DNA of 64,000 bases. Origin: an uncultured delta proteobacterium. GTDB lineage: Bacteria; Desulfobacterota; Binatia; UBA9968. Below the pieces are notes generated by a model that was not told the DNA's origin, made no database searches, and saw nothing but the letters and a program-made list of their open reading frames with translations. Each line of letters starts with the position of its first letter. Position 1 is the first letter of the stretch. Both the position numbers and the translations under genes were made by a program. The stretch lies in the NCBI GenBank assembly GCA_963771465.1, contig CAVYTU010000015.1:352001-416000 (forward strand), written 5' to 3'. Shown here piece by piece: positions 1 through 64,000 of the stretch.

Positions 1-1917
1 TGCTGCGGGACGCGTGTCCATGCCGAGCACCTTGCCGCGCCGCGAACTCAAATCGCCAATCACATCACCCATAAAGTCTTCAGGGACGACAACCTCCACT
101 GACATGATCGGCTCGAGCAGAACTGGACTGGCTTTGCGCGCGGCTTGCTTGAACGCCATCGAGCCGGCGATCTTAAAGGCGATCTCCGACGAGTCGACGT
201 CATGATAGCTGCCGTCGAACAGCGTCACCTTGACATCGACGATCGGGTAGCCAGCCAACACGCCGTTCTCGGTCGCTTCCTTAATACCCTTTTCAACCGC
301 TGGAATATATTCGCGTGGGATAGAGCCGCCTTTAATCGCGTCGACGAACTCGAATCCGCCGCCCGCGGTTTGCGGCTCAAGCTTGATCCAGACGTCGCCG
401 TATTGACCGCGCCCCCCGGTTTGGCGAATGAACCTTCCCTGCTGCTCGACCGCTTTACGAACCGTCTCGCGGTAGGCAACCTGCGGCTTGCCAACATTGG
501 CACCGACACTGAACTCGCGCAGCAAGCGATCGACGATGATCTCCAGATGCAGCTCACCCATGCCGGAAATAATCGTCTGGCCGGTTTCCTCATCGGTGCG
601 AACTTTAAACGAAGGATCTTCGGTCGCTAGCTTCTGTAACGACAAGCCCAGTTTTTCCTGGTCGGCTTTGCTCTTGGGTTCGATGGCAATGGAAATAACC
701 GGATCGGGAAAATCGATCGACTCGAGCACGATCGGTTCGTCTTCGTCGCAAAGCGTGTCACCCGTGGTGGCCGTTCTAAGCCCTACCGCGGCAGCGATAT
801 CGCCGGCGTAGACTTCTTTGATCTCTTCGCGCTTGTTGGCGTGCATTTTGAGCAGGCGGCCCACACGTTCGCGTTTACTTTTGGTGGAATTGTAAATGCT
901 TGCGCCGGACAATAGCTTTCCGGAATAAACCCGGAAAAAACTCAGCGTACCAACGAAAGGATCGGTCATAATTTTAAAAGCGAGCGCAGAGAACGGCGCT
1001 TCATCCGTCGCCGGTCGCTCCTCAACTTTATCGGTGCCTGGTTCGACCCCTTTGACCGGTGGAATATCGAGAGGCGAAGGCAGAAAGTCGACCACGGCGT
1101 CGAGCATGGGCTGAACGCCTTTGTTGCGGAAAGCTGTGCCACACAAAACTGGCACGATCTTGAGCGCTAGGGTCGCGCTGCGCAGTCCGTCGCGCAATTC
1201 ACCTTCGGAAACTTCCTTACCCTCGAGGTACTTTTCCATCACCGCTTCGTTGCCATCGGCCGCGGCTTCAAGCAATTTATCGTGATACTCTTCGGCCTGA
1301 GCTTTAAGATCTGCGGGAATCGGCTCTTCGTGGAATTTCGCGCCGAGACTTTCATCTTCCCACACCACCGCTTTCATGGTGACGAGATCGACGATCCCAG
1401 TGAATTTATCCTCGGCACCAATGGGCAATTGCAATACCGCCGGGCGCGCTCCTAAGCGGCTTTCAATCATCTTAACCACACGGAAGAAATCCGCGCCGAC
1501 GCGGTCCATCTTATTGACGAAGGCCAGGCGCGGCACTCCGTACTTGTCCGCTTGACGCCAAACGGTTTCGGTCTGCGGCTCGACACCCCCAACCGAACAG
1601 AAGACGGCCACCGCGCCGTCGAGCACGCGCAGCGATCGCTCCACCTCAATGGTAAAATCGACATGGCCAGGGGTATCGATAATATTGACTCGGTGATCGC
1701 GCCAAAAACAAGTCGTCGCCGCCGAAGTGATGGTGATACCGCGCTCCTGCTCCTGGACCATCCAGTCCATGGTGGCGGTGCCATCGTGTACCTCGCCGAT
1801 CTTGTAGTTGATCCCGGTGTAATACAGGATCCGCTCCGTGGTCGTAGTCTTGCCCGCATCGATATGCGCCATGATTCCGATGTTGCGGGTCTTCTCTAAT
1901 GAAACTGTTCTTGCCAT
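1..1917 (-). CDS. fusA: Elongation factor G (3' end runs off window)
   Basis: Manual translation from ATG 1917: [25 protein letters not shown]...; follows rpsG; absent from ORF track because no stop lies in the window. Confidence 0.97.
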
Positions 1918-1931
1918 TTTCGTAGCGCCGG

Positions 1932-1961
1932 AAAAAAAGGAGGCGGTTTACCCGCCTCCTT
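1932..1961 (-). terminator. Terminator-like hairpin between rpsG and fusA
   Basis: AAGGAGGCGG-GTAAA-CCGCCTCCTT followed by a T-run on minus strand. Confidence 0.55.
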
Positions 1962-1988
1962 CTATCCAGCATCATTTATGCTGCAACG

Positions 1989-2459
1989 TTACCAACGATA
2001 ATGCGCGAACGCCCGATTGGCTTCGGCCATTCGATGGGTGTCTTCCTTTTTCTTAATCGCGGTGCCGCGATTGTTGGCGGCGTCGATAATCTCCGCCGCC
2101 AATTTTTCTTCCATGGATTTTTCCGCCCGGCCATGCGCGGCGTCAATCAACCAGCGCATGCTCAGTGACAGCCGCCGCTGCGGCCGTACTTCCACCGGCA
2201 CCTGGTAGGTCGCGCCGCCGACGCGCCGCGAACGAACCTCGACGGTGGGTCGGGTATTCTCAATCGCGCGCTTGAACACGCCCAGAGATTCCTCTTTAGT
2301 CTTCGCCGTCACGATGTCCAACGATCGATAGAGAATCGACTCGGCAACGCTTTTCTTGCCTTGACTCATGATCGTGTTGACGAACTTGGCCACGACCTTA
2401 TCGCCGTACTTGGGGTCCGGCAATATGTCTCGTTTTTTTACTTCACCTTTGCGCGGCAT
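1989..2459 (-). CDS. rpsG: 30S ribosomal protein S7
   Basis: [11 protein letters not shown] and [15 protein letters not shown] motifs. Confidence 0.99.
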
Positions 2460-2465
2460 AATGCT

Positions 2466-2837
2466 TTACTTCGGTCGTTTCGCTCCGTATTTGGAGCGGC
2501 TCTGTCGCCTTTCTTGCACACCGATGGAATCCAAGGTGCCGCGCACGATGTGATAGCGCACGCCCGGTAAGTCTTTGACGCGGCCGCCGCGAATCAGCAC
2601 CACGGAATGTTCCTGCAGATTATGCCCCACGCCGGGAATGTACGATGTGACTTCGATGCCGTTGGTCAAACGTACGCGGGCAACCTTACGGAGCGCGGAG
2701 TTGGGTTTTTTTGGCGTTGATGTGTAGACGCGCGTGCAGACACCGCGCTTTTGCGGGCAACCCTGTAAAGCGGGCGCAGTGTTCTTGCGCCGTTGCTTTT
2801 CTCTGCTTTCACGCACCAATTGGTTAATTGTCGGCAT
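2466..2837 (-). CDS. rpsL: 30S ribosomal protein S12
   Basis: [28 protein letters not shown]. Confidence 0.99.
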
Positions 2838-2941
2838 AATCTCTCGTTGGCAATGTAAACTTTGATTATGGGAAGCTCGTCTTACTTAAACTTCCCCAGG
2901 AAAATCCTTTTACTAACAAAAATTCCCACCGAAGTCAAAGC

Positions 2942-7066
<4,125 letters not shown>

Positions 7067-7111
7067 TAAGGATCACCTCCGGTTAGAGTGCCACAGCCTC
7101 ACTGGGGTTAC

Positions 7112-11215
<4,104 letters not shown>

Positions 11216-11300
11216 GCGTTCTCCTCTCTCGAACTTGCGGTCGACAATCCGTCATTGAATGCTCAACGAAAACTCAACGACAACAACCACTGCGAGAGTC

Positions 11301-11675
11301 TTACTTGATCTCAACCTTGGCGCCTTGCTCTTCGAGCTTCTTCTTGATCGTTTCGGCTTCAGCTTTGGGCACCGCTTCTTTCACCGGCTTGGGCGCGCCG
11401 TCGACGAGATCTTTGGCCTCTTTCAAACCCAGGCCGGTAAGCTCGCGCACGACTTTGATGACTTGAATCTTCTTCTCACCGGCTTCGGCAAGAATGACAT
11501 TAAACTCGGTCTTTTCCTCGGCCACCGCGGCCGGACCCGCTGCCGCCGCCACCGCCACCGGCGCCGCCGCGCTGACACCCAACTCTTCCTCGAGCTCTTT
11601 GACCAGCGACGCCGCATCCATCAAGGTCATGTTCTTGATGAAATCTTTTACCTGTTCTTTTGATACGCCTTCCAT
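11301..11675 (-). CDS. rplL: 50S ribosomal protein L7/L12
   Basis: Ala-rich hinge, [15 protein letters not shown]. Confidence 0.99.
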
Positions 11676-11711
11676 AACGATCCCCCTTTTATTGATACCG
11701 TGAAAATTTTG

Positions 11712-12254
11712 TTATTCGCCCTTAGTCTTACGTAACGATTCGAGTAAGCGGACCATTTGCGCGCCCGGTTCTTGAATGGTGCGCAACAACTGGGTCGCCG
11801 GTGCGTTGATCATCGCCAGCAACCTCGCCTGCAACTCCGGCTTGCTCGGCATTTGAGATAAAACTTTGACGCCCGCCGGATCCATGAAGCGGCCTTCGAA
11901 CACGCCGCCTTTGATGCGCAGTTTGTCGTTGTCGTCGGCAAACTTGACCAACGCCTTGGACAACACCACCGGATCACTGTAGGCAAACACCCAACCGTTG
12001 GGCCCCTCGAGCAGTTTCTCAAGATCTCCGAAGCCAGTGTCTTGGAGCGCCCGGCGCACCAAGGTGTTCTTGATCACTTGATATTCGCCCGAGGCATCGC
12101 GAATTTCCCGGCGCAATTTAGTCATCTGCGCCACCGACAAGCCGCGATATTCCGTGACGATCGCCATCTTGGCGGACTTTAATAAATGGTGAATGGCGTT
12201 GACCGTTTCAGTCTTCGCGCCGTGACTGGCACGGGCCGATTGCAATTCCGACAT
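11712..12254 (-). CDS. rplJ: 50S ribosomal protein L10
   Basis: EYRGLSVAQMTKLR, KNTLVRRAL; synteny. Confidence 0.97.
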   Translation of the reverse strand: MSELQSARASHGAKTETVNAIHHLLKSAKMAIVTEYRGLSVAQMTKLRREIRDASGEYQVIKNTLVRRALQDTGFGDLEKLLEGPNGWVFAYSDPVVLSKALVKFADDNDKLRIKGGVFEGRFMDPAGVKVLSQMPSKPELQARLLAMINAPATQLLRTIQEPGAQMVRLLESLRKTKGE

Positions 12255-12313
12255 ACCTTCTCCCTAGACTCGATCGAGTGAAATTCGCATCGCGCTGTTG
12301 TTGTGGAGCGAGC

Positions 12314-13018
12314 TTATGCAGCCATGGTGCGCACCTGCGCGAGATCGATTTTAATACCGGGCCCCATGGTCGTGGCGACGGTGACGCCCTTGACGTAATT
12401 GCCCTTCGCCGACGCTGGTTTTGCTCTCAAAATCGACTGCAAGACGGCTTTAGCATTGTCGATGAGCAGCTCGGCGCCAAAGGAGGCCTTGCCGACGGGC
12501 ACATGTACGATTCCGGCCTTATCGACGCGAAACTCCAACTTGCCAGCCTTGATTTCCTTAATCGCCTTGCCGATATCCATCGACACCGTACCGGTTTTGG
12601 GATTGGGCATCAGGCCGCGCGGGCCAAGCACCTTGCCGATGCGGCCAACCGCCGCCATCATATCTGGCGTGGCAACCGCTTTGTCGAAGTCGAACCATCC
12701 CTCGCTGATTTTCTTGATCAGTTCATCGCTGCCGACAAAATCTGCGCCGGCGTCCTGAGCTTCTTTCTCTTTTTCGCCCTTGGCAAATGCCAGCACCCGA
12801 ACTGTTTTACCCATGCCATGGGGCAAGCTCACCGTGCCTCGGACATTTTGATCGGCCTGGCGCGGATCCACACCGAGCCGAATCGCCAACTCCACGGTCT
12901 CATCAAACTTGGCTCGCGCCGTCTCTTTTACCAAGCGCAAGCTATCTTCCAGCGCGTAGCGTTGACTGCGGTCCACTTTGGCCAACGCCGCACGATAGGA
13001 TTTTCCATTATCACTCAT
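12314..13018 (-). CDS. rplA: 50S ribosomal protein L1
   Basis: [22 protein letters not shown]. Confidence 0.99.
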
Positions 13019-13094
13019 GGCATTCCTCTAAGAGCTAAATTCCAGTTATCAAAAAATTTGTCATCAATTGTTGCGACCGGCCGCGCCAAATAAA

Positions 13095-13520
13095 TCAGCC
13101 TTCGACTTCCAGGCCCAGGCTCCGCGCGGTTCCTTCGACAGACTTCTCGGCGGCTGCCAAGTCCTTGGCGGTCAAATCTTTTAGCTTGAGTTCGGCGATT
13201 TGGCGGACTTGAGCACGGCTAACTTTGCCAACTTTGATTTTGCCGGGTTCGGCAGAACCCTTTTCCAGTCCAGCAGCCTTCTTCAACAGGATCGACGCCG
13301 GCGGCGTCTTGGTGACGAAGCTAAAAGAGCGGTCGGCATAAACCGTGATGATCACAGGCGTGATCATCCCCAGCTGCGCCTGAGTCGCGGCATTGAATGA
13401 CTTGCAAAACTCCATGATGTTGACACCGCGCTGACCGAGCGCCGGTCCAACCGGAGGACTGGGATTCGCTTGTCCGGCAGGAATTTGTAGTTTGATTTCG
13501 CCAATAACTTTCTTCGCCAT
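13095..13520 (-). CDS. rplK: 50S ribosomal protein L11
   Basis: Start [30 protein letters not shown] at 13520 (track ORF is over-extended). Confidence 0.98.
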
Positions 13521-13539
13521 TTTGATACTTTCCTTGGAA

Positions 13540-14070
13540 CTAGTTGCGCTCCACCTGGACGAACTCGAGCTCAACTGGGGTCGCACGACCAAATATGCTG
13601 ATGAGGACTCTGAGCTTGCCCTTGTCCGGCTTGACCTCTTCGACGACGCCGTTGAAATCTGCAAACGGCCCATCGACGACCTTCACGTTTTCGCCGACAG
13701 AGAACAGCACCCGCGGCTTCGGCTTGATCGCGCCCTCTTCCATCTGTTGCGTGATCGCGCGCACCTCGTCGTCGCTCACCGGCGGCGGATTCGTGCTACC
13801 GCCGACGAAACCGGTCACTTTGGGGGTTTCCTTGACCACATGCCAAGTCTCGTCGTTCAGTTCCATATGCACCAAGATATAGCCGGGAAAAAACTTCCGC
13901 GAGGAAGTCTTCTTCTTACCCTTGACCAGCTCAACGACCTTCTCCACCGGCACCAAGACCTCACCGAAGAAATCCTGCTTGCCAAGCATCTTGACCCGCT
14001 CCTCAAGCGCGGCTTTGGCCTTCTGTTCGTAACCCGAAAAGGTGTGCACGATGTACCACTGTTTCGCCAT
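13540..14070 (-). CDS. nusG: Transcription factor NusG
   Basis: [29 protein letters not shown]. Confidence 0.99.
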
Positions 14071-14089
14071 AGGATGAGTACTTTCAGGA

Positions 14090-14305
14090 TTAGCCGAGCA
14101 TGGCCTGAATCGCCTTGGTCAGAACAAAATCAACCGCTGCTAAATAGACCGAAACCAGGATGACGACGATGATCACCACCGCAGTAGCCGCGTAGGTCTC
14201 CTTGCGCGATGGCCAGTAGACCTTTTTTAATTCCTGCCACGCCTCCTGGACGAAATCGACGCCATGGCGCACTCCATCCTGAAGTTTTTGAATCCAATCA
14301 CCCAT
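14090..14305 (-). CDS. secE: Preprotein translocase SecE
   Basis: ELKKVYWPSRKE plus one TM helix; upstream of nusG. Confidence 0.95.
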   Translation of the reverse strand: MGDWIQKLQDGVRHGVDFVQEAWQELKKVYWPSRKETYAATAVVIIVVILVSVYLAAVDFVLTKAIQAMLG

Positions 14306-14327
14306 GCGGCTCCCAAATCCTATGAGA

Positions 14328-14404
14328 TGGCGGGTCAGGCAGGACTCGAACCTGCAACATCCGGATTTGGAGTCCGGCGCTCTACCAATTGGAGCTACTG
14401 ACCC
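14328..14404 (-). tRNA. tRNA-Trp(CCA)
   Basis: Cloverleaf, anticodon loop CT-CCA-AA, CCA end. Confidence 0.97.
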
Positions 14405-14416
14405 CCCGAATCTCGG

Positions 14417-14569
14417 TTACACTTTAACCTCGCGATGCAGGGTGTGGGACCGGCAAGAAGCGCAAAACTTCTTGAGCGATAGTTTCTCCGTGGTCGTCTT
14501 CCGATTCTTTGTGCTGGTATAATTTTTCCGCTTGCATTTGTCGCAAGCAAAGCCAATCAGTTCACGCAT
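14417..14569 (-). CDS. rpmG: 50S ribosomal protein L33 (Zn-binding type)
   Basis: Manual translation MRELIGFACDKCKRKNYTSTKNRKTTTEKLSLKKFCASCRSHTLHREVKV; below track cutoff. Confidence 0.96.
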   Translation of the reverse strand: MRELIGFACDKCKRKNYTSTKNRKTTTEKLSLKKFCASCRSHTLHREVKV

Positions 14570-14598
14570 AGCAAAATCCTCCCGTGTCCAGGATTGTT

Positions 14599-15789
14599 CT
14601 ACTGAAGAATCTTAGTGACAACACCCGCGCCCACGGTCCGACCGCCTTCGCGGATAGCGAATTTCAAACCGTCGTCCATGGCAACCGGCGTGATGAGTTC
14701 GATCTCGACGTTGATGTTGTCCCCGGGCATAATCATCTCCGTGCCTTCTGGGAGTTTCACGACGCCAGTCACGTCGGTGGTTCGGAAATAAAACTGCGGC
14801 CGGTAACCGTTAAAGAATGGGGTGTGCCGCCCGCCTTCCTCCTTGGTAAGAACGTAGGCCTCAGCATTAAACTTCGTGTGCGGTGTAATGCTTCCTGGTT
14901 TGGCTAAAACCTGTCCCCGTTCCACTTCCTCGCGCTTCGTTCCTCGGAGCAGAACACCGATATTGTCGCCGGCTCGCCCTTCATCCAAAAGTTTGCGGAA
15001 CATCTCAACACCCGTTGCTACGGTCTTCTGGGTTGCCTTGAAGCCGACAATTTCTATCTCTTCGCCAACCTTAATGATTCCCCGTTCAACCCGACCGGTT
15101 ACGACGGTGCCACGACCACTAATCGTAAAGACGTCTTCAACCGGCATAATGAAAGGCCGGTCGACATCTCGAACCGGCTCCTTCACGAAGGAGTCCACAG
15201 CCTCCAAAAGCTTCATGATGGCGCCTTCGCCCATTTCAGAAGTATCGCCTTCCAATGCCTTTAGCGCACTGCCGATAACGATCGGCGTGTCATCGCCTGG
15301 AAATTTATACTTGGATAGCAGCTCCCGCACCTCCAACTCGACAAGCTCCAGAAGCTCTTTGTCGTCGACCATGTCCGCTTTGTTGAGAAAAACAACGATA
15401 GCCGGAACTCCGACCTGACGCGCCAACAGGATATGCTCCCGCGTTTGCGGCATGGGTCCGTCAGCGGCAGAGACAACGAGAATCGCTCCATCCATCTGTG
15501 CAGCTCCGGTGATCATGTTCTTAATGTAATCGGCATGACCTGGACAGTCGACGTGAGCGTAATGGCGCTTCTCGGTCTCATACTCAACATGAGCGATATT
15601 GATCGTTACGCCGCGTTCTCGTTCTTCGGGCGCTTTGTCGATCTGATCGTAGGCCAGGAATGTAGCTTTCCCGGTCTTCGCCAACACCTTGGTGATCGCC
15701 GCGGTCAAGGTAGTCTTGCCATGGTCGACGTGACCGATCGTACCGATATTAAGATGTGGTTTTTTACGCTCAAACTTTGCTTTACTCAT
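14599..15789 (-). CDS. tuf: Elongation factor Tu
   Basis: [21 protein letters not shown]. Confidence 0.99.
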
Positions 15790-15870
15790 CTGCTCCTCCT
15801 AATTGATTTGCCAATCACTCATCGCCCCAAAACTAATAATCACCTTCACCCAAACTTGCGCACTGAGCAA

Positions 15871-15943
15871 AGCCCAGGAGCGGGATCGAACCGCCGACCT
15901 CGTCCTTACCAAGGACGTGCTCTACCGACTGAGCTACCTGGGC
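15871..15943 (-). tRNA. tRNA-Thr(GGT), CCA not encoded
   Basis: GCCCAGG acceptor, anticodon loop TT-GGT-AA. Confidence 0.95.
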
Positions 15944-16033
15944 ATGTCAGTCGATGGTTTCAAGGCTCTGGCCCATTGTCCCAATTCGGAGGCGCCAGCG
16001 GCCATTTGCCACCACCATCAGCCATTCGCAAAA

Positions 16034-16109
16034 TGGAGCGGGAAACGGGACTCGAACCCGCGACCCCAAGCTTGGAAGGCTTGCGCTCTACCAACTGAGC
16101 TATTCCCGC
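16034..16109 (-). tRNA. tRNA-Gly(TCC)
   Basis: GCGGGAA acceptor, anticodon TCC, CCA end. Confidence 0.97.
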
Positions 16110-16119
16110 AATACCAAAA

Positions 16120-16204
<85 letters not shown>

Positions 16205-16285
16205 TTGTCTCTCTTCACCCACAAACCAACGACGATGCAAGTTCCTAATCCGCTCAAGATTTCTCAAAAAACGGGAAACGTTGGC

Positions 16286-16360
16286 TGGAGCTGGCGATAG
16301 GACTTGAACCTACAACCTGCTGATTACAAATCAGCTGCTCTGCCGTTGAGCTACGCCAGC
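16286..16360 (-). tRNA. tRNA-Thr(TGT)
   Basis: Anticodon TGT; classic Thr-Tyr-Gly-Thr-tuf cluster. Confidence 0.97.
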
Positions 16361-16596
16361 CTACTCCGCGTCGAGATTTTCACGCGCCAGCGCAAACCAT
16401 GCCATTTCGCCTCTAAAGCGGCCGCGGGAAAGACTACTTAACAGCTCTAACCAAAGTATTTAAGTATTGATCCTTTACCGACGAGGCACAAATGATGGCA
16501 CAAGGGCCATTTTCCCCTTTTGCAAACGGGTATTTAAACCACCTTCAACGAAACATGTCAACAGCTATTCCATACTGGGTGTGTTTTGGCGCAAAG

Positions 16597-17364
16597 TCAC
16601 CTAGCCACAGGCTTGTCAGCGCTTCGACTTTGGCGCAAAAGTTCGTAGAGAAAGACCGCCCCCGCCACCGATACATTAAGAGAGCTGATCTTCCCGAGCA
16701 TTGGAATGGCCACCAAAAAATCACATTCCCGCAGGATCAACGGGCGCACCCCTTTACCCTCACTCCCTAAGACAATTGCCAAACGATTAGGATAAGTCCT
16801 CTGGTAAATGCTTTCCTGGCTCGCTCCGTCTAGGCCGGCAAGCCAATAGCCGTTTTCTTTGAGATCGGTGATGGCGCGGCGCAAATTGGTTACCTTGGCA
16901 ATGCTTAGATGGTGCGCCGCACCTGCTGATGCTTTCACAACGATAGGCGTGACATCCACCGAGCGATCTTTGGGGATAATAATATGTTTCACACCGACCG
17001 CTTCCGCGGTTCTGAGCAGAGCACCAAAATTGCGCGGATCAGTTAGCCCATCTAAAACCAAAACCCAATGGGCACCGGAACTCGTAGAGACTTGCCTTAA
17101 CAATTCGCCGAACGGCAAATAGGAATACTCCGCGACTTTCGCGACCACGCCCTGGTGCCGTTGCCCACCGGCTAAACGGTCAAGCACATTCGGCGCCACC
17201 GGCACCACACGCAATCCGAAGTGCGCGGCGGATTTCGTAATTTGACGCAACGCTGAACGTTCATAACCATCAGCAACCAAGATCTCCAAGATGTCACTAG
17301 CAGAACCGTTGAGTTTCTCTAAAACTGGGTTGATTCCGAATATGACGTTATCGCTGGTTGACAT
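16597..17364 (-). CDS. rlmB: 23S rRNA (Gm2251) 2'-O-methyltransferase
   Basis: HQGVVA, DPRNFGALLR, GSEGKG, SLNVSVA SpoU motifs. Confidence 0.93.
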   Translation of the reverse strand: MSTSDNVIFGINPVLEKLNGSASDILEILVADGYERSALRQITKSAAHFGLRVVPVAPNVLDRLAGGQRHQGVVAKVAEYSYLPFGELLRQVSTSSGAHWVLVLDGLTDPRNFGALLRTAEAVGVKHIIIPKDRSVDVTPIVVKASAGAAHHLSIAKVTNLRRAITDLKENGYWLAGLDGASQESIYQRTYPNRLAIVLGSEGKGVRPLILRECDFLVAIPMLGKISSLNVSVAGAVFLYELLRQSRSADKPVAR

Positions 17365-17428
17365 GGACGGCTATTTTACGGCTACGGGATTTTACAAAGC
17401 TAGACTCACCAGCTAACATGCTCAGACC

Positions 17429-18637
17429 GTGAAGCGCAAAACTATTTCCCGTTACTTGATCTCTGAAGTGTTGCCACCGTTTTTTCTCGGTCTGTTTGCT
17501 TTTACGATCATCTTGCTGATCGCGCGCATCCTCAAGCTGATCGAACTGGTAATCACGCGCGGGGTCCCGCTGCTTCAGATTGGCAAACTTTTTTCACTTA
17601 TTCTACCGACGTTCCTGGAGCTCACCGTGCCGATGTCGTTTCTGTTGGCGATTCTTCTTGGTTTCGGCCGGCTGTCCAATGATCAAGAACTGTTGGCGAT
17701 GAAGGCCGGCGGGATCAGTCCGGCGCAAATCTATTGGCCGATCTTTCTTTTGGCCGTCGTGGTCGCGATCATCACCTTGTTCTTGACGCTTTTCGCTCGG
17801 CCAGCGGCCAACGCGGCGCTAAAAAAGGAGCTGTACAACGTCGCCAAGTCGCGCGTCGGCACCGCACTTAAGGAAAAGGTTTTTAACGATGATTTCCCGC
17901 GAATCCTTATTTACGTCGAGGAAATCAAACCGCCCGGCAACACTGCGCAAGGCATCCTCATCGTCGACAGACGGGACAAACTCAAGGAAGATATCATTCT
18001 CGGCAAAGTTGCCTTGATCACCACCGATGACACAACCAACACTTTGGGGCTTCGATTATTCGACGGCTCGATCTATGAGCGCGAAAGCAATCGGTCCGGC
18101 TTCAGCCAGACGCGATTCAATATCTATGATTTCAAATTTGATCTTGACGAGATCGTCGGCCCGGTGCGGCAAAAAGAAGCCGGCCCCAAGGAATTGCCGC
18201 TCGGCGACCTAATGGATGCCATCGATGGGAAAAACAGACTGGGCGTCAAAGCCATCGCCGAACGCATGGAGCTGCATCAACGAATCGCCTTCGGCTTCGT
18301 GCCCCTGGTCTTTAGCTTACTCGGGGTCGCTTTAGCGTTATTACCGCGCACTTCCCGGGCTAACCGTTCATGGGGATTGATGCTCTGCCTCTTTTGGCTG
18401 ATGATTTATTATGTTTTACTTTCTCTGGGCAAAGGTTTAGGGGAGAAAAGCATGCTTCACCCGATCCCTGCAACTTGGCTACCCAACATCGTCGTCGGTG
18501 CCATTGCCGCGCTCTTTTTTCGCAAAGCGATGCGGGAATCGCCGTTGCTGATTGCATCCACGATCGAACGGACAGCAGCGCGGGCGATGGAATATTTCAA
18601 TCGACTCCGCAAACCAGAAAAGACCCACAGCGTATGA
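17429..18637 (+). CDS. lptF: LPS export ABC permease LptF
   Basis: YjgP/YjgQ family pattern (RLSNDQELLAMKAGGIS, WLPNI). Confidence 0.9.
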   Translation: MKRKTISRYLISEVLPPFFLGLFAFTIILLIARILKLIELVITRGVPLLQIGKLFSLILPTFLELTVPMSFLLAILLGFGRLSNDQELLAMKAGGISPAQIYWPIFLLAVVVAIITLFLTLFARPAANAALKKELYNVAKSRVGTALKEKVFNDDFPRILIYVEEIKPPGNTAQGILIVDRRDKLKEDIILGKVALITTDDTTNTLGLRLFDGSIYERESNRSGFSQTRFNIYDFKFDLDEIVGPVRQKEAGPKELPLGDLMDAIDGKNRLGVKAIAERMELHQRIAFGFVPLVFSLLGVALALLPRTSRANRSWGLMLCLFWLMIYYVLLSLGKGLGEKSMLHPIPATWLPNIVVGAIAALFFRKAMRESPLLIASTIERTAARAMEYFNRLRKPEKTHSV

Positions 18638-19746
18638 ACGCCGCGCGCATCCGATTCTCCACGCTCCCCGTTGGCGGGATTCTTGACCGCTATTTGGCGA
18701 CGGGATTCCTAAGAATTTTTTTCATAAGCTTAGCGGTCATTACGTCCTTGTACGTCACCGTCGACTTCTTCGATCGAATCGGATCTCTGCTCGACTCCGG
18801 TGCGCCGTTCCTGACCGTGGTCCGTTATTTCTTTTTCAAAGCTCCTTTGCTGATATCGCGCGTTATCGGCTTCGCCACGCTTTTTTCCACGTTATTTTGT
18901 CTCGGCATGCTCGTACGCACTCACGAGATCACGGCGATCCGATCCAGCGGCATTAGCGTCCAGCGAATCGCCCTGCCATTACTGATTTTATCGTTATTCA
19001 TTTGCGCGTTAGCTTTTGTCTGGAATGAAAGCCTGGTGCCTGCGTTCGCCCACCGTGCGCAAACCATTTATCGGACCGAAATTAAGAATCGACAGCAACA
19101 GAGTCTAATCGGCACCCATGACATCTGGATCCGCGGCGATTCTAGTTTTATCAATATCGATCGCTTCGACACCCGAAGCGGCACCTTGGAGAGTATCACG
19201 CTGTTTCTCCTCAATCGCGACTTCAGCCTGCGTGCCTTGGTCGAGATTCCCAAGGCTCAGTGGATCGAGAATCGCTGGAAGACCAACGAAGCGACCGAGT
19301 GGAATTTGCAGGACGACGGCAAAATGGTGAAGCGTGCAACCAGCGTCGCCTTGCCGATAACGGAGACGCCGGCGGATTTGACGGCGCTGGCGCGCCTTGC
19401 CGATGAATTCACCTTTTTCGATCTTCAAAAACAAATCGCGGATTTGAAAAGTAAAGGAATCGATGCGACGGCCTATGAGGTAGACCTCCAGTCAAAGTTG
19501 GCCATTCCACTGATTTCACCTCTGATGGTGATGCTGGCGATACCGTTTGCGCTTAAGCGTCAAATGACCACCAACCTGTCACTCAGCTTCGGCATCGCCA
19601 TGCTGATCGGTTTTGGCTATTGGGTCCTCCTAGGATTTTGCACCTCATTAGGTCATAGCGGGGCGTTACCACCAGTTGCGGCAGCGTGGATTCCTAACAC
19701 CATCTTCGTCCTGATCGGGCTTTACTTCATCACCGCCGAACAATAG
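18634..19746 (+). CDS. lptG: LPS export ABC permease LptG
   Basis: ATGA overlap with lptF; ILDRYL, EITAIRSSGIS, AAWIPN. Confidence 0.9.
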   Translation: MNAARIRFSTLPVGGILDRYLATGFLRIFFISLAVITSLYVTVDFFDRIGSLLDSGAPFLTVVRYFFFKAPLLISRVIGFATLFSTLFCLGMLVRTHEITAIRSSGISVQRIALPLLILSLFICALAFVWNESLVPAFAHRAQTIYRTEIKNRQQQSLIGTHDIWIRGDSSFINIDRFDTRSGTLESITLFLLNRDFSLRALVEIPKAQWIENRWKTNEATEWNLQDDGKMVKRATSVALPITETPADLTALARLADEFTFFDLQKQIADLKSKGIDATAYEVDLQSKLAIPLISPLMVMLAIPFALKRQMTTNLSLSFGIAMLIGFGYWVLLGFCTSLGHSGALPPVAAAWIPNTIFVLIGLYFITAEQ

Positions 19747-20071
19747 CCTCATCCCTCCGACTTCCCGCTGGCGGCAAATTCGAACTACTTCTGGCCCGTG
19801 TCTCACTCGGCCGCGCAGCTAACCCGGATTCCGCGTTTGAAGTAATCGCAGGCGCGAGCCTAAAGTAGTGAAGACACCGAACGGTGCGGTCGCAAAGTAA
19901 ATTGGCCTAGTTGGGACATTCCAAATGACTACCAAGGATTGCTCGGCGGGCAACGATGTCGGTTGCCCGCGCGGAGTAACAAGCCCAATGTCGTCACGGC
20001 GGCAGGATCGCGCCTCGCTCGCTGCTTCAATTTGAATTGAACTGCGCAATCCGTGTTGATGGGCGAACACC

Positions 20072-20108
20072 AAAAAAAAATCGGCACGGTTTCTACCAAC
20101 CGTGCCGA
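20072..20108 (-). terminator. Intrinsic terminator after rpsI
   Basis: TCGGCACGGTT/AACCGTGCCGA stem plus T9 on minus strand. Confidence 0.85.
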
Positions 20109-20155
20109 CGTAAAATCTCTTTGAACAATTAAGAAGGGCCGATTGAATGAAGCTT

Positions 20156-20548
20156 CTAGCGCTTGGAGTACTGCGGCCGTTTGCGCGCTTTGTGCCGGCC
20201 GTATTTTTTGCGTTCCACTGCACGCGGGTCGCGGGTCACGAAGCCGGCCTTTTTTAGCGGCGCGCGCAGGTCGGCGTTGAGCTTCATCAAGGCACGGGTA
20301 ATGCCATGGCGAATAGCGCCGGCCTGGCCAGAATTTCCGCCGCCGGTGACGTTTACATCGATGTCGAAGCTGCCGCCGGTCTGGGTAACATCGAATGGCT
20401 GCATGACGATCATGCGCGCGGTTTCGCGGCCAAAGTATTCCTGCAACGTCCGGTCATTGATCGTAATATTGCCTTTGCCTGATTTTAAAAAGACCCGCGC
20501 CACGGAAGTCTTTCTTCTGCCAGTTGCGGTAAACACTTTATCTGCCAT
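20156..20548 (-). CDS. rpsI: 30S ribosomal protein S9
   Basis: [23 protein letters not shown]. Confidence 0.99.
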
Positions 20549-20561
20549 CGAAGTTTCGCTC

Positions 20562-21002
20562 CTACGCTACGATTGCCAAGGGTTGGGGTTTTTGCGCGTC
20601 ATGAGGATGCTCAGCGCCAGCGTACACTTTGAGTTTCGTGACCAGCTTGCGGCTCAACCGATTTTTGGGAAGCATGCCCTTGACCGCCAATTTAACCAGT
20701 TCCTCGGGTTTTTCTTCGAGCATCTGTGCCGCGGTTCGTTGGCGGATGCCTCCGGGATACTCGCTGTGGCGATAGTAAATCTTCTGGTCCAGCTTGGCGC
20801 CGGTCAACTTGAGTTCTCGGGCATTCACGACAATGACAAAATCACCGGCATCCTGATTGGGCGTAAAAATCGGTTTGTGTTTGCCTCTGAGCACTTTAGC
20901 AATTTCAGTGGCCATGCGGCCTAGAATCTTGCCACGCGCGTCGATCACATACCATTGCCGCTGCATCAGCGCATCCGCTTTGTTCATGTTCACTCTCTCC
21001 AC
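20562..21002 (-). CDS. rplM: 50S ribosomal protein L13
   Basis: WYVIDA, LRGKHKP, GMLPKN. Confidence 0.99.
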
Positions 21003-21039
21003 TCGCTGATAATCTTTCTACTGCATCCGACGAAGTAAG

Positions 21040-21116
<77 letters not shown>

Positions 21117-21203
21117 GACAAAATTCAATTTAGAGTTTCATGTTTCGAGTGCCGCGTTTTAACTCGAAAACTCAAGACTCGGAACTCGAAACCTTAACCT
21201 TTC

Positions 21204-21278
21204 TGGTGGGCGGTACAGGATTTGAACCTGTGACCCCCGGCTTGTAAGGCCGATGCTCTCCCGCTGAGCTAACCGCCC
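21204..21278 (-). tRNA. tRNA-Val(TAC)
   Basis: Anticodon TAC, CCA end. Confidence 0.97.
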
Positions 21279-21583
21279 CTTCGCCAAAAATTCTCACTCG
21301 CAAGTTGGCCGAGGCTCCTTCGACCCTAGTTGTATATGTCACCTTCGCTATTGCTATTTAATTCACGAAAAAAACTTTAAGAGGCGAACATGCCGAGGTT
21401 TTACCGTCATCCCAAGGCCCAGGCTGACCCAGCGCGTTAATTTATCCTCACTCAGCCATTGCGATTCCAAAAATTTTTGTTTATGGAGATAGGCTTCCCG
21501 AAACTTAAATTTATCAAGAAGGCGATAATTCACTTAGCGCACCGGCCCAAATATCCCTAATGCAAGGCGCTTTTATAACAGTC

Positions 21584-21615
21584 ACGCTGCCGGGTGTCAA
21601 ATCACCCGGCAGCGT
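21584..21615 (-). terminator. Hairpin downstream of lon
   Basis: 13 bp perfect inverted repeat ACGCTGCCGGGTG/CACCCGGCAGCGT; weak U-tract. Confidence 0.55.
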
Positions 21616-21635
21616 TCGGAAGTGAACTAGTAGAG

Positions 21636-24101
21636 TTATTGGGGCAGAATTTCGCTCGCGGGAACGTCTTCGACCTTATCTGGAAATGTCGGGGAGTCAT
21701 CCTTCGCCTGAGACTCGAGTTCCATATGGCGAAAGAGGCTATTCGGATCGTCGAGAATAAGGGCCTTCTTCAAGACCTCGTCTACATGCGAGACCAGTTC
21801 GAGTTCGACGGTCTTGAGTACGGCAGCGGGAATTTCTTCGATGTCTTTCTCGTTATCCGCGGGAATTAGGACTTTCTTTATACCAGCGCGATGCGCCGCC
21901 AACACTTTCTCTTTCAAACCGCCGATCGGCAACACCGAACCGCGCAGGGTGATTTCTCCGGTCATCGCCAAATCGTTGTGCACCGGGATTTTCATCAGTG
22001 CCGACACCAGCGAAGTCGCCATGGTGATTCCGGCTGATGGGCCGTCCTTAGGAATCGCACCCTCCGGGACATGAATATGAATATCGAGTTTCTGATAAAA
22101 GTCCTTTTCCAGACCCAACTCGGCCGCCCGAGAACGAACATAGCTCATCGCCGCGCGCGCGGATTCTTGCATCACGTCGCCGAGTTTTCCGGTAATAATC
22201 AACTGGCCTTTGCCTGGCATGACCGTCACTTCAGTGGCCAGCAATTCGCCGCCCATCTCCGTCCAGGCCAAACCCGTGGTGACACCGATTTTGACCTCGG
22301 TATCAACCTTGCCATAACGAAACTTGATCGGGCCTAGATACTTATGGAGTCCCTTGGTGCCAACTTGGATGTGGGAGTTGCGATCTTTGCGCACGACCTC
22401 TACAGCGACCTTGCGGCAAATCGAGGCGATCTCGCGTTCTAGATTGCGCACGCCAGCTTCCTTCGTATAGTGCCGGATGACACCAAGCAGCGCATTGTCA
22501 GTGAAAGCCAGATTCTCCGGCGTTAAGCCGTTGGCTTCCTTTTGCTTTTCCAGTAAATATTTTTTCGCTATGCTCAGTTTCTCAAGTTCGGTGTAACCCG
22601 CGATGCGAATGATCTCCATACGGTCTTGCAACGGCCGAGGGATACGATCCAACGAATTGGCAGTTGTAATAAACATCACTTTCGACAGATCGAAATCGAG
22701 ATCGAGATAGTGATCGTTAAACGTCGTGTTCTGCTCGGGGTCTAATACTTCCAGCAACGCCGACGACGGATCGCCGCGGAAGTCGGTCGACATCTTGTCG
22801 ATTTCATCCATCAAAAACACCGGGTTGCTCGATCCGGCTTTCTTCATCGACTGAATGATTTTTCCGGGCATCGCGCCGATATAAGTGCGCCGATGGCCGC
22901 GAACTTCCGCTTCATCGCGAACGCCGCCAAGAGAAACCCTGATAAATTTTCGGCCGGTGGAGCGAGCTATGGAACGGCCCAGAGAAGTTTTGCCGACACC
23001 CGGAGGGCCAACCAGACAGAGAATCGGCCCCTTGATCTTGCCGACCAAGCTTTGCACCGCAAGATATTCGAGGATGCGCTCCTTTACTTTTTCCAAACCG
23101 TAATGATCTTCCTCGAGAATTCGCTCCGCCTCGTTGATATCGAGTTTATCGTCGGTAAATTCGTTCCACGGCAAACTGATAATCCAATCGATATAGTTCC
23201 GCACCACCGTCGCTTCCGCCGACATGGGCGACATCATTTTCAGCTTCTTGAGCTCTTTATCGACTTTGTCCTTGGCCTCGGCGGAAAGTTTTTTCTGCTT
23301 GAGCTTTTCTTCAATTTCCTGAATCTCGTTTTTGAACTCGTCTTTTTCACCAAGCTCTTTTTGGATCGCGCGCATCTGCTCGTTGAGATAGTACTCTTTT
23401 TGCGAGCGCTCCATTTGCTTCTTGACGCGCGAGCGAATGCGCCGCTCGACTTCAAGAATCTCAATTTCGGCGCGCATATGGCCGAGGACTTTTTCCAACC
23501 GCTCCGCGGCGTTGAAAGTTTCGAGCAGATTCTGCCGGTCGTCGAGTTTAATGCCGAGGTGAGCGACGATGGTGTCACCCAAACGGCCAGGATCGTCGAT
23601 GGATGAAACCGACATGACCATTTCCGGCGGGATCTTTTTCTTGAGCTTTACGTAATTTTCAAAAGTGGTGTGAACTTCCCGCACCAAGGCTTCGATTTCG
23701 GTGTTACGCTCGACGATCTCCGGCGCCTCTTCAACTTCCACCAAGAAATAATCTGGGTTGGCAACAAAGCGTGCAACCTTAGCCCGCTTCTTGCCCTCGA
23801 TTAAAACTTTGACGGTGCCGTCGGGCAGCTTAAGCATCTGCACCACCGAACCCAAGGTGCCGATCTTATAGATATCGTCCTCTGCCGGCTCGTTGGTTTT
23901 GGCGTCTTTCTGCGACGACAAGAAAATCAAACTTTGTTTCTGCGTCGCTTCCTCCAGCGCCTTGATCGAGCGCTGTCGGCCGACAAATAGCGGCACTACC
24001 ATATGGGGGAATACGATAATGTCCCGTAGCGGCAATAGCGGCACGCGGGTCACGCCGCCACCGGGGTCCTTGTCGTCTTTTTTCTCATTGCGAAACAGCA
24101 T
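21636..24101 (-). CDS. lon: ATP-dependent protease La
   Basis: GPPGVGKTS Walker A, PKDGPSAG catalytic Ser. Confidence 0.99.
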
Positions 24102-24109
24102 AAACCCTC

Positions 24110-25363
24110 CTAAGCGCTCTCCGCTGCCTTGGTGTATACCACAATCGGAGGATCATGTTTTTCCACGACGTCCTCGGAGATAACGACTTCCTTGATATTC
24201 GGCTGCGAAGGCATGTCGTACATGATATCCAACATGATGTTTTCCATGATTGCCCGGAGCCCGCGCGCGCCTGATTTCCGCTTCATGGCGTCGCGGGCGA
24301 TCGCCCGCAGCGCCTCTTCAGTGAATTTCAAATGCACCGATTCCATGTCAAACAACTTCGAGTACTGCTTGGTCAAAGCATTCTTTGGTTCCTTCAGGAT
24401 ACGTACCAACGCGGATTCATCCAATTCATCGAGGGTGGCGATCACGGGCAGACGGCCGATAAACTCCGGGATGAGGCCGAACTTGAGTAAATCTTCGGTT
24501 TGCACCCCATGTAATAGATCGCTCGCCCGGCGTCCATCTTTGTCTTCCAGCTGACCCCCAAAGCCCATGCGCTTACGGCCGATGCGTCGGCGAATGATAT
24601 CATCCAGGCCGACGAACGCGCCGCCGCAGATGAAAAGAATATTGGTCGTATCAACCTGGAGAAATTCCTGCTGCGGATGTTTACGGCCGCCCTTGGGCGG
24701 CACACTCGCCATGGTGCCTTCGATAATCTTCAATAAAGCTTGCTGGACGCCTTCCCCAGAGACATCCCGGGTAATAGACGGATTATCCGATTTCCGGGAG
24801 ATTTTATCGATCTCATCTATATAGACGATGCCGCGCTGTGCTTTTTCAACATCGTAGTCGGCCGCCTGCAAAAGATTGAGAATAATATTTTCGACGTCTT
24901 CGCCGACATAACCGGCCTCGGTCAAACTGGTGGCGTCGGCAATCGTGAACGGCACTTGAAGAAACCGCGCCAGGGTTTGCGCCAAAAGGGTCTTGCCCGA
25001 TCCGGTGGGACCGAGCAGTAAGATATTGCTCTTCTGCAACTCGACGTCGCCAGTCACCATCTGGCTATCAATGCGCTTATAGTGATTATGCACCGCCACC
25101 GCGAGAATTTTCTTGGCGCGCTCTTGACCGATTACGTACTGATCGAGGACGCGCTTGATTTCGGCGGGCTTGGGAACGTTTGACGACGAACTTAGATTTT
25201 CGTCGTGATCGCACTCCTCGGCTATGATGTCGTTACACAGGTCGATGCATTCATCGCAGATGTAAACCGTCGGACCGGCGATCAGCTTGCGAACTTCGTC
25301 TTGGCTCTTGCCGCAAAATGAGCAGACGAGATTTCCTGATCCATGTTCGCCATGCTTTGCCAT
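24110..25363 (-). CDS. clpX: Clp protease ATPase subunit ClpX
   Basis: CSFCGK Zn finger, [14 protein letters not shown]. Confidence 0.99.
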
Positions 25364-25387
25364 AGACCCCCCGGTTCTCCCAAACGG

Positions 25388-25990
25388 CTACTTCTTGACG
25401 CTATTTTCGGGCCGAGTCGCGATGACTTCATCGACCAAACCATATTCTTGGGCTTGTTTGCCGGTCATAAACATATCGCGATCAGTATCTTTTTCGATTT
25501 TTTTCAAGCTCTGCCCAGAATGCTTGGTTAAGATGTTATTCAATTCCTCGCGCATGCGAAGAATCTCTCGGGCCTGGATATCGATATCCGTCGCTTGCCC
25601 CTGAAAACCGCCCAGCGGCTGATGAATCATGATACGCGCATGTGGCAAGGCGAATCGCTTAGCTTTGGCGCCGGCGGAAAGTAGGACCGCGGCCATGCTC
25701 GCGGCTTGGCCGACGCAGACCGTGGAAATCTGCGGCCGAACATATTGCATCGTGTCATAGATCGCCAAGCCGGCCGTCACCGCCCCTCCTGGGCTGTTGA
25801 TATAGAAAAAGATATCGCGTTCGGGATCTTCCGATTCGAGAAAAAGCAGCTGCGCGGTGACGAGGTTAGCAACGTCATCGTTTATGACGGAACCGAGAAA
25901 GACAATTCGATCTTTAAGGAGACGCGAATAGATATCATATGCACGTTCGCCACGTCCGGTTTGCTCAACGACAATGGGGATGAAGTTCAT
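25388..25990 (-). CDS. clpP: Clp protease proteolytic subunit
   Basis: [22 protein letters not shown]. Confidence 0.99.
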
Positions 25991-26022
25991 GAGTAGCGAA
26001 ACCCCTCGTACATGAAAGCATT

Positions 26023-27360
26023 CTAGCTTTTTTCACCCGGCTCATCAACCTTAGAAGCCGGCGGATCCACTTCTTTTATTTGCGCCCGTTCGAGTAAATA
26101 CCCAAGAGTTCGGTCAAATACTATCTGTGCACGCAAATCGTCGCGTGCTTCAGGCCGCGCATAGTACTCACGCACACTTTTGGCGCGATCGCCGGCGGAT
26201 CGCGCCAGGTTATCGACGCGCTCTTGGATGTCTTGCTCGTTAATTTCGATATTTTCTTGTTGGGAGATTTTTTCCACCAATAAGGTCGCTTGCACTTGCC
26301 GCGCCGCACGCCCTTCCAAATTCTTACGCGCATCCTCCATCGGCGGCGCCGCATCGGCCTCCGCGCCCGCTTGCTGGATTTGACTCTGGTAGCGCTCCAT
26401 CAAGTAACGGGTTTGCCGCTCAACCATCGAGGGTGGAATCGTCAGCGCGTGGTTCTCAATCAAACGGCTCATGATCTTTTCCTTAAGATCCTCGTCCTGA
26501 TAATGCTTGAGTTCTCCCTCGAGGCGCTGGCGGATCGCCGCTTTCAGCTCGTCAAGCGAACCGTGTTCGCCGTGATCCTTGGCGAATTCGTCGTCGAGCG
26601 TAGGCAACACTTTTTGCTTGATCTCACGCGCGACAATGGAAAAATCGACCGTTTTACCGGCAATTTCCTTATTCGGATAGTTTTCCGGATAGGTCACGGG
26701 CACCGACTGGCGCTCGCCGATTTTGAGGCCGACGACGGCCTCTTCAAACTTCGGCAGGGCCTGTCCCGAGCCCACTTCGATCGTATAGTTTTCGCCCTTG
26801 CCGCCCGAAAACGGTTTGCCTGCGATAGTACCTTCGAAGTCGAGGGTGACAAAGTCGCCAGTTTGAACAATATCCCGACCCTCGACGAGTTCGAGCCGCG
26901 CGTGACCTTCTTGGATACGCTTAAGCGCGTCCTGCACCTGATCATCGGCGACGCTGATTTTAACTTTCTCAACTTCGACGCCCAGGTAGTCCTTTACTTG
27001 GATCTCCGGTTTGATTTCGAACACCGCGGAGAACGAAAAATCACTGCCTTCGCTGAGATCGTTGGCCTCAACTTCCGGGCGCGAGACGATCTGCAAGCCG
27101 CGCTCCTTAATTACTTCGCCCAAGGATTCTTCAACTAAATGGGATTTGACTTCGCCTTTGACCTCTTCACCGTAGATGCCTTGGAGCACGCTGCGCGGAA
27201 TCTTGCCGGTGCGAAAGCCTTTGACTCGCACCCGGTTGCCGAGATTCTTGTAGGCATGAGCAAACTCACTGGCAACGGCTTCCGCCGGCAACTCGACGCG
27301 GACTTTACGCTGCACCGGACTCAATTCATCGATATCGATTTTCATCGCGAAATTTGACAA
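26023..27360 (-). CDS. tig: Trigger factor
   Basis: GFRTGKIP ribosome-binding motif, FKBP domain; start may be ATG 27345. Confidence 0.97.
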
Positions 27361-27482
27361 TTGGCTTTTTCGTCAACTATGATCTGAAGATAACAGGCTG
27401 TCATGAGCGCCCCAAAACATTCGACGATCGGCCACAAAACCTTTCTTTGGTATTTTGATCGGTCAATTTATCGGCACTTTGC

Positions 27483-27565
27483 TGGTGCGAGAGGGGGGAC
27501 TCGAACCCCCACGGTTGCCCGCTAGATCCTAAGTCTAGTGCGTCTGCCAATTCCGCCACTCTCGC
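27483..27565 (-). tRNA. tRNA-Leu(TAG)
   Basis: Anticodon TAG, variable arm, CCA end. Confidence 0.96.
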
Positions 27566-27876
27566 CAACCCCAACTTTGCCGACTAGGAAAGGAGAGTAA
27601 GAATTAGCTACTGCTAAGTCAAGCGCAATCAAGCTTATGTGCGCGAAGTGTCGCACGTTTTGCCAAACCCAACGACGCAGAATTTTCGCCGCACGCTGCG
27701 GCAACGAGGATGATATCGTCGACGCGGCTAACCGAGCCTGTCGAACAGGTCAGGCGAGCTACTGCTGCCGGTGAGAATAATCGCCGCGTTACCGACTTTC
27801 TCTATGTACGTCATGGCAGTGTCATGCTTTGGCAAGGCAAAGCCGGGGAAAACAATCGGTGACGCGATTATGATTT

Positions 27877-28191
27877 TTATTTCGCCTTAACAGCGCAATC
27901 CGTACAGGGACAAAGGGCGCGCAGGTAATCGAAACTGTAAATTCCCGTAGTGTGGCCGTCGTGCCAGTGCAGTTCGACGGCATAGTTGCCAACTCCGCGG
28001 ATTCCATCCAGCACCGCGCCGGGAACAACGACAAAGCGGCGCTCCGGTCCATGTCCTTGACAAAGCGCGCAGGGACAGTGACCACGCAGATATTCTTGTT
28101 CATACTCGCCGACATGTCCATCGTCCCACGAAATACGCACCGCGCCGCGCGCCTTAATATGGTTAATCTCGGTTGGAAATGCAGCGGCCAT
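27877..28191 (-). CDS. DUF971 / GBBH N-terminal-like Zn-binding protein
   Basis: WDDGH, LRGHCPCALC, VGNYAV, WHDGHTTGIYSFDYLR. Confidence 0.85.
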   Translation of the reverse strand: MAAAFPTEINHIKARGAVRISWDDGHVGEYEQEYLRGHCPCALCQGHGPERRFVVVPGAVLDGIRGVGNYAVELHWHDGHTTGIYSFDYLRALCPCTDCAVKAK

Positions 28192-28200
28192 GACAGCGGC

Positions 28201-28725
28201 TCAGAGTTCGACCAGACCATCGTTGATGGCGGTCATAAATCCGATTCGGTTTCGGTTGAGTAGATAAGTTCGCGGCGCTATCTCTGGACGATCCACTATA
28301 GTCGCCGCGGTCACCGGAAAAAATCGGCTTGTCTCGACCAATAGATCGTGCAATGCCGCGCCGGGAACCAAATGGACATCGCCGTGAAGTAAATAAGGTC
28401 CAACGCTGAAAAGCGCCTTGCTCGTTTCTTTCTGCACGTAAAAGCTTTCGATGCCCGCGCGCTGGGTCTGACTCTGCGGGCTCAGATCTGCGATGAGAAA
28501 TACTTCGCGCATGTAAACCAAATATTCATCCGCGCCAACCACTAGCGGTTTACGATTGGCGCTTTCCATCGTGACATCCTTGAGCGAAAAGATCTCCTCA
28601 CCCTCGCGCAGCACCAGATAGTTGCTCAGCCGTTCCTGATTGGTAACGAGCACGCCGCGCACCACAGCCGCTTGGAAATAAACCTCCAAGGGCATGGTGT
28701 AAGTTAGACCTGGATCCGGTGACAC
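28201..28725 (-). CDS. Hypothetical protein with two-repeat structure (DUF6812-like)
   Basis: Plausible ORF co-oriented with DUF971 gene; family call from pattern only. Confidence 0.6.
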   Translation of the reverse strand: MSPDPGLTYTMPLEVYFQAAVVRGVLVTNQERLSNYLVLREGEEIFSLKDVTMESANRKPLVVGADEYLVYMREVFLIADLSPQSQTQRAGIESFYVQKETSKALFSVGPYLLHGDVHLVPGAALHDLLVETSRFFPVTAATIVDRPEIAPRTYLLNRNRIGFMTAINDGLVEL

Positions 28726-28861
28726 TGAATTATACCCGCCTAGGTGAGAGATTATGTCACCGCGAGTCGCGCTTCACAACTGAATTTGTCACTGGCCTCG
28801 ACTAACGGAAGAAGATGTCGCAACCCAATTGCCAATGACGGAAGGACGCAACGAGGAATGG

Positions 28862-28913
28862 AAAAAATGGTGGGCCGCCGGAGACTCGAACTCCGGACCC
28901 GCTGATTAAGAGT
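28862..28913 (-). repeat. att site: duplicate of the 3' half of tRNA-Lys(CTT)
   Basis: 52 bp identical to 32582..32633, diverging at the 5' edge of the anticodon loop. Confidence 0.95.
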
Positions 28914-29041
28914 TCTCAATGAGTCATCTCATGAACCGATATGACCCAGACATCCCCAATGATTTTCGACAGCTTGCTGTGTGATCGTTGGGTTTGTTTG
29001 GGTCTCTTTGGGAATAGTTCTCGGACAGAAAGCGGACAATT

Positions 29042-29245
29042 TTAAGCGGGGTTGGCTTGCGACGCTGAGAGCAACTTCTTGAAGGCTAATCTCAATCTTT
29101 CTTCAAACTTAGCTAACTGAGAATCGCACAAATATTCTGTGGAAACTCCCCGGTCATGTGCTTGGGCTAGAAAATTCCGCACTAACTGGTCAACCTTCTC
29201 ATTAGACTCAGTAGAGAGTTTAGCAGTCAAGAATTCCATGGGCAT
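29042..29245 (-). CDS. Small hypothetical protein (67 aa)
   Basis: Third gene of a tightly packed AT-rich cassette. Confidence 0.55.
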   Translation of the reverse strand: MPMEFLTAKLSTESNEKVDQLVRNFLAQAHDRGVSTEYLCDSQLAKFEERLRLAFKKLLSASQANPA

Positions 29246-29248
29246 ATT

Positions 29249-29761
29249 CTATACGTGAATGAGAGGCTGAGTCAAATCGTTCACAGCTTTTACGAGAGCT
29301 TCATATTGCCCAAGCTTTACTGCGTTTGTTCTGTCTGTATCGATCCCACGGTTGATCGCCTCATTTATAAGAAAGCTGTAAAACGTCTCTAGGAGCCTAT
29401 CGATCCCCGATTGATTCGGCAATAAATTACCCCAATACATTTGCCAATTAAAATTCTTAATAACCTGCGTGTAATTGAAGTGGTCTTGTAGCCCTTTACT
29501 ATATCCATTGCTAGTCATTTTTGAATTGACTGACGAGACTCCGACAGAAAAATAACCGTTCAAATAAGTTCGAAGAGCCTCCTCAACTGTATGGCTTGGC
29601 ACCACCTTTATAACTATCCCCTGATATTTATAAAGATCATCATACACGACAACCGTTAAGGCATAGAGCGCGTCAGCGTTTTTAGCATACCACTGATCCA
29701 ATTTAGCGTTCTGTAGCGCCGCAATATCCCCTACTGACAGAGTTGGTCTACTTAGTGGCAT
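29249..29761 (-). CDS. Hypothetical protein (170 aa)
   Basis: Long ORF in AT-rich DNA; 3-4 bp gene spacing; no family recognised. Confidence 0.75.
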   Translation of the reverse strand: MPLSRPTLSVGDIAALQNAKLDQWYAKNADALYALTVVVYDDLYKYQGIVIKVVPSHTVEEALRTYLNGYFSVGVSSVNSKMTSNGYSKGLQDHFNYTQVIKNFNWQMYWGNLLPNQSGIDRLLETFYSFLINEAINRGIDTDRTNAVKLGQYEALVKAVNDLTQPLIHV

Positions 29762-29765
29762 GAAC

Positions 29766-30080
29766 CTAGTTGTGAGTCCTCCAAAGTAGTACCAACGCTA
29801 CGAGCAGCAGAAGGCCACAACCCACCGGAAGAATCACGTATACAGCCTTGAGACACCATTCAACACCTATGAGAGCAAACCAGGAAGTTAGTGCCAAACC
29901 ACCGATCAAAATTAGTGCTGCACCCACAGATCGAAACAGAGGGTAAAACGTTGCCTTTTTTTCATCGGAGTCCGCGGCACGAATCTGGCCATAGACGGCA
30001 AAAAACCATCCCGAAACGATGGCCATTATTGTTAGGGAACTCTGAAACGTTAATTGGGCTATAGGGTCCACAGAAGCCAT
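29766..30080 (-). CDS. Hypothetical membrane protein, about 3 TM helices
   Basis: Three hydrophobic segments. Confidence 0.75.
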   Translation of the reverse strand: MASVDPIAQLTFQSSLTIMAIVSGWFFAVYGQIRAADSDEKKATFYPLFRSVGAALILIGGLALTSWFALIGVEWCLKAVYVILPVGCGLLLLVALVLLWRTHN

Positions 30081-30155
30081 GCGTTAGCGGACTGACTCAA
30101 CTGTGTATATACAGTGAGGCCAAGAATTCTGTCAACAATCGATTACGGCAGTGGT

Positions 30156-30536
30156 TCAGTTAGAAGTTGCATGACCCAACAAACTACCAAGCCAAATTCC
30201 TGCTAGGCCGAGACCTAATTGTAGGCAAACGTTCATTAGACTGGTGATACTCTGAGAATTTCTCGCAAGTGCAAATGTCTCCCACGCGAACGCAGAAAAG
30301 GTTGTGAATCCCCCGATTACGCCGACAAAAAGAAACAGCCGGGCATCGATGGTGAATGTCACACGCGATTCCGCAAGGCCCGCCAAGAAACCGATAACTA
30401 GGCACCCGAGAACATTGACGGCTAGCGTCCCGTACGGAAACGACGGGTCAAGGGTTTTATACGTCCAGTTGGTGAGCAAATATCTAAAAACGCCGCCGAT
30501 GAAACTACCGGCTCCAACACAGAGAATAGAGCGCAT
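30156..30536 (-). CDS. crcB: Fluoride channel Fluc/CrcB
   Basis: GGVFRY, FPYGTLAVNVLG, GGFTTFSAF motifs; riboswitch upstream. Confidence 0.96.
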   Translation of the reverse strand: MRSILCVGAGSFIGGVFRYLLTNWTYKTLDPSFPYGTLAVNVLGCLVIGFLAGLAESRVTFTIDARLFLFVGVIGGFTTFSAFAWETFALARNSQSITSLMNVCLQLGLGLAGIWLGSLLGHATSN

Positions 30537-30555
30537 CTCTAAATTCCTTTCCCTA

Positions 30556-30598
30556 AAAATAAGAAACCCCTACTTCAAAAAACACTGAAGTAGGGGTT
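30556..30598 (-). terminator. Riboswitch-coupled intrinsic terminator
   Basis: AACCCCTACTTCA/TGAAGTAGGGGTT stem then TCTTATTTTT; overlaps aptamer 3' end. Confidence 0.9.
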
Positions 30599-30644
30599 AT
30601 CAGTTCCACCCAGCGGAACGGTTTAGCTGGCGAACTCCATCGCC
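30590..30644 (-). ncRNA. Fluoride riboswitch (crcB motif)
   Basis: GGCGATGGAGTTCGCC...TAAACCG...CTGATAACCCCTAC matches the crcB RNA consensus; upstream of crcB. Confidence 0.92.
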
Positions 30645-30875
30645 GTCGAATTTGACCTATTTTAGCTTAAACCATTTCATTCTAAAAGCTGTGACTCTGA
30701 GACCTGAACCACGACCCGAATTGTGCTTACCCTGAAGCCATTAGCCCTTCTGATACGCAATCAGCGGCGCACTTTATTCGTTTCCGCGTTGGTCGATGCT
30801 TTGGCTGGCCAGCCCGTTCGATTACTCACGCGTTTTTGTGGCGATCCGCTGGAAGGAAGGGGTATACCGCTGCCA

Positions 30876-31350
30876 CTACTTCTTCTTCTCTGGCATCGCG
30901 GAGGAGTGATGACTGGTAATGAGCCACTTCGAACCATCCCATCGGTACGTTTAGCTATACCGGCCACTGACTACTGCGCCTGTCTTGGCGAACGTAAATG
31001 TGTAGAGGCCAGCATCAACGGCGGTATTGCAGCCAATCTCTACGAAGCGCAGATCAATCTTTCCGGAGGGGCGATCCTCTACGAAATGATGAAAGTAGTC
31101 TTCTTTTTCCGCCGGAGTCAAGCGTGGTTTGTTCGAAACCGTAGGCAACAGAATGGAGCGTTCGGCATAGTTGGCAACCACCTTATGCGGATCGCCCGTC
31201 TGCAACGACTGATTCCAACGGTCAAACAATGATGCGATCTCCTTTTCGGTGGTGACCTTGCAACTTTCCGTTCGTGTGGGCTGCGCGCGTTGGAGGCAGA
31301 TGCTACAAGGACCACGTAACCAGCAAGCCAACGTAAGGGCGGATTTAACA
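30876..31350 (-). pseudogene. SgcJ/EcaC-family (iota carbonic anhydrase-like) pseudogene
   Basis: EIASLFDRWN..LLPTVSNKPR; in-frame TAA at 30951-30953 followed by TYRWDGSKWLITSHHSSAMPEKKK; 5' signal region out of frame. Confidence 0.8.
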
Positions 31351-31389
31351 CATTCCTGCCATCAGCCCCGAGCCGCGTCTTTGTGGCTT

Positions 31390-32124
31390 TTACTTTTCTC
31401 GGAGAACGCCGGTTCGTTTGTGTAGGAACCGGATGACTAGATATGAGCCGAAAGCCAAAGGGAGAAATATCGCCCATAGTGTATCGATTTCGAACCCGTG
31501 CCCGAGATATAGATCGCCGGCAGCTTCAAGCAGGAACATACTAGACGCGATCGCGATCAGTCCGTGATATTCGCGGCGAAGGACCTTTCTCCAACGAAAC
31601 GGCAACTCGGGAGCCTGCCACCGATTAAAGCGGGGTAAGAAGGCCGGCGTTTGCGATGCCCAGTCCATGTACCGCGCGCTGAACTTATTTCGGAGAAACT
31701 TTTCCTCAGCAAAAATAATCCGCTCGTAATAAAGCGCGAACACAAGCATATAAATCACCGGAATCCACCAGACTCGAAGAAATAACATCACGCCCAAGAC
31801 CATGAGGAAATTCCCCATATATAAGGGATTGCGAATGATGGAATACATCCCCGTGGTATTCAGATCGGCGGCAACCTGCCCTTTGGTATTCCTGCCGGCG
31901 GTGCCGCTCGTCGCATAACCGATCGTTAGTGCGCGAACCGCTAGCCCTGAAAACGAAATCATCAAGCAGAGTACTTCCCACAATTCATCGAGCAAATGAG
32001 AGCCGTACGGATAATTGAAATACTCAATCCCGCCCAGCACGAACGCGACGGTTGCGAGCGGCAAATAACTGCGCCAGCGAAACAACCAATGGCCTGTGGA
32101 TTCGAATTCCTCGATCAGCGGCAT
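31390..32124 (-). CDS. ICMT/PEMT-family methyltransferase, LmtA-like (lipid A phosphate O-methyltransferase)
   Basis: MPLIEEFESTGHWLFRWRSYLP, LNTTGMYSIIRNPLYMGN, YYERIIFAEEKFL. Confidence 0.8.
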   Translation of the reverse strand: MPLIEEFESTGHWLFRWRSYLPLATVAFVLGGIEYFNYPYGSHLLDELWEVLCLMISFSGLAVRALTIGYATSGTAGRNTKGQVAADLNTTGMYSIIRNPLYMGNFLMVLGVMLFLRVWWIPVIYMLVFALYYERIIFAEEKFLRNKFSARYMDWASQTPAFLPRFNRWQAPELPFRWRKVLRREYHGLIAIASSMFLLEAAGDLYLGHGFEIDTLWAIFLPLAFGSYLVIRFLHKRTGVLREK

Positions 32125-32587
32125 GCGCGGCGCCTCGTTCGGAACAACAACCATTACGACTATCCGGTTCGCGAACTACCCGCAATGGAACCTTTAACCG
32201 ACTGCCGCAAGCGACGACAAAATGAAGCCCTAGGACAAGCCGCCGCGATGAACAGCGGGCGGAAATCTGAGCAATAATCTTTTTGTCGTGAGTCCGCTGG
32301 AACTAGACTGCCAAGAGCCATCGCGGCGCAGGGGGTTTCCTCGGACCTAGAGGCACTCGACGCAAAAATGGCCGCCAGAAACGCATCGCCAATCTATCGT
32401 AGAGCGCGAAAGAACAAGATCAGAATCGAACGCGCGGGAAAGGTAAGAGGCATGGGAAAGAGAAAAATATAAAGGCGCTATTCGCGCCGAACCTCACTCG
32501 CCTCTTTATCATTTCGCATCCCGACAAAACTCGAATGTCTCAAGTGACCGTCTTTTGGCGGACAAGCTCCTAAGTGCTTGAAAAAAA

Positions 32588-32663
<76 letters not shown>

Positions 32664-32753
32664 ACGTTTCGTTTCAGTCGAAATTGCAAATCTCAGATGA
32701 CAAATCCCAGATTGCTGGAAGCTGAAATTTGCAATCTATCATCCCGAAGGGAA

Positions 32754-32830
32754 TGGGGTGAGTGAAGGGATTTGAACCCTCAACCCCTGGAGCCACAGTC
32801 CAGTGCTCTAACCGTTGAGCTACACTCACC
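32754..32830 (-). tRNA. tRNA-His(GTG)
   Basis: Anticodon GTG, G-1 extended acceptor. Confidence 0.97.
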
Positions 32831-32848
32831 GCAAAAACAAACTCAAGC

Positions 32849-32925
32849 TGGCGCGCCAGAAGGGATTCGAACCCCTGACCTACGGCTTAGAAGGCCGTTG
32901 CTCTATCCAGCTGAGCTACTGGCGC
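32849..32925 (-). tRNA. tRNA-Arg(TCT)
   Basis: Anticodon TCT, CCA end. Confidence 0.97.
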
Positions 32926-33018
32926 AACAAGAAAGTACTGAGTAACGAGTGCTGAGTTATGAGTCGGCTCCGCCTCTTTGTCCCCAACACTTAGCACTCA
33001 TCGCTCAGCACTTCGCGA

Positions 33019-33095
33019 TGGTCGGGGCGAGAAGATTCGAACTTCCGACCCCCTGCGCCCAAGGCAGGTGCGCTACCAGGCTGCGCTACGCCCCG
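33019..33095 (-). tRNA. tRNA-Pro(TGG)
   Basis: CGGGGCG acceptor, anticodon TGG. Confidence 0.97.
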
Positions 33096-33139
33096 TCAAT
33101 TTTTAACCAGCGGTCATTCTACACAGCGACTTGGTGAAA

Positions 33140-33781
33140 TCAAGGTTGCGCCGCGAAATCCACCAGCTTTGGCAACATCTCAGCGAGTTTCTTGAGCGCC
33201 TTGCCGCGATGGCTCACGGTTGCTTTGGATGCACGATCGATCTCGCCGAAGGTTTTGCCAAACGGCGGGTAGAAAAATAACGGATCGTAGCCGAAGCCAT
33301 GGGAACCCGTCAGAGAAAACGCGATGCGTCCTTCGCAGGATTCCCGCACAGACCATTCTTTCATGGCGCTTGAACCCGGTGCGCATAACGCAAGTGCGCA
33401 GACAAAGCGGCCGGCGCGCTGATCGGCCGGAACGTTGGCCAATTCGCGCAGCAGCTTGCGGTTGTTAGCATCGTCGTTACCCTCTTCGCCACAATAGCGC
33501 GCCGAATAAATCCCTGGCGCGCCGCCGAGAGCATCCACCTCAAGGCCTGAATCGTCAGCTAATGTCAGCAAGCCGGAGAACTGCGCCAACGTCCGCGCTT
33601 TTTTAAGCGCGTTCGCTTCAAAACTGGCGCCGTCTTCGACGACCGCGGGAGGATTCTGCAAATCTCTCAAAGAGAGAATCTGCAGCGGCAGCTTGCCGAG
33701 AAAAGCTTGCACTTCGGCAAATTTGCCTTGATTGGTGGTAGCAACGAGCAGATCGATCACAAAAGTTAATTTTACGTTCAT
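33140..33781 (-). CDS. rdgB: dITP/XTP pyrophosphatase
   Basis: [30 protein letters not shown]. Confidence 0.96.
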
Positions 33782-33803
33782 TGCGGTTAAAACTACCCCG
33801 ATC

Positions 33804-34538
33804 TCAAGCGAAGCCGGCGATCACTTTATTTTGCGCTTTGAGCAAATCTTTAATCCCGCCCTGGGCGATCTCGGCCATGCGCTCCATTTGTTTCTTGGTA
33901 AATGGCGCACTTTCCGCCGTACCTTGGACTTCGATGAATTTCCCCGAACCGGTCATCACGAAGTTCATGTCGACGTCGGCCTTGCTGTCTTCTTCATAAC
34001 AAAGATCCAAGAAAATTTTCCCGTCGACGATGCCGATGCTCACGGCCGCGACCGAATCTTTCAGCGGCGTGACATTGATCATGCCGCGCTGGAGCCAGCC
34101 GCCCACCGCTTCCGCGAGTGCGATATAGGCGCCGGTGATCGCCGCCGTGCGCGTGCCACCGTCGGCTTGAATCACGTCGCAATCGATCCAAACCGTACGC
34201 TCCCCGAGACTTTTCAAGTCCGCGATGGCTCGCAAACTGCGGCCGATCAGGCGTTGGATCTCGTGCGTCCGGCCGCCCACTTTTCCGCGCGACGACTCGC
34301 GGCCGATGCGCTGCTGCGACGACCCCGGCAACATGCCATACTCGGCGGTAATCCAGCCCTTGCCGCTATTGCGCAAAAACGGCGGCACCCGCTCTTCGAG
34401 CTTCGCCGTGCAAATAACTCTCGTATCGCCCATCTCGATCAACACCGACCCGTCCGCCGTCTTGATATAACTCGGCGTGATTTTCAAAGTTCTTAATTGG
34501 TTCGGTTTCCGTCCGTCAGTTCGCAATTTTTTGATCAT
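33804..34538 (-). CDS. rph: Ribonuclease PH
   Basis: [27 protein letters not shown]; start at ATG 34538 inferred. Confidence 0.97.
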
Positions 34539-34585
34539 CCTTACGTGATTTCTTTCTGAGTGTTGGCTGCTGCCTATTGCCTTGT

Positions 34586-36004
34586 TCAACTATTCAAATG
34601 AAATACCACCATCTTTAGCTCGCTCATCTCATTCACGGCGTACTTTGGCCCTTCTTTGCCGAAGCCGGAATCTTTGAGTCCGCCATAGGGCATCAGATCG
34701 ACGCGCCACTGCGAGCCCCAGTTGACGTGCAGATTGCCGGCTTCCGCTTCGCGCGCGAATTTCATTGCCCATTCGACGTTGTCGGTGAAAATCCCGGCGG
34801 CCAATCCATACACGCTGTCGTTGGCCAAGGCGATCGCTTCTTCGATCGTCTCGAATGGCGTCACCGCCAGGGCTGGTCCGAACAACTCGTCGCGCGAGAT
34901 GCGCATGTCGGGATGCACGTCGGCCACCACCGCCGGCAAATAGATCGCGCCGCGTCGCCCGCCGCCGGCGACCAATCTTGCGCCGCCGCTGACCGCTTGA
35001 TTGATCCATTCATCGACTCTCACGGCTTCGCTTTCTTTCACCATCGGGCCAACTTTATTTTTCTCGTCGAGCTGATTGCCCGTGGTCAAGGCCTCGACCT
35101 TGGGTTTGAGCGCACTCAAAAGATCGCCGTAAACTTTATTTCCCGCCAACACACGCTGGGTTGAGATGCAAGTTTGGCCCGCGTTGCCATAACCGGTCAT
35201 CGCCAAGACCGTCGCGACTTTTTCCATGTCGGCGTCTGGCATGACAATAACCGGGCTGTTTGAACCTAACTCCATGGTCACTTTTTTAATTCCGGCCGTG
35301 CGGCAAATGCGCTCGCCGATCTCGCGGCTGCCGGTGAAGGTAACTTTGCGCACGCGCCGGTCGGCGACTAACGCATCGCCGATCTCGCCGCCTGAACCGG
35401 TGAGACATTGTATCCCTTCCGGCGGTAAACCCGCTTCGAGCAATATCTCCGTCAATTTGATTGCCGAAAGCGGCGTGTCGGAAGCCGGCTTAATGATGAC
35501 CGTGTTGCCTGCCGCTAGCGCCGGCCCGACTTTGTGGCAGACGAGATTTAAGGGAAAATTAAACGGCGCGATCGCCGCCACCACGCCGCAGGGCACGCGC
35601 AATGTGAAACCGAGTTTCTTGCTGCCGGTCGGATCGGCGTCTAGCGGCACGGTCTCACCGTGCAGCCGTTTCGCCTCCTCCGCAGAGCCCATCATGGTTT
35701 CCACCGCCCGATTCGCTTCGCCGCGGCCTTCTGCGATGATTTTGCCTTCTTCTTTGGAAATGATTTGGCCCAGCTCCTCGTTACGCGCCGCCATCATATC
35801 GGCCGCTTTGCGAAGAATCTTCCAGCGCTCGTAGCTCGAAAGCTTGGCCATCACCTTGGCGCCGCGCTCGGCAAAAGCTAAGGCCTTCTCCAAATCGCCG
35901 GCATCCGCCTTCGGCACGGCGTCAATCACCGAGTTGTCGAACGGATTGGTGACTTCAATTTTTTTCGCCTTATCGATCCATTGACCCGCAACAAAATTCT
36001 TCAC
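34586..36004 (-). CDS. NAD(P)-dependent aldehyde dehydrogenase
   Basis: PFNFP, FTGS, MELGSN, GQTC, ELFGP. Confidence 0.93.
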
Positions 36005-36060
36005 GGCGAATATCCTCCAACGTCATCCATGCTATTTTTTTATTTTGCCTTTTTAATTTT

Positions 36061-37029
36061 TCACTCGCCTTCTGTTTTGCTCTTGTAGAAACTCCGCCCG
36101 TACGCCCGATGAAACGCCGTCCATTTCGATCCCGGCTCTTTCTCGGGCATGTTCTGGATCGCTTGAATCTTGCCGTCGAGATCGTCCAGAGAATGCAAGA
36201 TAACGGCTTCCAAGGTCTGCGGCAACTTGGGCGAGCCGAATTCATACGCGCCATGATGGCTCACGAGCATATGCTTCACTAACAGCGCCAAATCCGCCGG
36301 AAACTCCGGCAGGGTTTCAATCTTCCGGGTCACCAGCTCGACTTCCATGACCAGATGGCCGAGCAGTTGGCCGGCATCGGTGTAATCCAGCGCGCGGTCG
36401 AAGGTGAATTCGTAAATCTTACCGATGTCGTGCAGAAAGCCGCCGATCAAAAGCATATCAACGTCGACGCCGCGATAATTCTCGACGACTTTGAGGATCA
36501 GCTTGAGCAGCGACAGGGTATGTTCCAACAAGCCGCTTAAATAGGGATGATGAATGGTCTTGGCGCCGGGCGCTTGCTTCAACAGGCGCATCATGTCGTC
36601 ATCGGCGAAGCACGCCTCGGCTAGCGCGAGCAGATGCGGATTCTTGATCGCGCGCAGAATCGCCTGCAGCTCGGCCAGCATCACTTCGGGATCGTTGGCG
36701 CTCCTCGGGAGAAAATCTTCGGCAGCGACTTTCGACTCTTCGACGCGGATGACATCTTGGACGCGAATTTGAATCTTGCCCTGATAAAGCGTCGCTTGGC
36801 CGCGCACCCGGACGAAATCGTTCTTGTCGAAGCCGCGGGCGAGATCATCAGCACGGTCCCACACCCGACCTTCGATCTCACCGCTCCGATCGAGCAGTTT
36901 AAGGGTCAAGTAACTTCTGCCGCCTTTGGTCACGCCGTGATTTTTCGACGCCACCAAAAACATCGCATCGACGAGTTGGTTCTCACGGATATCGGCAGCG
37001 TAGAGAGATTTCATGTGAACACCCTCCAT
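36061..37029 (-). CDS. yhaM: OB-fold/HD 3'-5' exoribonuclease YhaM-like
   Basis: N-terminal OB fold, GLLEHT, LHDIGK, SHHG. Confidence 0.85.
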   Translation of the reverse strand: MEGVHMKSLYAADIRENQLVDAMFLVASKNHGVTKGGRSYLTLKLLDRSGEIEGRVWDRADDLARGFDKNDFVRVRGQATLYQGKIQIRVQDVIRVEESKVAAEDFLPRSANDPEVMLAELQAILRAIKNPHLLALAEACFADDDMMRLLKQAPGAKTIHHPYLSGLLEHTLSLLKLILKVVENYRGVDVDMLLIGGFLHDIGKIYEFTFDRALDYTDAGQLLGHLVMEVELVTRKIETLPEFPADLALLVKHMLVSHHGAYEFGSPKLPQTLEAVILHSLDDLDGKIQAIQNMPEKEPGSKWTAFHRAYGRSFYKSKTEGE

Positions 37030-37032
37030 GGG

Positions 37033-37332
37033 TTACCTGATCCAATTTGCCAAATCATAAAACGTGTAGACGACGAAGCGCTGCAAAAACACCGCCGCGA
37101 TCCAGACGATGATCGGTGTTAGATCGAAACCCCTGACGGCGAGCGACAGCCGCTGGCGCACCCAGTGAAACACCGGTTCGGTCGCATTGTAGAGAAAGCG
37201 CACGACGGGAATCGTCGTGTCGGCGTTTGCGATCGACACCACCACCCGGGCGATGATGATCCAAATATAGGCCCACAACACATAGTCGAGCACCTGAGCG
37301 ACGGCGAACAAAAGATTAGCGATGACAAACAT
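37033..37332 (-). CDS. yggT: YggT family membrane protein
   Basis: MFVIANLLF start; RFLYNATEP, DLTPII. Confidence 0.88.
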   Translation of the reverse strand: MFVIANLLFAVAQVLDYVLWAYIWIIIARVVVSIANADTTIPVVRFLYNATEPVFHWVRQRLSLAVRGFDLTPIIVWIAAVFLQRFVVYTFYDLANWIR

Positions 37333-37336
37333 CGGC

Positions 37337-38029
37337 TCAGCTGCTCCGTGGCCCGAACAAGGCCGTGCCGACGCGCACGATGGTCGCGCCTTCCTCGATG
37401 GCGACGGCAAAGTCGTGCGTCATGCCCATCGATAATTCGGTTAGTCGAATGTTGGCAATACGCATTTCATTGACCTGATCGCGTAACTCACGCAGCTCGC
37501 GAAAGTACGGCCGCACCGCTTCGAGATTTTCCCGAAACGGCGCTACGGTCATCAAGCCATCCACACGCAGGTGCGAAAGCTTAGTCAATTCTTGGAATAG
37601 CCCGCTCACTTGCTCCTTAGCAATCCCGGACTTACTTTCCTCGGCGCCAAGATTGACTTCAACGAAAACCCGGAGGGTCTTGCCGCACCGCACGGCTTGC
37701 CGATCCAACTCGCGTGCCAGCGCGAGATTATCCAACGACTCGACGACGTCGAACAGTTCCACCGCCAGCTTGGCTTTATTGCGCTGTAAGTGGCCGATCA
37801 TATGCCACTCGACCGAGTCGGAAATATCTTTTCTCTTATCCGCCGCTTCCTGGACGTAATTTTCACCGATCAAAGTCACCCCGGCGGCAACGGCTGTGCG
37901 CATCGCCGCGACGCTTTGCGACTTCGCGGCGGCGAGCAGCCTGATCTCGCGAGGATCGCGTCCGACCTTCAGCGCTGCTTCGGCAACGAGGTTAAGAACT
38001 CTCCGACAATTTCCGCCAACGTCGACCAT
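37337..38029 (-). CDS. yggS: PLP homeostasis protein YggS
   Basis: GENYVQE, WHMIGHLQRNK, LSMGMT, EEGATIVRVG. Confidence 0.95.
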   Translation of the reverse strand: MVDVGGNCRRVLNLVAEAALKVGRDPREIRLLAAAKSQSVAAMRTAVAAGVTLIGENYVQEAADKRKDISDSVEWHMIGHLQRNKAKLAVELFDVVESLDNLALARELDRQAVRCGKTLRVFVEVNLGAEESKSGIAKEQVSGLFQELTKLSHLRVDGLMTVAPFRENLEAVRPYFRELRELRDQVNEMRIANIRLTELSMGMTHDFAVAIEEGATIVRVGTALFGPRSS

Positions 38030-38235
38030 GAGGGCAAAATGCTTACCATAACGAGAGCGAGATTTCACTCGTAAGCGATTGACCCTTGGGATAAATCTGC
38101 CAAGAAGCGATTTTGGCCGCTGCCAATACGCGAATTATCGCGAGCGCGCCATTGTTGACTCAAAAACCAACCGCAGGATATAAGTCGCGCAATCTTGAAT
38201 GGCACTGAAGTCCCGACACAGCTTGAGGTAGCTCC

Positions 38236-40158
38236 ATGGACCCGGACCGCTGGCGATTGATCGAATCGATCTTTGAGCAAGCTCTGCAACGCGAAAGCAC
38301 ACAGCGTCATGCCTTCGTGCAGGCTGAATGCGGCGGCGATGCCGGGTTGATCAGCGAGATCGAAGAGTTGTTAGCGCATCATGATGAGGTCCAGAAACAA
38401 GATTTCCTCCGCAGCGGCCTAAGCCTCGGCGAGACACCGCTGCTTGCAGCTCAAATAGACGATCCCTACATCGGCATGGAGCTCGGACCGTACGTTATCA
38501 AACGGCGCCAGGCGAGCGGTGGCATGGGCAACGTTTATTTAGCCGTGCGCCAGACCGACTTTCGCCAGCAGGTCGCCATCAAAGTTCTCAGACGCGGCAT
38601 GGATTCCGAGGACATTCTGCGCCGCTTCCGCAACGAGATTCAGGTTCTGGCGGCGCTCAGCAAGCATCAGAATATCGCCGCTTTGCTCGATGCCGGAAGC
38701 ACCAAAGAAGGACTGCCGTTCTTCGTCATGGAATTCGTCGACGGTGAGCCGTTGGATTCCTACTGCGACAAACACAAACTCTCCATGAGAGAGAGGGTGG
38801 AGTTGTTTCTGCGCGCCTGCGCGGCGGTAGAATTCGCGCACCGCCATATGGTTATTCATCGCGATCTAAAAATGAGCAATATCTTGGTCCGCGCCGACGC
38901 CATGCCCAAGCTCATCGACTTCGGCATCGCGAAACTGACCACGCCAGAGTTTAGCGCGCAAACGCTTACGCCGACCACACCGGAACGACGCTTCATGACG
39001 GTGGATTATGCCAGCCCCGAACAAACCCGCGGCGAATCCCTTACCGCCGCCAGCGACGTATATTCGTTAGGAGTTATCCTTTACGAACTTGTGACCGGTC
39101 GCAAGCCGTACAAGCTCGGCGGGCTGCCATTGCCGGAGCAAATCAAAGTCATCGCCGAATGCGATCCCGAACTGCCCAGTCGAGCGGTTAAAGGAACCCA
39201 GTCCAATGTCGGCTCGGAGGTTGACAGCTCCGCCTCTGAGGCGAATTTAATCGCCGCTCGGCGCGGCACCACGCCGCTCAAACTCGCGCGGCAGCTCGCC
39301 GGCGACCTGGAAAACATCGTCCTTAGAGCGCTACGCAAGGACCCCCAGCAGCGTTACAACACGGTGAATGATCTATCGGATGATCTGCAATGCTATCTGG
39401 ATGGCAGTCCTGTTCAGGCGCGTCCCATCGGCAAGGCTGAGCGAATCTACCGGTGGTGTCAGCGCAACCCGGTTCCCACGGCACTTCTGGCAACGATGAT
39501 GCTTACCCTCGTCATCGGCCTCTGGCATCTGTCCCGCCTCTCCGAACAGCTCATACAAACAACCGCCATCGAAGGCGCCGCCTTCGAAGCCGAGACCCTC
39601 GCCATCGTGCAAGACTATTATTCCAAGGTCGTGGTCGAAAGGGTGAAAGACAGAGTGCCAGCGACCCATCGATACGCCGTGGTCGAGGGTGCGATCCCGG
39701 TACCCGCCTCCTTCACCATCGATCTCGGTGAACACATCAGGAAATCGCAGATCACCACCATGTCTATGCGCATGTATAGCGACTTCCCATTCAAACACCG
39801 CGAGGGAGGCGGCGCCAAAGATGAGTTTGAGACCAGCGCATTGCGCCGGCTACGCGCCCAACCCAACGAACCTTACTATCGATTTGAGAATTACGACGGC
39901 CGACAATCCCTGCGCTACGCCGCCTCACGGGTCATGAAAGAGGCCTGCGTTAATTGCCACAACTCGCATCCGGACAGCACCAAGAAAGACTGGAAGGTGG
40001 GCGAGGTTCGCGGCGTCTTGGAAATCATCCGCCCCTTGGATCTGGACATCGCCCGCACGCGAAAGCATCTGCTCGAGACTTTCTACTTCATGGGCGGATT
40101 TTCCGCGCTGCTGATAGCTCTGGCGATATTCTTTTTGCGGGTAGGGAAACGACGGTGA
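38236..40158 (+). CDS. Membrane Ser/Thr kinase with extracytoplasmic DUF3365-like heme c domain
   Basis: GGMGNVY, VAIK, HRDLK, DFG; two TM helices flanking a domain with CVNCH and WKVGEVRGVLEI. Confidence 0.9.
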   Translation: MDPDRWRLIESIFEQALQRESTQRHAFVQAECGGDAGLISEIEELLAHHDEVQKQDFLRSGLSLGETPLLAAQIDDPYIGMELGPYVIKRRQASGGMGNVYLAVRQTDFRQQVAIKVLRRGMDSEDILRRFRNEIQVLAALSKHQNIAALLDAGSTKEGLPFFVMEFVDGEPLDSYCDKHKLSMRERVELFLRACAAVEFAHRHMVIHRDLKMSNILVRADAMPKLIDFGIAKLTTPEFSAQTLTPTTPERRFMTVDYASPEQTRGESLTAASDVYSLGVILYELVTGRKPYKLGGLPLPEQIKVIAECDPELPSRAVKGTQSNVGSEVDSSASEANLIAARRGTTPLKLARQLAGDLENIVLRALRKDPQQRYNTVNDLSDDLQCYLDGSPVQARPIGKAERIYRWCQRNPVPTALLATMMLTLVIGLWHLSRLSEQLIQTTAIEGAAFEAETLAIVQDYYSKVVVERVKDRVPATHRYAVVEGAIPVPASFTIDLGEHIRKSQITTMSMRMYSDFPFKHREGGGAKDEFETSALRRLRAQPNEPYYRFENYDGRQSLRYAASRVMKEACVNCHNSHPDSTKKDWKVGEVRGVLEIIRPLDLDIARTRKHLLETFYFMGGFSALLIALAIFFLRVGKRR

Positions 40159-40203
40159 GAGATGTTGTATTCAATTTATCTGGAGCGGGAAAAACACGGG
40201 ATG

Positions 40204-40240
40204 AAAAAAAGACCGCGGGCCTTCTTGGCCTCGCGGTCTT
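40204..40240 (-). terminator. Terminator between convergent genes
   Basis: AAGACCGCG..GGCC/GGCC..CGCGGTCTT hairpin plus T-run on minus strand. Confidence 0.75.
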
Positions 40241-40264
40241 CAAGCGTTACGCCGTGTGATGGAT

Positions 40265-41242
40265 TTAATTTGTCGAAGCCTTATACCCCTTCGCCGCGCA
40301 AATGCTGGCGGTGGCCGCGACTTTGATTTCGACGACTTGACGGATGGTCTTAATCACGAAGCCGATCGTCTGAGTGGTTCCTTTTGCTGGATTCTTCACG
40401 CTGGTAGTCGCTCCCGGGCTGACACCTACCGTCTTGCTGTCTTCCATGGTATCAGCAAGGTCCCACAAAAAGTCGCCAACATGTTCCAGGGTTTTCGCCA
40501 ACAGATCAATGTGCGGCTTGCCAGTATTGAGCAGCGCATTGCAGTAGGGAAATTCCGGGATCGGCTCTTGAGCAGCGGCGGCGGGCGGAGTGCTGGACGG
40601 GGGCGTTCCGCCGTTCGGTGAGCCACCCTTGTCATTGCTAGTCACGCGCACAGAAGAACTAGCCGAAGCGTCACTCAGTTGGGCCATGGTTGGGAAACGG
40701 GGAAGCTGGCCGGCGGCATAGCGCACGAGTTCCAATCGGTATTGAAGTTCTTCAAATGCGTTGCCGAGCACCTTTTCGGTGGCATAAAGGATTGGCGGCG
40801 GCATAACATCGAGCAACTTGACTACATTCCCCAGCTTGCGCGCCGCGGGCGGAACGTGCTCGATGAAGTGTAACTCTTGCGGCAGTGACATAACGCTCTC
40901 AATCAGGTTCCGAAAATCAGCGCGAAACGCGCCACAGGGCGAGCTGGCGCCGCATTTATCGCTGCCGACGAAGGTTTTGTAATCCGCCTGAGACTGCTTG
41001 ACGAATCGCACCATGGATTTCACCGTTTCCAAAAATTCTTCGAGATTTTCGCCGTCGAGATCACTGACCTTTTCTTTCACGTTCTCGACCTTCACTTGGA
41101 CCTTGTTCTTGAGTTCGGTGACTTTGTCCATCAGCCCCGCTGAACTGTTACCCGGCATCAGGACGAAGCCGGCAATCAGCGCGCTGGCGGTCATGGTGCG
41201 AACGGCCTTGGCGACTTTGGCGTCGGAATTGATTGTTTTCAT
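40265..41242 (-). CDS. Hypothetical secreted helical protein
   Basis: ATG 41242 with AAGGAG SD; signal-peptide-like N-terminus; Pro/Ser/Ala linker; four Cys. Confidence 0.75.
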   Translation of the reverse strand: MKTINSDAKVAKAVRTMTASALIAGFVLMPGNSSAGLMDKVTELKNKVQVKVENVKEKVSDLDGENLEEFLETVKSMVRFVKQSQADYKTFVGSDKCGASSPCGAFRADFRNLIESVMSLPQELHFIEHVPPAARKLGNVVKLLDVMPPPILYATEKVLGNAFEELQYRLELVRYAAGQLPRFPTMAQLSDASASSSVRVTSNDKGGSPNGGTPPSSTPPAAAAQEPIPEFPYCNALLNTGKPHIDLLAKTLEHVGDFLWDLADTMEDSKTVGVSPGATTSVKNPAKGTTQTIGFVIKTIRQVVEIKVAATASICAAKGYKASTN

Positions 41243-41573
41243 GACTGTCTCCTTTTCTCGTTTGAGAGTGCTACGAGCACCCGGAGTTGATTTGCGGCTC
41301 CATCGAGCCTTCACCCCGTTAAGCGATGCTCCGGGGCAAATCCCCTCATGGTTTTCTGAAAAAATTAAAAATATTTTGGAATGAAGGTAACTCGCTGAAA
41401 AATCGCTTAAATTTAGTTCAGACTGGCGACCCGGGAGTTGGGCAGGAGGCCACCGGGGCTGGCTTGAAGCCTTTTCGGTTGCCTCCGGACGGTTAGTTGA
41501 GTATAGGCAACGCACACGGCTGATAGACCCAACGATTCGGCAAGGCGCGATTAAACTCAGTTCGGGGACTTAA

Positions 41574-42137
41574 ATGGCGGAAAACTTTCCAATAACCCAG
41601 CGGCTTTTGGACTGGCGCATGGGGCGTCCCGAAGCTCTTGACGAGGTGATGCCGCAGGTCTACGAGACCCTGCACCGGATCGCGCAGAAGTACATGCGCC
41701 AGGAAAACCGCGGCCATACACTGCAACCCACCGCCATCGTCAACGAAGCCTACATAAAATTGATCGACGCGGATGTCGATTGGCAAAACCGCGCTCATTT
41801 TTTCGCCATCGCTGCCCGGCTCATGCGCCGGATTCTTGTCGACCACGCCAAGGCGAAGCACCGCAGCAAACGTGGCGGATCGGCGACAAAAATTTCCATT
41901 GATGAGGTTGCCGTAAAACAAGCCGAACCGGAGGTGGACATCGTCGAGCTCGATGTCGCGCTGAAACGGCTCGCCGAACTCGACGAACGCAAGAGTAAGA
42001 TTGTCGAGCTGCACTATTTCGGCGGGCTGAAATACGATGAAACCGCCGAAGTGCTGCAAATCTCAGCGGCAACCGTGGACCGCGAACTCAGGATGGCGAA
42101 AGCCTGGCTGCACAAAGCCATGAAGGAATCGTTTTAG
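41574..42137 (+). CDS. ECF sigma factor, kinase-associated (ECF43/TIGR02999-like)
   Basis: HTLQPTAIVNEAY, RAHFFAIAARLMRRILVDHA, RELRMAKAWL. Confidence 0.92.
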   Translation: MAENFPITQRLLDWRMGRPEALDEVMPQVYETLHRIAQKYMRQENRGHTLQPTAIVNEAYIKLIDADVDWQNRAHFFAIAARLMRRILVDHAKAKHRSKRGGSATKISIDEVAVKQAEPEVDIVELDVALKRLAELDERKSKIVELHYFGGLKYDETAEVLQISAATVDRELRMAKAWLHKAMKESF

Positions 42138-42270
42138 CCGCCGGGTGATTTAGCGCTGCTTGTGCGGTTGGCGCCGGCCAGACAGTTTATTCTAATCAGT
42201 CCGCCATGATCCTTCGGTTGAACCGCGTCAATGACTGAAGTAGAACGACCGCAACGGAAATTAGCGATTC

Positions 42271-43062
42271 ATGCCATTTCAATATCTCCCCATCATGGCG
42301 CAAAACTCCGCTCCCAAGCCGCCGCGCGTATTGGCGGCGCCGTCCAAGCCAGCGTGGTGTCCGATCACGAAACCGGTCAGCGAATCGAGAGTCGCGCTGC
42401 TCAGCAGCGCGGCGCTTCGTTTAGCGCATCAAACACCGTTCATTCCGCGCGAAGACTCTAGTTATCGGCGCGTGCCGTCCGATCCAAGCGCGGGTGAAAT
42501 CATCATCGATCATCACTCGGGAATCGGTAAAGTCCCCAAGCAGGACCCGGAAATCGTTTTTCCGCGCACCGCAATCGCTCTATTGGCTGAGAAAGGAATC
42601 ATCGGCGCGCTGGCGCCTTTTCATTTCTCGTTTATGGGCGGCCTGCGCGAACATGGAAAAATCGAAAACGAACTCGCGCCCGCCATAGTCAGCGATTTGA
42701 AGCAAGCCCAGGTCGATCTCGCCCTGCTGGTTCCCTACTGACCGTTTTGCCACGAGACCGTCGGTCTCATCGCGCACATCATTGAAGCCAGTAGCATTCC
42801 GACACTAGTGATCGGCACCGCTCACGATATCATGAGTAAAGTCACGCCGCCGCGCGCTGCCTTTGTCGATCATCCAGTCGGCCGCACCTTCGGTCCGCCC
42901 CATGATCGGCCGCGCAACGAGACCGTACTTACGAACGCATTGGCGGAAGTTCCGCACTTCGCGCGCGCTCGCGAGATTCACGACCTCGGCTGCGACTGGT
43001 CGCCCGACGGTAGCCGTACTTGGGAAGACGATTTGCGCGCTGAAATGGCGCACGACCGTTGA
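42271..43062 (+). CDS. PrdB/GrdB-like selenoprotein (Sec at TGA 42739-42741, UPFC)
   Basis: In-frame continuation VDLALLVPY-U-PFCHETVGLIAHIIEASSIPT...PPRA; SECIS-like hairpin after the TGA. Confidence 0.85.
42748..42776 (+). promoter_or_regulatory. Candidate bacterial SECIS element
   Basis: GAGACC-GTC-GGTCTC stem with G-initiated apical loop about 19 nt after UGA; TGC/GCA lower stem. Confidence 0.7.
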
Positions 43063-43124
43063 CTCGAAGCAAATTTTAATAGTTAATTGCGGGCGAGAAA
43101 TATTTCAGCTTGAAGGAGTGTTGA

Positions 43125-44147
43125 ATGTCGAAACATCTCACGAGTTTCTGCGCGTCGGTCGTATTATCTATAATGGTGATTTTGCCACTCTATGCAGCCG
43201 CGCCCTTTTACGAAGGCAAGACGATCAGAGTCGTCGTGGGTTTTTCCGCTGGCGGCGGCTTTGATACCTATTCGCGTCTGATCGCACGTCATTTGGGTAG
43301 ACATATTCCCGGCGGTCCAGCGGTTGTCGTCGAGAACATGCCTGGGGCCGCCAGTCTCGTTTCCGCCAACCACGTCTATAATGTCGCCAAACCCGACGGA
43401 CTCACCATCCTCAACTTTCACGGCAACCAGGTCATCAACCAAGTGATCGGCAGTCCCGGCATTGAATTCGATGCGCGCAAGTTCGAGTACATCGGCATCC
43501 CGACCCAAGACAACGTCGCCTGCGCCTTCACCAAAGCAAGCGGCATCACCACTTTTGACGCGTTGAGAAATTCGAAAACCCCCGTGAAAGTCGGCGGTGT
43601 GGCGCCGGGCGACACAACCTACAATACCGCCAAGCTTTTGATCGCCGCGCTCAAGCTGCCGATTCAGCTCGTCGCCGGCTACAAAGGTACGGCGGAGGTA
43701 CGTCTTGCCGCAGAGTCGGGTGAAGTGGCCGGTGGCTGCTGGCAGTGGGAGTCGATTAAATCCATCTGGCGCCAGGGACTCGATGCGGGGAATGTCGCGG
43801 TCATCCTGCAGGTCAACCCAAAACCCCATCCGGAATTGCCCAAAGTGCCCAATGCCATCGATTTCGCACCCAATGAAAACAGCAAACTGTTGCTCAAGTT
43901 CGGCGGTCACGATCCGGCAGCGATTACCCGACCTTACGCCGTCGCACCGGGTACGCCAAAAGATCGCGTACAGATGCTCCGCAAGGCCTTTGTGGAAACT
44001 TTGAAGGATCCCGATTTCAGCGCCGACGCCAAGAAGTCGCGTCTCGATACCGACCCTCTCACGGGTGAAGAGATTGAAAAGATCGTATCGCAACTTTTCA
44101 AGATCGAGCCGACGGTCGTCAGCCAGCTCAAAGAGATCCTGAAGTGA
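43125..44147 (+). CDS. Bug/TctC tripartite tricarboxylate transporter substrate-binding protein
   Basis: Signal peptide; GFSAGGGFDTYSR, ENMPGA, KPDGLT, GYKG. Confidence 0.92.
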   Translation: MSKHLTSFCASVVLSIMVILPLYAAAPFYEGKTIRVVVGFSAGGGFDTYSRLIARHLGRHIPGGPAVVVENMPGAASLVSANHVYNVAKPDGLTILNFHGNQVINQVIGSPGIEFDARKFEYIGIPTQDNVACAFTKASGITTFDALRNSKTPVKVGGVAPGDTTYNTAKLLIAALKLPIQLVAGYKGTAEVRLAAESGEVAGGCWQWESIKSIWRQGLDAGNVAVILQVNPKPHPELPKVPNAIDFAPNENSKLLLKFGGHDPAAITRPYAVAPGTPKDRVQMLRKAFVETLKDPDFSADAKKSRLDTDPLTGEEIEKIVSQLFKIEPTVVSQLKEILK

Positions 44148-44188
44148 TCGAGCCCGGCTTGCGTCTAAATGCCGTACTAGGAGTTTTC

Positions 44189-45214
44189 ATGAAGAGAACA
44201 TCTTCCTACCTATTGGCGTTTTTGTTTCTGGCACTGAGTATCTCAAGCCGAGCCGCCTTGGCTCAAGACAGTTTTTACCGCGGCAAAACCGTCCGGGTCA
44301 TCGTCGGTGCCTCAGCCGGCGGCGGTTACGATACCTACGCCCGCACCATCGCACGCCATATGGGCAAGCATGTCGCGGGCAATCCAACGTTCATCGTCGA
44401 CAACATGCCGGGTGCCGGTTTTTTGATCTCCGCCAACTACATATACAAAGTCGCCAAACCGGACGGCCTCACCATCGGCCACTTCATCGGCGGACTTTTT
44501 TTGCAGCAGCTGCTCGGCAAACCCGGCGTCGAGTTTGACTCGCGCAAGTTTGAGTTTATCGGTGTCCCGGCACAGGACAATTACATGCTCGGCGTCCACA
44601 AGAGCACAGGAATCACCAGCATCGAACAATGGTTGTCGTCGAAAACGATGGTCAAGTTTGGCGGCGTCGGCGCCGGTTCGGCCACCGACGATATTCCCAA
44701 AGTTCTTGGGCCGGCCATCGGCCTGCCATTTCAGTTGGTCTCCGGTTATAAAGGCACCGCCGACGTGCGGCTCGCCTTTAATAGCGGCGAGATCAACGGC
44801 ATCTGCAATTCTTGGGAGTCTTTCAAAGCAACGTGGAGCAAGGAGTTGGCGGCGGGCGAAGTAGTGGTTGTCTTGCAAAATGTCGCCAAGCCTCACCCCG
44901 ATCAGCCCAAGCTTCCGCTGGCGATTAATTTTGCCAAGACCGAAGAAGGTCAGAAGCTGATCAAAGCGCTTGTCCACAGCGTCGGCCCGACGGCGCGACC
45001 GTTCATGCTGCCGCCGGCAACACCGAAAGACCGCGTGCAAATTTTGCGCAAGGCGTTCATCGACACGATGAAAGATCCGGACTTTCTCGCCGACGCGACC
45101 AAAGCGCGCTTGGACGTCAATCCACTGGACGGCGCCGAGCTGGAAAAAAACGTTCGCGAAGTTTTTAACCTAGACAAGTCGCTGATCCCGCGCGCCAAAG
45201 AGATATTAAAATGA
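44189..45214 (+). CDS. Bug/TctC substrate-binding protein (paralog)
   Basis: ATG 44189 with GGAG SD; GASAGGGYDTYAR, NMPGAG, KPDGLT. Confidence 0.92.
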   Translation: MKRTSSYLLAFLFLALSISSRAALAQDSFYRGKTVRVIVGASAGGGYDTYARTIARHMGKHVAGNPTFIVDNMPGAGFLISANYIYKVAKPDGLTIGHFIGGLFLQQLLGKPGVEFDSRKFEFIGVPAQDNYMLGVHKSTGITSIEQWLSSKTMVKFGGVGAGSATDDIPKVLGPAIGLPFQLVSGYKGTADVRLAFNSGEINGICNSWESFKATWSKELAAGEVVVVLQNVAKPHPDQPKLPLAINFAKTEEGQKLIKALVHSVGPTARPFMLPPATPKDRVQILRKAFIDTMKDPDFLADATKARLDVNPLDGAELEKNVREVFNLDKSLIPRAKEILK

Positions 45215-45399
45215 TTGCCGCCACGCGGCTATCATCAAAACGAAGCGAAGGATCGCGCACAAACGATGTCGCACTGGAGTGTTGGAGTGATGGGATGTAG
45301 CGGTGCGGCTAGAATGCTTCGCTCGAGCTCCCCACTGTACTGAGAAGCGCAGTCCAGGGTCATCGAACCTGGACTTGGACATCTGCTTATTATTCGCCC

Positions 45400-45575
45400 G
45401 GAATTTTTTCGTAATCGTCGAGCCTTGTCCTAAGGCGCTTTCGGCATAGACGAATCTGCTCGGATTCCTATTGCGATGTAAACTCCAATTTCGCAGCGCT
45501 TTGCGAGTGGACGAGCCGTCCCTTTACATGAATATTTCGAAGATAGCCGGCTGACTCCCCTCGGGTATGCCGATC
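45400..45575 (-). pseudogene. Decayed HATPase_c fragment
   Basis: Nucleotide similarity to ~47303..47494 (e.g. CGTCGAGCCTTG, GTGGACGAGCCGTCC, TCGGGTATGCCGAT) with stops and indels. Confidence 0.7.
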
Positions 45576-45656
45576 GCTCCCTTAAGCGACCGGCGGAGGC
45601 TTTTAATAAAATGTCGAATAATTCGCCGAGCCGATTTTCTCAGTGACCTCTGCTCG

Positions 45657-46997
45657 CTAGGCCGCGCGGCTGACTGCCGCTTTAGGTTGCATTGGAGCCG
45701 TCGGCAGCAAGATCGTGAAAGTTGTCCCTTCGCCAAGTTCGCTTTCCACGGCGACGCTGCCACCATGACTTTCCACGATGGTTTTAACGATGAAAAGCCC
45801 CAGTCCGGTGCCTTCGATGTTCGCAGCACCATCGAGCCGCCGGAATTCAGAAAATAGGCTGGAGATCTCGTCCTTGGCTACCCCAATGCCGGTATCCTTC
45901 ACTTTGATGGCGATATTTTTCTTGGTCATTGCCGAAGTCACCGTGATCTGGCCGCCGGTTGGTGTAAACTTGATGGCGTTGCTAACCAAGTTCCACAATA
46001 CGCGCTGCAATTGATCGAAGTCGCCCAAGATCGGTTCGAGATTCGCGTCAAGTTTGAGCGCCAGTATTTGCTCTTTCTCCTGGGCCGTGACCATCTGTTG
46101 TAGAACAACTTCTTCGGCGATGACATTCATCTGAACCAGATCTTTTGCGCCATCCAACTTCATTGTTTCTAGTTTCGAAACATCTAAAAAGTCGGTGATC
46201 ATTTTGGTGATGCGGTCGACATTTTTGCGAATGCATTCGAGACACGACAGCCTTTCCTTGGGAGTCGAGTAGCTAATGGACGGCTCGGCGAGTAACTCAG
46301 CATAGCCGAGGATAACGTTGAGCGGCGTCTTGATGTCGTGCGCCAGGGCAGACACCAATTGACGCTTCAACCTTACCGCTGCTTCGATCTTCTCGGTTCG
46401 TCTCTTTTCCCGTTTCACCTGACTCGCCAGATGACCATAAAAGATAGAAATACCGAACATGAACGGCACGCGAAATAGAAAATTTGGGCTGATCGTAGAT
46501 ATAGCTGCGCCGTTCGGGGAGACGAACAGGACAAATACCAAGCTCAGCAGCACGCAGAGCACGCCAATTTGAACGAGGTGCTCGCCAATCGCCGCGATGA
46601 AAACGCAAAAAAAGAAAAGAATAAGCAAATCCCACGGCACTTCCTGCGAAGTCGTAATGGCGCCAAGAATGAGAATTGAATCGACAACCAGGAGTCCCGG
46701 TTCAATCAAGCGTCGTTCGAAATATGTCTCGGGAATACGCTGGAGCAAAACCGCGGACGTGAGACACGTTAACACCAAAAGCGCCGGCAGCGGATCGGTT
46801 ACATTATGTTCATGCGAAACGATAACCAGATAAGAAGTGGCGATTGCAACCAGCCACTGGACGGCGATAATTGCATTTCTATCCTCGCGCAGTGCGCTAC
46901 TTTCGCCGTTCTCCGAGCCCACTATATTTGCCCACCACGAAGTTATCCTGAAGGTTCCGTTCAACGTCAGCCGTTCTAACAAAGCTCTACTTAGCAA
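45657..46997 (-). CDS. Membrane sensor histidine kinase
   Basis: Multi-TM N-terminus; AHDIKTPL H-box, NLVSNAIKFT, DTGIG, GTGLGL; start uncertain. Confidence 0.9.
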   Translation of the reverse strand: MLSRALLERLTLNGTFRITSWWANIVGSENGESSALREDRNAIIAVQWLVAIATSYLVIVSHEHNVTDPLPALLVLTCLTSAVLLQRIPETYFERRLIEPGLLVVDSILILGAITTSQEVPWDLLILFFFCVFIAAIGEHLVQIGVLCVLLSLVFVLFVSPNGAAISTISPNFLFRVPFMFGISIFYGHLASQVKREKRRTEKIEAAVRLKRQLVSALAHDIKTPLNVILGYAELLAEPSISYSTPKERLSCLECIRKNVDRITKMITDFLDVSKLETMKLDGAKDLVQMNVIAEEVVLQQMVTAQEKEQILALKLDANLEPILGDFDQLQRVLWNLVSNAIKFTPTGGQITVTSAMTKKNIAIKVKDTGIGVAKDEISSLFSEFRRLDGAANIEGTGLGLFIVKTIVESHGGSVAVESELGEGTTFTILLPTAPMQPKAAVSRAA

Positions 46998-47263
46998 TTT
47001 CCGCCTCTATCCCCTGGTAAGTTTTTACCCGTACTGGAGCAAGTTTGGTAATCAATCGGTATTGCATCACGCAGCAAGCGTGCCAAGTTTTTCCTATAAA
47101 ATAATTGCAGGAGTTCAAGAAGTTAGCTCCATTCCGAGGGCATCGCGTTGGAGCTGCCGGCGCGTTTTTGACAAGTTATGCCAAAAATGAACTTTCGGGA
47201 GATTGACCATAAGCTCCCACTGCTCGAACCGCGCACCGTGCTTTTTCTCGCGTCGCATCGGGA

Positions 47264-47659
47264 TCATCGAAACTGAATCTGTTGGGTGTCGTGCTGTTGG
47301 CAAGGAATTTTTATCGTAAACGTCGAGCCTTGTTCGACTACGCTTTCGGCTTCGATGGACCCGCCGAGAAGCTCGGTGAACTTTTTTGCGATGTAAAGCC
47401 CCAGTCCCGCACCGCTGAAATCTCGGGTGGACGAGCCGTCCACTTGCTTGAACATGTCGAAGATGATCGGCAGGCTCTCTTCGGGTATGCCGATGCCGGT
47501 GTTGGAAACCTGGAACTCGAAATTCTCGTTGACGCGCGCGGATACCGTCACGGTGCCCGTTTTGGTAAACTTGATGGTATTGTCGATGAGTTTGCGAAGG
47601 ATGTGGGTTAGAATCCCTCCGTCAGTGATCAAGGTAGGCAGGCTTGTGAATATTTCCAA
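47264..47659 (-). pseudogene. Truncated histidine kinase (HATPase_c only)
   Basis: Degenerate N box KLIDNTIKFT, NTGIG, GAGLGL; no HisKA domain. Confidence 0.65.
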
Positions 47660-47943
47660 ACCAAAGCAAGATTTTGGTAAAATTATTTCGAGGCTTCTAG
47701 GACGTTGGCCATGAGATAAATGGTCTTGTGTACTTGACTAATAATCGCGCCATCAAACAGTATCGGGATTTTCTTAAGTTTTACTCTTAGTGACCCGTGC
47801 TATTTTGGCAGGGAAGTGGTCGTGCGGGAACTGATTCCACCCACGAAATCTCTAAAATGGGGCAAAAAATTGGAGCGCTGGAGTGTTGGGGTAATGGAGT
47901 GATGAGTCGCCCAATACACCCGTGTTCCACTTTCCTCAGTCCG

Positions 47944-48369
47944 CTAAAAGCCGCAGTCCGCCGGAGTTACGTCCACCGTGGCGACATGCTGCTTGTCCTT
48001 ATCGAAATAGGAGTAGCGCAGCGTCACACCCTGCTTGAGAAAATCTTCCCGCGTCTCCGGCGCGTTACAGGCGCCTTGAGCGACCTTTTGTTTGGCGCCG
48101 GCGGCGAACTTTTGATGATCCAACTGGCGGACTGAGTAGGGCACGAGCCGATATTTATAGATCAACATACCTTCATGGCCCTCAACAGCGGTAAGTTCGG
48201 TTTCCTTATCGATCATCACCGGCACCGAACGATTGACCTCAGCGGCGATCTTGCTGAGCCGCGCCTGTGAACGTGGATCCAATTTCTCTTGGAACAGTTC
48301 AGGTAGGGCCCAGAACACCAGGCAGCCGGCGATTACGCCGACGGTAATCCATAGCAGCGATTTTTTCAT
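47944..48369 (-). CDS. Hypothetical membrane-anchored protein
   Basis: N-terminal TM helix; two C-terminal Cys. Confidence 0.7.
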   Translation of the reverse strand: MKKSLLWITVGVIAGCLVFWALPELFQEKLDPRSQARLSKIAAEVNRSVPVMIDKETELTAVEGHEGMLIYKYRLVPYSVRQLDHQKFAAGAKQKVAQGACNAPETREDFLKQGVTLRYSYFDKDKQHVATVDVTPADCGF

Positions 48370-48413
48370 GTCCGCTTCAGTCCGTTATGCATTCGCAAAG
48401 CCGAAAGAAACTG

Positions 48414-50103
48414 TTAACCCGCCGGCGGCGCCTTCAATTCGACCAGATTCCAAGTCGTGCTGCCGGTCGATCGGGTGAGCACGACCCACTGCGGTGCTAC
48501 CATGTTCAAGCGTTTTAAGTCGCGTTCCTTGATCAACATATAACTTGTTGGTGCCCCGCCGAGCAACTTTTCGATGGCGGCGGGCGACGACAGTAGCGGC
48601 ATCGCGTCGCGCTCCAAGTAATAATTGAACTCGTTCATGCTGTCAGCGTAAATATACAGCGGCGCCGTCGCCGGAACGATCCGCTTGATCGCCACTGCCA
48701 ATGGCCTGGGCGATTTGAATTGCTCCAGATAGGGAAAAACCCACAGCGCTGAACTGGGTAAAAGCATTGTCATCATCAGTACAATAGACGTTATAGCCTT
48801 AAGCGGGTCGCGCTGCCGAAAAAAGCGAACAGCGACTGCGCCGCCAAGCGCCAACGTCAAGCTGCCGGGGACGAAAATCCAGAAAGCCTCGGGACGGACA
48901 ATCCACGCCACGGCGGGCAGGGCGACGCCGATAATGACGACGATCGTGAAATTGACTGAAGCTAACCAACGAAAAATCGCGGTTTCGTCAATCGTACCAG
49001 CGGAGAGATCGTTGAAGTAATTGCCGATCAACAACGCCAGCACGGGCAGCAGCGGCAGCAAGTAAAGCTCGCGCTTGGTGGCGGAAACGGAAAAAAACAG
49101 CAAGACGCTGATAAACCACAGGACAAAAAACAATAAAACCGGGGTCTGCCAAATTCTTCGATAGGGCCGGTAGGCGATTAGCGCCGGGACAATGAAGATC
49201 GTCCAGGGCAATACATCGACGGGCAGCGTGGTTAAGTAATAGTAGAAAGGTTGACGGTGTCCAGCGCCTGCAGTGTAACGTTGAAAATGATGGATGAAAA
49301 GAAAATCGTTTAGCCACCTGCCATCGGTGGCTTGCTGTACCAACCAGAACCACGGCGCCGTGATCAGCAGAAATAGTGGAATTCCCAACGGCAACTTGGC
49401 CGCGGCGATCATTGGCCATTCGCGCCGTGCGACCATGAATGAAATCAATATTAGCGCCGGCAGGACAACACCAATCAGCCCCTTGGCAAAGTCGCCAGCG
49501 CCATGAAGACATAGACCAAAAGCATTTCGTTGCTGCGGCCGCGGCCTAACAAGGAACGCGCGGCGAAATATATCGACAGCACGAAGAGAAAGCAAAACAA
49601 CATGTCGATGTGGGCCGAGCGCGCTTCCCAGATTACCCGGTTGGATGTGGCTAAGATAGCTGCGCTCAAGAAACCGATCCGCGCGGTGAAAAATTCCTTA
49701 CCCAACAGGTAGGTCGCCCAAATCAAGCCGACGCCCCCGAGCCCGCCGGCAACCGCAGGGTCCACTCGTTCACCGCGCTAAAAATTTTACCGGCGAGCAA
49801 AACCAACCAGAAATAGAGAATCGGTTTGTCGGTGTAGAGATCGCCATTCACCGTCGGCACGATCCACTCGCCCTTGGCGAACATGACCCGAGCAATTTCC
49901 GCATAACGCGGCTCCACCGGCGCCCAAAAATCGCGCCAACCGAGCCCAAAGAAAAACAGCAAGACGCTGAGACTGATCAAAATCAGCGGATAGTTTTTTT
50001 CCGTAAGCAAAATCGCCGGCCCGACAAGGATTGGAGTACAGTCAGGATTAGCAGTCGCGGCAAATTTTTTCTCGCGGGTTAATTGTTGTAATGGTTCGCT
50101 CAC
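48414..50103 (-). pseudogene. ArnT/PMT-family (GT-C) glycosyltransferase with two frameshifts
   Basis: EPRYAEIARVM, DKPILYFW, AKGLIG, LPWT, KRELYLLP spread over three frames; breaks near 49743 and 49487. Confidence 0.85.
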
Positions 50104-50136
50104 ATTTGGGGCGGAAAACTAGAGGGTAAAATGACA

Positions 50137-50166
50137 GCTGGGAACCGCCTTACGGCGGTTCCCAGC
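50137..50166 (-). terminator. Terminator after porin gene
   Basis: GCTGGGAACCGCC/GGCGGTTCCCAGC 13 bp stem. Confidence 0.75.
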
Positions 50167-50190
50167 GGGTACAAAGCGGATTCTAGCGAA

Positions 50191-51462
50191 TTAGAAGGTG
50201 TAAAGTAGCTGCAACCCGAGGGTGGTTTGATTGCTGTCGGCGCTACTCGCACCCTTTTTGAAAACCCCACGATCGGCCCAGTCCTGGCGAAATTCGGCTC
50301 TACCGATCAGCATCTTGGTAAACTTATAACTGCTGGTCAGGGTCATCTCTCCCAGAGTAACGCTTCCCGGCGGGGTTACCGCCGCCAGACCCGCTGTTCG
50401 CGCCGCTTGGCTGTCGATGAATACCTCGCCACGCAGGGCGGTCGTGAAGCGTTCCGTCCAACCGTAGGAAGCGATTGCTGCGATAGCATGCCAATACGCT
50501 TTTTCCGTGTTCGTTGGCGTCGTCACTTTGGACTCCGCACCGAAAGTATACTCAAGCAGCAGCGTCAATGAGTCGGCCGGCTTGATGGTTGCGACATTAC
50601 TCCAAGTGAGCCGCTGGCGACTCGAATTACCGGTCTGTTCGGGCCCGATCAATAGGTTGCTGGCCAATGCGAAGGTGTCGGACGGCGTAAAATTGACGCC
50701 GAGGAGCCCCGACGGTGCGCCGTTATTATCGCGCGGATTATCCCATCCCGTGACGATACCCATGCTTGCCGTGACCGTCTTATGGAATGGGTAGCTGAAT
50801 AGCGTGCCCAAATGGCGCAGCGGCACGCCGAAGTTAAAGGCGAAGGAACGAGAGATGTTATCGTTATAAGCACCCGGTGCATTCAGAATCTCCGTGCCCA
50901 AGGGCGTCACGAACAAGCCACCCTTGATGCCGATGCCTTCGCCAAGCGGAATCGTGGTGGTGATAAAAGATTCGCGCAGTTCAGCGGAAGGCTCGTGATG
51001 GAATCTCTTACCCCACAGCGTCGCTTCTCTCAGTAGCTCGCCACCACGGCCAAAATCCCCGGAGAGTTTGAAACCGACGCCCCAGTCTTTTTCTGGCTTC
51101 TCCACCGCGATGTGGAAATAATTGAAAACGACCTTGTTGTAGTCCTTATCGAAATAGCGCCCAGAGATATTACTCGGGCTATCGGGATGATTGGAACTCC
51201 AAGTGTAACTGGCATCGAAGAAGCCGCTGATGGCGATGCCCAGAGCCTTTTCCAAAGCGCCTTTCCCATTAGCGATGGCACTATCCAACGGACCGACGCA
51301 GCAGTCTAAACTAAGCCAGCCCGGCCCTAACGGCTTATCCTCCGGTTCCGCTGGTTTCTGCTCCGTTGGTGCCGGCTTCTGTTCCTCGGCTGCCTTGACA
51401 GTCCCCAACGCCAAGAAAAACATCACCAGTCCCAATACTAACCCCGTCAATATTTGTTTCAT
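50191..51462 (-). CDS. Outer-membrane beta-barrel porin (BBP2/OmpL-like)
   Basis: Signal peptide; ISGFFDASY, FVTPLGTE, NISRS, RAEFRQD; C-terminal YTF. Confidence 0.8.
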   Translation of the reverse strand: MKQILTGLVLGLVMFFLALGTVKAAEEQKPAPTEQKPAEPEDKPLGPGWLSLDCCVGPLDSAIANGKGALEKALGIAISGFFDASYTWSSNHPDSPSNISGRYFDKDYNKVVFNYFHIAVEKPEKDWGVGFKLSGDFGRGGELLREATLWGKRFHHEPSAELRESFITTTIPLGEGIGIKGGLFVTPLGTEILNAPGAYNDNISRSFAFNFGVPLRHLGTLFSYPFHKTVTASMGIVTGWDNPRDNNGAPSGLLGVNFTPSDTFALASNLLIGPEQTGNSSRQRLTWSNVATIKPADSLTLLLEYTFGAESKVTTPTNTEKAYWHAIAAIASYGWTERFTTALRGEVFIDSQAARTAGLAAVTPPGSVTLGEMTLTSSYKFTKMLIGRAEFRQDWADRGVFKKGASSADSNQTTLGLQLLYTF

Positions 51463-51538
51463 CTAGTGATCTCCTGCTAAACTAGGTTGCGAAATTAACA
51501 CGCGGCAGAATGAATGTGAATAGGCCCTTAATGTAATG

Positions 51539-51554
51539 AGCAATAAAAATGCCA
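51539..51554 (-). promoter_or_regulatory. Sigma54 -24/-12 promoter of porin gene
   Basis: TGGCAT-TTTTA-TTGCT, canonical spacing; NtrC-like boxes at 51636-51652 and 51657-51673. Confidence 0.8.
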
Positions 51555-51694
51555 CGAAAACAGCGTCAGAAAGCATTTTACCCTATCGTAATCAAAGCGA
51601 TTTTTTTGACCAAACAGTCAAAGGAAAGTCTCCATTGCTTAAAATTTAGCCACCCATGTCAATTTTTTAAGCAGCAACGGACACAACCGTGCAG

Positions 51695-52507
51695 TTAAAC
51701 AGAAAAATGGCCGAGCGGTTCGGTGTGGCTATAACTTCGTGCTGTGATTCCCGCTACGCTCTTTTGGAACCAGGCCAAGTCTCTGGCCAGCTTCACCACT
51801 TCGCCAACCAATATCAACGTCGGTGAGCAAAAGTTCTGCTGCCGTCCCATGGCCGCGATGGTGGCGACGGTGCCGAAAGTGGATTTCTGCTGCGGAAGGG
51901 TCCCGGCTTCGATTAGCGCCACCGGACGATCATGCGGGCAGCCCTCTTCTAACAAGCGGCTCATGATCAGACCGAGGTTTTGCAGCCCCATCAAAATCAC
52001 CAAGGTATCCACCGAGCGCGCAAGATCGCCCCATTTCACTTCATCCCCCGAAGCCTTGTGGCCGGTCACGACCGCGAAGCTTGACGCAAGCGAACGGTGC
52101 GTCACGGGAATACCGGCGTAGGCCGGCGCGGCGATGGCCGAACTAATTCCCGGGACGACTTCGAACGCAATGCCCGCCGCGTGCAAGGCCAGCGCTTCCT
52201 CCCCGCCACGGCCAAAGACAAACGGATCGCCACCTTTCAAGCGCACAACTGTTCGGCCCAGGCGCGCATGGCGAATCAGCAACGCTTCGATCTCCCGTTG
52301 ATCGGCGCAATGCTTGCCGGGTTTTTTGCCGACGTAGATCAGTTCCGCCTTGGCGTCGGTGAACTCCAACAGCTCATGGTTCGCCAGCTCATCGAAAAGG
52401 ATCACGTCGGCAGCTTCGAGGCAGCGTTTGCCCTTGAGCGTGATCAGCTCCGGATCGCCCGGCCCGGCGCCGACGAGATAAACTTTGCCGACGGTAGTCG
52501 CGGTCAT
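51695..52507 (-). CDS. cobA: Uroporphyrinogen-III C-methyltransferase (siroheme synthesis)
   Basis: VGAGPGDPELIT, RLKGGDPFVFGRGGEE. Confidence 0.95.
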   Translation of the reverse strand: MTATTVGKVYLVGAGPGDPELITLKGKRCLEAADVILFDELANHELLEFTDAKAELIYVGKKPGKHCADQREIEALLIRHARLGRTVVRLKGGDPFVFGRGGEEALALHAAGIAFEVVPGISSAIAAPAYAGIPVTHRSLASSFAVVTGHKASGDEVKWGDLARSVDTLVILMGLQNLGLIMSRLLEEGCPHDRPVALIEAGTLPQQKSTFGTVATIAAMGRQQNFCSPTLILVGEVVKLARDLAWFQKSVAGITARSYSHTEPLGHFSV

Positions 52508-52512
52508 CGCTG

Positions 52513-54684
52513 CTAATTGTCCTCCAGGGGAAAATCCAAAACCTTGCGCACGCGCACGGCGCAGGCTTTGAGTTCCGGCTGGCGCGAAACCGGATCGCGC
52601 GCGCTGTTGGTTAAATTATTTGCGGCTTTGAAGAATCCCTGATCGCGGCCCCAGTGAAACGGCAGAAAGCAAGTGCCGCGGGCGATTTCTTCGGTAACGC
52701 GGCACTGGGCCATCACCTTGCCGCGGCGCGAAGTGATTTCAACAAAATCGGCGTCGTGAATCCCGTAATGTCGCGCGTCGGCGCGATGCAACTCGAGCAT
52801 CGGTTCTGGCGCGCATTTGCGCAGCGCTTGGTTTTTACCGGTCCGCGTCATCGTGTGCCAATGATATTTCGATCGTCCCGTCGTCAACACCAGAGGGTAA
52901 GCGCCATCGGGTTTTTCCGCCGGCTCGACGTGTTCGACAGGGATCAAGTTCGCTCGGCCATCCGCTGTCGGAAAAAATCCTTCACTGTAGAGCTGAACGG
53001 CTGGAGCGCGCATGGTCTTTGGATAAGGCCACTGCAACGGACTGGACTTGAGCTTAGGATAGCTCATGCCCGAGCAATCGCACGGCGTGTTCTTGGTTAG
53101 CGCGGCGAACTCGGCGAAAATATCTTTCGCCGAGGCGTAGGCGAAAGACTCGCCGAATCCCATCGCTTCGGCAAAGAGCGAAATAATTTTCCAATCCGGC
53201 AAAGCCTCACCGGGCGGTTCGACGAGTTTGGCCATGTAAGAGACGCGCCGTTCCGAGTTGGTCATGACGCCTTCTTTCTCGCTCCACTGCGCCGCCGGCA
53301 AGAGCACATGAGCGAACTTACTCGTCGCGGTTGGGTGATAGGCGTCTTGGACGACAACCAGTTCCGCTTGACGCAGCGCCTTCTCGATCAGATCGATGTC
53401 CGGCGCCGACGCCGCCGGATTGGTGCAAAGAATCCAGATCGCTTTGACCTTACCGTCGGCCAAGGCTTCGAATTGCTCCAACGCCGCCAGGCCGGGCTCG
53501 GGCGCGATGCGACCGAACGGCACGCCCCAATAGCGTTCGACTTCGTCGCGATGCAGCGGATTTTGCACCTCGCGATATCCGGGCAGCAGATTGGCCAGCC
53601 CGCCAACTTCTCGACCGCCCATTGCGTTGGGCTGGCCGGTCAACGAGAACGGCCCGCAGCCGGGCTTGCCGATTTTACCCGTGGCAAGATGCAAATTATG
53701 AATCGCATTGTTTTTGTGCACGCCCACCGTGCTTTGGTTCACTCCCATACTCCACAGTGACATGGCGCGCTCGGCCTTGCCGAAGATCAGCGCAGCCTCG
53801 ACGATCAAACATTCAGGAATGCCGCAGATGTCTTGCACGGTTTTCGGCGCATAATCCTTGATGACTTTGATGAGCGCGCCAAAGCCATTGGTGTGTTGCG
53901 CGATATACTGGCGGTCGATCAAATTCTCATCGAGGAGCACGTAAAGCATGCTATTGAGCAAGGCGATGTCGCTTCCCGGACGAATCGGCAAATGCAGATC
54001 GGCGAAGTCGGCCGTCTCGGTGCGCCGCGGATCGACCGCGATGATCACGACATTGTCAGGATCGCGCAACTTGCGCTGCTTGATTCGTTTGAAGATCACA
54101 GGGTGGCAGTCGGCGGTGTTGGTGCCAATCAAGAATAAACAATTGGCCTCGTCGATATCGGCATACGAATTGGGCGGTCCATCCGAGCCCAGCGACGTCT
54201 TGTAGCCAGCCACCGCCGACGCCATGCACAAGCGCGAGTTGGTATCGAAATTATTCGTGCCGATAAAACCCTTGGCCAGTTTGCTGGCGACATAATATTC
54301 TTCCGTGGTCAATTGCCCCGAGCCGTAAAACGCCACTGCGTCGGGCCCATGCTCGTCGATGATTGCGCCGAAACGTTTGGCCAAATAAGTCATCGCTTGT
54401 TGCCAGGAGGCGCGCTTGAACGGCCCTTCCTGGCACGAGCGTATTTGCGGATGGAGCAAACGGTCTTCGGTGTGTAAGGTCTCCGGCAAATAAACCGCTT
54501 TGAGGCAGAGGTCGCCGCGACTCGACGGATGATCGGGGTCGCCTTTGACCTTTGTGACCACGCCGTTTTTCGTGCCGGCAAGCAGTCCACAGCCGACGCC
54601 ACAATAAGGGCAATACGATTTTTGCCAGCGCTCGATACTGTTGCTGGGAATTGTTGGGTTGCTATTTTCCACGGCCATTGACAC
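52513..54684 (-). CDS. nasA: Assimilatory nitrate reductase (Mo-bisPGD, NarB/NasA type)
   Basis: CPYCGVGC..C [4Fe-4S], NSRLCMASA, GQPNAMGGRE, DPVSRQPELK. Confidence 0.92.
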   Translation of the reverse strand: MSMAVENSNPTIPSNSIERWQKSYCPYCGVGCGLLAGTKNGVVTKVKGDPDHPSSRGDLCLKAVYLPETLHTEDRLLHPQIRSCQEGPFKRASWQQAMTYLAKRFGAIIDEHGPDAVAFYGSGQLTTEEYYVASKLAKGFIGTNNFDTNSRLCMASAVAGYKTSLGSDGPPNSYADIDEANCLFLIGTNTADCHPVIFKRIKQRKLRDPDNVVIIAVDPRRTETADFADLHLPIRPGSDIALLNSMLYVLLDENLIDRQYIAQHTNGFGALIKVIKDYAPKTVQDICGIPECLIVEAALIFGKAERAMSLWSMGVNQSTVGVHKNNAIHNLHLATGKIGKPGCGPFSLTGQPNAMGGREVGGLANLLPGYREVQNPLHRDEVERYWGVPFGRIAPEPGLAALEQFEALADGKVKAIWILCTNPAASAPDIDLIEKALRQAELVVVQDAYHPTATSKFAHVLLPAAQWSEKEGVMTNSERRVSYMAKLVEPPGEALPDWKIISLFAEAMGFGESFAYASAKDIFAEFAALTKNTPCDCSGMSYPKLKSSPLQWPYPKTMRAPAVQLYSEGFFPTADGRANLIPVEHVEPAEKPDGAYPLVLTTGRSKYHWHTMTRTGKNQALRKCAPEPMLELHRADARHYGIHDADFVEITSRRGKVMAQCRVTEEIARGTCFLPFHWGRDQGFFKAANNLTNSARDPVSRQPELKACAVRVRKVLDFPLEDN

Positions 54685-54699
54685 GGCGACAGTCTCGTA

Positions 54700-55665
54700 T
54701 CAACTCAGCGCCTTTACGTCGGTGCGCGCCAAGTGAGCGGCGAAATCGTCCATGGCCGGCTTTTTTCGAAACTCGCCGCGGAAGCGGTTGAAGCCGGTAA
54801 ACTTTTCAATTACGAACAGCTCTTCCGGCGTCGGCGCCGGACCTGCCGGAGCCGACCGCTCGCTAACCGGCCGAGTCGGAACGGCGCCATGCATCGCGTG
54901 TTGATCGAGGAAGCCCAGTAGTTGGCTACGCAGCCGATGATAAGACGGATCGTCAATGAGACTCAGGCGGTCGCGCGGCCGCTCGAACGGCACGGCGAGG
55001 ATCTCACCCACGGTCGCGGCTGGACCGTTGGTCATCATCACCACGCGGTCGGCGAGCAACAGCGCTTCATCGACATCATGGGTCACCATCAACACCGTCT
55101 TATGTTGCTCTGCGCAAAGCTGCATCAACTGGTCTTGCAGCTCCATGCGGGTGATCACATCGAGCAGGCTGAAGGGCTCGTCGAGCAACAACACGCGCGG
55201 CTCGAGAGCAAACGCGCGCGCGATGCCGACGCGCTGACGCATGCCGGCGGACAGCTCGTCGGGATAACAATCGGCGACGCCAACCAACCCCACGGCGTTG
55301 AGAAACTTATCCGCCAACGCTTGACGAACTTTCGCCGACAAGCGCTGGTCGACTTGGTCGACAGCCAGCAGGACATTATCCCGTGCCGTCAGCCAAGGTA
55401 ACAACGCCGAAGATTGAAACACGACACCGCGGTCCAAACCGGGGCCGACGACTTCCCGTCCGCCGATAATGATGCCGCCTTCGCTGGCGTCGTTGAGACC
55501 CATGGCGATCGACAACACGGTCGATTTGCCGCAGCCGGAGTGGCCGATAATGCAAACAAACTCGCCCTCGGCGATTTTGAGATTGAAATCCTTGACGATG
55601 ACCGCCCGGCCCTGGTCGGTGTCGTAGCTCTTGCCAAGTTGGGTGATCTCGAGTGCTGGTATCAT
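54700..55665 (-). CDS. nrtD: Nitrate ABC transporter ATPase
   Basis: GHSGCGKST, LDEPF, MMTNGPAATVG. Confidence 0.88.
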   Translation of the reverse strand: MIPALEITQLGKSYDTDQGRAVIVKDFNLKIAEGEFVCIIGHSGCGKSTVLSIAMGLNDASEGGIIIGGREVVGPGLDRGVVFQSSALLPWLTARDNVLLAVDQVDQRLSAKVRQALADKFLNAVGLVGVADCYPDELSAGMRQRVGIARAFALEPRVLLLDEPFSLLDVITRMELQDQLMQLCAEQHKTVLMVTHDVDEALLLADRVVMMTNGPAATVGEILAVPFERPRDRLSLIDDPSYHRLRSQLLGFLDQHAMHGAVPTRPVSERSAPAGPAPTPEELFVIEKFTGFNRFRGEFRKKPAMDDFAAHLARTDVKALS

Positions 55666-55683
55666 GGACTGTAAGATTCCTGT

Positions 55684-56517
55684 CTATTGGAGTACGAGCG
55701 TTGCGCCGTTCTTGGCGCGGGCCGATGATGGGTCGGCCACGCCACCGGTGAGCAGCCGGAGCGTCTCTCGTCGGGCTTTCTGATAGATCGGCTGGCCGGT
55801 TAATTGAGTTCGCGTGCGCGGATGCTGCGTATCGATGGCGATCGGCGGCCCGAGCGTCGCCCCAGGCGCGGAGGTCAAGGTGTAAATCGTATCGGCAAGT
55901 AGAATCGCCTCATCGATGTCGTTGGTGATCATCACCACCGTTTTGCGCGTTTCCATCCAAATGCGCGCCAACTCCTCCTGCAAGCTGCCGCGGGTCAACG
56001 CATCCAAGGCGCTGAACGGTTCGTCCAGCAGTAAAACTTGCGGATCCATCGCCAGGCCGCGCGCCACCGCTACCCTTTGACGCATGCCGCCGGAAAGCTC
56101 ACGCGGATATTTTTTCATCGCCGCGCCGAGATTGACCAGCTCGATGTAATGCTCCGCGCGCCGGCGCTTCTCCCCCGCCGCGAGTTGCGGCGCCACCGCA
56201 TCCACGGCCAAATAAACGTTCTCGAACACGTTCAACCACGGCAGCAAAGAGTAATTTTGAAATATCACGCCGCGGTCCGGACCGGGGCCGGAAATTGCCT
56301 GGCCGCCGAGGAGAATGCTGCCGGTGTCCGGTTCGATGAGTCCGGCGATCAACGAGATCAACGTCGTCTTACCCGCGCCGGAACGGCCGATGATGCAGAC
56401 AAACTCATTCTCGTCGATCGATAAGTTGATATCGCGCAGCACCGGCAGCACGGCGCTTTCGCCCCGGCTCCCACGCCGAAAGTTTTTACTGAGTCCGGTG
56501 ATTTCAAGCAACGCCAT
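55684..56517 (-). CDS. nrtC: Nitrate ABC transporter ATPase
   Basis: GRSGAGKTT, FQNYSLLPWL, LSGGMRQR. Confidence 0.85.
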   Translation of the reverse strand: MALLEITGLSKNFRRGSRGESAVLPVLRDINLSIDENEFVCIIGRSGAGKTTLISLIAGLIEPDTGSILLGGQAISGPGPDRGVIFQNYSLLPWLNVFENVYLAVDAVAPQLAAGEKRRRAEHYIELVNLGAAMKKYPRELSGGMRQRVAVARGLAMDPQVLLLDEPFSALDALTRGSLQEELARIWMETRKTVVMITNDIDEAILLADTIYTLTSAPGATLGPPIAIDTQHPRTRTQLTGQPIYQKARRETLRLLTGGVADPSSARAKNGATLVLQ

Positions 56518-56526
56518 AGCGCGCCC

Positions 56527-57300
56527 TCACGCGGTCTTGAAGCGCCGCTCAACCACGCCCATGAGCCGGTCGAGAGTGAAACCTATGAGTCCGATTGCCA
56601 GCACGGATAAAAGAATATGCGAGTAAACCAGGCTGTTGTATTCCTGCCAGAGAAAACCACCGAGCCCCGGAGAGCCGGTGAGCATCTCCGCGGCGACGAT
56701 CACCAGCCACGCCATGCCGAGACTCAGACGATAACCGGTAAACATAAACGGCAGCGTGGCAGGGATCATGATCTTCCTAAGCGTCTTCATCGGCGATAGT
56801 TTAAGCACGCGGCCGACGTTTAAATATTCCGTGCCGATGCTGCGCACGCCCATCGCGGTATTGATCACGGTTGGCCACATGGCGCACAGCGCGATGGTGA
56901 ACAGCGCCGCCGGCTCCGACTGTTTGAAGATCACCAACCCCAGAGGCAACCAGGCTAAGGGCGAAATCGGCCGCAGCACTTGAATCACCGGATCGAAGGC
57001 TTGATGAAATTTCGGCGATAGACCGAGCAGAAAACCCAACGGCGTGCCGATGACGATCGCCAAGAAAAATCCTTTGGCGACGCGCACGAGACTTAAGAAA
57101 GCGAAGCGCAAAATCCCTTGATTCATCTCGCCGTCTTTGAAAAAAGGGTTGAGAATATACTGTTGGCTTTCTTGCCAGGTCTTGAGCGGTGACGGCAAAT
57201 CGGGCGCGACTTTCAAGCTGATCGCAGTCCAAATCATCAGCATCAACGACACACCCAGCAGCGGCAAAATCAGCGCATTCGCATCGATACGTTTTTCCAT
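56527..57300 (-). CDS. nrtB: Nitrate ABC transporter permease
   Basis: LRPISPLAWLP, WLVIVAAEML. Confidence 0.92.
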   Translation of the reverse strand: MEKRIDANALILPLLGVSLMLMIWTAISLKVAPDLPSPLKTWQESQQYILNPFFKDGEMNQGILRFAFLSLVRVAKGFFLAIVIGTPLGFLLGLSPKFHQAFDPVIQVLRPISPLAWLPLGLVIFKQSEPAALFTIALCAMWPTVINTAMGVRSIGTEYLNVGRVLKLSPMKTLRKIMIPATLPFMFTGYRLSLGMAWLVIVAAEMLTGSPGLGGFLWQEYNSLVYSHILLSVLAIGLIGFTLDRLMGVVERRFKTA

Positions 57301-57314
57301 TGTCTAAATAACCT

Positions 57315-58574
57315 CTAAGCAAGATTGCTGACTGAGAATTTTTTCACGTACTCTTCCGGCTTCGCCGGATCGAACTCGACTTTGTCGAAGAGCGTTTCTT
57401 TTTTCATGTCTTCTTTCGGCACGGCGACGCCCAGATCTTTGGCGACTTCGCGGTAAATATCGGGTCGGATGACCTTGTTCACAATGCCCGCGTAATCCGG
57501 CGCGCCTTTGACCATGCCCCAGCGGCGGAACTGCGAGATCCACCACACGCCATGCGACTTCCAGGGGAAATTGGTGTTGCGGTCGAAAAAGGTCATGTAG
57601 TTGGGATCTTTCTCCTTGCGCCCGTCGCCGTAGTCGTAGTCGCCCAACATCCGTCCAAGAATGACTTCCTTCGAGGTATTGATGTATTGCGGTTTTGACA
57701 CCACCTCGGCCATGTGCGCGCGGTTTTCCAACTTGTCGATATGCTGGCTCGACTCGGTGACGGCGCGCAGGATCGCTTTGACGGTCTTGGGATTTTTCTC
57801 GGCGAATTCTTCGGTGAATGCCAAAACCTTTTCGGGATGATCCTTCCAGATTTGCTGGGTCGTCACTGCCGTGTAACCGATGCCGTCGGCGATGGCGCGC
57901 GCGTTCCACGGTTCGCCGACACAGAATCCGTCCATCTTGTCGACTTTCATATTGGCGACCATTTGCGCTGGCGGGATCGTGATCAGCGTCACATCTTTGT
58001 CCGGGTTGATGCCGCCGGCGGCGAGCCAGTAGCGCGTCCACATGGCGTGGGTGCCGGGCGGGAAAGTCATCGCGAAGGTCATCGGCTTGCCGGCCTTCTT
58101 CGCTTCCTCGACGATCGGCTTCAGCGCCTGCGGCGTGCGCACGCCCTTGGCCTTTAAATCATTCTCAAGTGTGATCGCTTGGCCGTTGCGATTGAGCACG
58201 AGTGGAATGATCATCGGCTTCACCGGCGAACCGAGCAGTCCCATACTCGATGCGAAAGGCATGCCGAAAAGCATATGGGTTGCGTGATTTTCACCGAGCG
58301 TGAGTTTGTCGCGGATCGCCGCCCAGGAAGCTTCCTTGGAAATCGTCGACTCGATGCCGTATTTTTTGAACAGGCCGAGCTCATGCGCCATCACGATCGA
58401 CGAGCAATCGGTCAGCGCGATAATGCCGAGACGAATCTTGGTCGTCTCCGGCGCGTCGGCGGCATAGACGCCGCCGACCCAACCGCTCGGCAGATGGCTC
58501 AACAGCATGCCCAACGAACTGGCGCCGGCCACTTTGAGAAATTCGCGCCGGTTTGGCTGCTTAACTCTCTCCAT
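57315..58574 (-). CDS. nrtA: CmpA/NrtA nitrate-binding protein with Tat signal
   Basis: NRREFLK twin-arginine; ALTDC, FCVGEPWN, WKDHPEK. Confidence 0.92.
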   Translation of the reverse strand: MERVKQPNRREFLKVAGASSLGMLLSHLPSGWVGGVYAADAPETTKIRLGIIALTDCSSIVMAHELGLFKKYGIESTISKEASWAAIRDKLTLGENHATHMLFGMPFASSMGLLGSPVKPMIIPLVLNRNGQAITLENDLKAKGVRTPQALKPIVEEAKKAGKPMTFAMTFPPGTHAMWTRYWLAAGGINPDKDVTLITIPPAQMVANMKVDKMDGFCVGEPWNARAIADGIGYTAVTTQQIWKDHPEKVLAFTEEFAEKNPKTVKAILRAVTESSQHIDKLENRAHMAEVVSKPQYINTSKEVILGRMLGDYDYGDGRKEKDPNYMTFFDRNTNFPWKSHGVWWISQFRRWGMVKGAPDYAGIVNKVIRPDIYREVAKDLGVAVPKEDMKKETLFDKVEFDPAKPEEYVKKFSVSNLA

Positions 58575-58579
58575 CTCGA

Positions 58580-60433
58580 TCACCCCTCCACGGTATAGTT
58601 TTCGCCCTGCGCGGCGAGTTTGAAAATTTTCGCTTTGAGCTTGGCGTTGGTCGCACAAGCGCCGCTGGTTAAATCGAATTTGTAGCCGTGCAGCGGGCAG
58701 ACAACGGCGCCTTTTTCGATCCAGCCGGCCGACAGCTGGCCGCCTTCATGAGGACAAGCGTTTTGGATCGCGCAAAGTTGACCGTTATGTTTAAAGACTG
58801 CGATCTCGTCGTTATTCACGCGCACGAGTTTGGCTGATCCTTCTTTGATTTCGTCGGCGCGAATGACCGCTTTGACCGGTTCGATCTTGGCTTCCGGCTG
58901 CGTGCCGGTGGCGACCGGTATGGGAATTTTTCTAAGCTGCTGGCGCATCGCTTTGAACGCGCCATGCTTTACTAAACCGGCCAAAACATCCGGCAAATCA
59001 TCGCACGGGACATCTTCTAAAAGTTTGATTGGAAAATTCGCCTCACATCCAGCCGCGCCGCCGGCAAAAACGTCGACTGCTTCGACCACTTCGCCCCCGC
59101 GCTTGATGTTTTTGCCGAGCAGTCCGATATCCGCCAGGGTGTGATTACCGCAACTCGCCGGACAGCCCGACCAGTGCATGCGCAGCGGTTGGGTCTTGCC
59201 GAGTTTTGCTTCGAGCGCGCGCGCGGTCTTGAGCGCCCAACCTTTGGTATCGATCAAGGCGAAGTGGCAATAGTCCATGCCGGTGCAACTCACCAGACCG
59301 CGCATGACTTCGGAGGGATCGTAACGTAGCGCCTGAAGCACCGGCGCTTCAGTGAGCTCGCCGATCCTGCGGTCGGGCACGTTGGGAATAATAATATTTT
59401 GCCCAACGGTCAGACGCAGCTCGCCGCTGCCGTAGTTCTCGGCCGCAGCGGCAACCTCGAGCATCTGCTCCGAAGTCATGCGTCCCACGGGCACGGCAAG
59501 ACCGACATAATTCAGTCCGGCCTGTTGCTGGCGAAACACGCCGACATGGTCGGTATGCTTCGGCGCGCGTTGATCCTTGCCGGCCGAGGCGAGCGGGCGA
59601 TCGACGCGCCTTTCCAATTCTTTGCGAAACTTTTCCACGCCCCATGCTTCGATGAGAAACGCCAGACGCGCCTTGGTGCGCAGCTCGCGCGCGCCATGGT
59701 CGCGAAAGATCATCACCACATGGGAACAGACTGACACGGCTTCTTCGGGCGTGACGAATAGATTTAACGGCGACGCCATGCGCAAACCGCCCGAGCCGAG
59801 TTTGCCGCCGACGGCGACGTTGAAGCCAGCCACCAGCGCTCCGTCCGTTTCCTTCAGCGCCGGCGTCAGCGCTAAATCCTGCCCCTCGGCATGGGTGCAA
59901 GCTTCTTTGCACGCGGTAATGGTGACGTTGAACTTGCGCGGCAGATTGGTGAACGACTTGTTGCCGATGAACATCCGGGTGAACTCGCACGCCACCGGCG
60001 AGGCATCGAACAATTCATTAGGAGTGATACCGGCCACCGGGCAACCGATCACGCCACGGATATTATCCATGCCGGTCTGTAATGAAATCAGATCGACGGC
60101 GCGCAAGCGCTGCCAAATTTCCGGCACGTCGTTGATCTTAAACTCACGCAGCTGCATCTGCTGGCGCGTGGTAATATCTGCGAAGCCTTTGCCGAAGTCA
60201 CGGCTGATCTCACCGATGGTGCGCAGCTGCGCCGCGCTCATGAAACCATTGGCGAAGCGCAGCCGCATCATGAAGCGGCCGGGAGTCTGGCGGCGAAAAA
60301 ATACTCCCGCCCACTTCATCAGCTCCTTGTCGCCATCGGTGATTTTCTCCCAACCCTCTGCGGCATAGCGCGGTATGTCGTCGAGAATATCGAGACCGTC
60401 TTTCTCTCTCTTATATTCTTCGATCTTGTTCAT
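58580..60433 (-). CDS. nirA: Ferredoxin-nitrite reductase fused to a C-terminal Rieske domain
   Basis: TTRQ, NLPRKFN, CTGMDYC..SGCPASC; CPHEGG..CPLHGY. Confidence 0.9.
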   Translation of the reverse strand: MNKIEEYKREKDGLDILDDIPRYAAEGWEKITDGDKELMKWAGVFFRRQTPGRFMMRLRFANGFMSAAQLRTIGEISRDFGKGFADITTRQQMQLREFKINDVPEIWQRLRAVDLISLQTGMDNIRGVIGCPVAGITPNELFDASPVACEFTRMFIGNKSFTNLPRKFNVTITACKEACTHAEGQDLALTPALKETDGALVAGFNVAVGGKLGSGGLRMASPLNLFVTPEEAVSVCSHVVMIFRDHGARELRTKARLAFLIEAWGVEKFRKELERRVDRPLASAGKDQRAPKHTDHVGVFRQQQAGLNYVGLAVPVGRMTSEQMLEVAAAAENYGSGELRLTVGQNIIIPNVPDRRIGELTEAPVLQALRYDPSEVMRGLVSCTGMDYCHFALIDTKGWALKTARALEAKLGKTQPLRMHWSGCPASCGNHTLADIGLLGKNIKRGGEVVEAVDVFAGGAAGCEANFPIKLLEDVPCDDLPDVLAGLVKHGAFKAMRQQLRKIPIPVATGTQPEAKIEPVKAVIRADEIKEGSAKLVRVNNDEIAVFKHNGQLCAIQNACPHEGGQLSAGWIEKGAVVCPLHGYKFDLTSGACATNAKLKAKIFKLAAQGENYTVEG

Positions 60434-60451
60434 CGCTCGCGAAGTGGTATG

Positions 60452-60467
60452 AGCAACGGGTATGCCA
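60452..60467 (-). promoter_or_regulatory. Sigma54 promoter of nirA-nrt-nas operon
   Basis: TGGCAT-ACCCG-TTGCT, canonical spacing. Confidence 0.8.
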
Positions 60468-60736
60468 TCAAGGAAATCCGCAATACCTGAATAAATTCAG
60501 AGCTCTTAATATTAATCGAGATTGATATGCTCACGATTCATTCGCATGCCGCCCATAAATTCAGCAGACGCCGCAAGAACGGAATCGTCACATGCCAGGT
60601 GACTAATAAACCGGCAGCTGCAACCAAATTAAGCTGCGCCAGGAAAATCATACCCTCGGCGACTGCAGCGTTGGGCCATTTAGTATTGATCCGGCTCCGC
60701 ATCGCCGGAACCGAAGCGACCGGAACAATTTTTTTT

Positions 60737-61509
60737 CTAACTATCTAGAACTTCGTCCCGCACAACCGGTTCTGATTTGGCCTGCGAGTCTTGATAGAAG
60801 ACGCCCGCAGCCTGGTCTGTCTTGGCTCCGAGTAACGCTTGAGCATTGCCCATCGCCCGCTCGATATCTTGGATCGGCGTATCGGAGATTCGCCCATGTC
60901 CCGGATAAAGCGCGTTGAGAGCGAAACAGCGCAGCCGCGCTAGCGAATCCAAATAATCGCCGACGCTGCCCGACTCGGCGATGTAGGAAAGCGTGCCGCC
61001 GGCAAAAACACTGTCAGCGGAAAAGAGCAGGCCATGGTTGGTTTCGATGAGCGAAATACAGCCCGAGGTGTGTCCCGGCGTGTGAAAGACGCGCAAACTG
61101 TAATTGCCGAGATCGATGCGCGTCATATTCTCCAACCAAAAATGCACTCGCATCGGCAATTCGTTGAGATCGTTGCCCTTGTACATGGTCACGTAGTAGT
61201 CGCCGGTGGTCATTTTCGATGCGGCCAGCCGGTAAGCCGCGATCATCGCCGACTCTTGAAAGTAGCGATTGGCGCCGATGTGATCGCAGTGCTCATGGGA
61301 GTTGATGACCAAATTGATATCGCGCACTTTCATGCCGATTTGCCGCGAGTCCTCGTTCCAGCACTGGAAAATTTTGATCCGAGCCGGTATCGATCATGAC
61401 GTTCATGTAATCGCCCTTGATAACGTAACTATGGCTGCTGCCGTTCAGGCCGCGAATCTGAAATATGCCTGGATTGAGTTCGTTAACCGCGTTGATTTTT
61501 TTGTCCCAT
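60737..61509 (-). CDS. Metallo-beta-lactamase-fold hydrolase (two apparent +1 frameshifts at the 5' end)
   Basis: SHEHCDHIG, TPGHT, PGHG; upstream frame SHSYVIKGDYMNVMIDTG belongs to the same fold; breaks at A7 (61496-61502) and near 61346. Confidence 0.8.
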
Positions 61510-61514
61510 GCAGT

Positions 61515-61862
61515 TCAACTCCTTGTTTCCTTCATCGCTCCTTCGAGGTCATCGTAGATTTCAAACTGCTCGGCGAAACGGTCGTCGTGAAAATATCCCT
61601 TCAGTTGCGGATTGAGATGACACAGCCGCAACACCCCGACGCGCTGATCGACTTCGCGTTTGAACGAGGTCAGCACGCCGACTTCCCAGACACCGAACTG
61701 CTCCAATTGTTTCAAGTTCACGATCACGCGAATCCCTTGGCGCGTGAGCCAGCGTCGAAACATATGGCGGACCCGCAGCGGTTCATTGTTTTCCGCCTTT
61801 CCCGACGGCGTCACGATCACCCAACCGGCAACTTCGCTGATGCGATACCTCACCGCGTTCAT
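61515..61862 (-). CDS. STAS-domain (anti-anti-sigma-like) protein
   Basis: VIVTPSG..VIVNLKQLEQF..LRLCHLNP..FEIYDDLEGA; ATGA overlap with upstream ORF. Confidence 0.8.
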   Translation of the reverse strand: MNAVRYRISEVAGWVIVTPSGKAENNEPLRVRHMFRRWLTRQGIRVIVNLKQLEQFGVWEVGVLTSFKREVDQRVGVLRLCHLNPQLKGYFHDDRFAEQFEIYDDLEGAMKETRS

Positions 61863-62056
61863 TTCCATAGCGGCCAGTCCCGCGGCCGGCGGCGTATCGG
61901 CGGTGCCGGCGGTAGCGCAAGATTGAAACATTTAGCCATTTCCAGCACGGGGATCTGCGGAATATCTTTATCGGCGCGGTCGCCGAATACGTCCGCTAGA
62001 TAGATGACATTGTCCAAGATCTTTCCCGTCATGGTTTTCTGCCCAATAATATCCAT
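61859..62056 (-). CDS. Small hypothetical protein (65 aa)
   Basis: AAAGGAG SD; first ORF after the leader; stop overlaps STAS start. Confidence 0.6.
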   Translation of the reverse strand: MDIIGQKTMTGKILDNVIYLADVFGDRADKDIPQIPVLEMAKCFNLALPPAPPIRRRPRDWPLWK

Positions 62057-62075
62057 GGCAATCTCCTTTGTCGAT

Positions 62076-62144
62076 AAAAATAAAAAGGCGCTCCACCGCG
62101 TAACGGTGAGCGCCTTTGCTCTACCGAAGGCAACGTCGCCTTCG
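62076..62144 (-). promoter_or_regulatory. ANTAR target RNA: two hexaloop hairpins overlapping an intrinsic terminator
   Basis: P1 CGAAGGC-GACGTT-GCCTTCG; P2 GAGC-AAAGGC-GCTC; terminator AAAGGCGCTCACCG..CGGTGGAGCGCCTTT-TTATTTTT. Confidence 0.88.
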
Positions 62145-62159
62145 TGAAAGTTACACTAC

Positions 62160-62175
62160 GCAATGCGTTATGCCA
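62160..62175 (-). promoter_or_regulatory. Sigma54-like promoter with one extra spacer base
   Basis: TGGCAT-AACGCA-TTGC (N6 rather than N5); NtrC-like TGCTCAAAAGCGCAGCA at 62259-62275. Confidence 0.5.
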
Positions 62176-62294
62176 TCAGCACCCTGCCTCAAAGTACTGC
62201 CGATTTCTCAATTGAGTAACTGTCCATAAGGTCGCTGCCAATGGATCGATCAATTTGCTGCTCAAAAGCGCAGCAGCGACTCTTGCGTCGATCT

Positions 62295-63623
62295 TTATTT
62301 ATTATGCTGGTTGATTTCTGCGGCGAGCAGGATCGCTTGAGCGACATCCGCCATCGGCTTGCGCATGTTCATACTCGTCTTTTTGATCAACGAATAGGCT
62401 TGTTCTTCTGACAGCCGGCGCTGCTCCATCAACAGACCTTTGGCCCGTTCGATGATTTTGCGCGACTCCAAGTTTTCTCGCAGAGACTCGTTTTCCTGCT
62501 GCAGGGCGTGGAAGTCCTGGAAGCGCGAAATTGCCAATTCGATCGCCGGGCTGACCGCTTCCACGCGCACCGGTTTTAATAGCAGAGCCATCACGCCCGC
62601 TTTGGTGGCGCGCTCGACCGTCGTGGCATCGTAATGGCTGGTGATCAGGACGACGGGGAGGCGAATGTTCGCCAAGATATCGCTCGCCACGTGAATCCCG
62701 TCGAGATCGGCTAAACCGACTGCCATGAGCATCACATCCGGCGTCGTCGCCCGTGCCAATGCCACCGCGAGTTTGCCGCTACTCCCTTCGCCGACGACCT
62801 CGTATCCGCTCGCGAGTAAAATGTTGATGAGTTGCCGGCGGGAAGGTTCATGGTCGTCGATGACCAAGGCTTTTCTCATAGCCAGGGCCTGGCCTCGATC
62901 TCTCTGTCGGCTGCGCGCTCCGCCGACGCGGCGGACAAACTCGCTGAGAAATCGTTCGCCGTAATATTTCAGCGTGGGTCCGTACTTCTGCGTGTCCGCC
63001 AATATCTTGTCGGGCAAGATGTAGGGCGCAAGGGCGAGATCTTTCGATCGTTGCTCGATCCAACGTTCGATCATGGATGGCGTCACCTCGAGATGAAATT
63101 GCAGACCGTAGATCGACTTGCCGACGCGAAACGCCTGATTCTTGAAATGGACCGATGACGCCAATCGTATAGCGTCGCTCGGTAATTCAAAGCCATCGCC
63201 ATGCCACTGAAACACCGTAGCATTTTCCGGCAGGTAACCGAGCAAAGAATCGACTTGGCCGTGGGGCGTAATCGAGATTGGACACCAGCCAATCTCTTTG
63301 ACGGGTCCGTGAAATACCGCTGCGCCAATCGTCGAAGCGATCAGCTGTGCGCCGAGACAAATACCGAGAATCGGTACGGCTTCATCGATGGCGGCGCGGA
63401 TAATTCTTTTTTCCCAGCGCAGGAACGGAAAGTCGTCCTCGTCGTCGATGCTCATCGGGCCGCCGAGAACGATCAGCGCTTTAACCCGTTGCCAATCCTC
63501 GGTCGGCATCTCACCGTGAAACAGTCTCAAGACTTGGTATGCCGCGCCTTGCTTCTCCAGCACTTCGGCGAAGAAGCCAAGATCTTCGAAAGGATCATGC
63601 TGGAAAACCAACACTTCTTCCAT
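62295..63623 (-). CDS. Class I glutamine amidotransferase in frame with a pseudo-receiver ANTAR antiterminator (ANTAR part from ATG 62879)
   Basis: GGPMS, GICLGAQL, QFHLEV; then LVIDD..MLMAVGL (phospho-Asp replaced by Ala) and RKIIERAKGLLM..AYSLIKKTSMN. Confidence 0.85.
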   Translation of the reverse strand: MEEVLVFQHDPFEDLGFFAEVLEKQGAAYQVLRLFHGEMPTEDWQRVKALIVLGGPMSIDDEDDFPFLRWEKRIIRAAIDEAVPILGICLGAQLIASTIGAAVFHGPVKEIGWCPISITPHGQVDSLLGYLPENATVFQWHGDGFELPSDAIRLASSVHFKNQAFRVGKSIYGLQFHLEVTPSMIERWIEQRSKDLALAPYILPDKILADTQKYGPTLKYYGERFLSEFVRRVGGARSRQRDRGQALAMRKALVIDDHEPSRRQLINILLASGYEVVGEGSSGKLAVALARATTPDVMLMAVGLADLDGIHVASDILANIRLPVVLITSHYDATTVERATKAGVMALLLKPVRVEAVSPAIELAISRFQDFHALQQENESLRENLESRKIIERAKGLLMEQRRLSEEQAYSLIKKTSMNMRKPMADVAQAILLAAEINQHNK

Positions 63624-63682
63624 TGGCTGCTCAACCCATATCCTCGCGCCCTCTCGCGGGCGGTTGCGCGCGAGAATCAAAC

Positions 63683-63953
63683 TTAGATATCGAAATAGAG
63701 AGCGAACTCCCAAGGATGGGGACGGAGCCGGATGGCATCGATCTCGTTCTTTCTCTTGTACTCCAGCCAGGTCTCGATCACGTCCTTGGTGAAGACATCG
63801 CCTCTCAGCAAAAAGTCATGATCCTTCTCCAAGGCGTGCAATGCTTGATTCAACGACCCCGGCATCGATTTCACCTTGGCCGCCTCTTCGGGTCTCCAAC
63901 TCATACAAGTCCTTGTCGATCGATTTGGGCGGCTCGATCTTGTTTCTGATCTT
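63683..63953 (-). pseudogene. glnA: Glutamine synthetase I C-terminal fragment
   Basis: [18 protein letters not shown] / [29 protein letters not shown]; +1 frameshift near 63894; homology lost above ~63953. Confidence 0.8.
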
Positions 63954-64000
63954 GTAAACATTAATTTGGTAAGCGGAGCCGGCTCGGATTTGATTCAATC

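Follow-up and report, generated by a model that had tools for sequence, protein, structure and literature searches.

The NasS-NasT system is found in Paracoccus denitrificans, Azotobacter, and Pseudomonas. NasS is an NrtA-like, nitrate/nitrite-binding protein that holds NasT, a REC-ANTAR protein, inactive. The locus described here lies in a 64-kb window, the whole stretch of DNA that was analysed. It shares with NasS-NasT the receiver-ANTAR domain order, targets in nitrite reductase and nitrate transport and reduction, a leader with hairpins plus a terminator, and control without a kinase. It differs in having no adjoining nasS and in carrying Ala at the phospho-acceptor site, whereas all five NasS-linked NasT proteins read keep Asp. 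The regulator gene here is also part of an amtB-glnA block, usually in coupling with the gene of a class I glutamine amidotransferase (GATase), and nothing points to nitrate sensing.

AmiC-AmiR is the control system of the Pseudomonas aeruginosa amidase operon. AmiR is a pseudo-receiver ANTAR protein that acts independently of phosphorylation, as the regulator here appears to do. The locus differs in its target operon and in having no adjacent gene for an AmiC-like protein of periplasmic-binding-protein fold. In the available passages of PMC3795266, NasT and AmiR are governed by their partners NasS and AmiC, and AmiC-AmiR is a case of partner sequestration.

EutV (PDB 6wsh) and Rv1626/PdtaR (PDB 1s8n) are the best matches to the regulator, with E values of 7e-33 and 5e-37 over nearly all 194 aa. 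The dual hexaloop RNA motif, as given in excerpts of PMC3369931, is common to these systems and the locus. Both proteins have an acceptor Asp and cognate kinases, whereas Ala occupies the site here.

The YfeJ/DnfC-type stand-alone GATases (PRK07053; PDB 9xfs, 1o1y, 3m3p, and 3l7n) are proteins of ~240-250 aa with a Cys-His-Glu triad, and the GATase of the locus shares both features. Glutamine or gamma-glutamyl hydroxamate is proposed as the substrate of DnfC in the accessible part of PMC13753816. Unlike DnfC, the GATase here has no dnfAB neighbours and is coupled to an ANTAR gene. A full-text literature search gave no paper with a GATase-ANTAR antitermination pairing in its title or abstract.

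Genes of the locus

Table 1. Features of the locus, with positions in the window.
Feature	Positions	Strand	Remarks
Glutamine synthetase gene glnA, 3' remnant	63683..63945	-	~last 85-105 codons; extra base near 63893
Class I GATase, YfeJ/DnfC-like, NCBIfam PRK07053-like	62880..63623	-	248 codons in relatives
Extra base, private to this contig	62881..62882	-	shifts GATase frame into nasT frame
nasT-like gene: receiver (Ala at phospho-acceptor), coiled-coil linker, ANTAR RNA-binding domain	62295..62879	-	194 codons + stop
Inverted-repeat element GCTGC..N..GCAGC / ..GGCAG	62233..62278	-	~60-110 nt upstream of promoter; conserved columns in 20 leaders
Putative sigma-54-type promoter TGGCAT-N-TTGC	62160..62175	-	from sequence; rpoN in genome
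Leader hairpin P1, 7 bp, hexaloop GACGTT	62125..62144	-	pairing in leaders
Leader hairpin P2, hexaloop AAAGGC (A1, G4)	62107..62122	-	3' arm within 5' arm of terminator
Intrinsic terminator, 13-bp stem + U run	62075..62115	-	mutually exclusive with P2
Conserved 65-codon ORF ending ...WPLWK	61859..62056	-	first gene past terminator; without Pfam family
STAS-domain protein	61515..61931	-	likely start at ATG near 61868, overlapping stop of small ORF
Metallo-beta-lactamase-fold (MBL) gene	60737..61508	-	frame broken: A7 for A6 near 61502, insertion near 61350
Ferredoxin-nitrite reductase NirA + Rieske/NirD-like domain fusion	58580..60433	-	domain matches
NrtA-type periplasmic nitrate/nitrite-binding protein	57315..58658	-	Tat signal (RREFLKVAGASS)
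NrtB permease, two ABC ATPases, molybdopterin NasA, tetrapyrrole methylase (sirohaem; CysG-like)	51698..57303	-	remainder of operon

The nasT-like gene encodes a protein that, by its domains, is a NasT/AmiR-like antiterminator of the REC-ANTAR class. It is the one ANTAR gene of the window's genome. The receiver aligns with PDB 1s8n and 6wsh along its entire length, and the acceptor site has Ala in MLMAVGL where Rv1626/PdtaR has Asp in VIMDVKM, the replacement that the earlier note had read from the letters. The acceptor is Ala in 20/20 sequences (the window and 19 loci with a full-length nasT) and Ala or Ser in five sister-clade nasT genes. The phospho-accepting Asp of the EutV/PdtaR type is absent and, as far as sequence can tell, phosphorylation does not control the regulator.

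The Ala-receiver clade splits with 100/100 support from the nasT genes of other Binatia families, which have Asp and lie beside nasS. No NasS-like gene adjoins nasT, in agreement with the earlier note; nasT is flanked upstream by the GATase gene and downstream by the leader. The genome has 151 matches to NMT1_2 (NrtA-like), and no NasS candidate was found in the two strongest; a distant NasS is possible. Both of these carry Tat signals, and the second precedes ABC permease and ATPase genes.

The catalytic triad of the GATase, Cys89, His177, and Glu179, is intact, as noted earlier, and does not vary among 42 aligned GATases. The PRK07053 profile matches over its full length (217.6 bits, positions 2-233 of 234), below the equivalog cut-off of 250. 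The protein is classed as a relative of this family, not as a certified member. It is most simply read as a co-expressed glutamine or gamma-glutamyl hydrolase.

Probably two genes in one open frame

The frame at 62295..63623 (-) is uninterrupted and encodes 442 aa counted from ATG. Its order is class I GATase, receiver, and ANTAR. Pfam GATase (PF00117) covers residues 44-183 with 66.8 bits (cut-off 22.8), Response_reg (PF00072) residues 253-358 with 65.4 bits (cut-off 30.2), and ANTAR (PF03861) residues 379-432 with 77.8 bits over profile positions 1-54 of 54 (cut-off 27.3). The GATase does run in frame into the REC-ANTAR part, as the earlier note had it, but the continuity depends on one base at 62881/62882 that is absent from all relatives compared.

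In the relatives, a GATase gene of 248 codons ends in a TGA that shares bases with the start codon of the next gene (ATGA), a nasT-like gene of 194/195 codons, and the two frames differ. In the window, this stop corresponds to the TGA at 62876-62878, in the other frame. The extra base removes the frame difference and so yields the 442-codon frame. At the junction the window reads ...CCCTGGCTATGA, contig L109 reads ...CCCTGG-TATGA, and contig L108 reads ...CCCAGC-TATGA. The 442-codon frame is best interpreted as two genes, not one protein; the whole explanation, that of two genes joined by an artefact, the second of them for an antiterminator, is given a probability of about 65%.

The one-chain GATase-REC-ANTAR architecture has no independent record in the sets searched. 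A search with the 442-aa protein gave 120 best homologs at 78-96% identity, all of them GATases of 244-305 aa and none fused. A fused form is likewise missing from the top 150 among 1.84 billion representatives, and the six longer proteins checked there have domains other than REC-ANTAR. The 90 family genomes gave 42 nasT matches; the open frame is 506 aa in the window's own genome and 170-311 aa in the other 41, none of which has the architecture. The nasT frame is open through the GATase in 0/70 assessable metagenome loci, the longest being 187 codons.

Logan soil contigs that span the junction all lack one base (X1 1/1, X2 1/1, X3 2/2, and X5 2/2). The contigs compared across the junction are from related strains, and the X1 pieces identical to the window end short of it. 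An exact 40-base search beside the junction gave 0 matches in metagenome contigs. None of the indexed runs holds half of the sampled words of the stretch (best share 0.44).

A full-length GATase-nasT pair, with nasT in another frame, is present in 19 of the 23 genome loci whose GATase has at least 70% identity. The overlap is ATGA in these 19, except for GTGA in L022. The GATase adjoins nasT in 67/70 assessable metagenome loci by a protein-guided scan. The coupled pair that the earlier note held in reserve is the natural state, with coupling at the level of translation.

The exact 442-aa protein is recorded from this 1,265,356-nt contig only. Its protein cluster has 58 members; among the members listed, the other 14 are 248 or 194 aa long, and they include a 194-aa protein that matches at 193/194 residues and a 248-aa protein ending ...RGQALV. 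Records identical to the GATase half at 240-242 of 248 residues also exist unfused. For methods this is a warning, as the artefactual fusion has already placed GATases of 248 aa in the same 90%-identity cluster as regulators of 194 aa.

Leader RNA and the nitrate operon

The ANTAR leader and nitrate genes reported earlier downstream of nasT are present, as a dual-hairpin and terminator leader followed by NirA-Rieske, NrtA, NrtBCD, NasA, and CysG-like genes. Hairpin P1 is 87% paired across the leaders, with three pairs changed on both sides. Its loop has G at position 4 in 20/20 leaders, and position 1 is A in 10/20 and G in 10/20, the window included. Hairpin P2 is invariant, loop included. 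The terminator is 96.9% paired, with a UA/CG exchange at one pair. No Rfam family was found in 55000-64000 at E up to 1.

The sigma-54 consensus is TGGCAC-N5-TTGC, with GG and GC exactly 10 bases apart. The 15-mer has the proper spacing in 19/19 relatives, and in the window the stretch between GG and GC is one base too long (the extra near 62164). The inverted-repeat element upstream is a candidate enhancer-binding-protein site.

Dual-hairpin ANTAR targets, in the excerpts of PMC3369931, have hexaloops with A at position 1 and G at position 4. The predicted leader fits such a target, with its second hairpin overlapping the terminator. The G at position 1 of the P1 loop in half of the leaders, that of the window among them, counts against this fit. 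By analogy with EutV, NasR, and AmiR, the sigma-54 promoter would start the leader RNA, and a dimer of the NasT-like protein would bind the P1 and P2 hexaloop hairpins. Binding would withhold the 3' arm of P2 from the terminator, and read-through would then extend into the small ORF, STAS, MBL, nirA, nrtABCD, nasA, and cysG genes.

Control of the regulator

The activity of the regulator may be set mainly by the amount made under nitrogen limitation, possibly together with a protein partner. Abundance control is the best guess because there is no phosphorylation switch, no NasS was found, and the gene always occupies an amtB-glnA-(GATase)-nasT block under nitrogen regulation.

A more doubtful proposal casts the GATase as a 'trigger enzyme': it would bind the pseudo-receiver and release or sequester the NasT-like protein in response to glutamine or a gamma-glutamyl compound, in the role of NasS or AmiC in the known systems. 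In one Binatia clade, the intact YfeJ/DnfC-like GATase would then have replaced NasS as the ligand-sensing partner. The tight ATGA coupling throughout the clade, together with the adjacency in metagenomes, also fits a physical partnership, but overlapping stop and start codons often occur in operons whose products do not bind each other. The split of the Ala-receiver clade from the nasS-linked, Asp-bearing genes, and the Tat signals on the two strongest NrtA-like proteins where a NasS was sought, are consistent with a new partner. Partner control itself has precedents in NasS-NasT and AmiC-AmiR (PMC3795266, in its available passages). A GATase of this family is also fused to a different regulator elsewhere (GATase-AAA_16-GerE, P0245). 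Against this, no residue of the catalytic triad varies, and most enzymes of this large family stand alone, unlinked to ANTAR, with a nasT neighbour at 0/10 loci whose GATase has 35-46% identity.

Conserved adjacency, the one positive sign of a sensor role and a check that the earlier note had named, gives a divided answer. The GATase-nasT coupling is kept in one Binatia clade, where paired loci span GATase identities of 70-99% and NasT identities of 58-97%. In sister genera, an Ala-receiver nasT lies directly behind glnA and the orthologous GATase is absent. An Ala/Ser-receiver nasT follows glnA with no GATase between them in 6/28 family loci and occurs in other contexts in L106 (of the 28) and L045. 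Conversely, nasT is lost at 3/23 GATase genome loci.

Eleven genomes in which no GATase gene immediately precedes nasT were searched for an ortholog, which is absent in nine: G038 has no match, and eight hold only a 40-42% paralog elsewhere. A non-adjacent ortholog is present in G002, 1.7 kb off, and in G145, on another contig. Other Binatia families have classical nasT(Asp)-nasS pairs. In view of these pairs and the GATase-free sister loci, the glutamine-sensor idea is rather unlikely. Prediction of a complex of the GATase and the NasT-like protein, with two alignments, scored 0.00 and is silent either way.

The locus is a conserved NasT/AmiR variant in an uncultured soil phylum, with a dead-receiver ANTAR regulator and no NasS. 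The regulator gene sits in an amtB-glnA block and is usually amidotransferase-coupled, and its predicted target is a sigma-54-driven nitrate-assimilation leader. This two-protein, one-RNA system may serve as a concrete case for how kinase-less ANTAR regulators read nitrogen status. If the GATase were a sensor, glutamine or a gamma-glutamyl metabolite would gate nitrate assimilation through an enzyme-regulator complex acting on RNA, and antitermination would be controlled by a trigger enzyme.

Origin of the extra base

The extra base at 62881/62882 most likely arose as a consensus error where the assembly drew on mixed strains. At the junction, the two nearest contigs differ by a C/G substitution and the window holds both letters in tandem. 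In the sigma-54 spacer, the same contigs differ by A/C and the window again holds both letters in tandem. Tandem strain-variant letters at two private insertions have the appearance of a mixed-strain consensus error. The indel that the earlier note had allowed for is borne out, with a length of 1 nt and private to the contig. Being most likely an assembly slip, the fusion protein itself is unimportant.

An assembly riddled with indels throughout was considered and rejected. The conserved genes scanned in 1-57303 are each one open frame with full-length Pfam matches; rpoB, rpoC, fusA, tuf, lon, clpX, and others in the window are unbroken, and the rplA, rplK, and nusG frames are of normal length. 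The remainder of the window looks accurate, so errors would need to be local.

It is unlikely that the fusion is a genuine and very recent strain mutation, producing a single GATase-REC-ANTAR polypeptide that is functional or part of a decaying locus. The letters do give an uninterrupted frame, the insertion is outside any homopolymer, and the absence of a broken conserved gene in the rest of the window speaks against an assembly prone to errors in general. The same locus has also lost most of glnA, a structural change that looks real. The private insertions at 63665 and 63676 are real alleles, since run X1 has a 105-nt contig that matches the window exactly there. The basic, probably disordered tail of the GATase could act as a linker. 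Against a genuine fusion, there is no other record of it despite the near-identical proteins matching each half, and an unfused contig has a GATase 99.2% identical to that of the window. The inserted base repeats a position at which strains differ, and so does the insertion in the sigma-54 spacer, which if real would disable the promoter. Within 2.6 kb, every private indel that sets the window apart from both nearest contigs, or from all aligned relatives, is an insertion; two 1-nt insertions interrupt the MBL gene, one of them in an A7 run.

Neighbouring glnA and kinase genes

The locus follows glnA sequence, as stated earlier, though only a 3' remnant is present. The first ~390 glnA codons of relatives are missing here, and the single full glnA of the genome is on another contig. 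In most loci, glnA lies upstream of nasT, directly or across the GATase. The gene directly upstream of nasT encodes PII in L048 and an Amt-like ammonium transporter, as judged by its sequence, in L045.

In Bacillus, glutamine synthetase controls TnrA/GlnR. That a nitrogen-status protein encoded nearby, glutamine synthetase or PII, controls the pseudo-receiver is very improbable, as these gene neighbourhoods are the whole of its evidence and the local glnA of the window's genome is a remnant.

The window was said earlier to contain no kinase. Two are present: a HisKA/HATPase_c frame at 45660-47006 and a Ser/Thr kinase at 38227-40155. Both are irrelevant to the regulator because its receiver has no Asp.

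The 442-codon frame

The open frame (Table) encodes a class I GATase (residues 44-183), a receiver (253-358), and an ANTAR domain (379-432), all well above the Pfam cut-offs. PRK07053 (NCBIfam), a stand-alone amidotransferase family, matches end to end over residues 1-234, with a score of 217.6 bits that falls short of its 250 cut-off. Cys89, His177, and Glu179 of the GATase do not vary in an alignment of 42 relatives. The receiver-ANTAR half, the nasT-like regulator, aligns over its full length with Rv1626/PdtaR (1s8n) and EutV (6wsh). It has Ala at the acceptor site, whereas these two have a phospho-accepting Asp. The domains and alignments agree with the earlier note, which had read a GATase triad, an Ala receiver, and an ANTAR domain in one frame. 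Regulator and leader have the features of a REC-ANTAR antiterminator and its RNA target, but not those of the phosphorylated type. The system would work like NasS-NasT and AmiC-AmiR, differing from NasS-NasT in that no NasS was found.

Features of the region and their window coordinates
Feature	Position	Strand	Description
Ammonium transporter gene	upstream of glnA remnant		intact
glnA remnant	63683-64055		last 85-105 codons only
Open frame	63623 (ATG) to 62295	minus	442 codons
Inverted repeat	62233-62278	minus	GCTGC-N-GCAGC ... GGCAG; conserved, about 60-110 nt upstream of predicted sigma-54 promoter
Hairpin P1	62125-62144		87% paired (20 leaders); three pairs changed on both sides
Hairpin P2	62107-62122		loop AAAGGC; invariant (20 leaders)
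Terminator	62075-62115		uses P2 3' arm; 96.9% paired (20 leaders); UA/CG exchange
Small ORF	61859-62056	minus	65-74 codons; first after terminator in window and all 19 relatives examined
MBL-fold gene	60737-61508	minus	two private 1-nt insertions
Operon	after terminator		65-codon ORF, STAS, MBL-fold, NirA-Rieske, NrtA (Tat signal), NrtBCD, NasA, sirohaem methylase

Two coupled genes

The best 120 matches of the 442-aa query among 5.8 billion proteins are all GATases (244-305 aa, 78-96% identity). The majority have a length of exactly 248 aa and the C terminus ...RGQAPV or ...RGQAQI; the window reads ...RGQALA-MRKALVIDD. No protein spanning both halves is among the best 150 matches in a profile-free scan of 1.84 billion representatives, and the six longer matches checked contain other domains.

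A full-length nasT-like gene lies immediately 3', in a different frame, in 19 of the 23 genome loci with a GATase at least 70% identical. The GATase TGA overlaps the regulator ATG in these 19 loci as ATGA (GTGA in L022). Elsewhere among the 23, L003 keeps only the first regulator codons, and the gene is gone from L012, L013, and L019. ATGA and a few codons remain at the deletions in L003 (987-1241) and in L013 and L019 (just past the GATase stop). Visual inspection of the translation suggests that the L003 stump is joined to the 3'-terminal part of a gene for a molybdopterin-enzyme-like protein.

The regulator is present in 42 of 90 family genomes searched, and a long open frame occurs only in the window's genome (506 aa versus 170-311 aa elsewhere). 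An independent scan starting from the regulator returned 80 metagenome loci, 70 of which include the junction. The GATase is directly upstream in 67 of these 70, and the regulator frame is open through it in none (longest, 187 codons). The earlier note had proposed looking for the fused architecture or for conserved adjacency; in these searches the adjacency was found, and no other fused protein was. The reading that first stood out, a one-chain glutamine-sensing antiterminator, is very probably not genuine. The fused architecture did not recur in the records searched. At the level of sequence, the GATase and the nasT-like regulator are two coupled genes.

Only the window's own contig, 1,265,356 nt long, has a record of exactly this 442-aa sequence. 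Through this record (P0001), GATases of 248 aa and "NasT" proteins of 194 aa share a single 90%-identity cluster with 58 members; the merger is a consequence of the frameshift for the database. A 194-aa member agrees at 193/194 positions, and one 248-aa member ends ...RGQALV, the window's product minus the extra base.

Origin of the extra base

Logan contigs from four soil runs each skip one base at 62881 (or 62885): X1 1/1, X2 1/1, X3 2/2, and X5 2/2. These were aligned at 90% likeness or more and come from related strains, 1-8% different from the window; none of the indexed runs contains half of the stretch. More informative are the metagenome contigs closest to the window, L109 (GATase 99.2% identical) and L108 (regulator 97%). 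The junction reads CCCTGG-TATGA in L109, CCCAGC-TATGA in L108, and CCCTGGCTATGA in the window. The sigma-54 spacer reads AACGC-TTGC, AGCCA-TTGC, and AACGCATTGC, respectively. At both sites the window carries in tandem both letters that distinguish L109 from L108, a pattern that a mixed-strain consensus yields.

Further private one-base insertions lie within the same 2.6 kb, one in the glnA remnant and two in the MBL-fold gene. The latter (near 61502, with A7 in place of A6, and near 61350) break a gene that is unbroken in the relatives aligned there, six at ~61350 and L108 at ~61502. A 105-nt contig of run X1, identical to the window there, confirms two other private insertions, at 63665 and 63676. 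Genes elsewhere in the window, including rpoB, rpoC, fusA, tuf, lon, and clpX, are unbroken, which counts against general error. A local consensus error is favored over a genuine recent mutation at roughly 80:20. Under either origin, the fused form does not represent a conserved protein.

The frame does follow glnA letters, as the earlier note stated, but only the gene's end is present. Relatives have a full glnA of 471-481 codons between amtB and the GATase, and the genome's sole complete copy is on contig 14 (G000:C14:654523-655620). The truncation is either a real deletion or a further sign of a mixed-strain stretch.

Promoter, leader, and operon

A 15-mer, TGGCAY-N5-TTGC, with sigma-54 spacing lies downstream of the regulator in 19/19 relatives, and rpoN is found in the genome. 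The inverted repeat could be the site of an activating enhancer-binding protein. P1, P2, and the terminator are followed by the nitrate operon, in keeping with the ANTAR leader and nitrate genes noted earlier. Slid controls lower the leader pairing to 29-57%. In the dual-hexaloop target of EutV, NasR, and AmiR, the first loop base is A and the fourth is G (PMC3369931). P1 loops have G4 in 20/20 and A1 in 10/20. The predicted P1-P2-terminator fold is of this target type.

The small ORF has the pattern ...TGKIFDNI.FLAEVFGD..D.DIP..PVLEMA.CF.L...WPLWK and no Pfam family. Its stop overlaps the STAS start wherever the STAS gene comes next. At locus L056 (genome G020), in another genus, the same STAS-MBL genes are preceded by an ANTAR domain joined to a receiver that is more degenerate, with LMRGDL in the acceptor region.

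Judged from sequence and comparison, the system comprises a NasT/AmiR-like regulator without the acceptor Asp, a predicted sigma-54 promoter, an antiterminator/terminator leader, and a nitrate-assimilation operon. Nitrogen limitation would lead to expression of the amtB-glnA-GATase-nasT block. A regulator dimer on P1 and P2 would let polymerase pass the terminator, and operon expression would need both sigma-54 activation and the regulator.

The GATase as a candidate sensor

Kept as a two-gene model, the idea that the GATase is the ligand sensor of the regulator is unlikely. It draws on the ATGA coupling, maintained across the clade despite regulator divergence to 58% identity, and on a receiver that is not phosphorylatable. 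The window's genome has one ANTAR gene, and its two high-scoring NrtA-like proteins are periplasmic transporter parts, not NasS. Classical nasT-nasS pairs occur in other families of the class, with the NasT Asp retained (5/5 read), and the Ala-receiver clade branches apart from these with full support. However, among the best 30 regulator loci in the family, the regulator is accompanied by the GATase in 22 (the window's own counted), directly preceded by glnA in six, and beside other neighbors in two. In those six, one of which (L103) is from unpublished genome G205, glnA and the regulator are separated by some tens of nucleotides, about 45 nt in the case of L100.

A GATase orthologue was searched for in 11 genomes that lack a GATase gene immediately before the regulator. 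G038 gave no match at all. In G121, G047, G213, G214, G215, G216, and G210 the sole match is a paralog of 40-42% identity, on a different contig or at another site, and the orthologue is non-adjacent in G002 (1.7 kb off) and G145 (other contig). The census and these searches thus make glnA-...-nasT the constant feature and the GATase an optional insert. The tree does not separate a single gain of the association from a single loss. The GATase belongs to a large family that keeps the triad, with no ANTAR neighbor in 10/10 loci at 35-46% identity. Its characterized relatives YfeJ and DnfC are treated as enzymes whose substrate is glutamine or a gamma-glutamyl compound (PMC13753816). A full-text literature search turned up nothing on a GATase-ANTAR antitermination pairing.

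The regulator protein may be unmodulated, or it could respond to the GATase, to GS, to PII, or to a small ligand. For Pseudomonas putida NasT, c-di-GMP is reported as such a ligand (PMC10783516).

Sister-clade nasT genes with an Ala/Ser receiver directly follow a PII gene (L048, G121) and, by sequence, an Amt-like ammonium-transporter gene (L045, G038); the regulator thus sits in nitrogen-status operons of several arrangements. In P0245 (1145 aa), a GATase of the same family shares its chain with an AAA_16 ATPase and a DNA-binding domain of LuxR type (GerE), so the fold is also found fused to a regulator. NMT1_2 (NrtA/SsuA-like binding protein) has 151 matches in the window's 6.9-Mb genome, an unusually large expansion.
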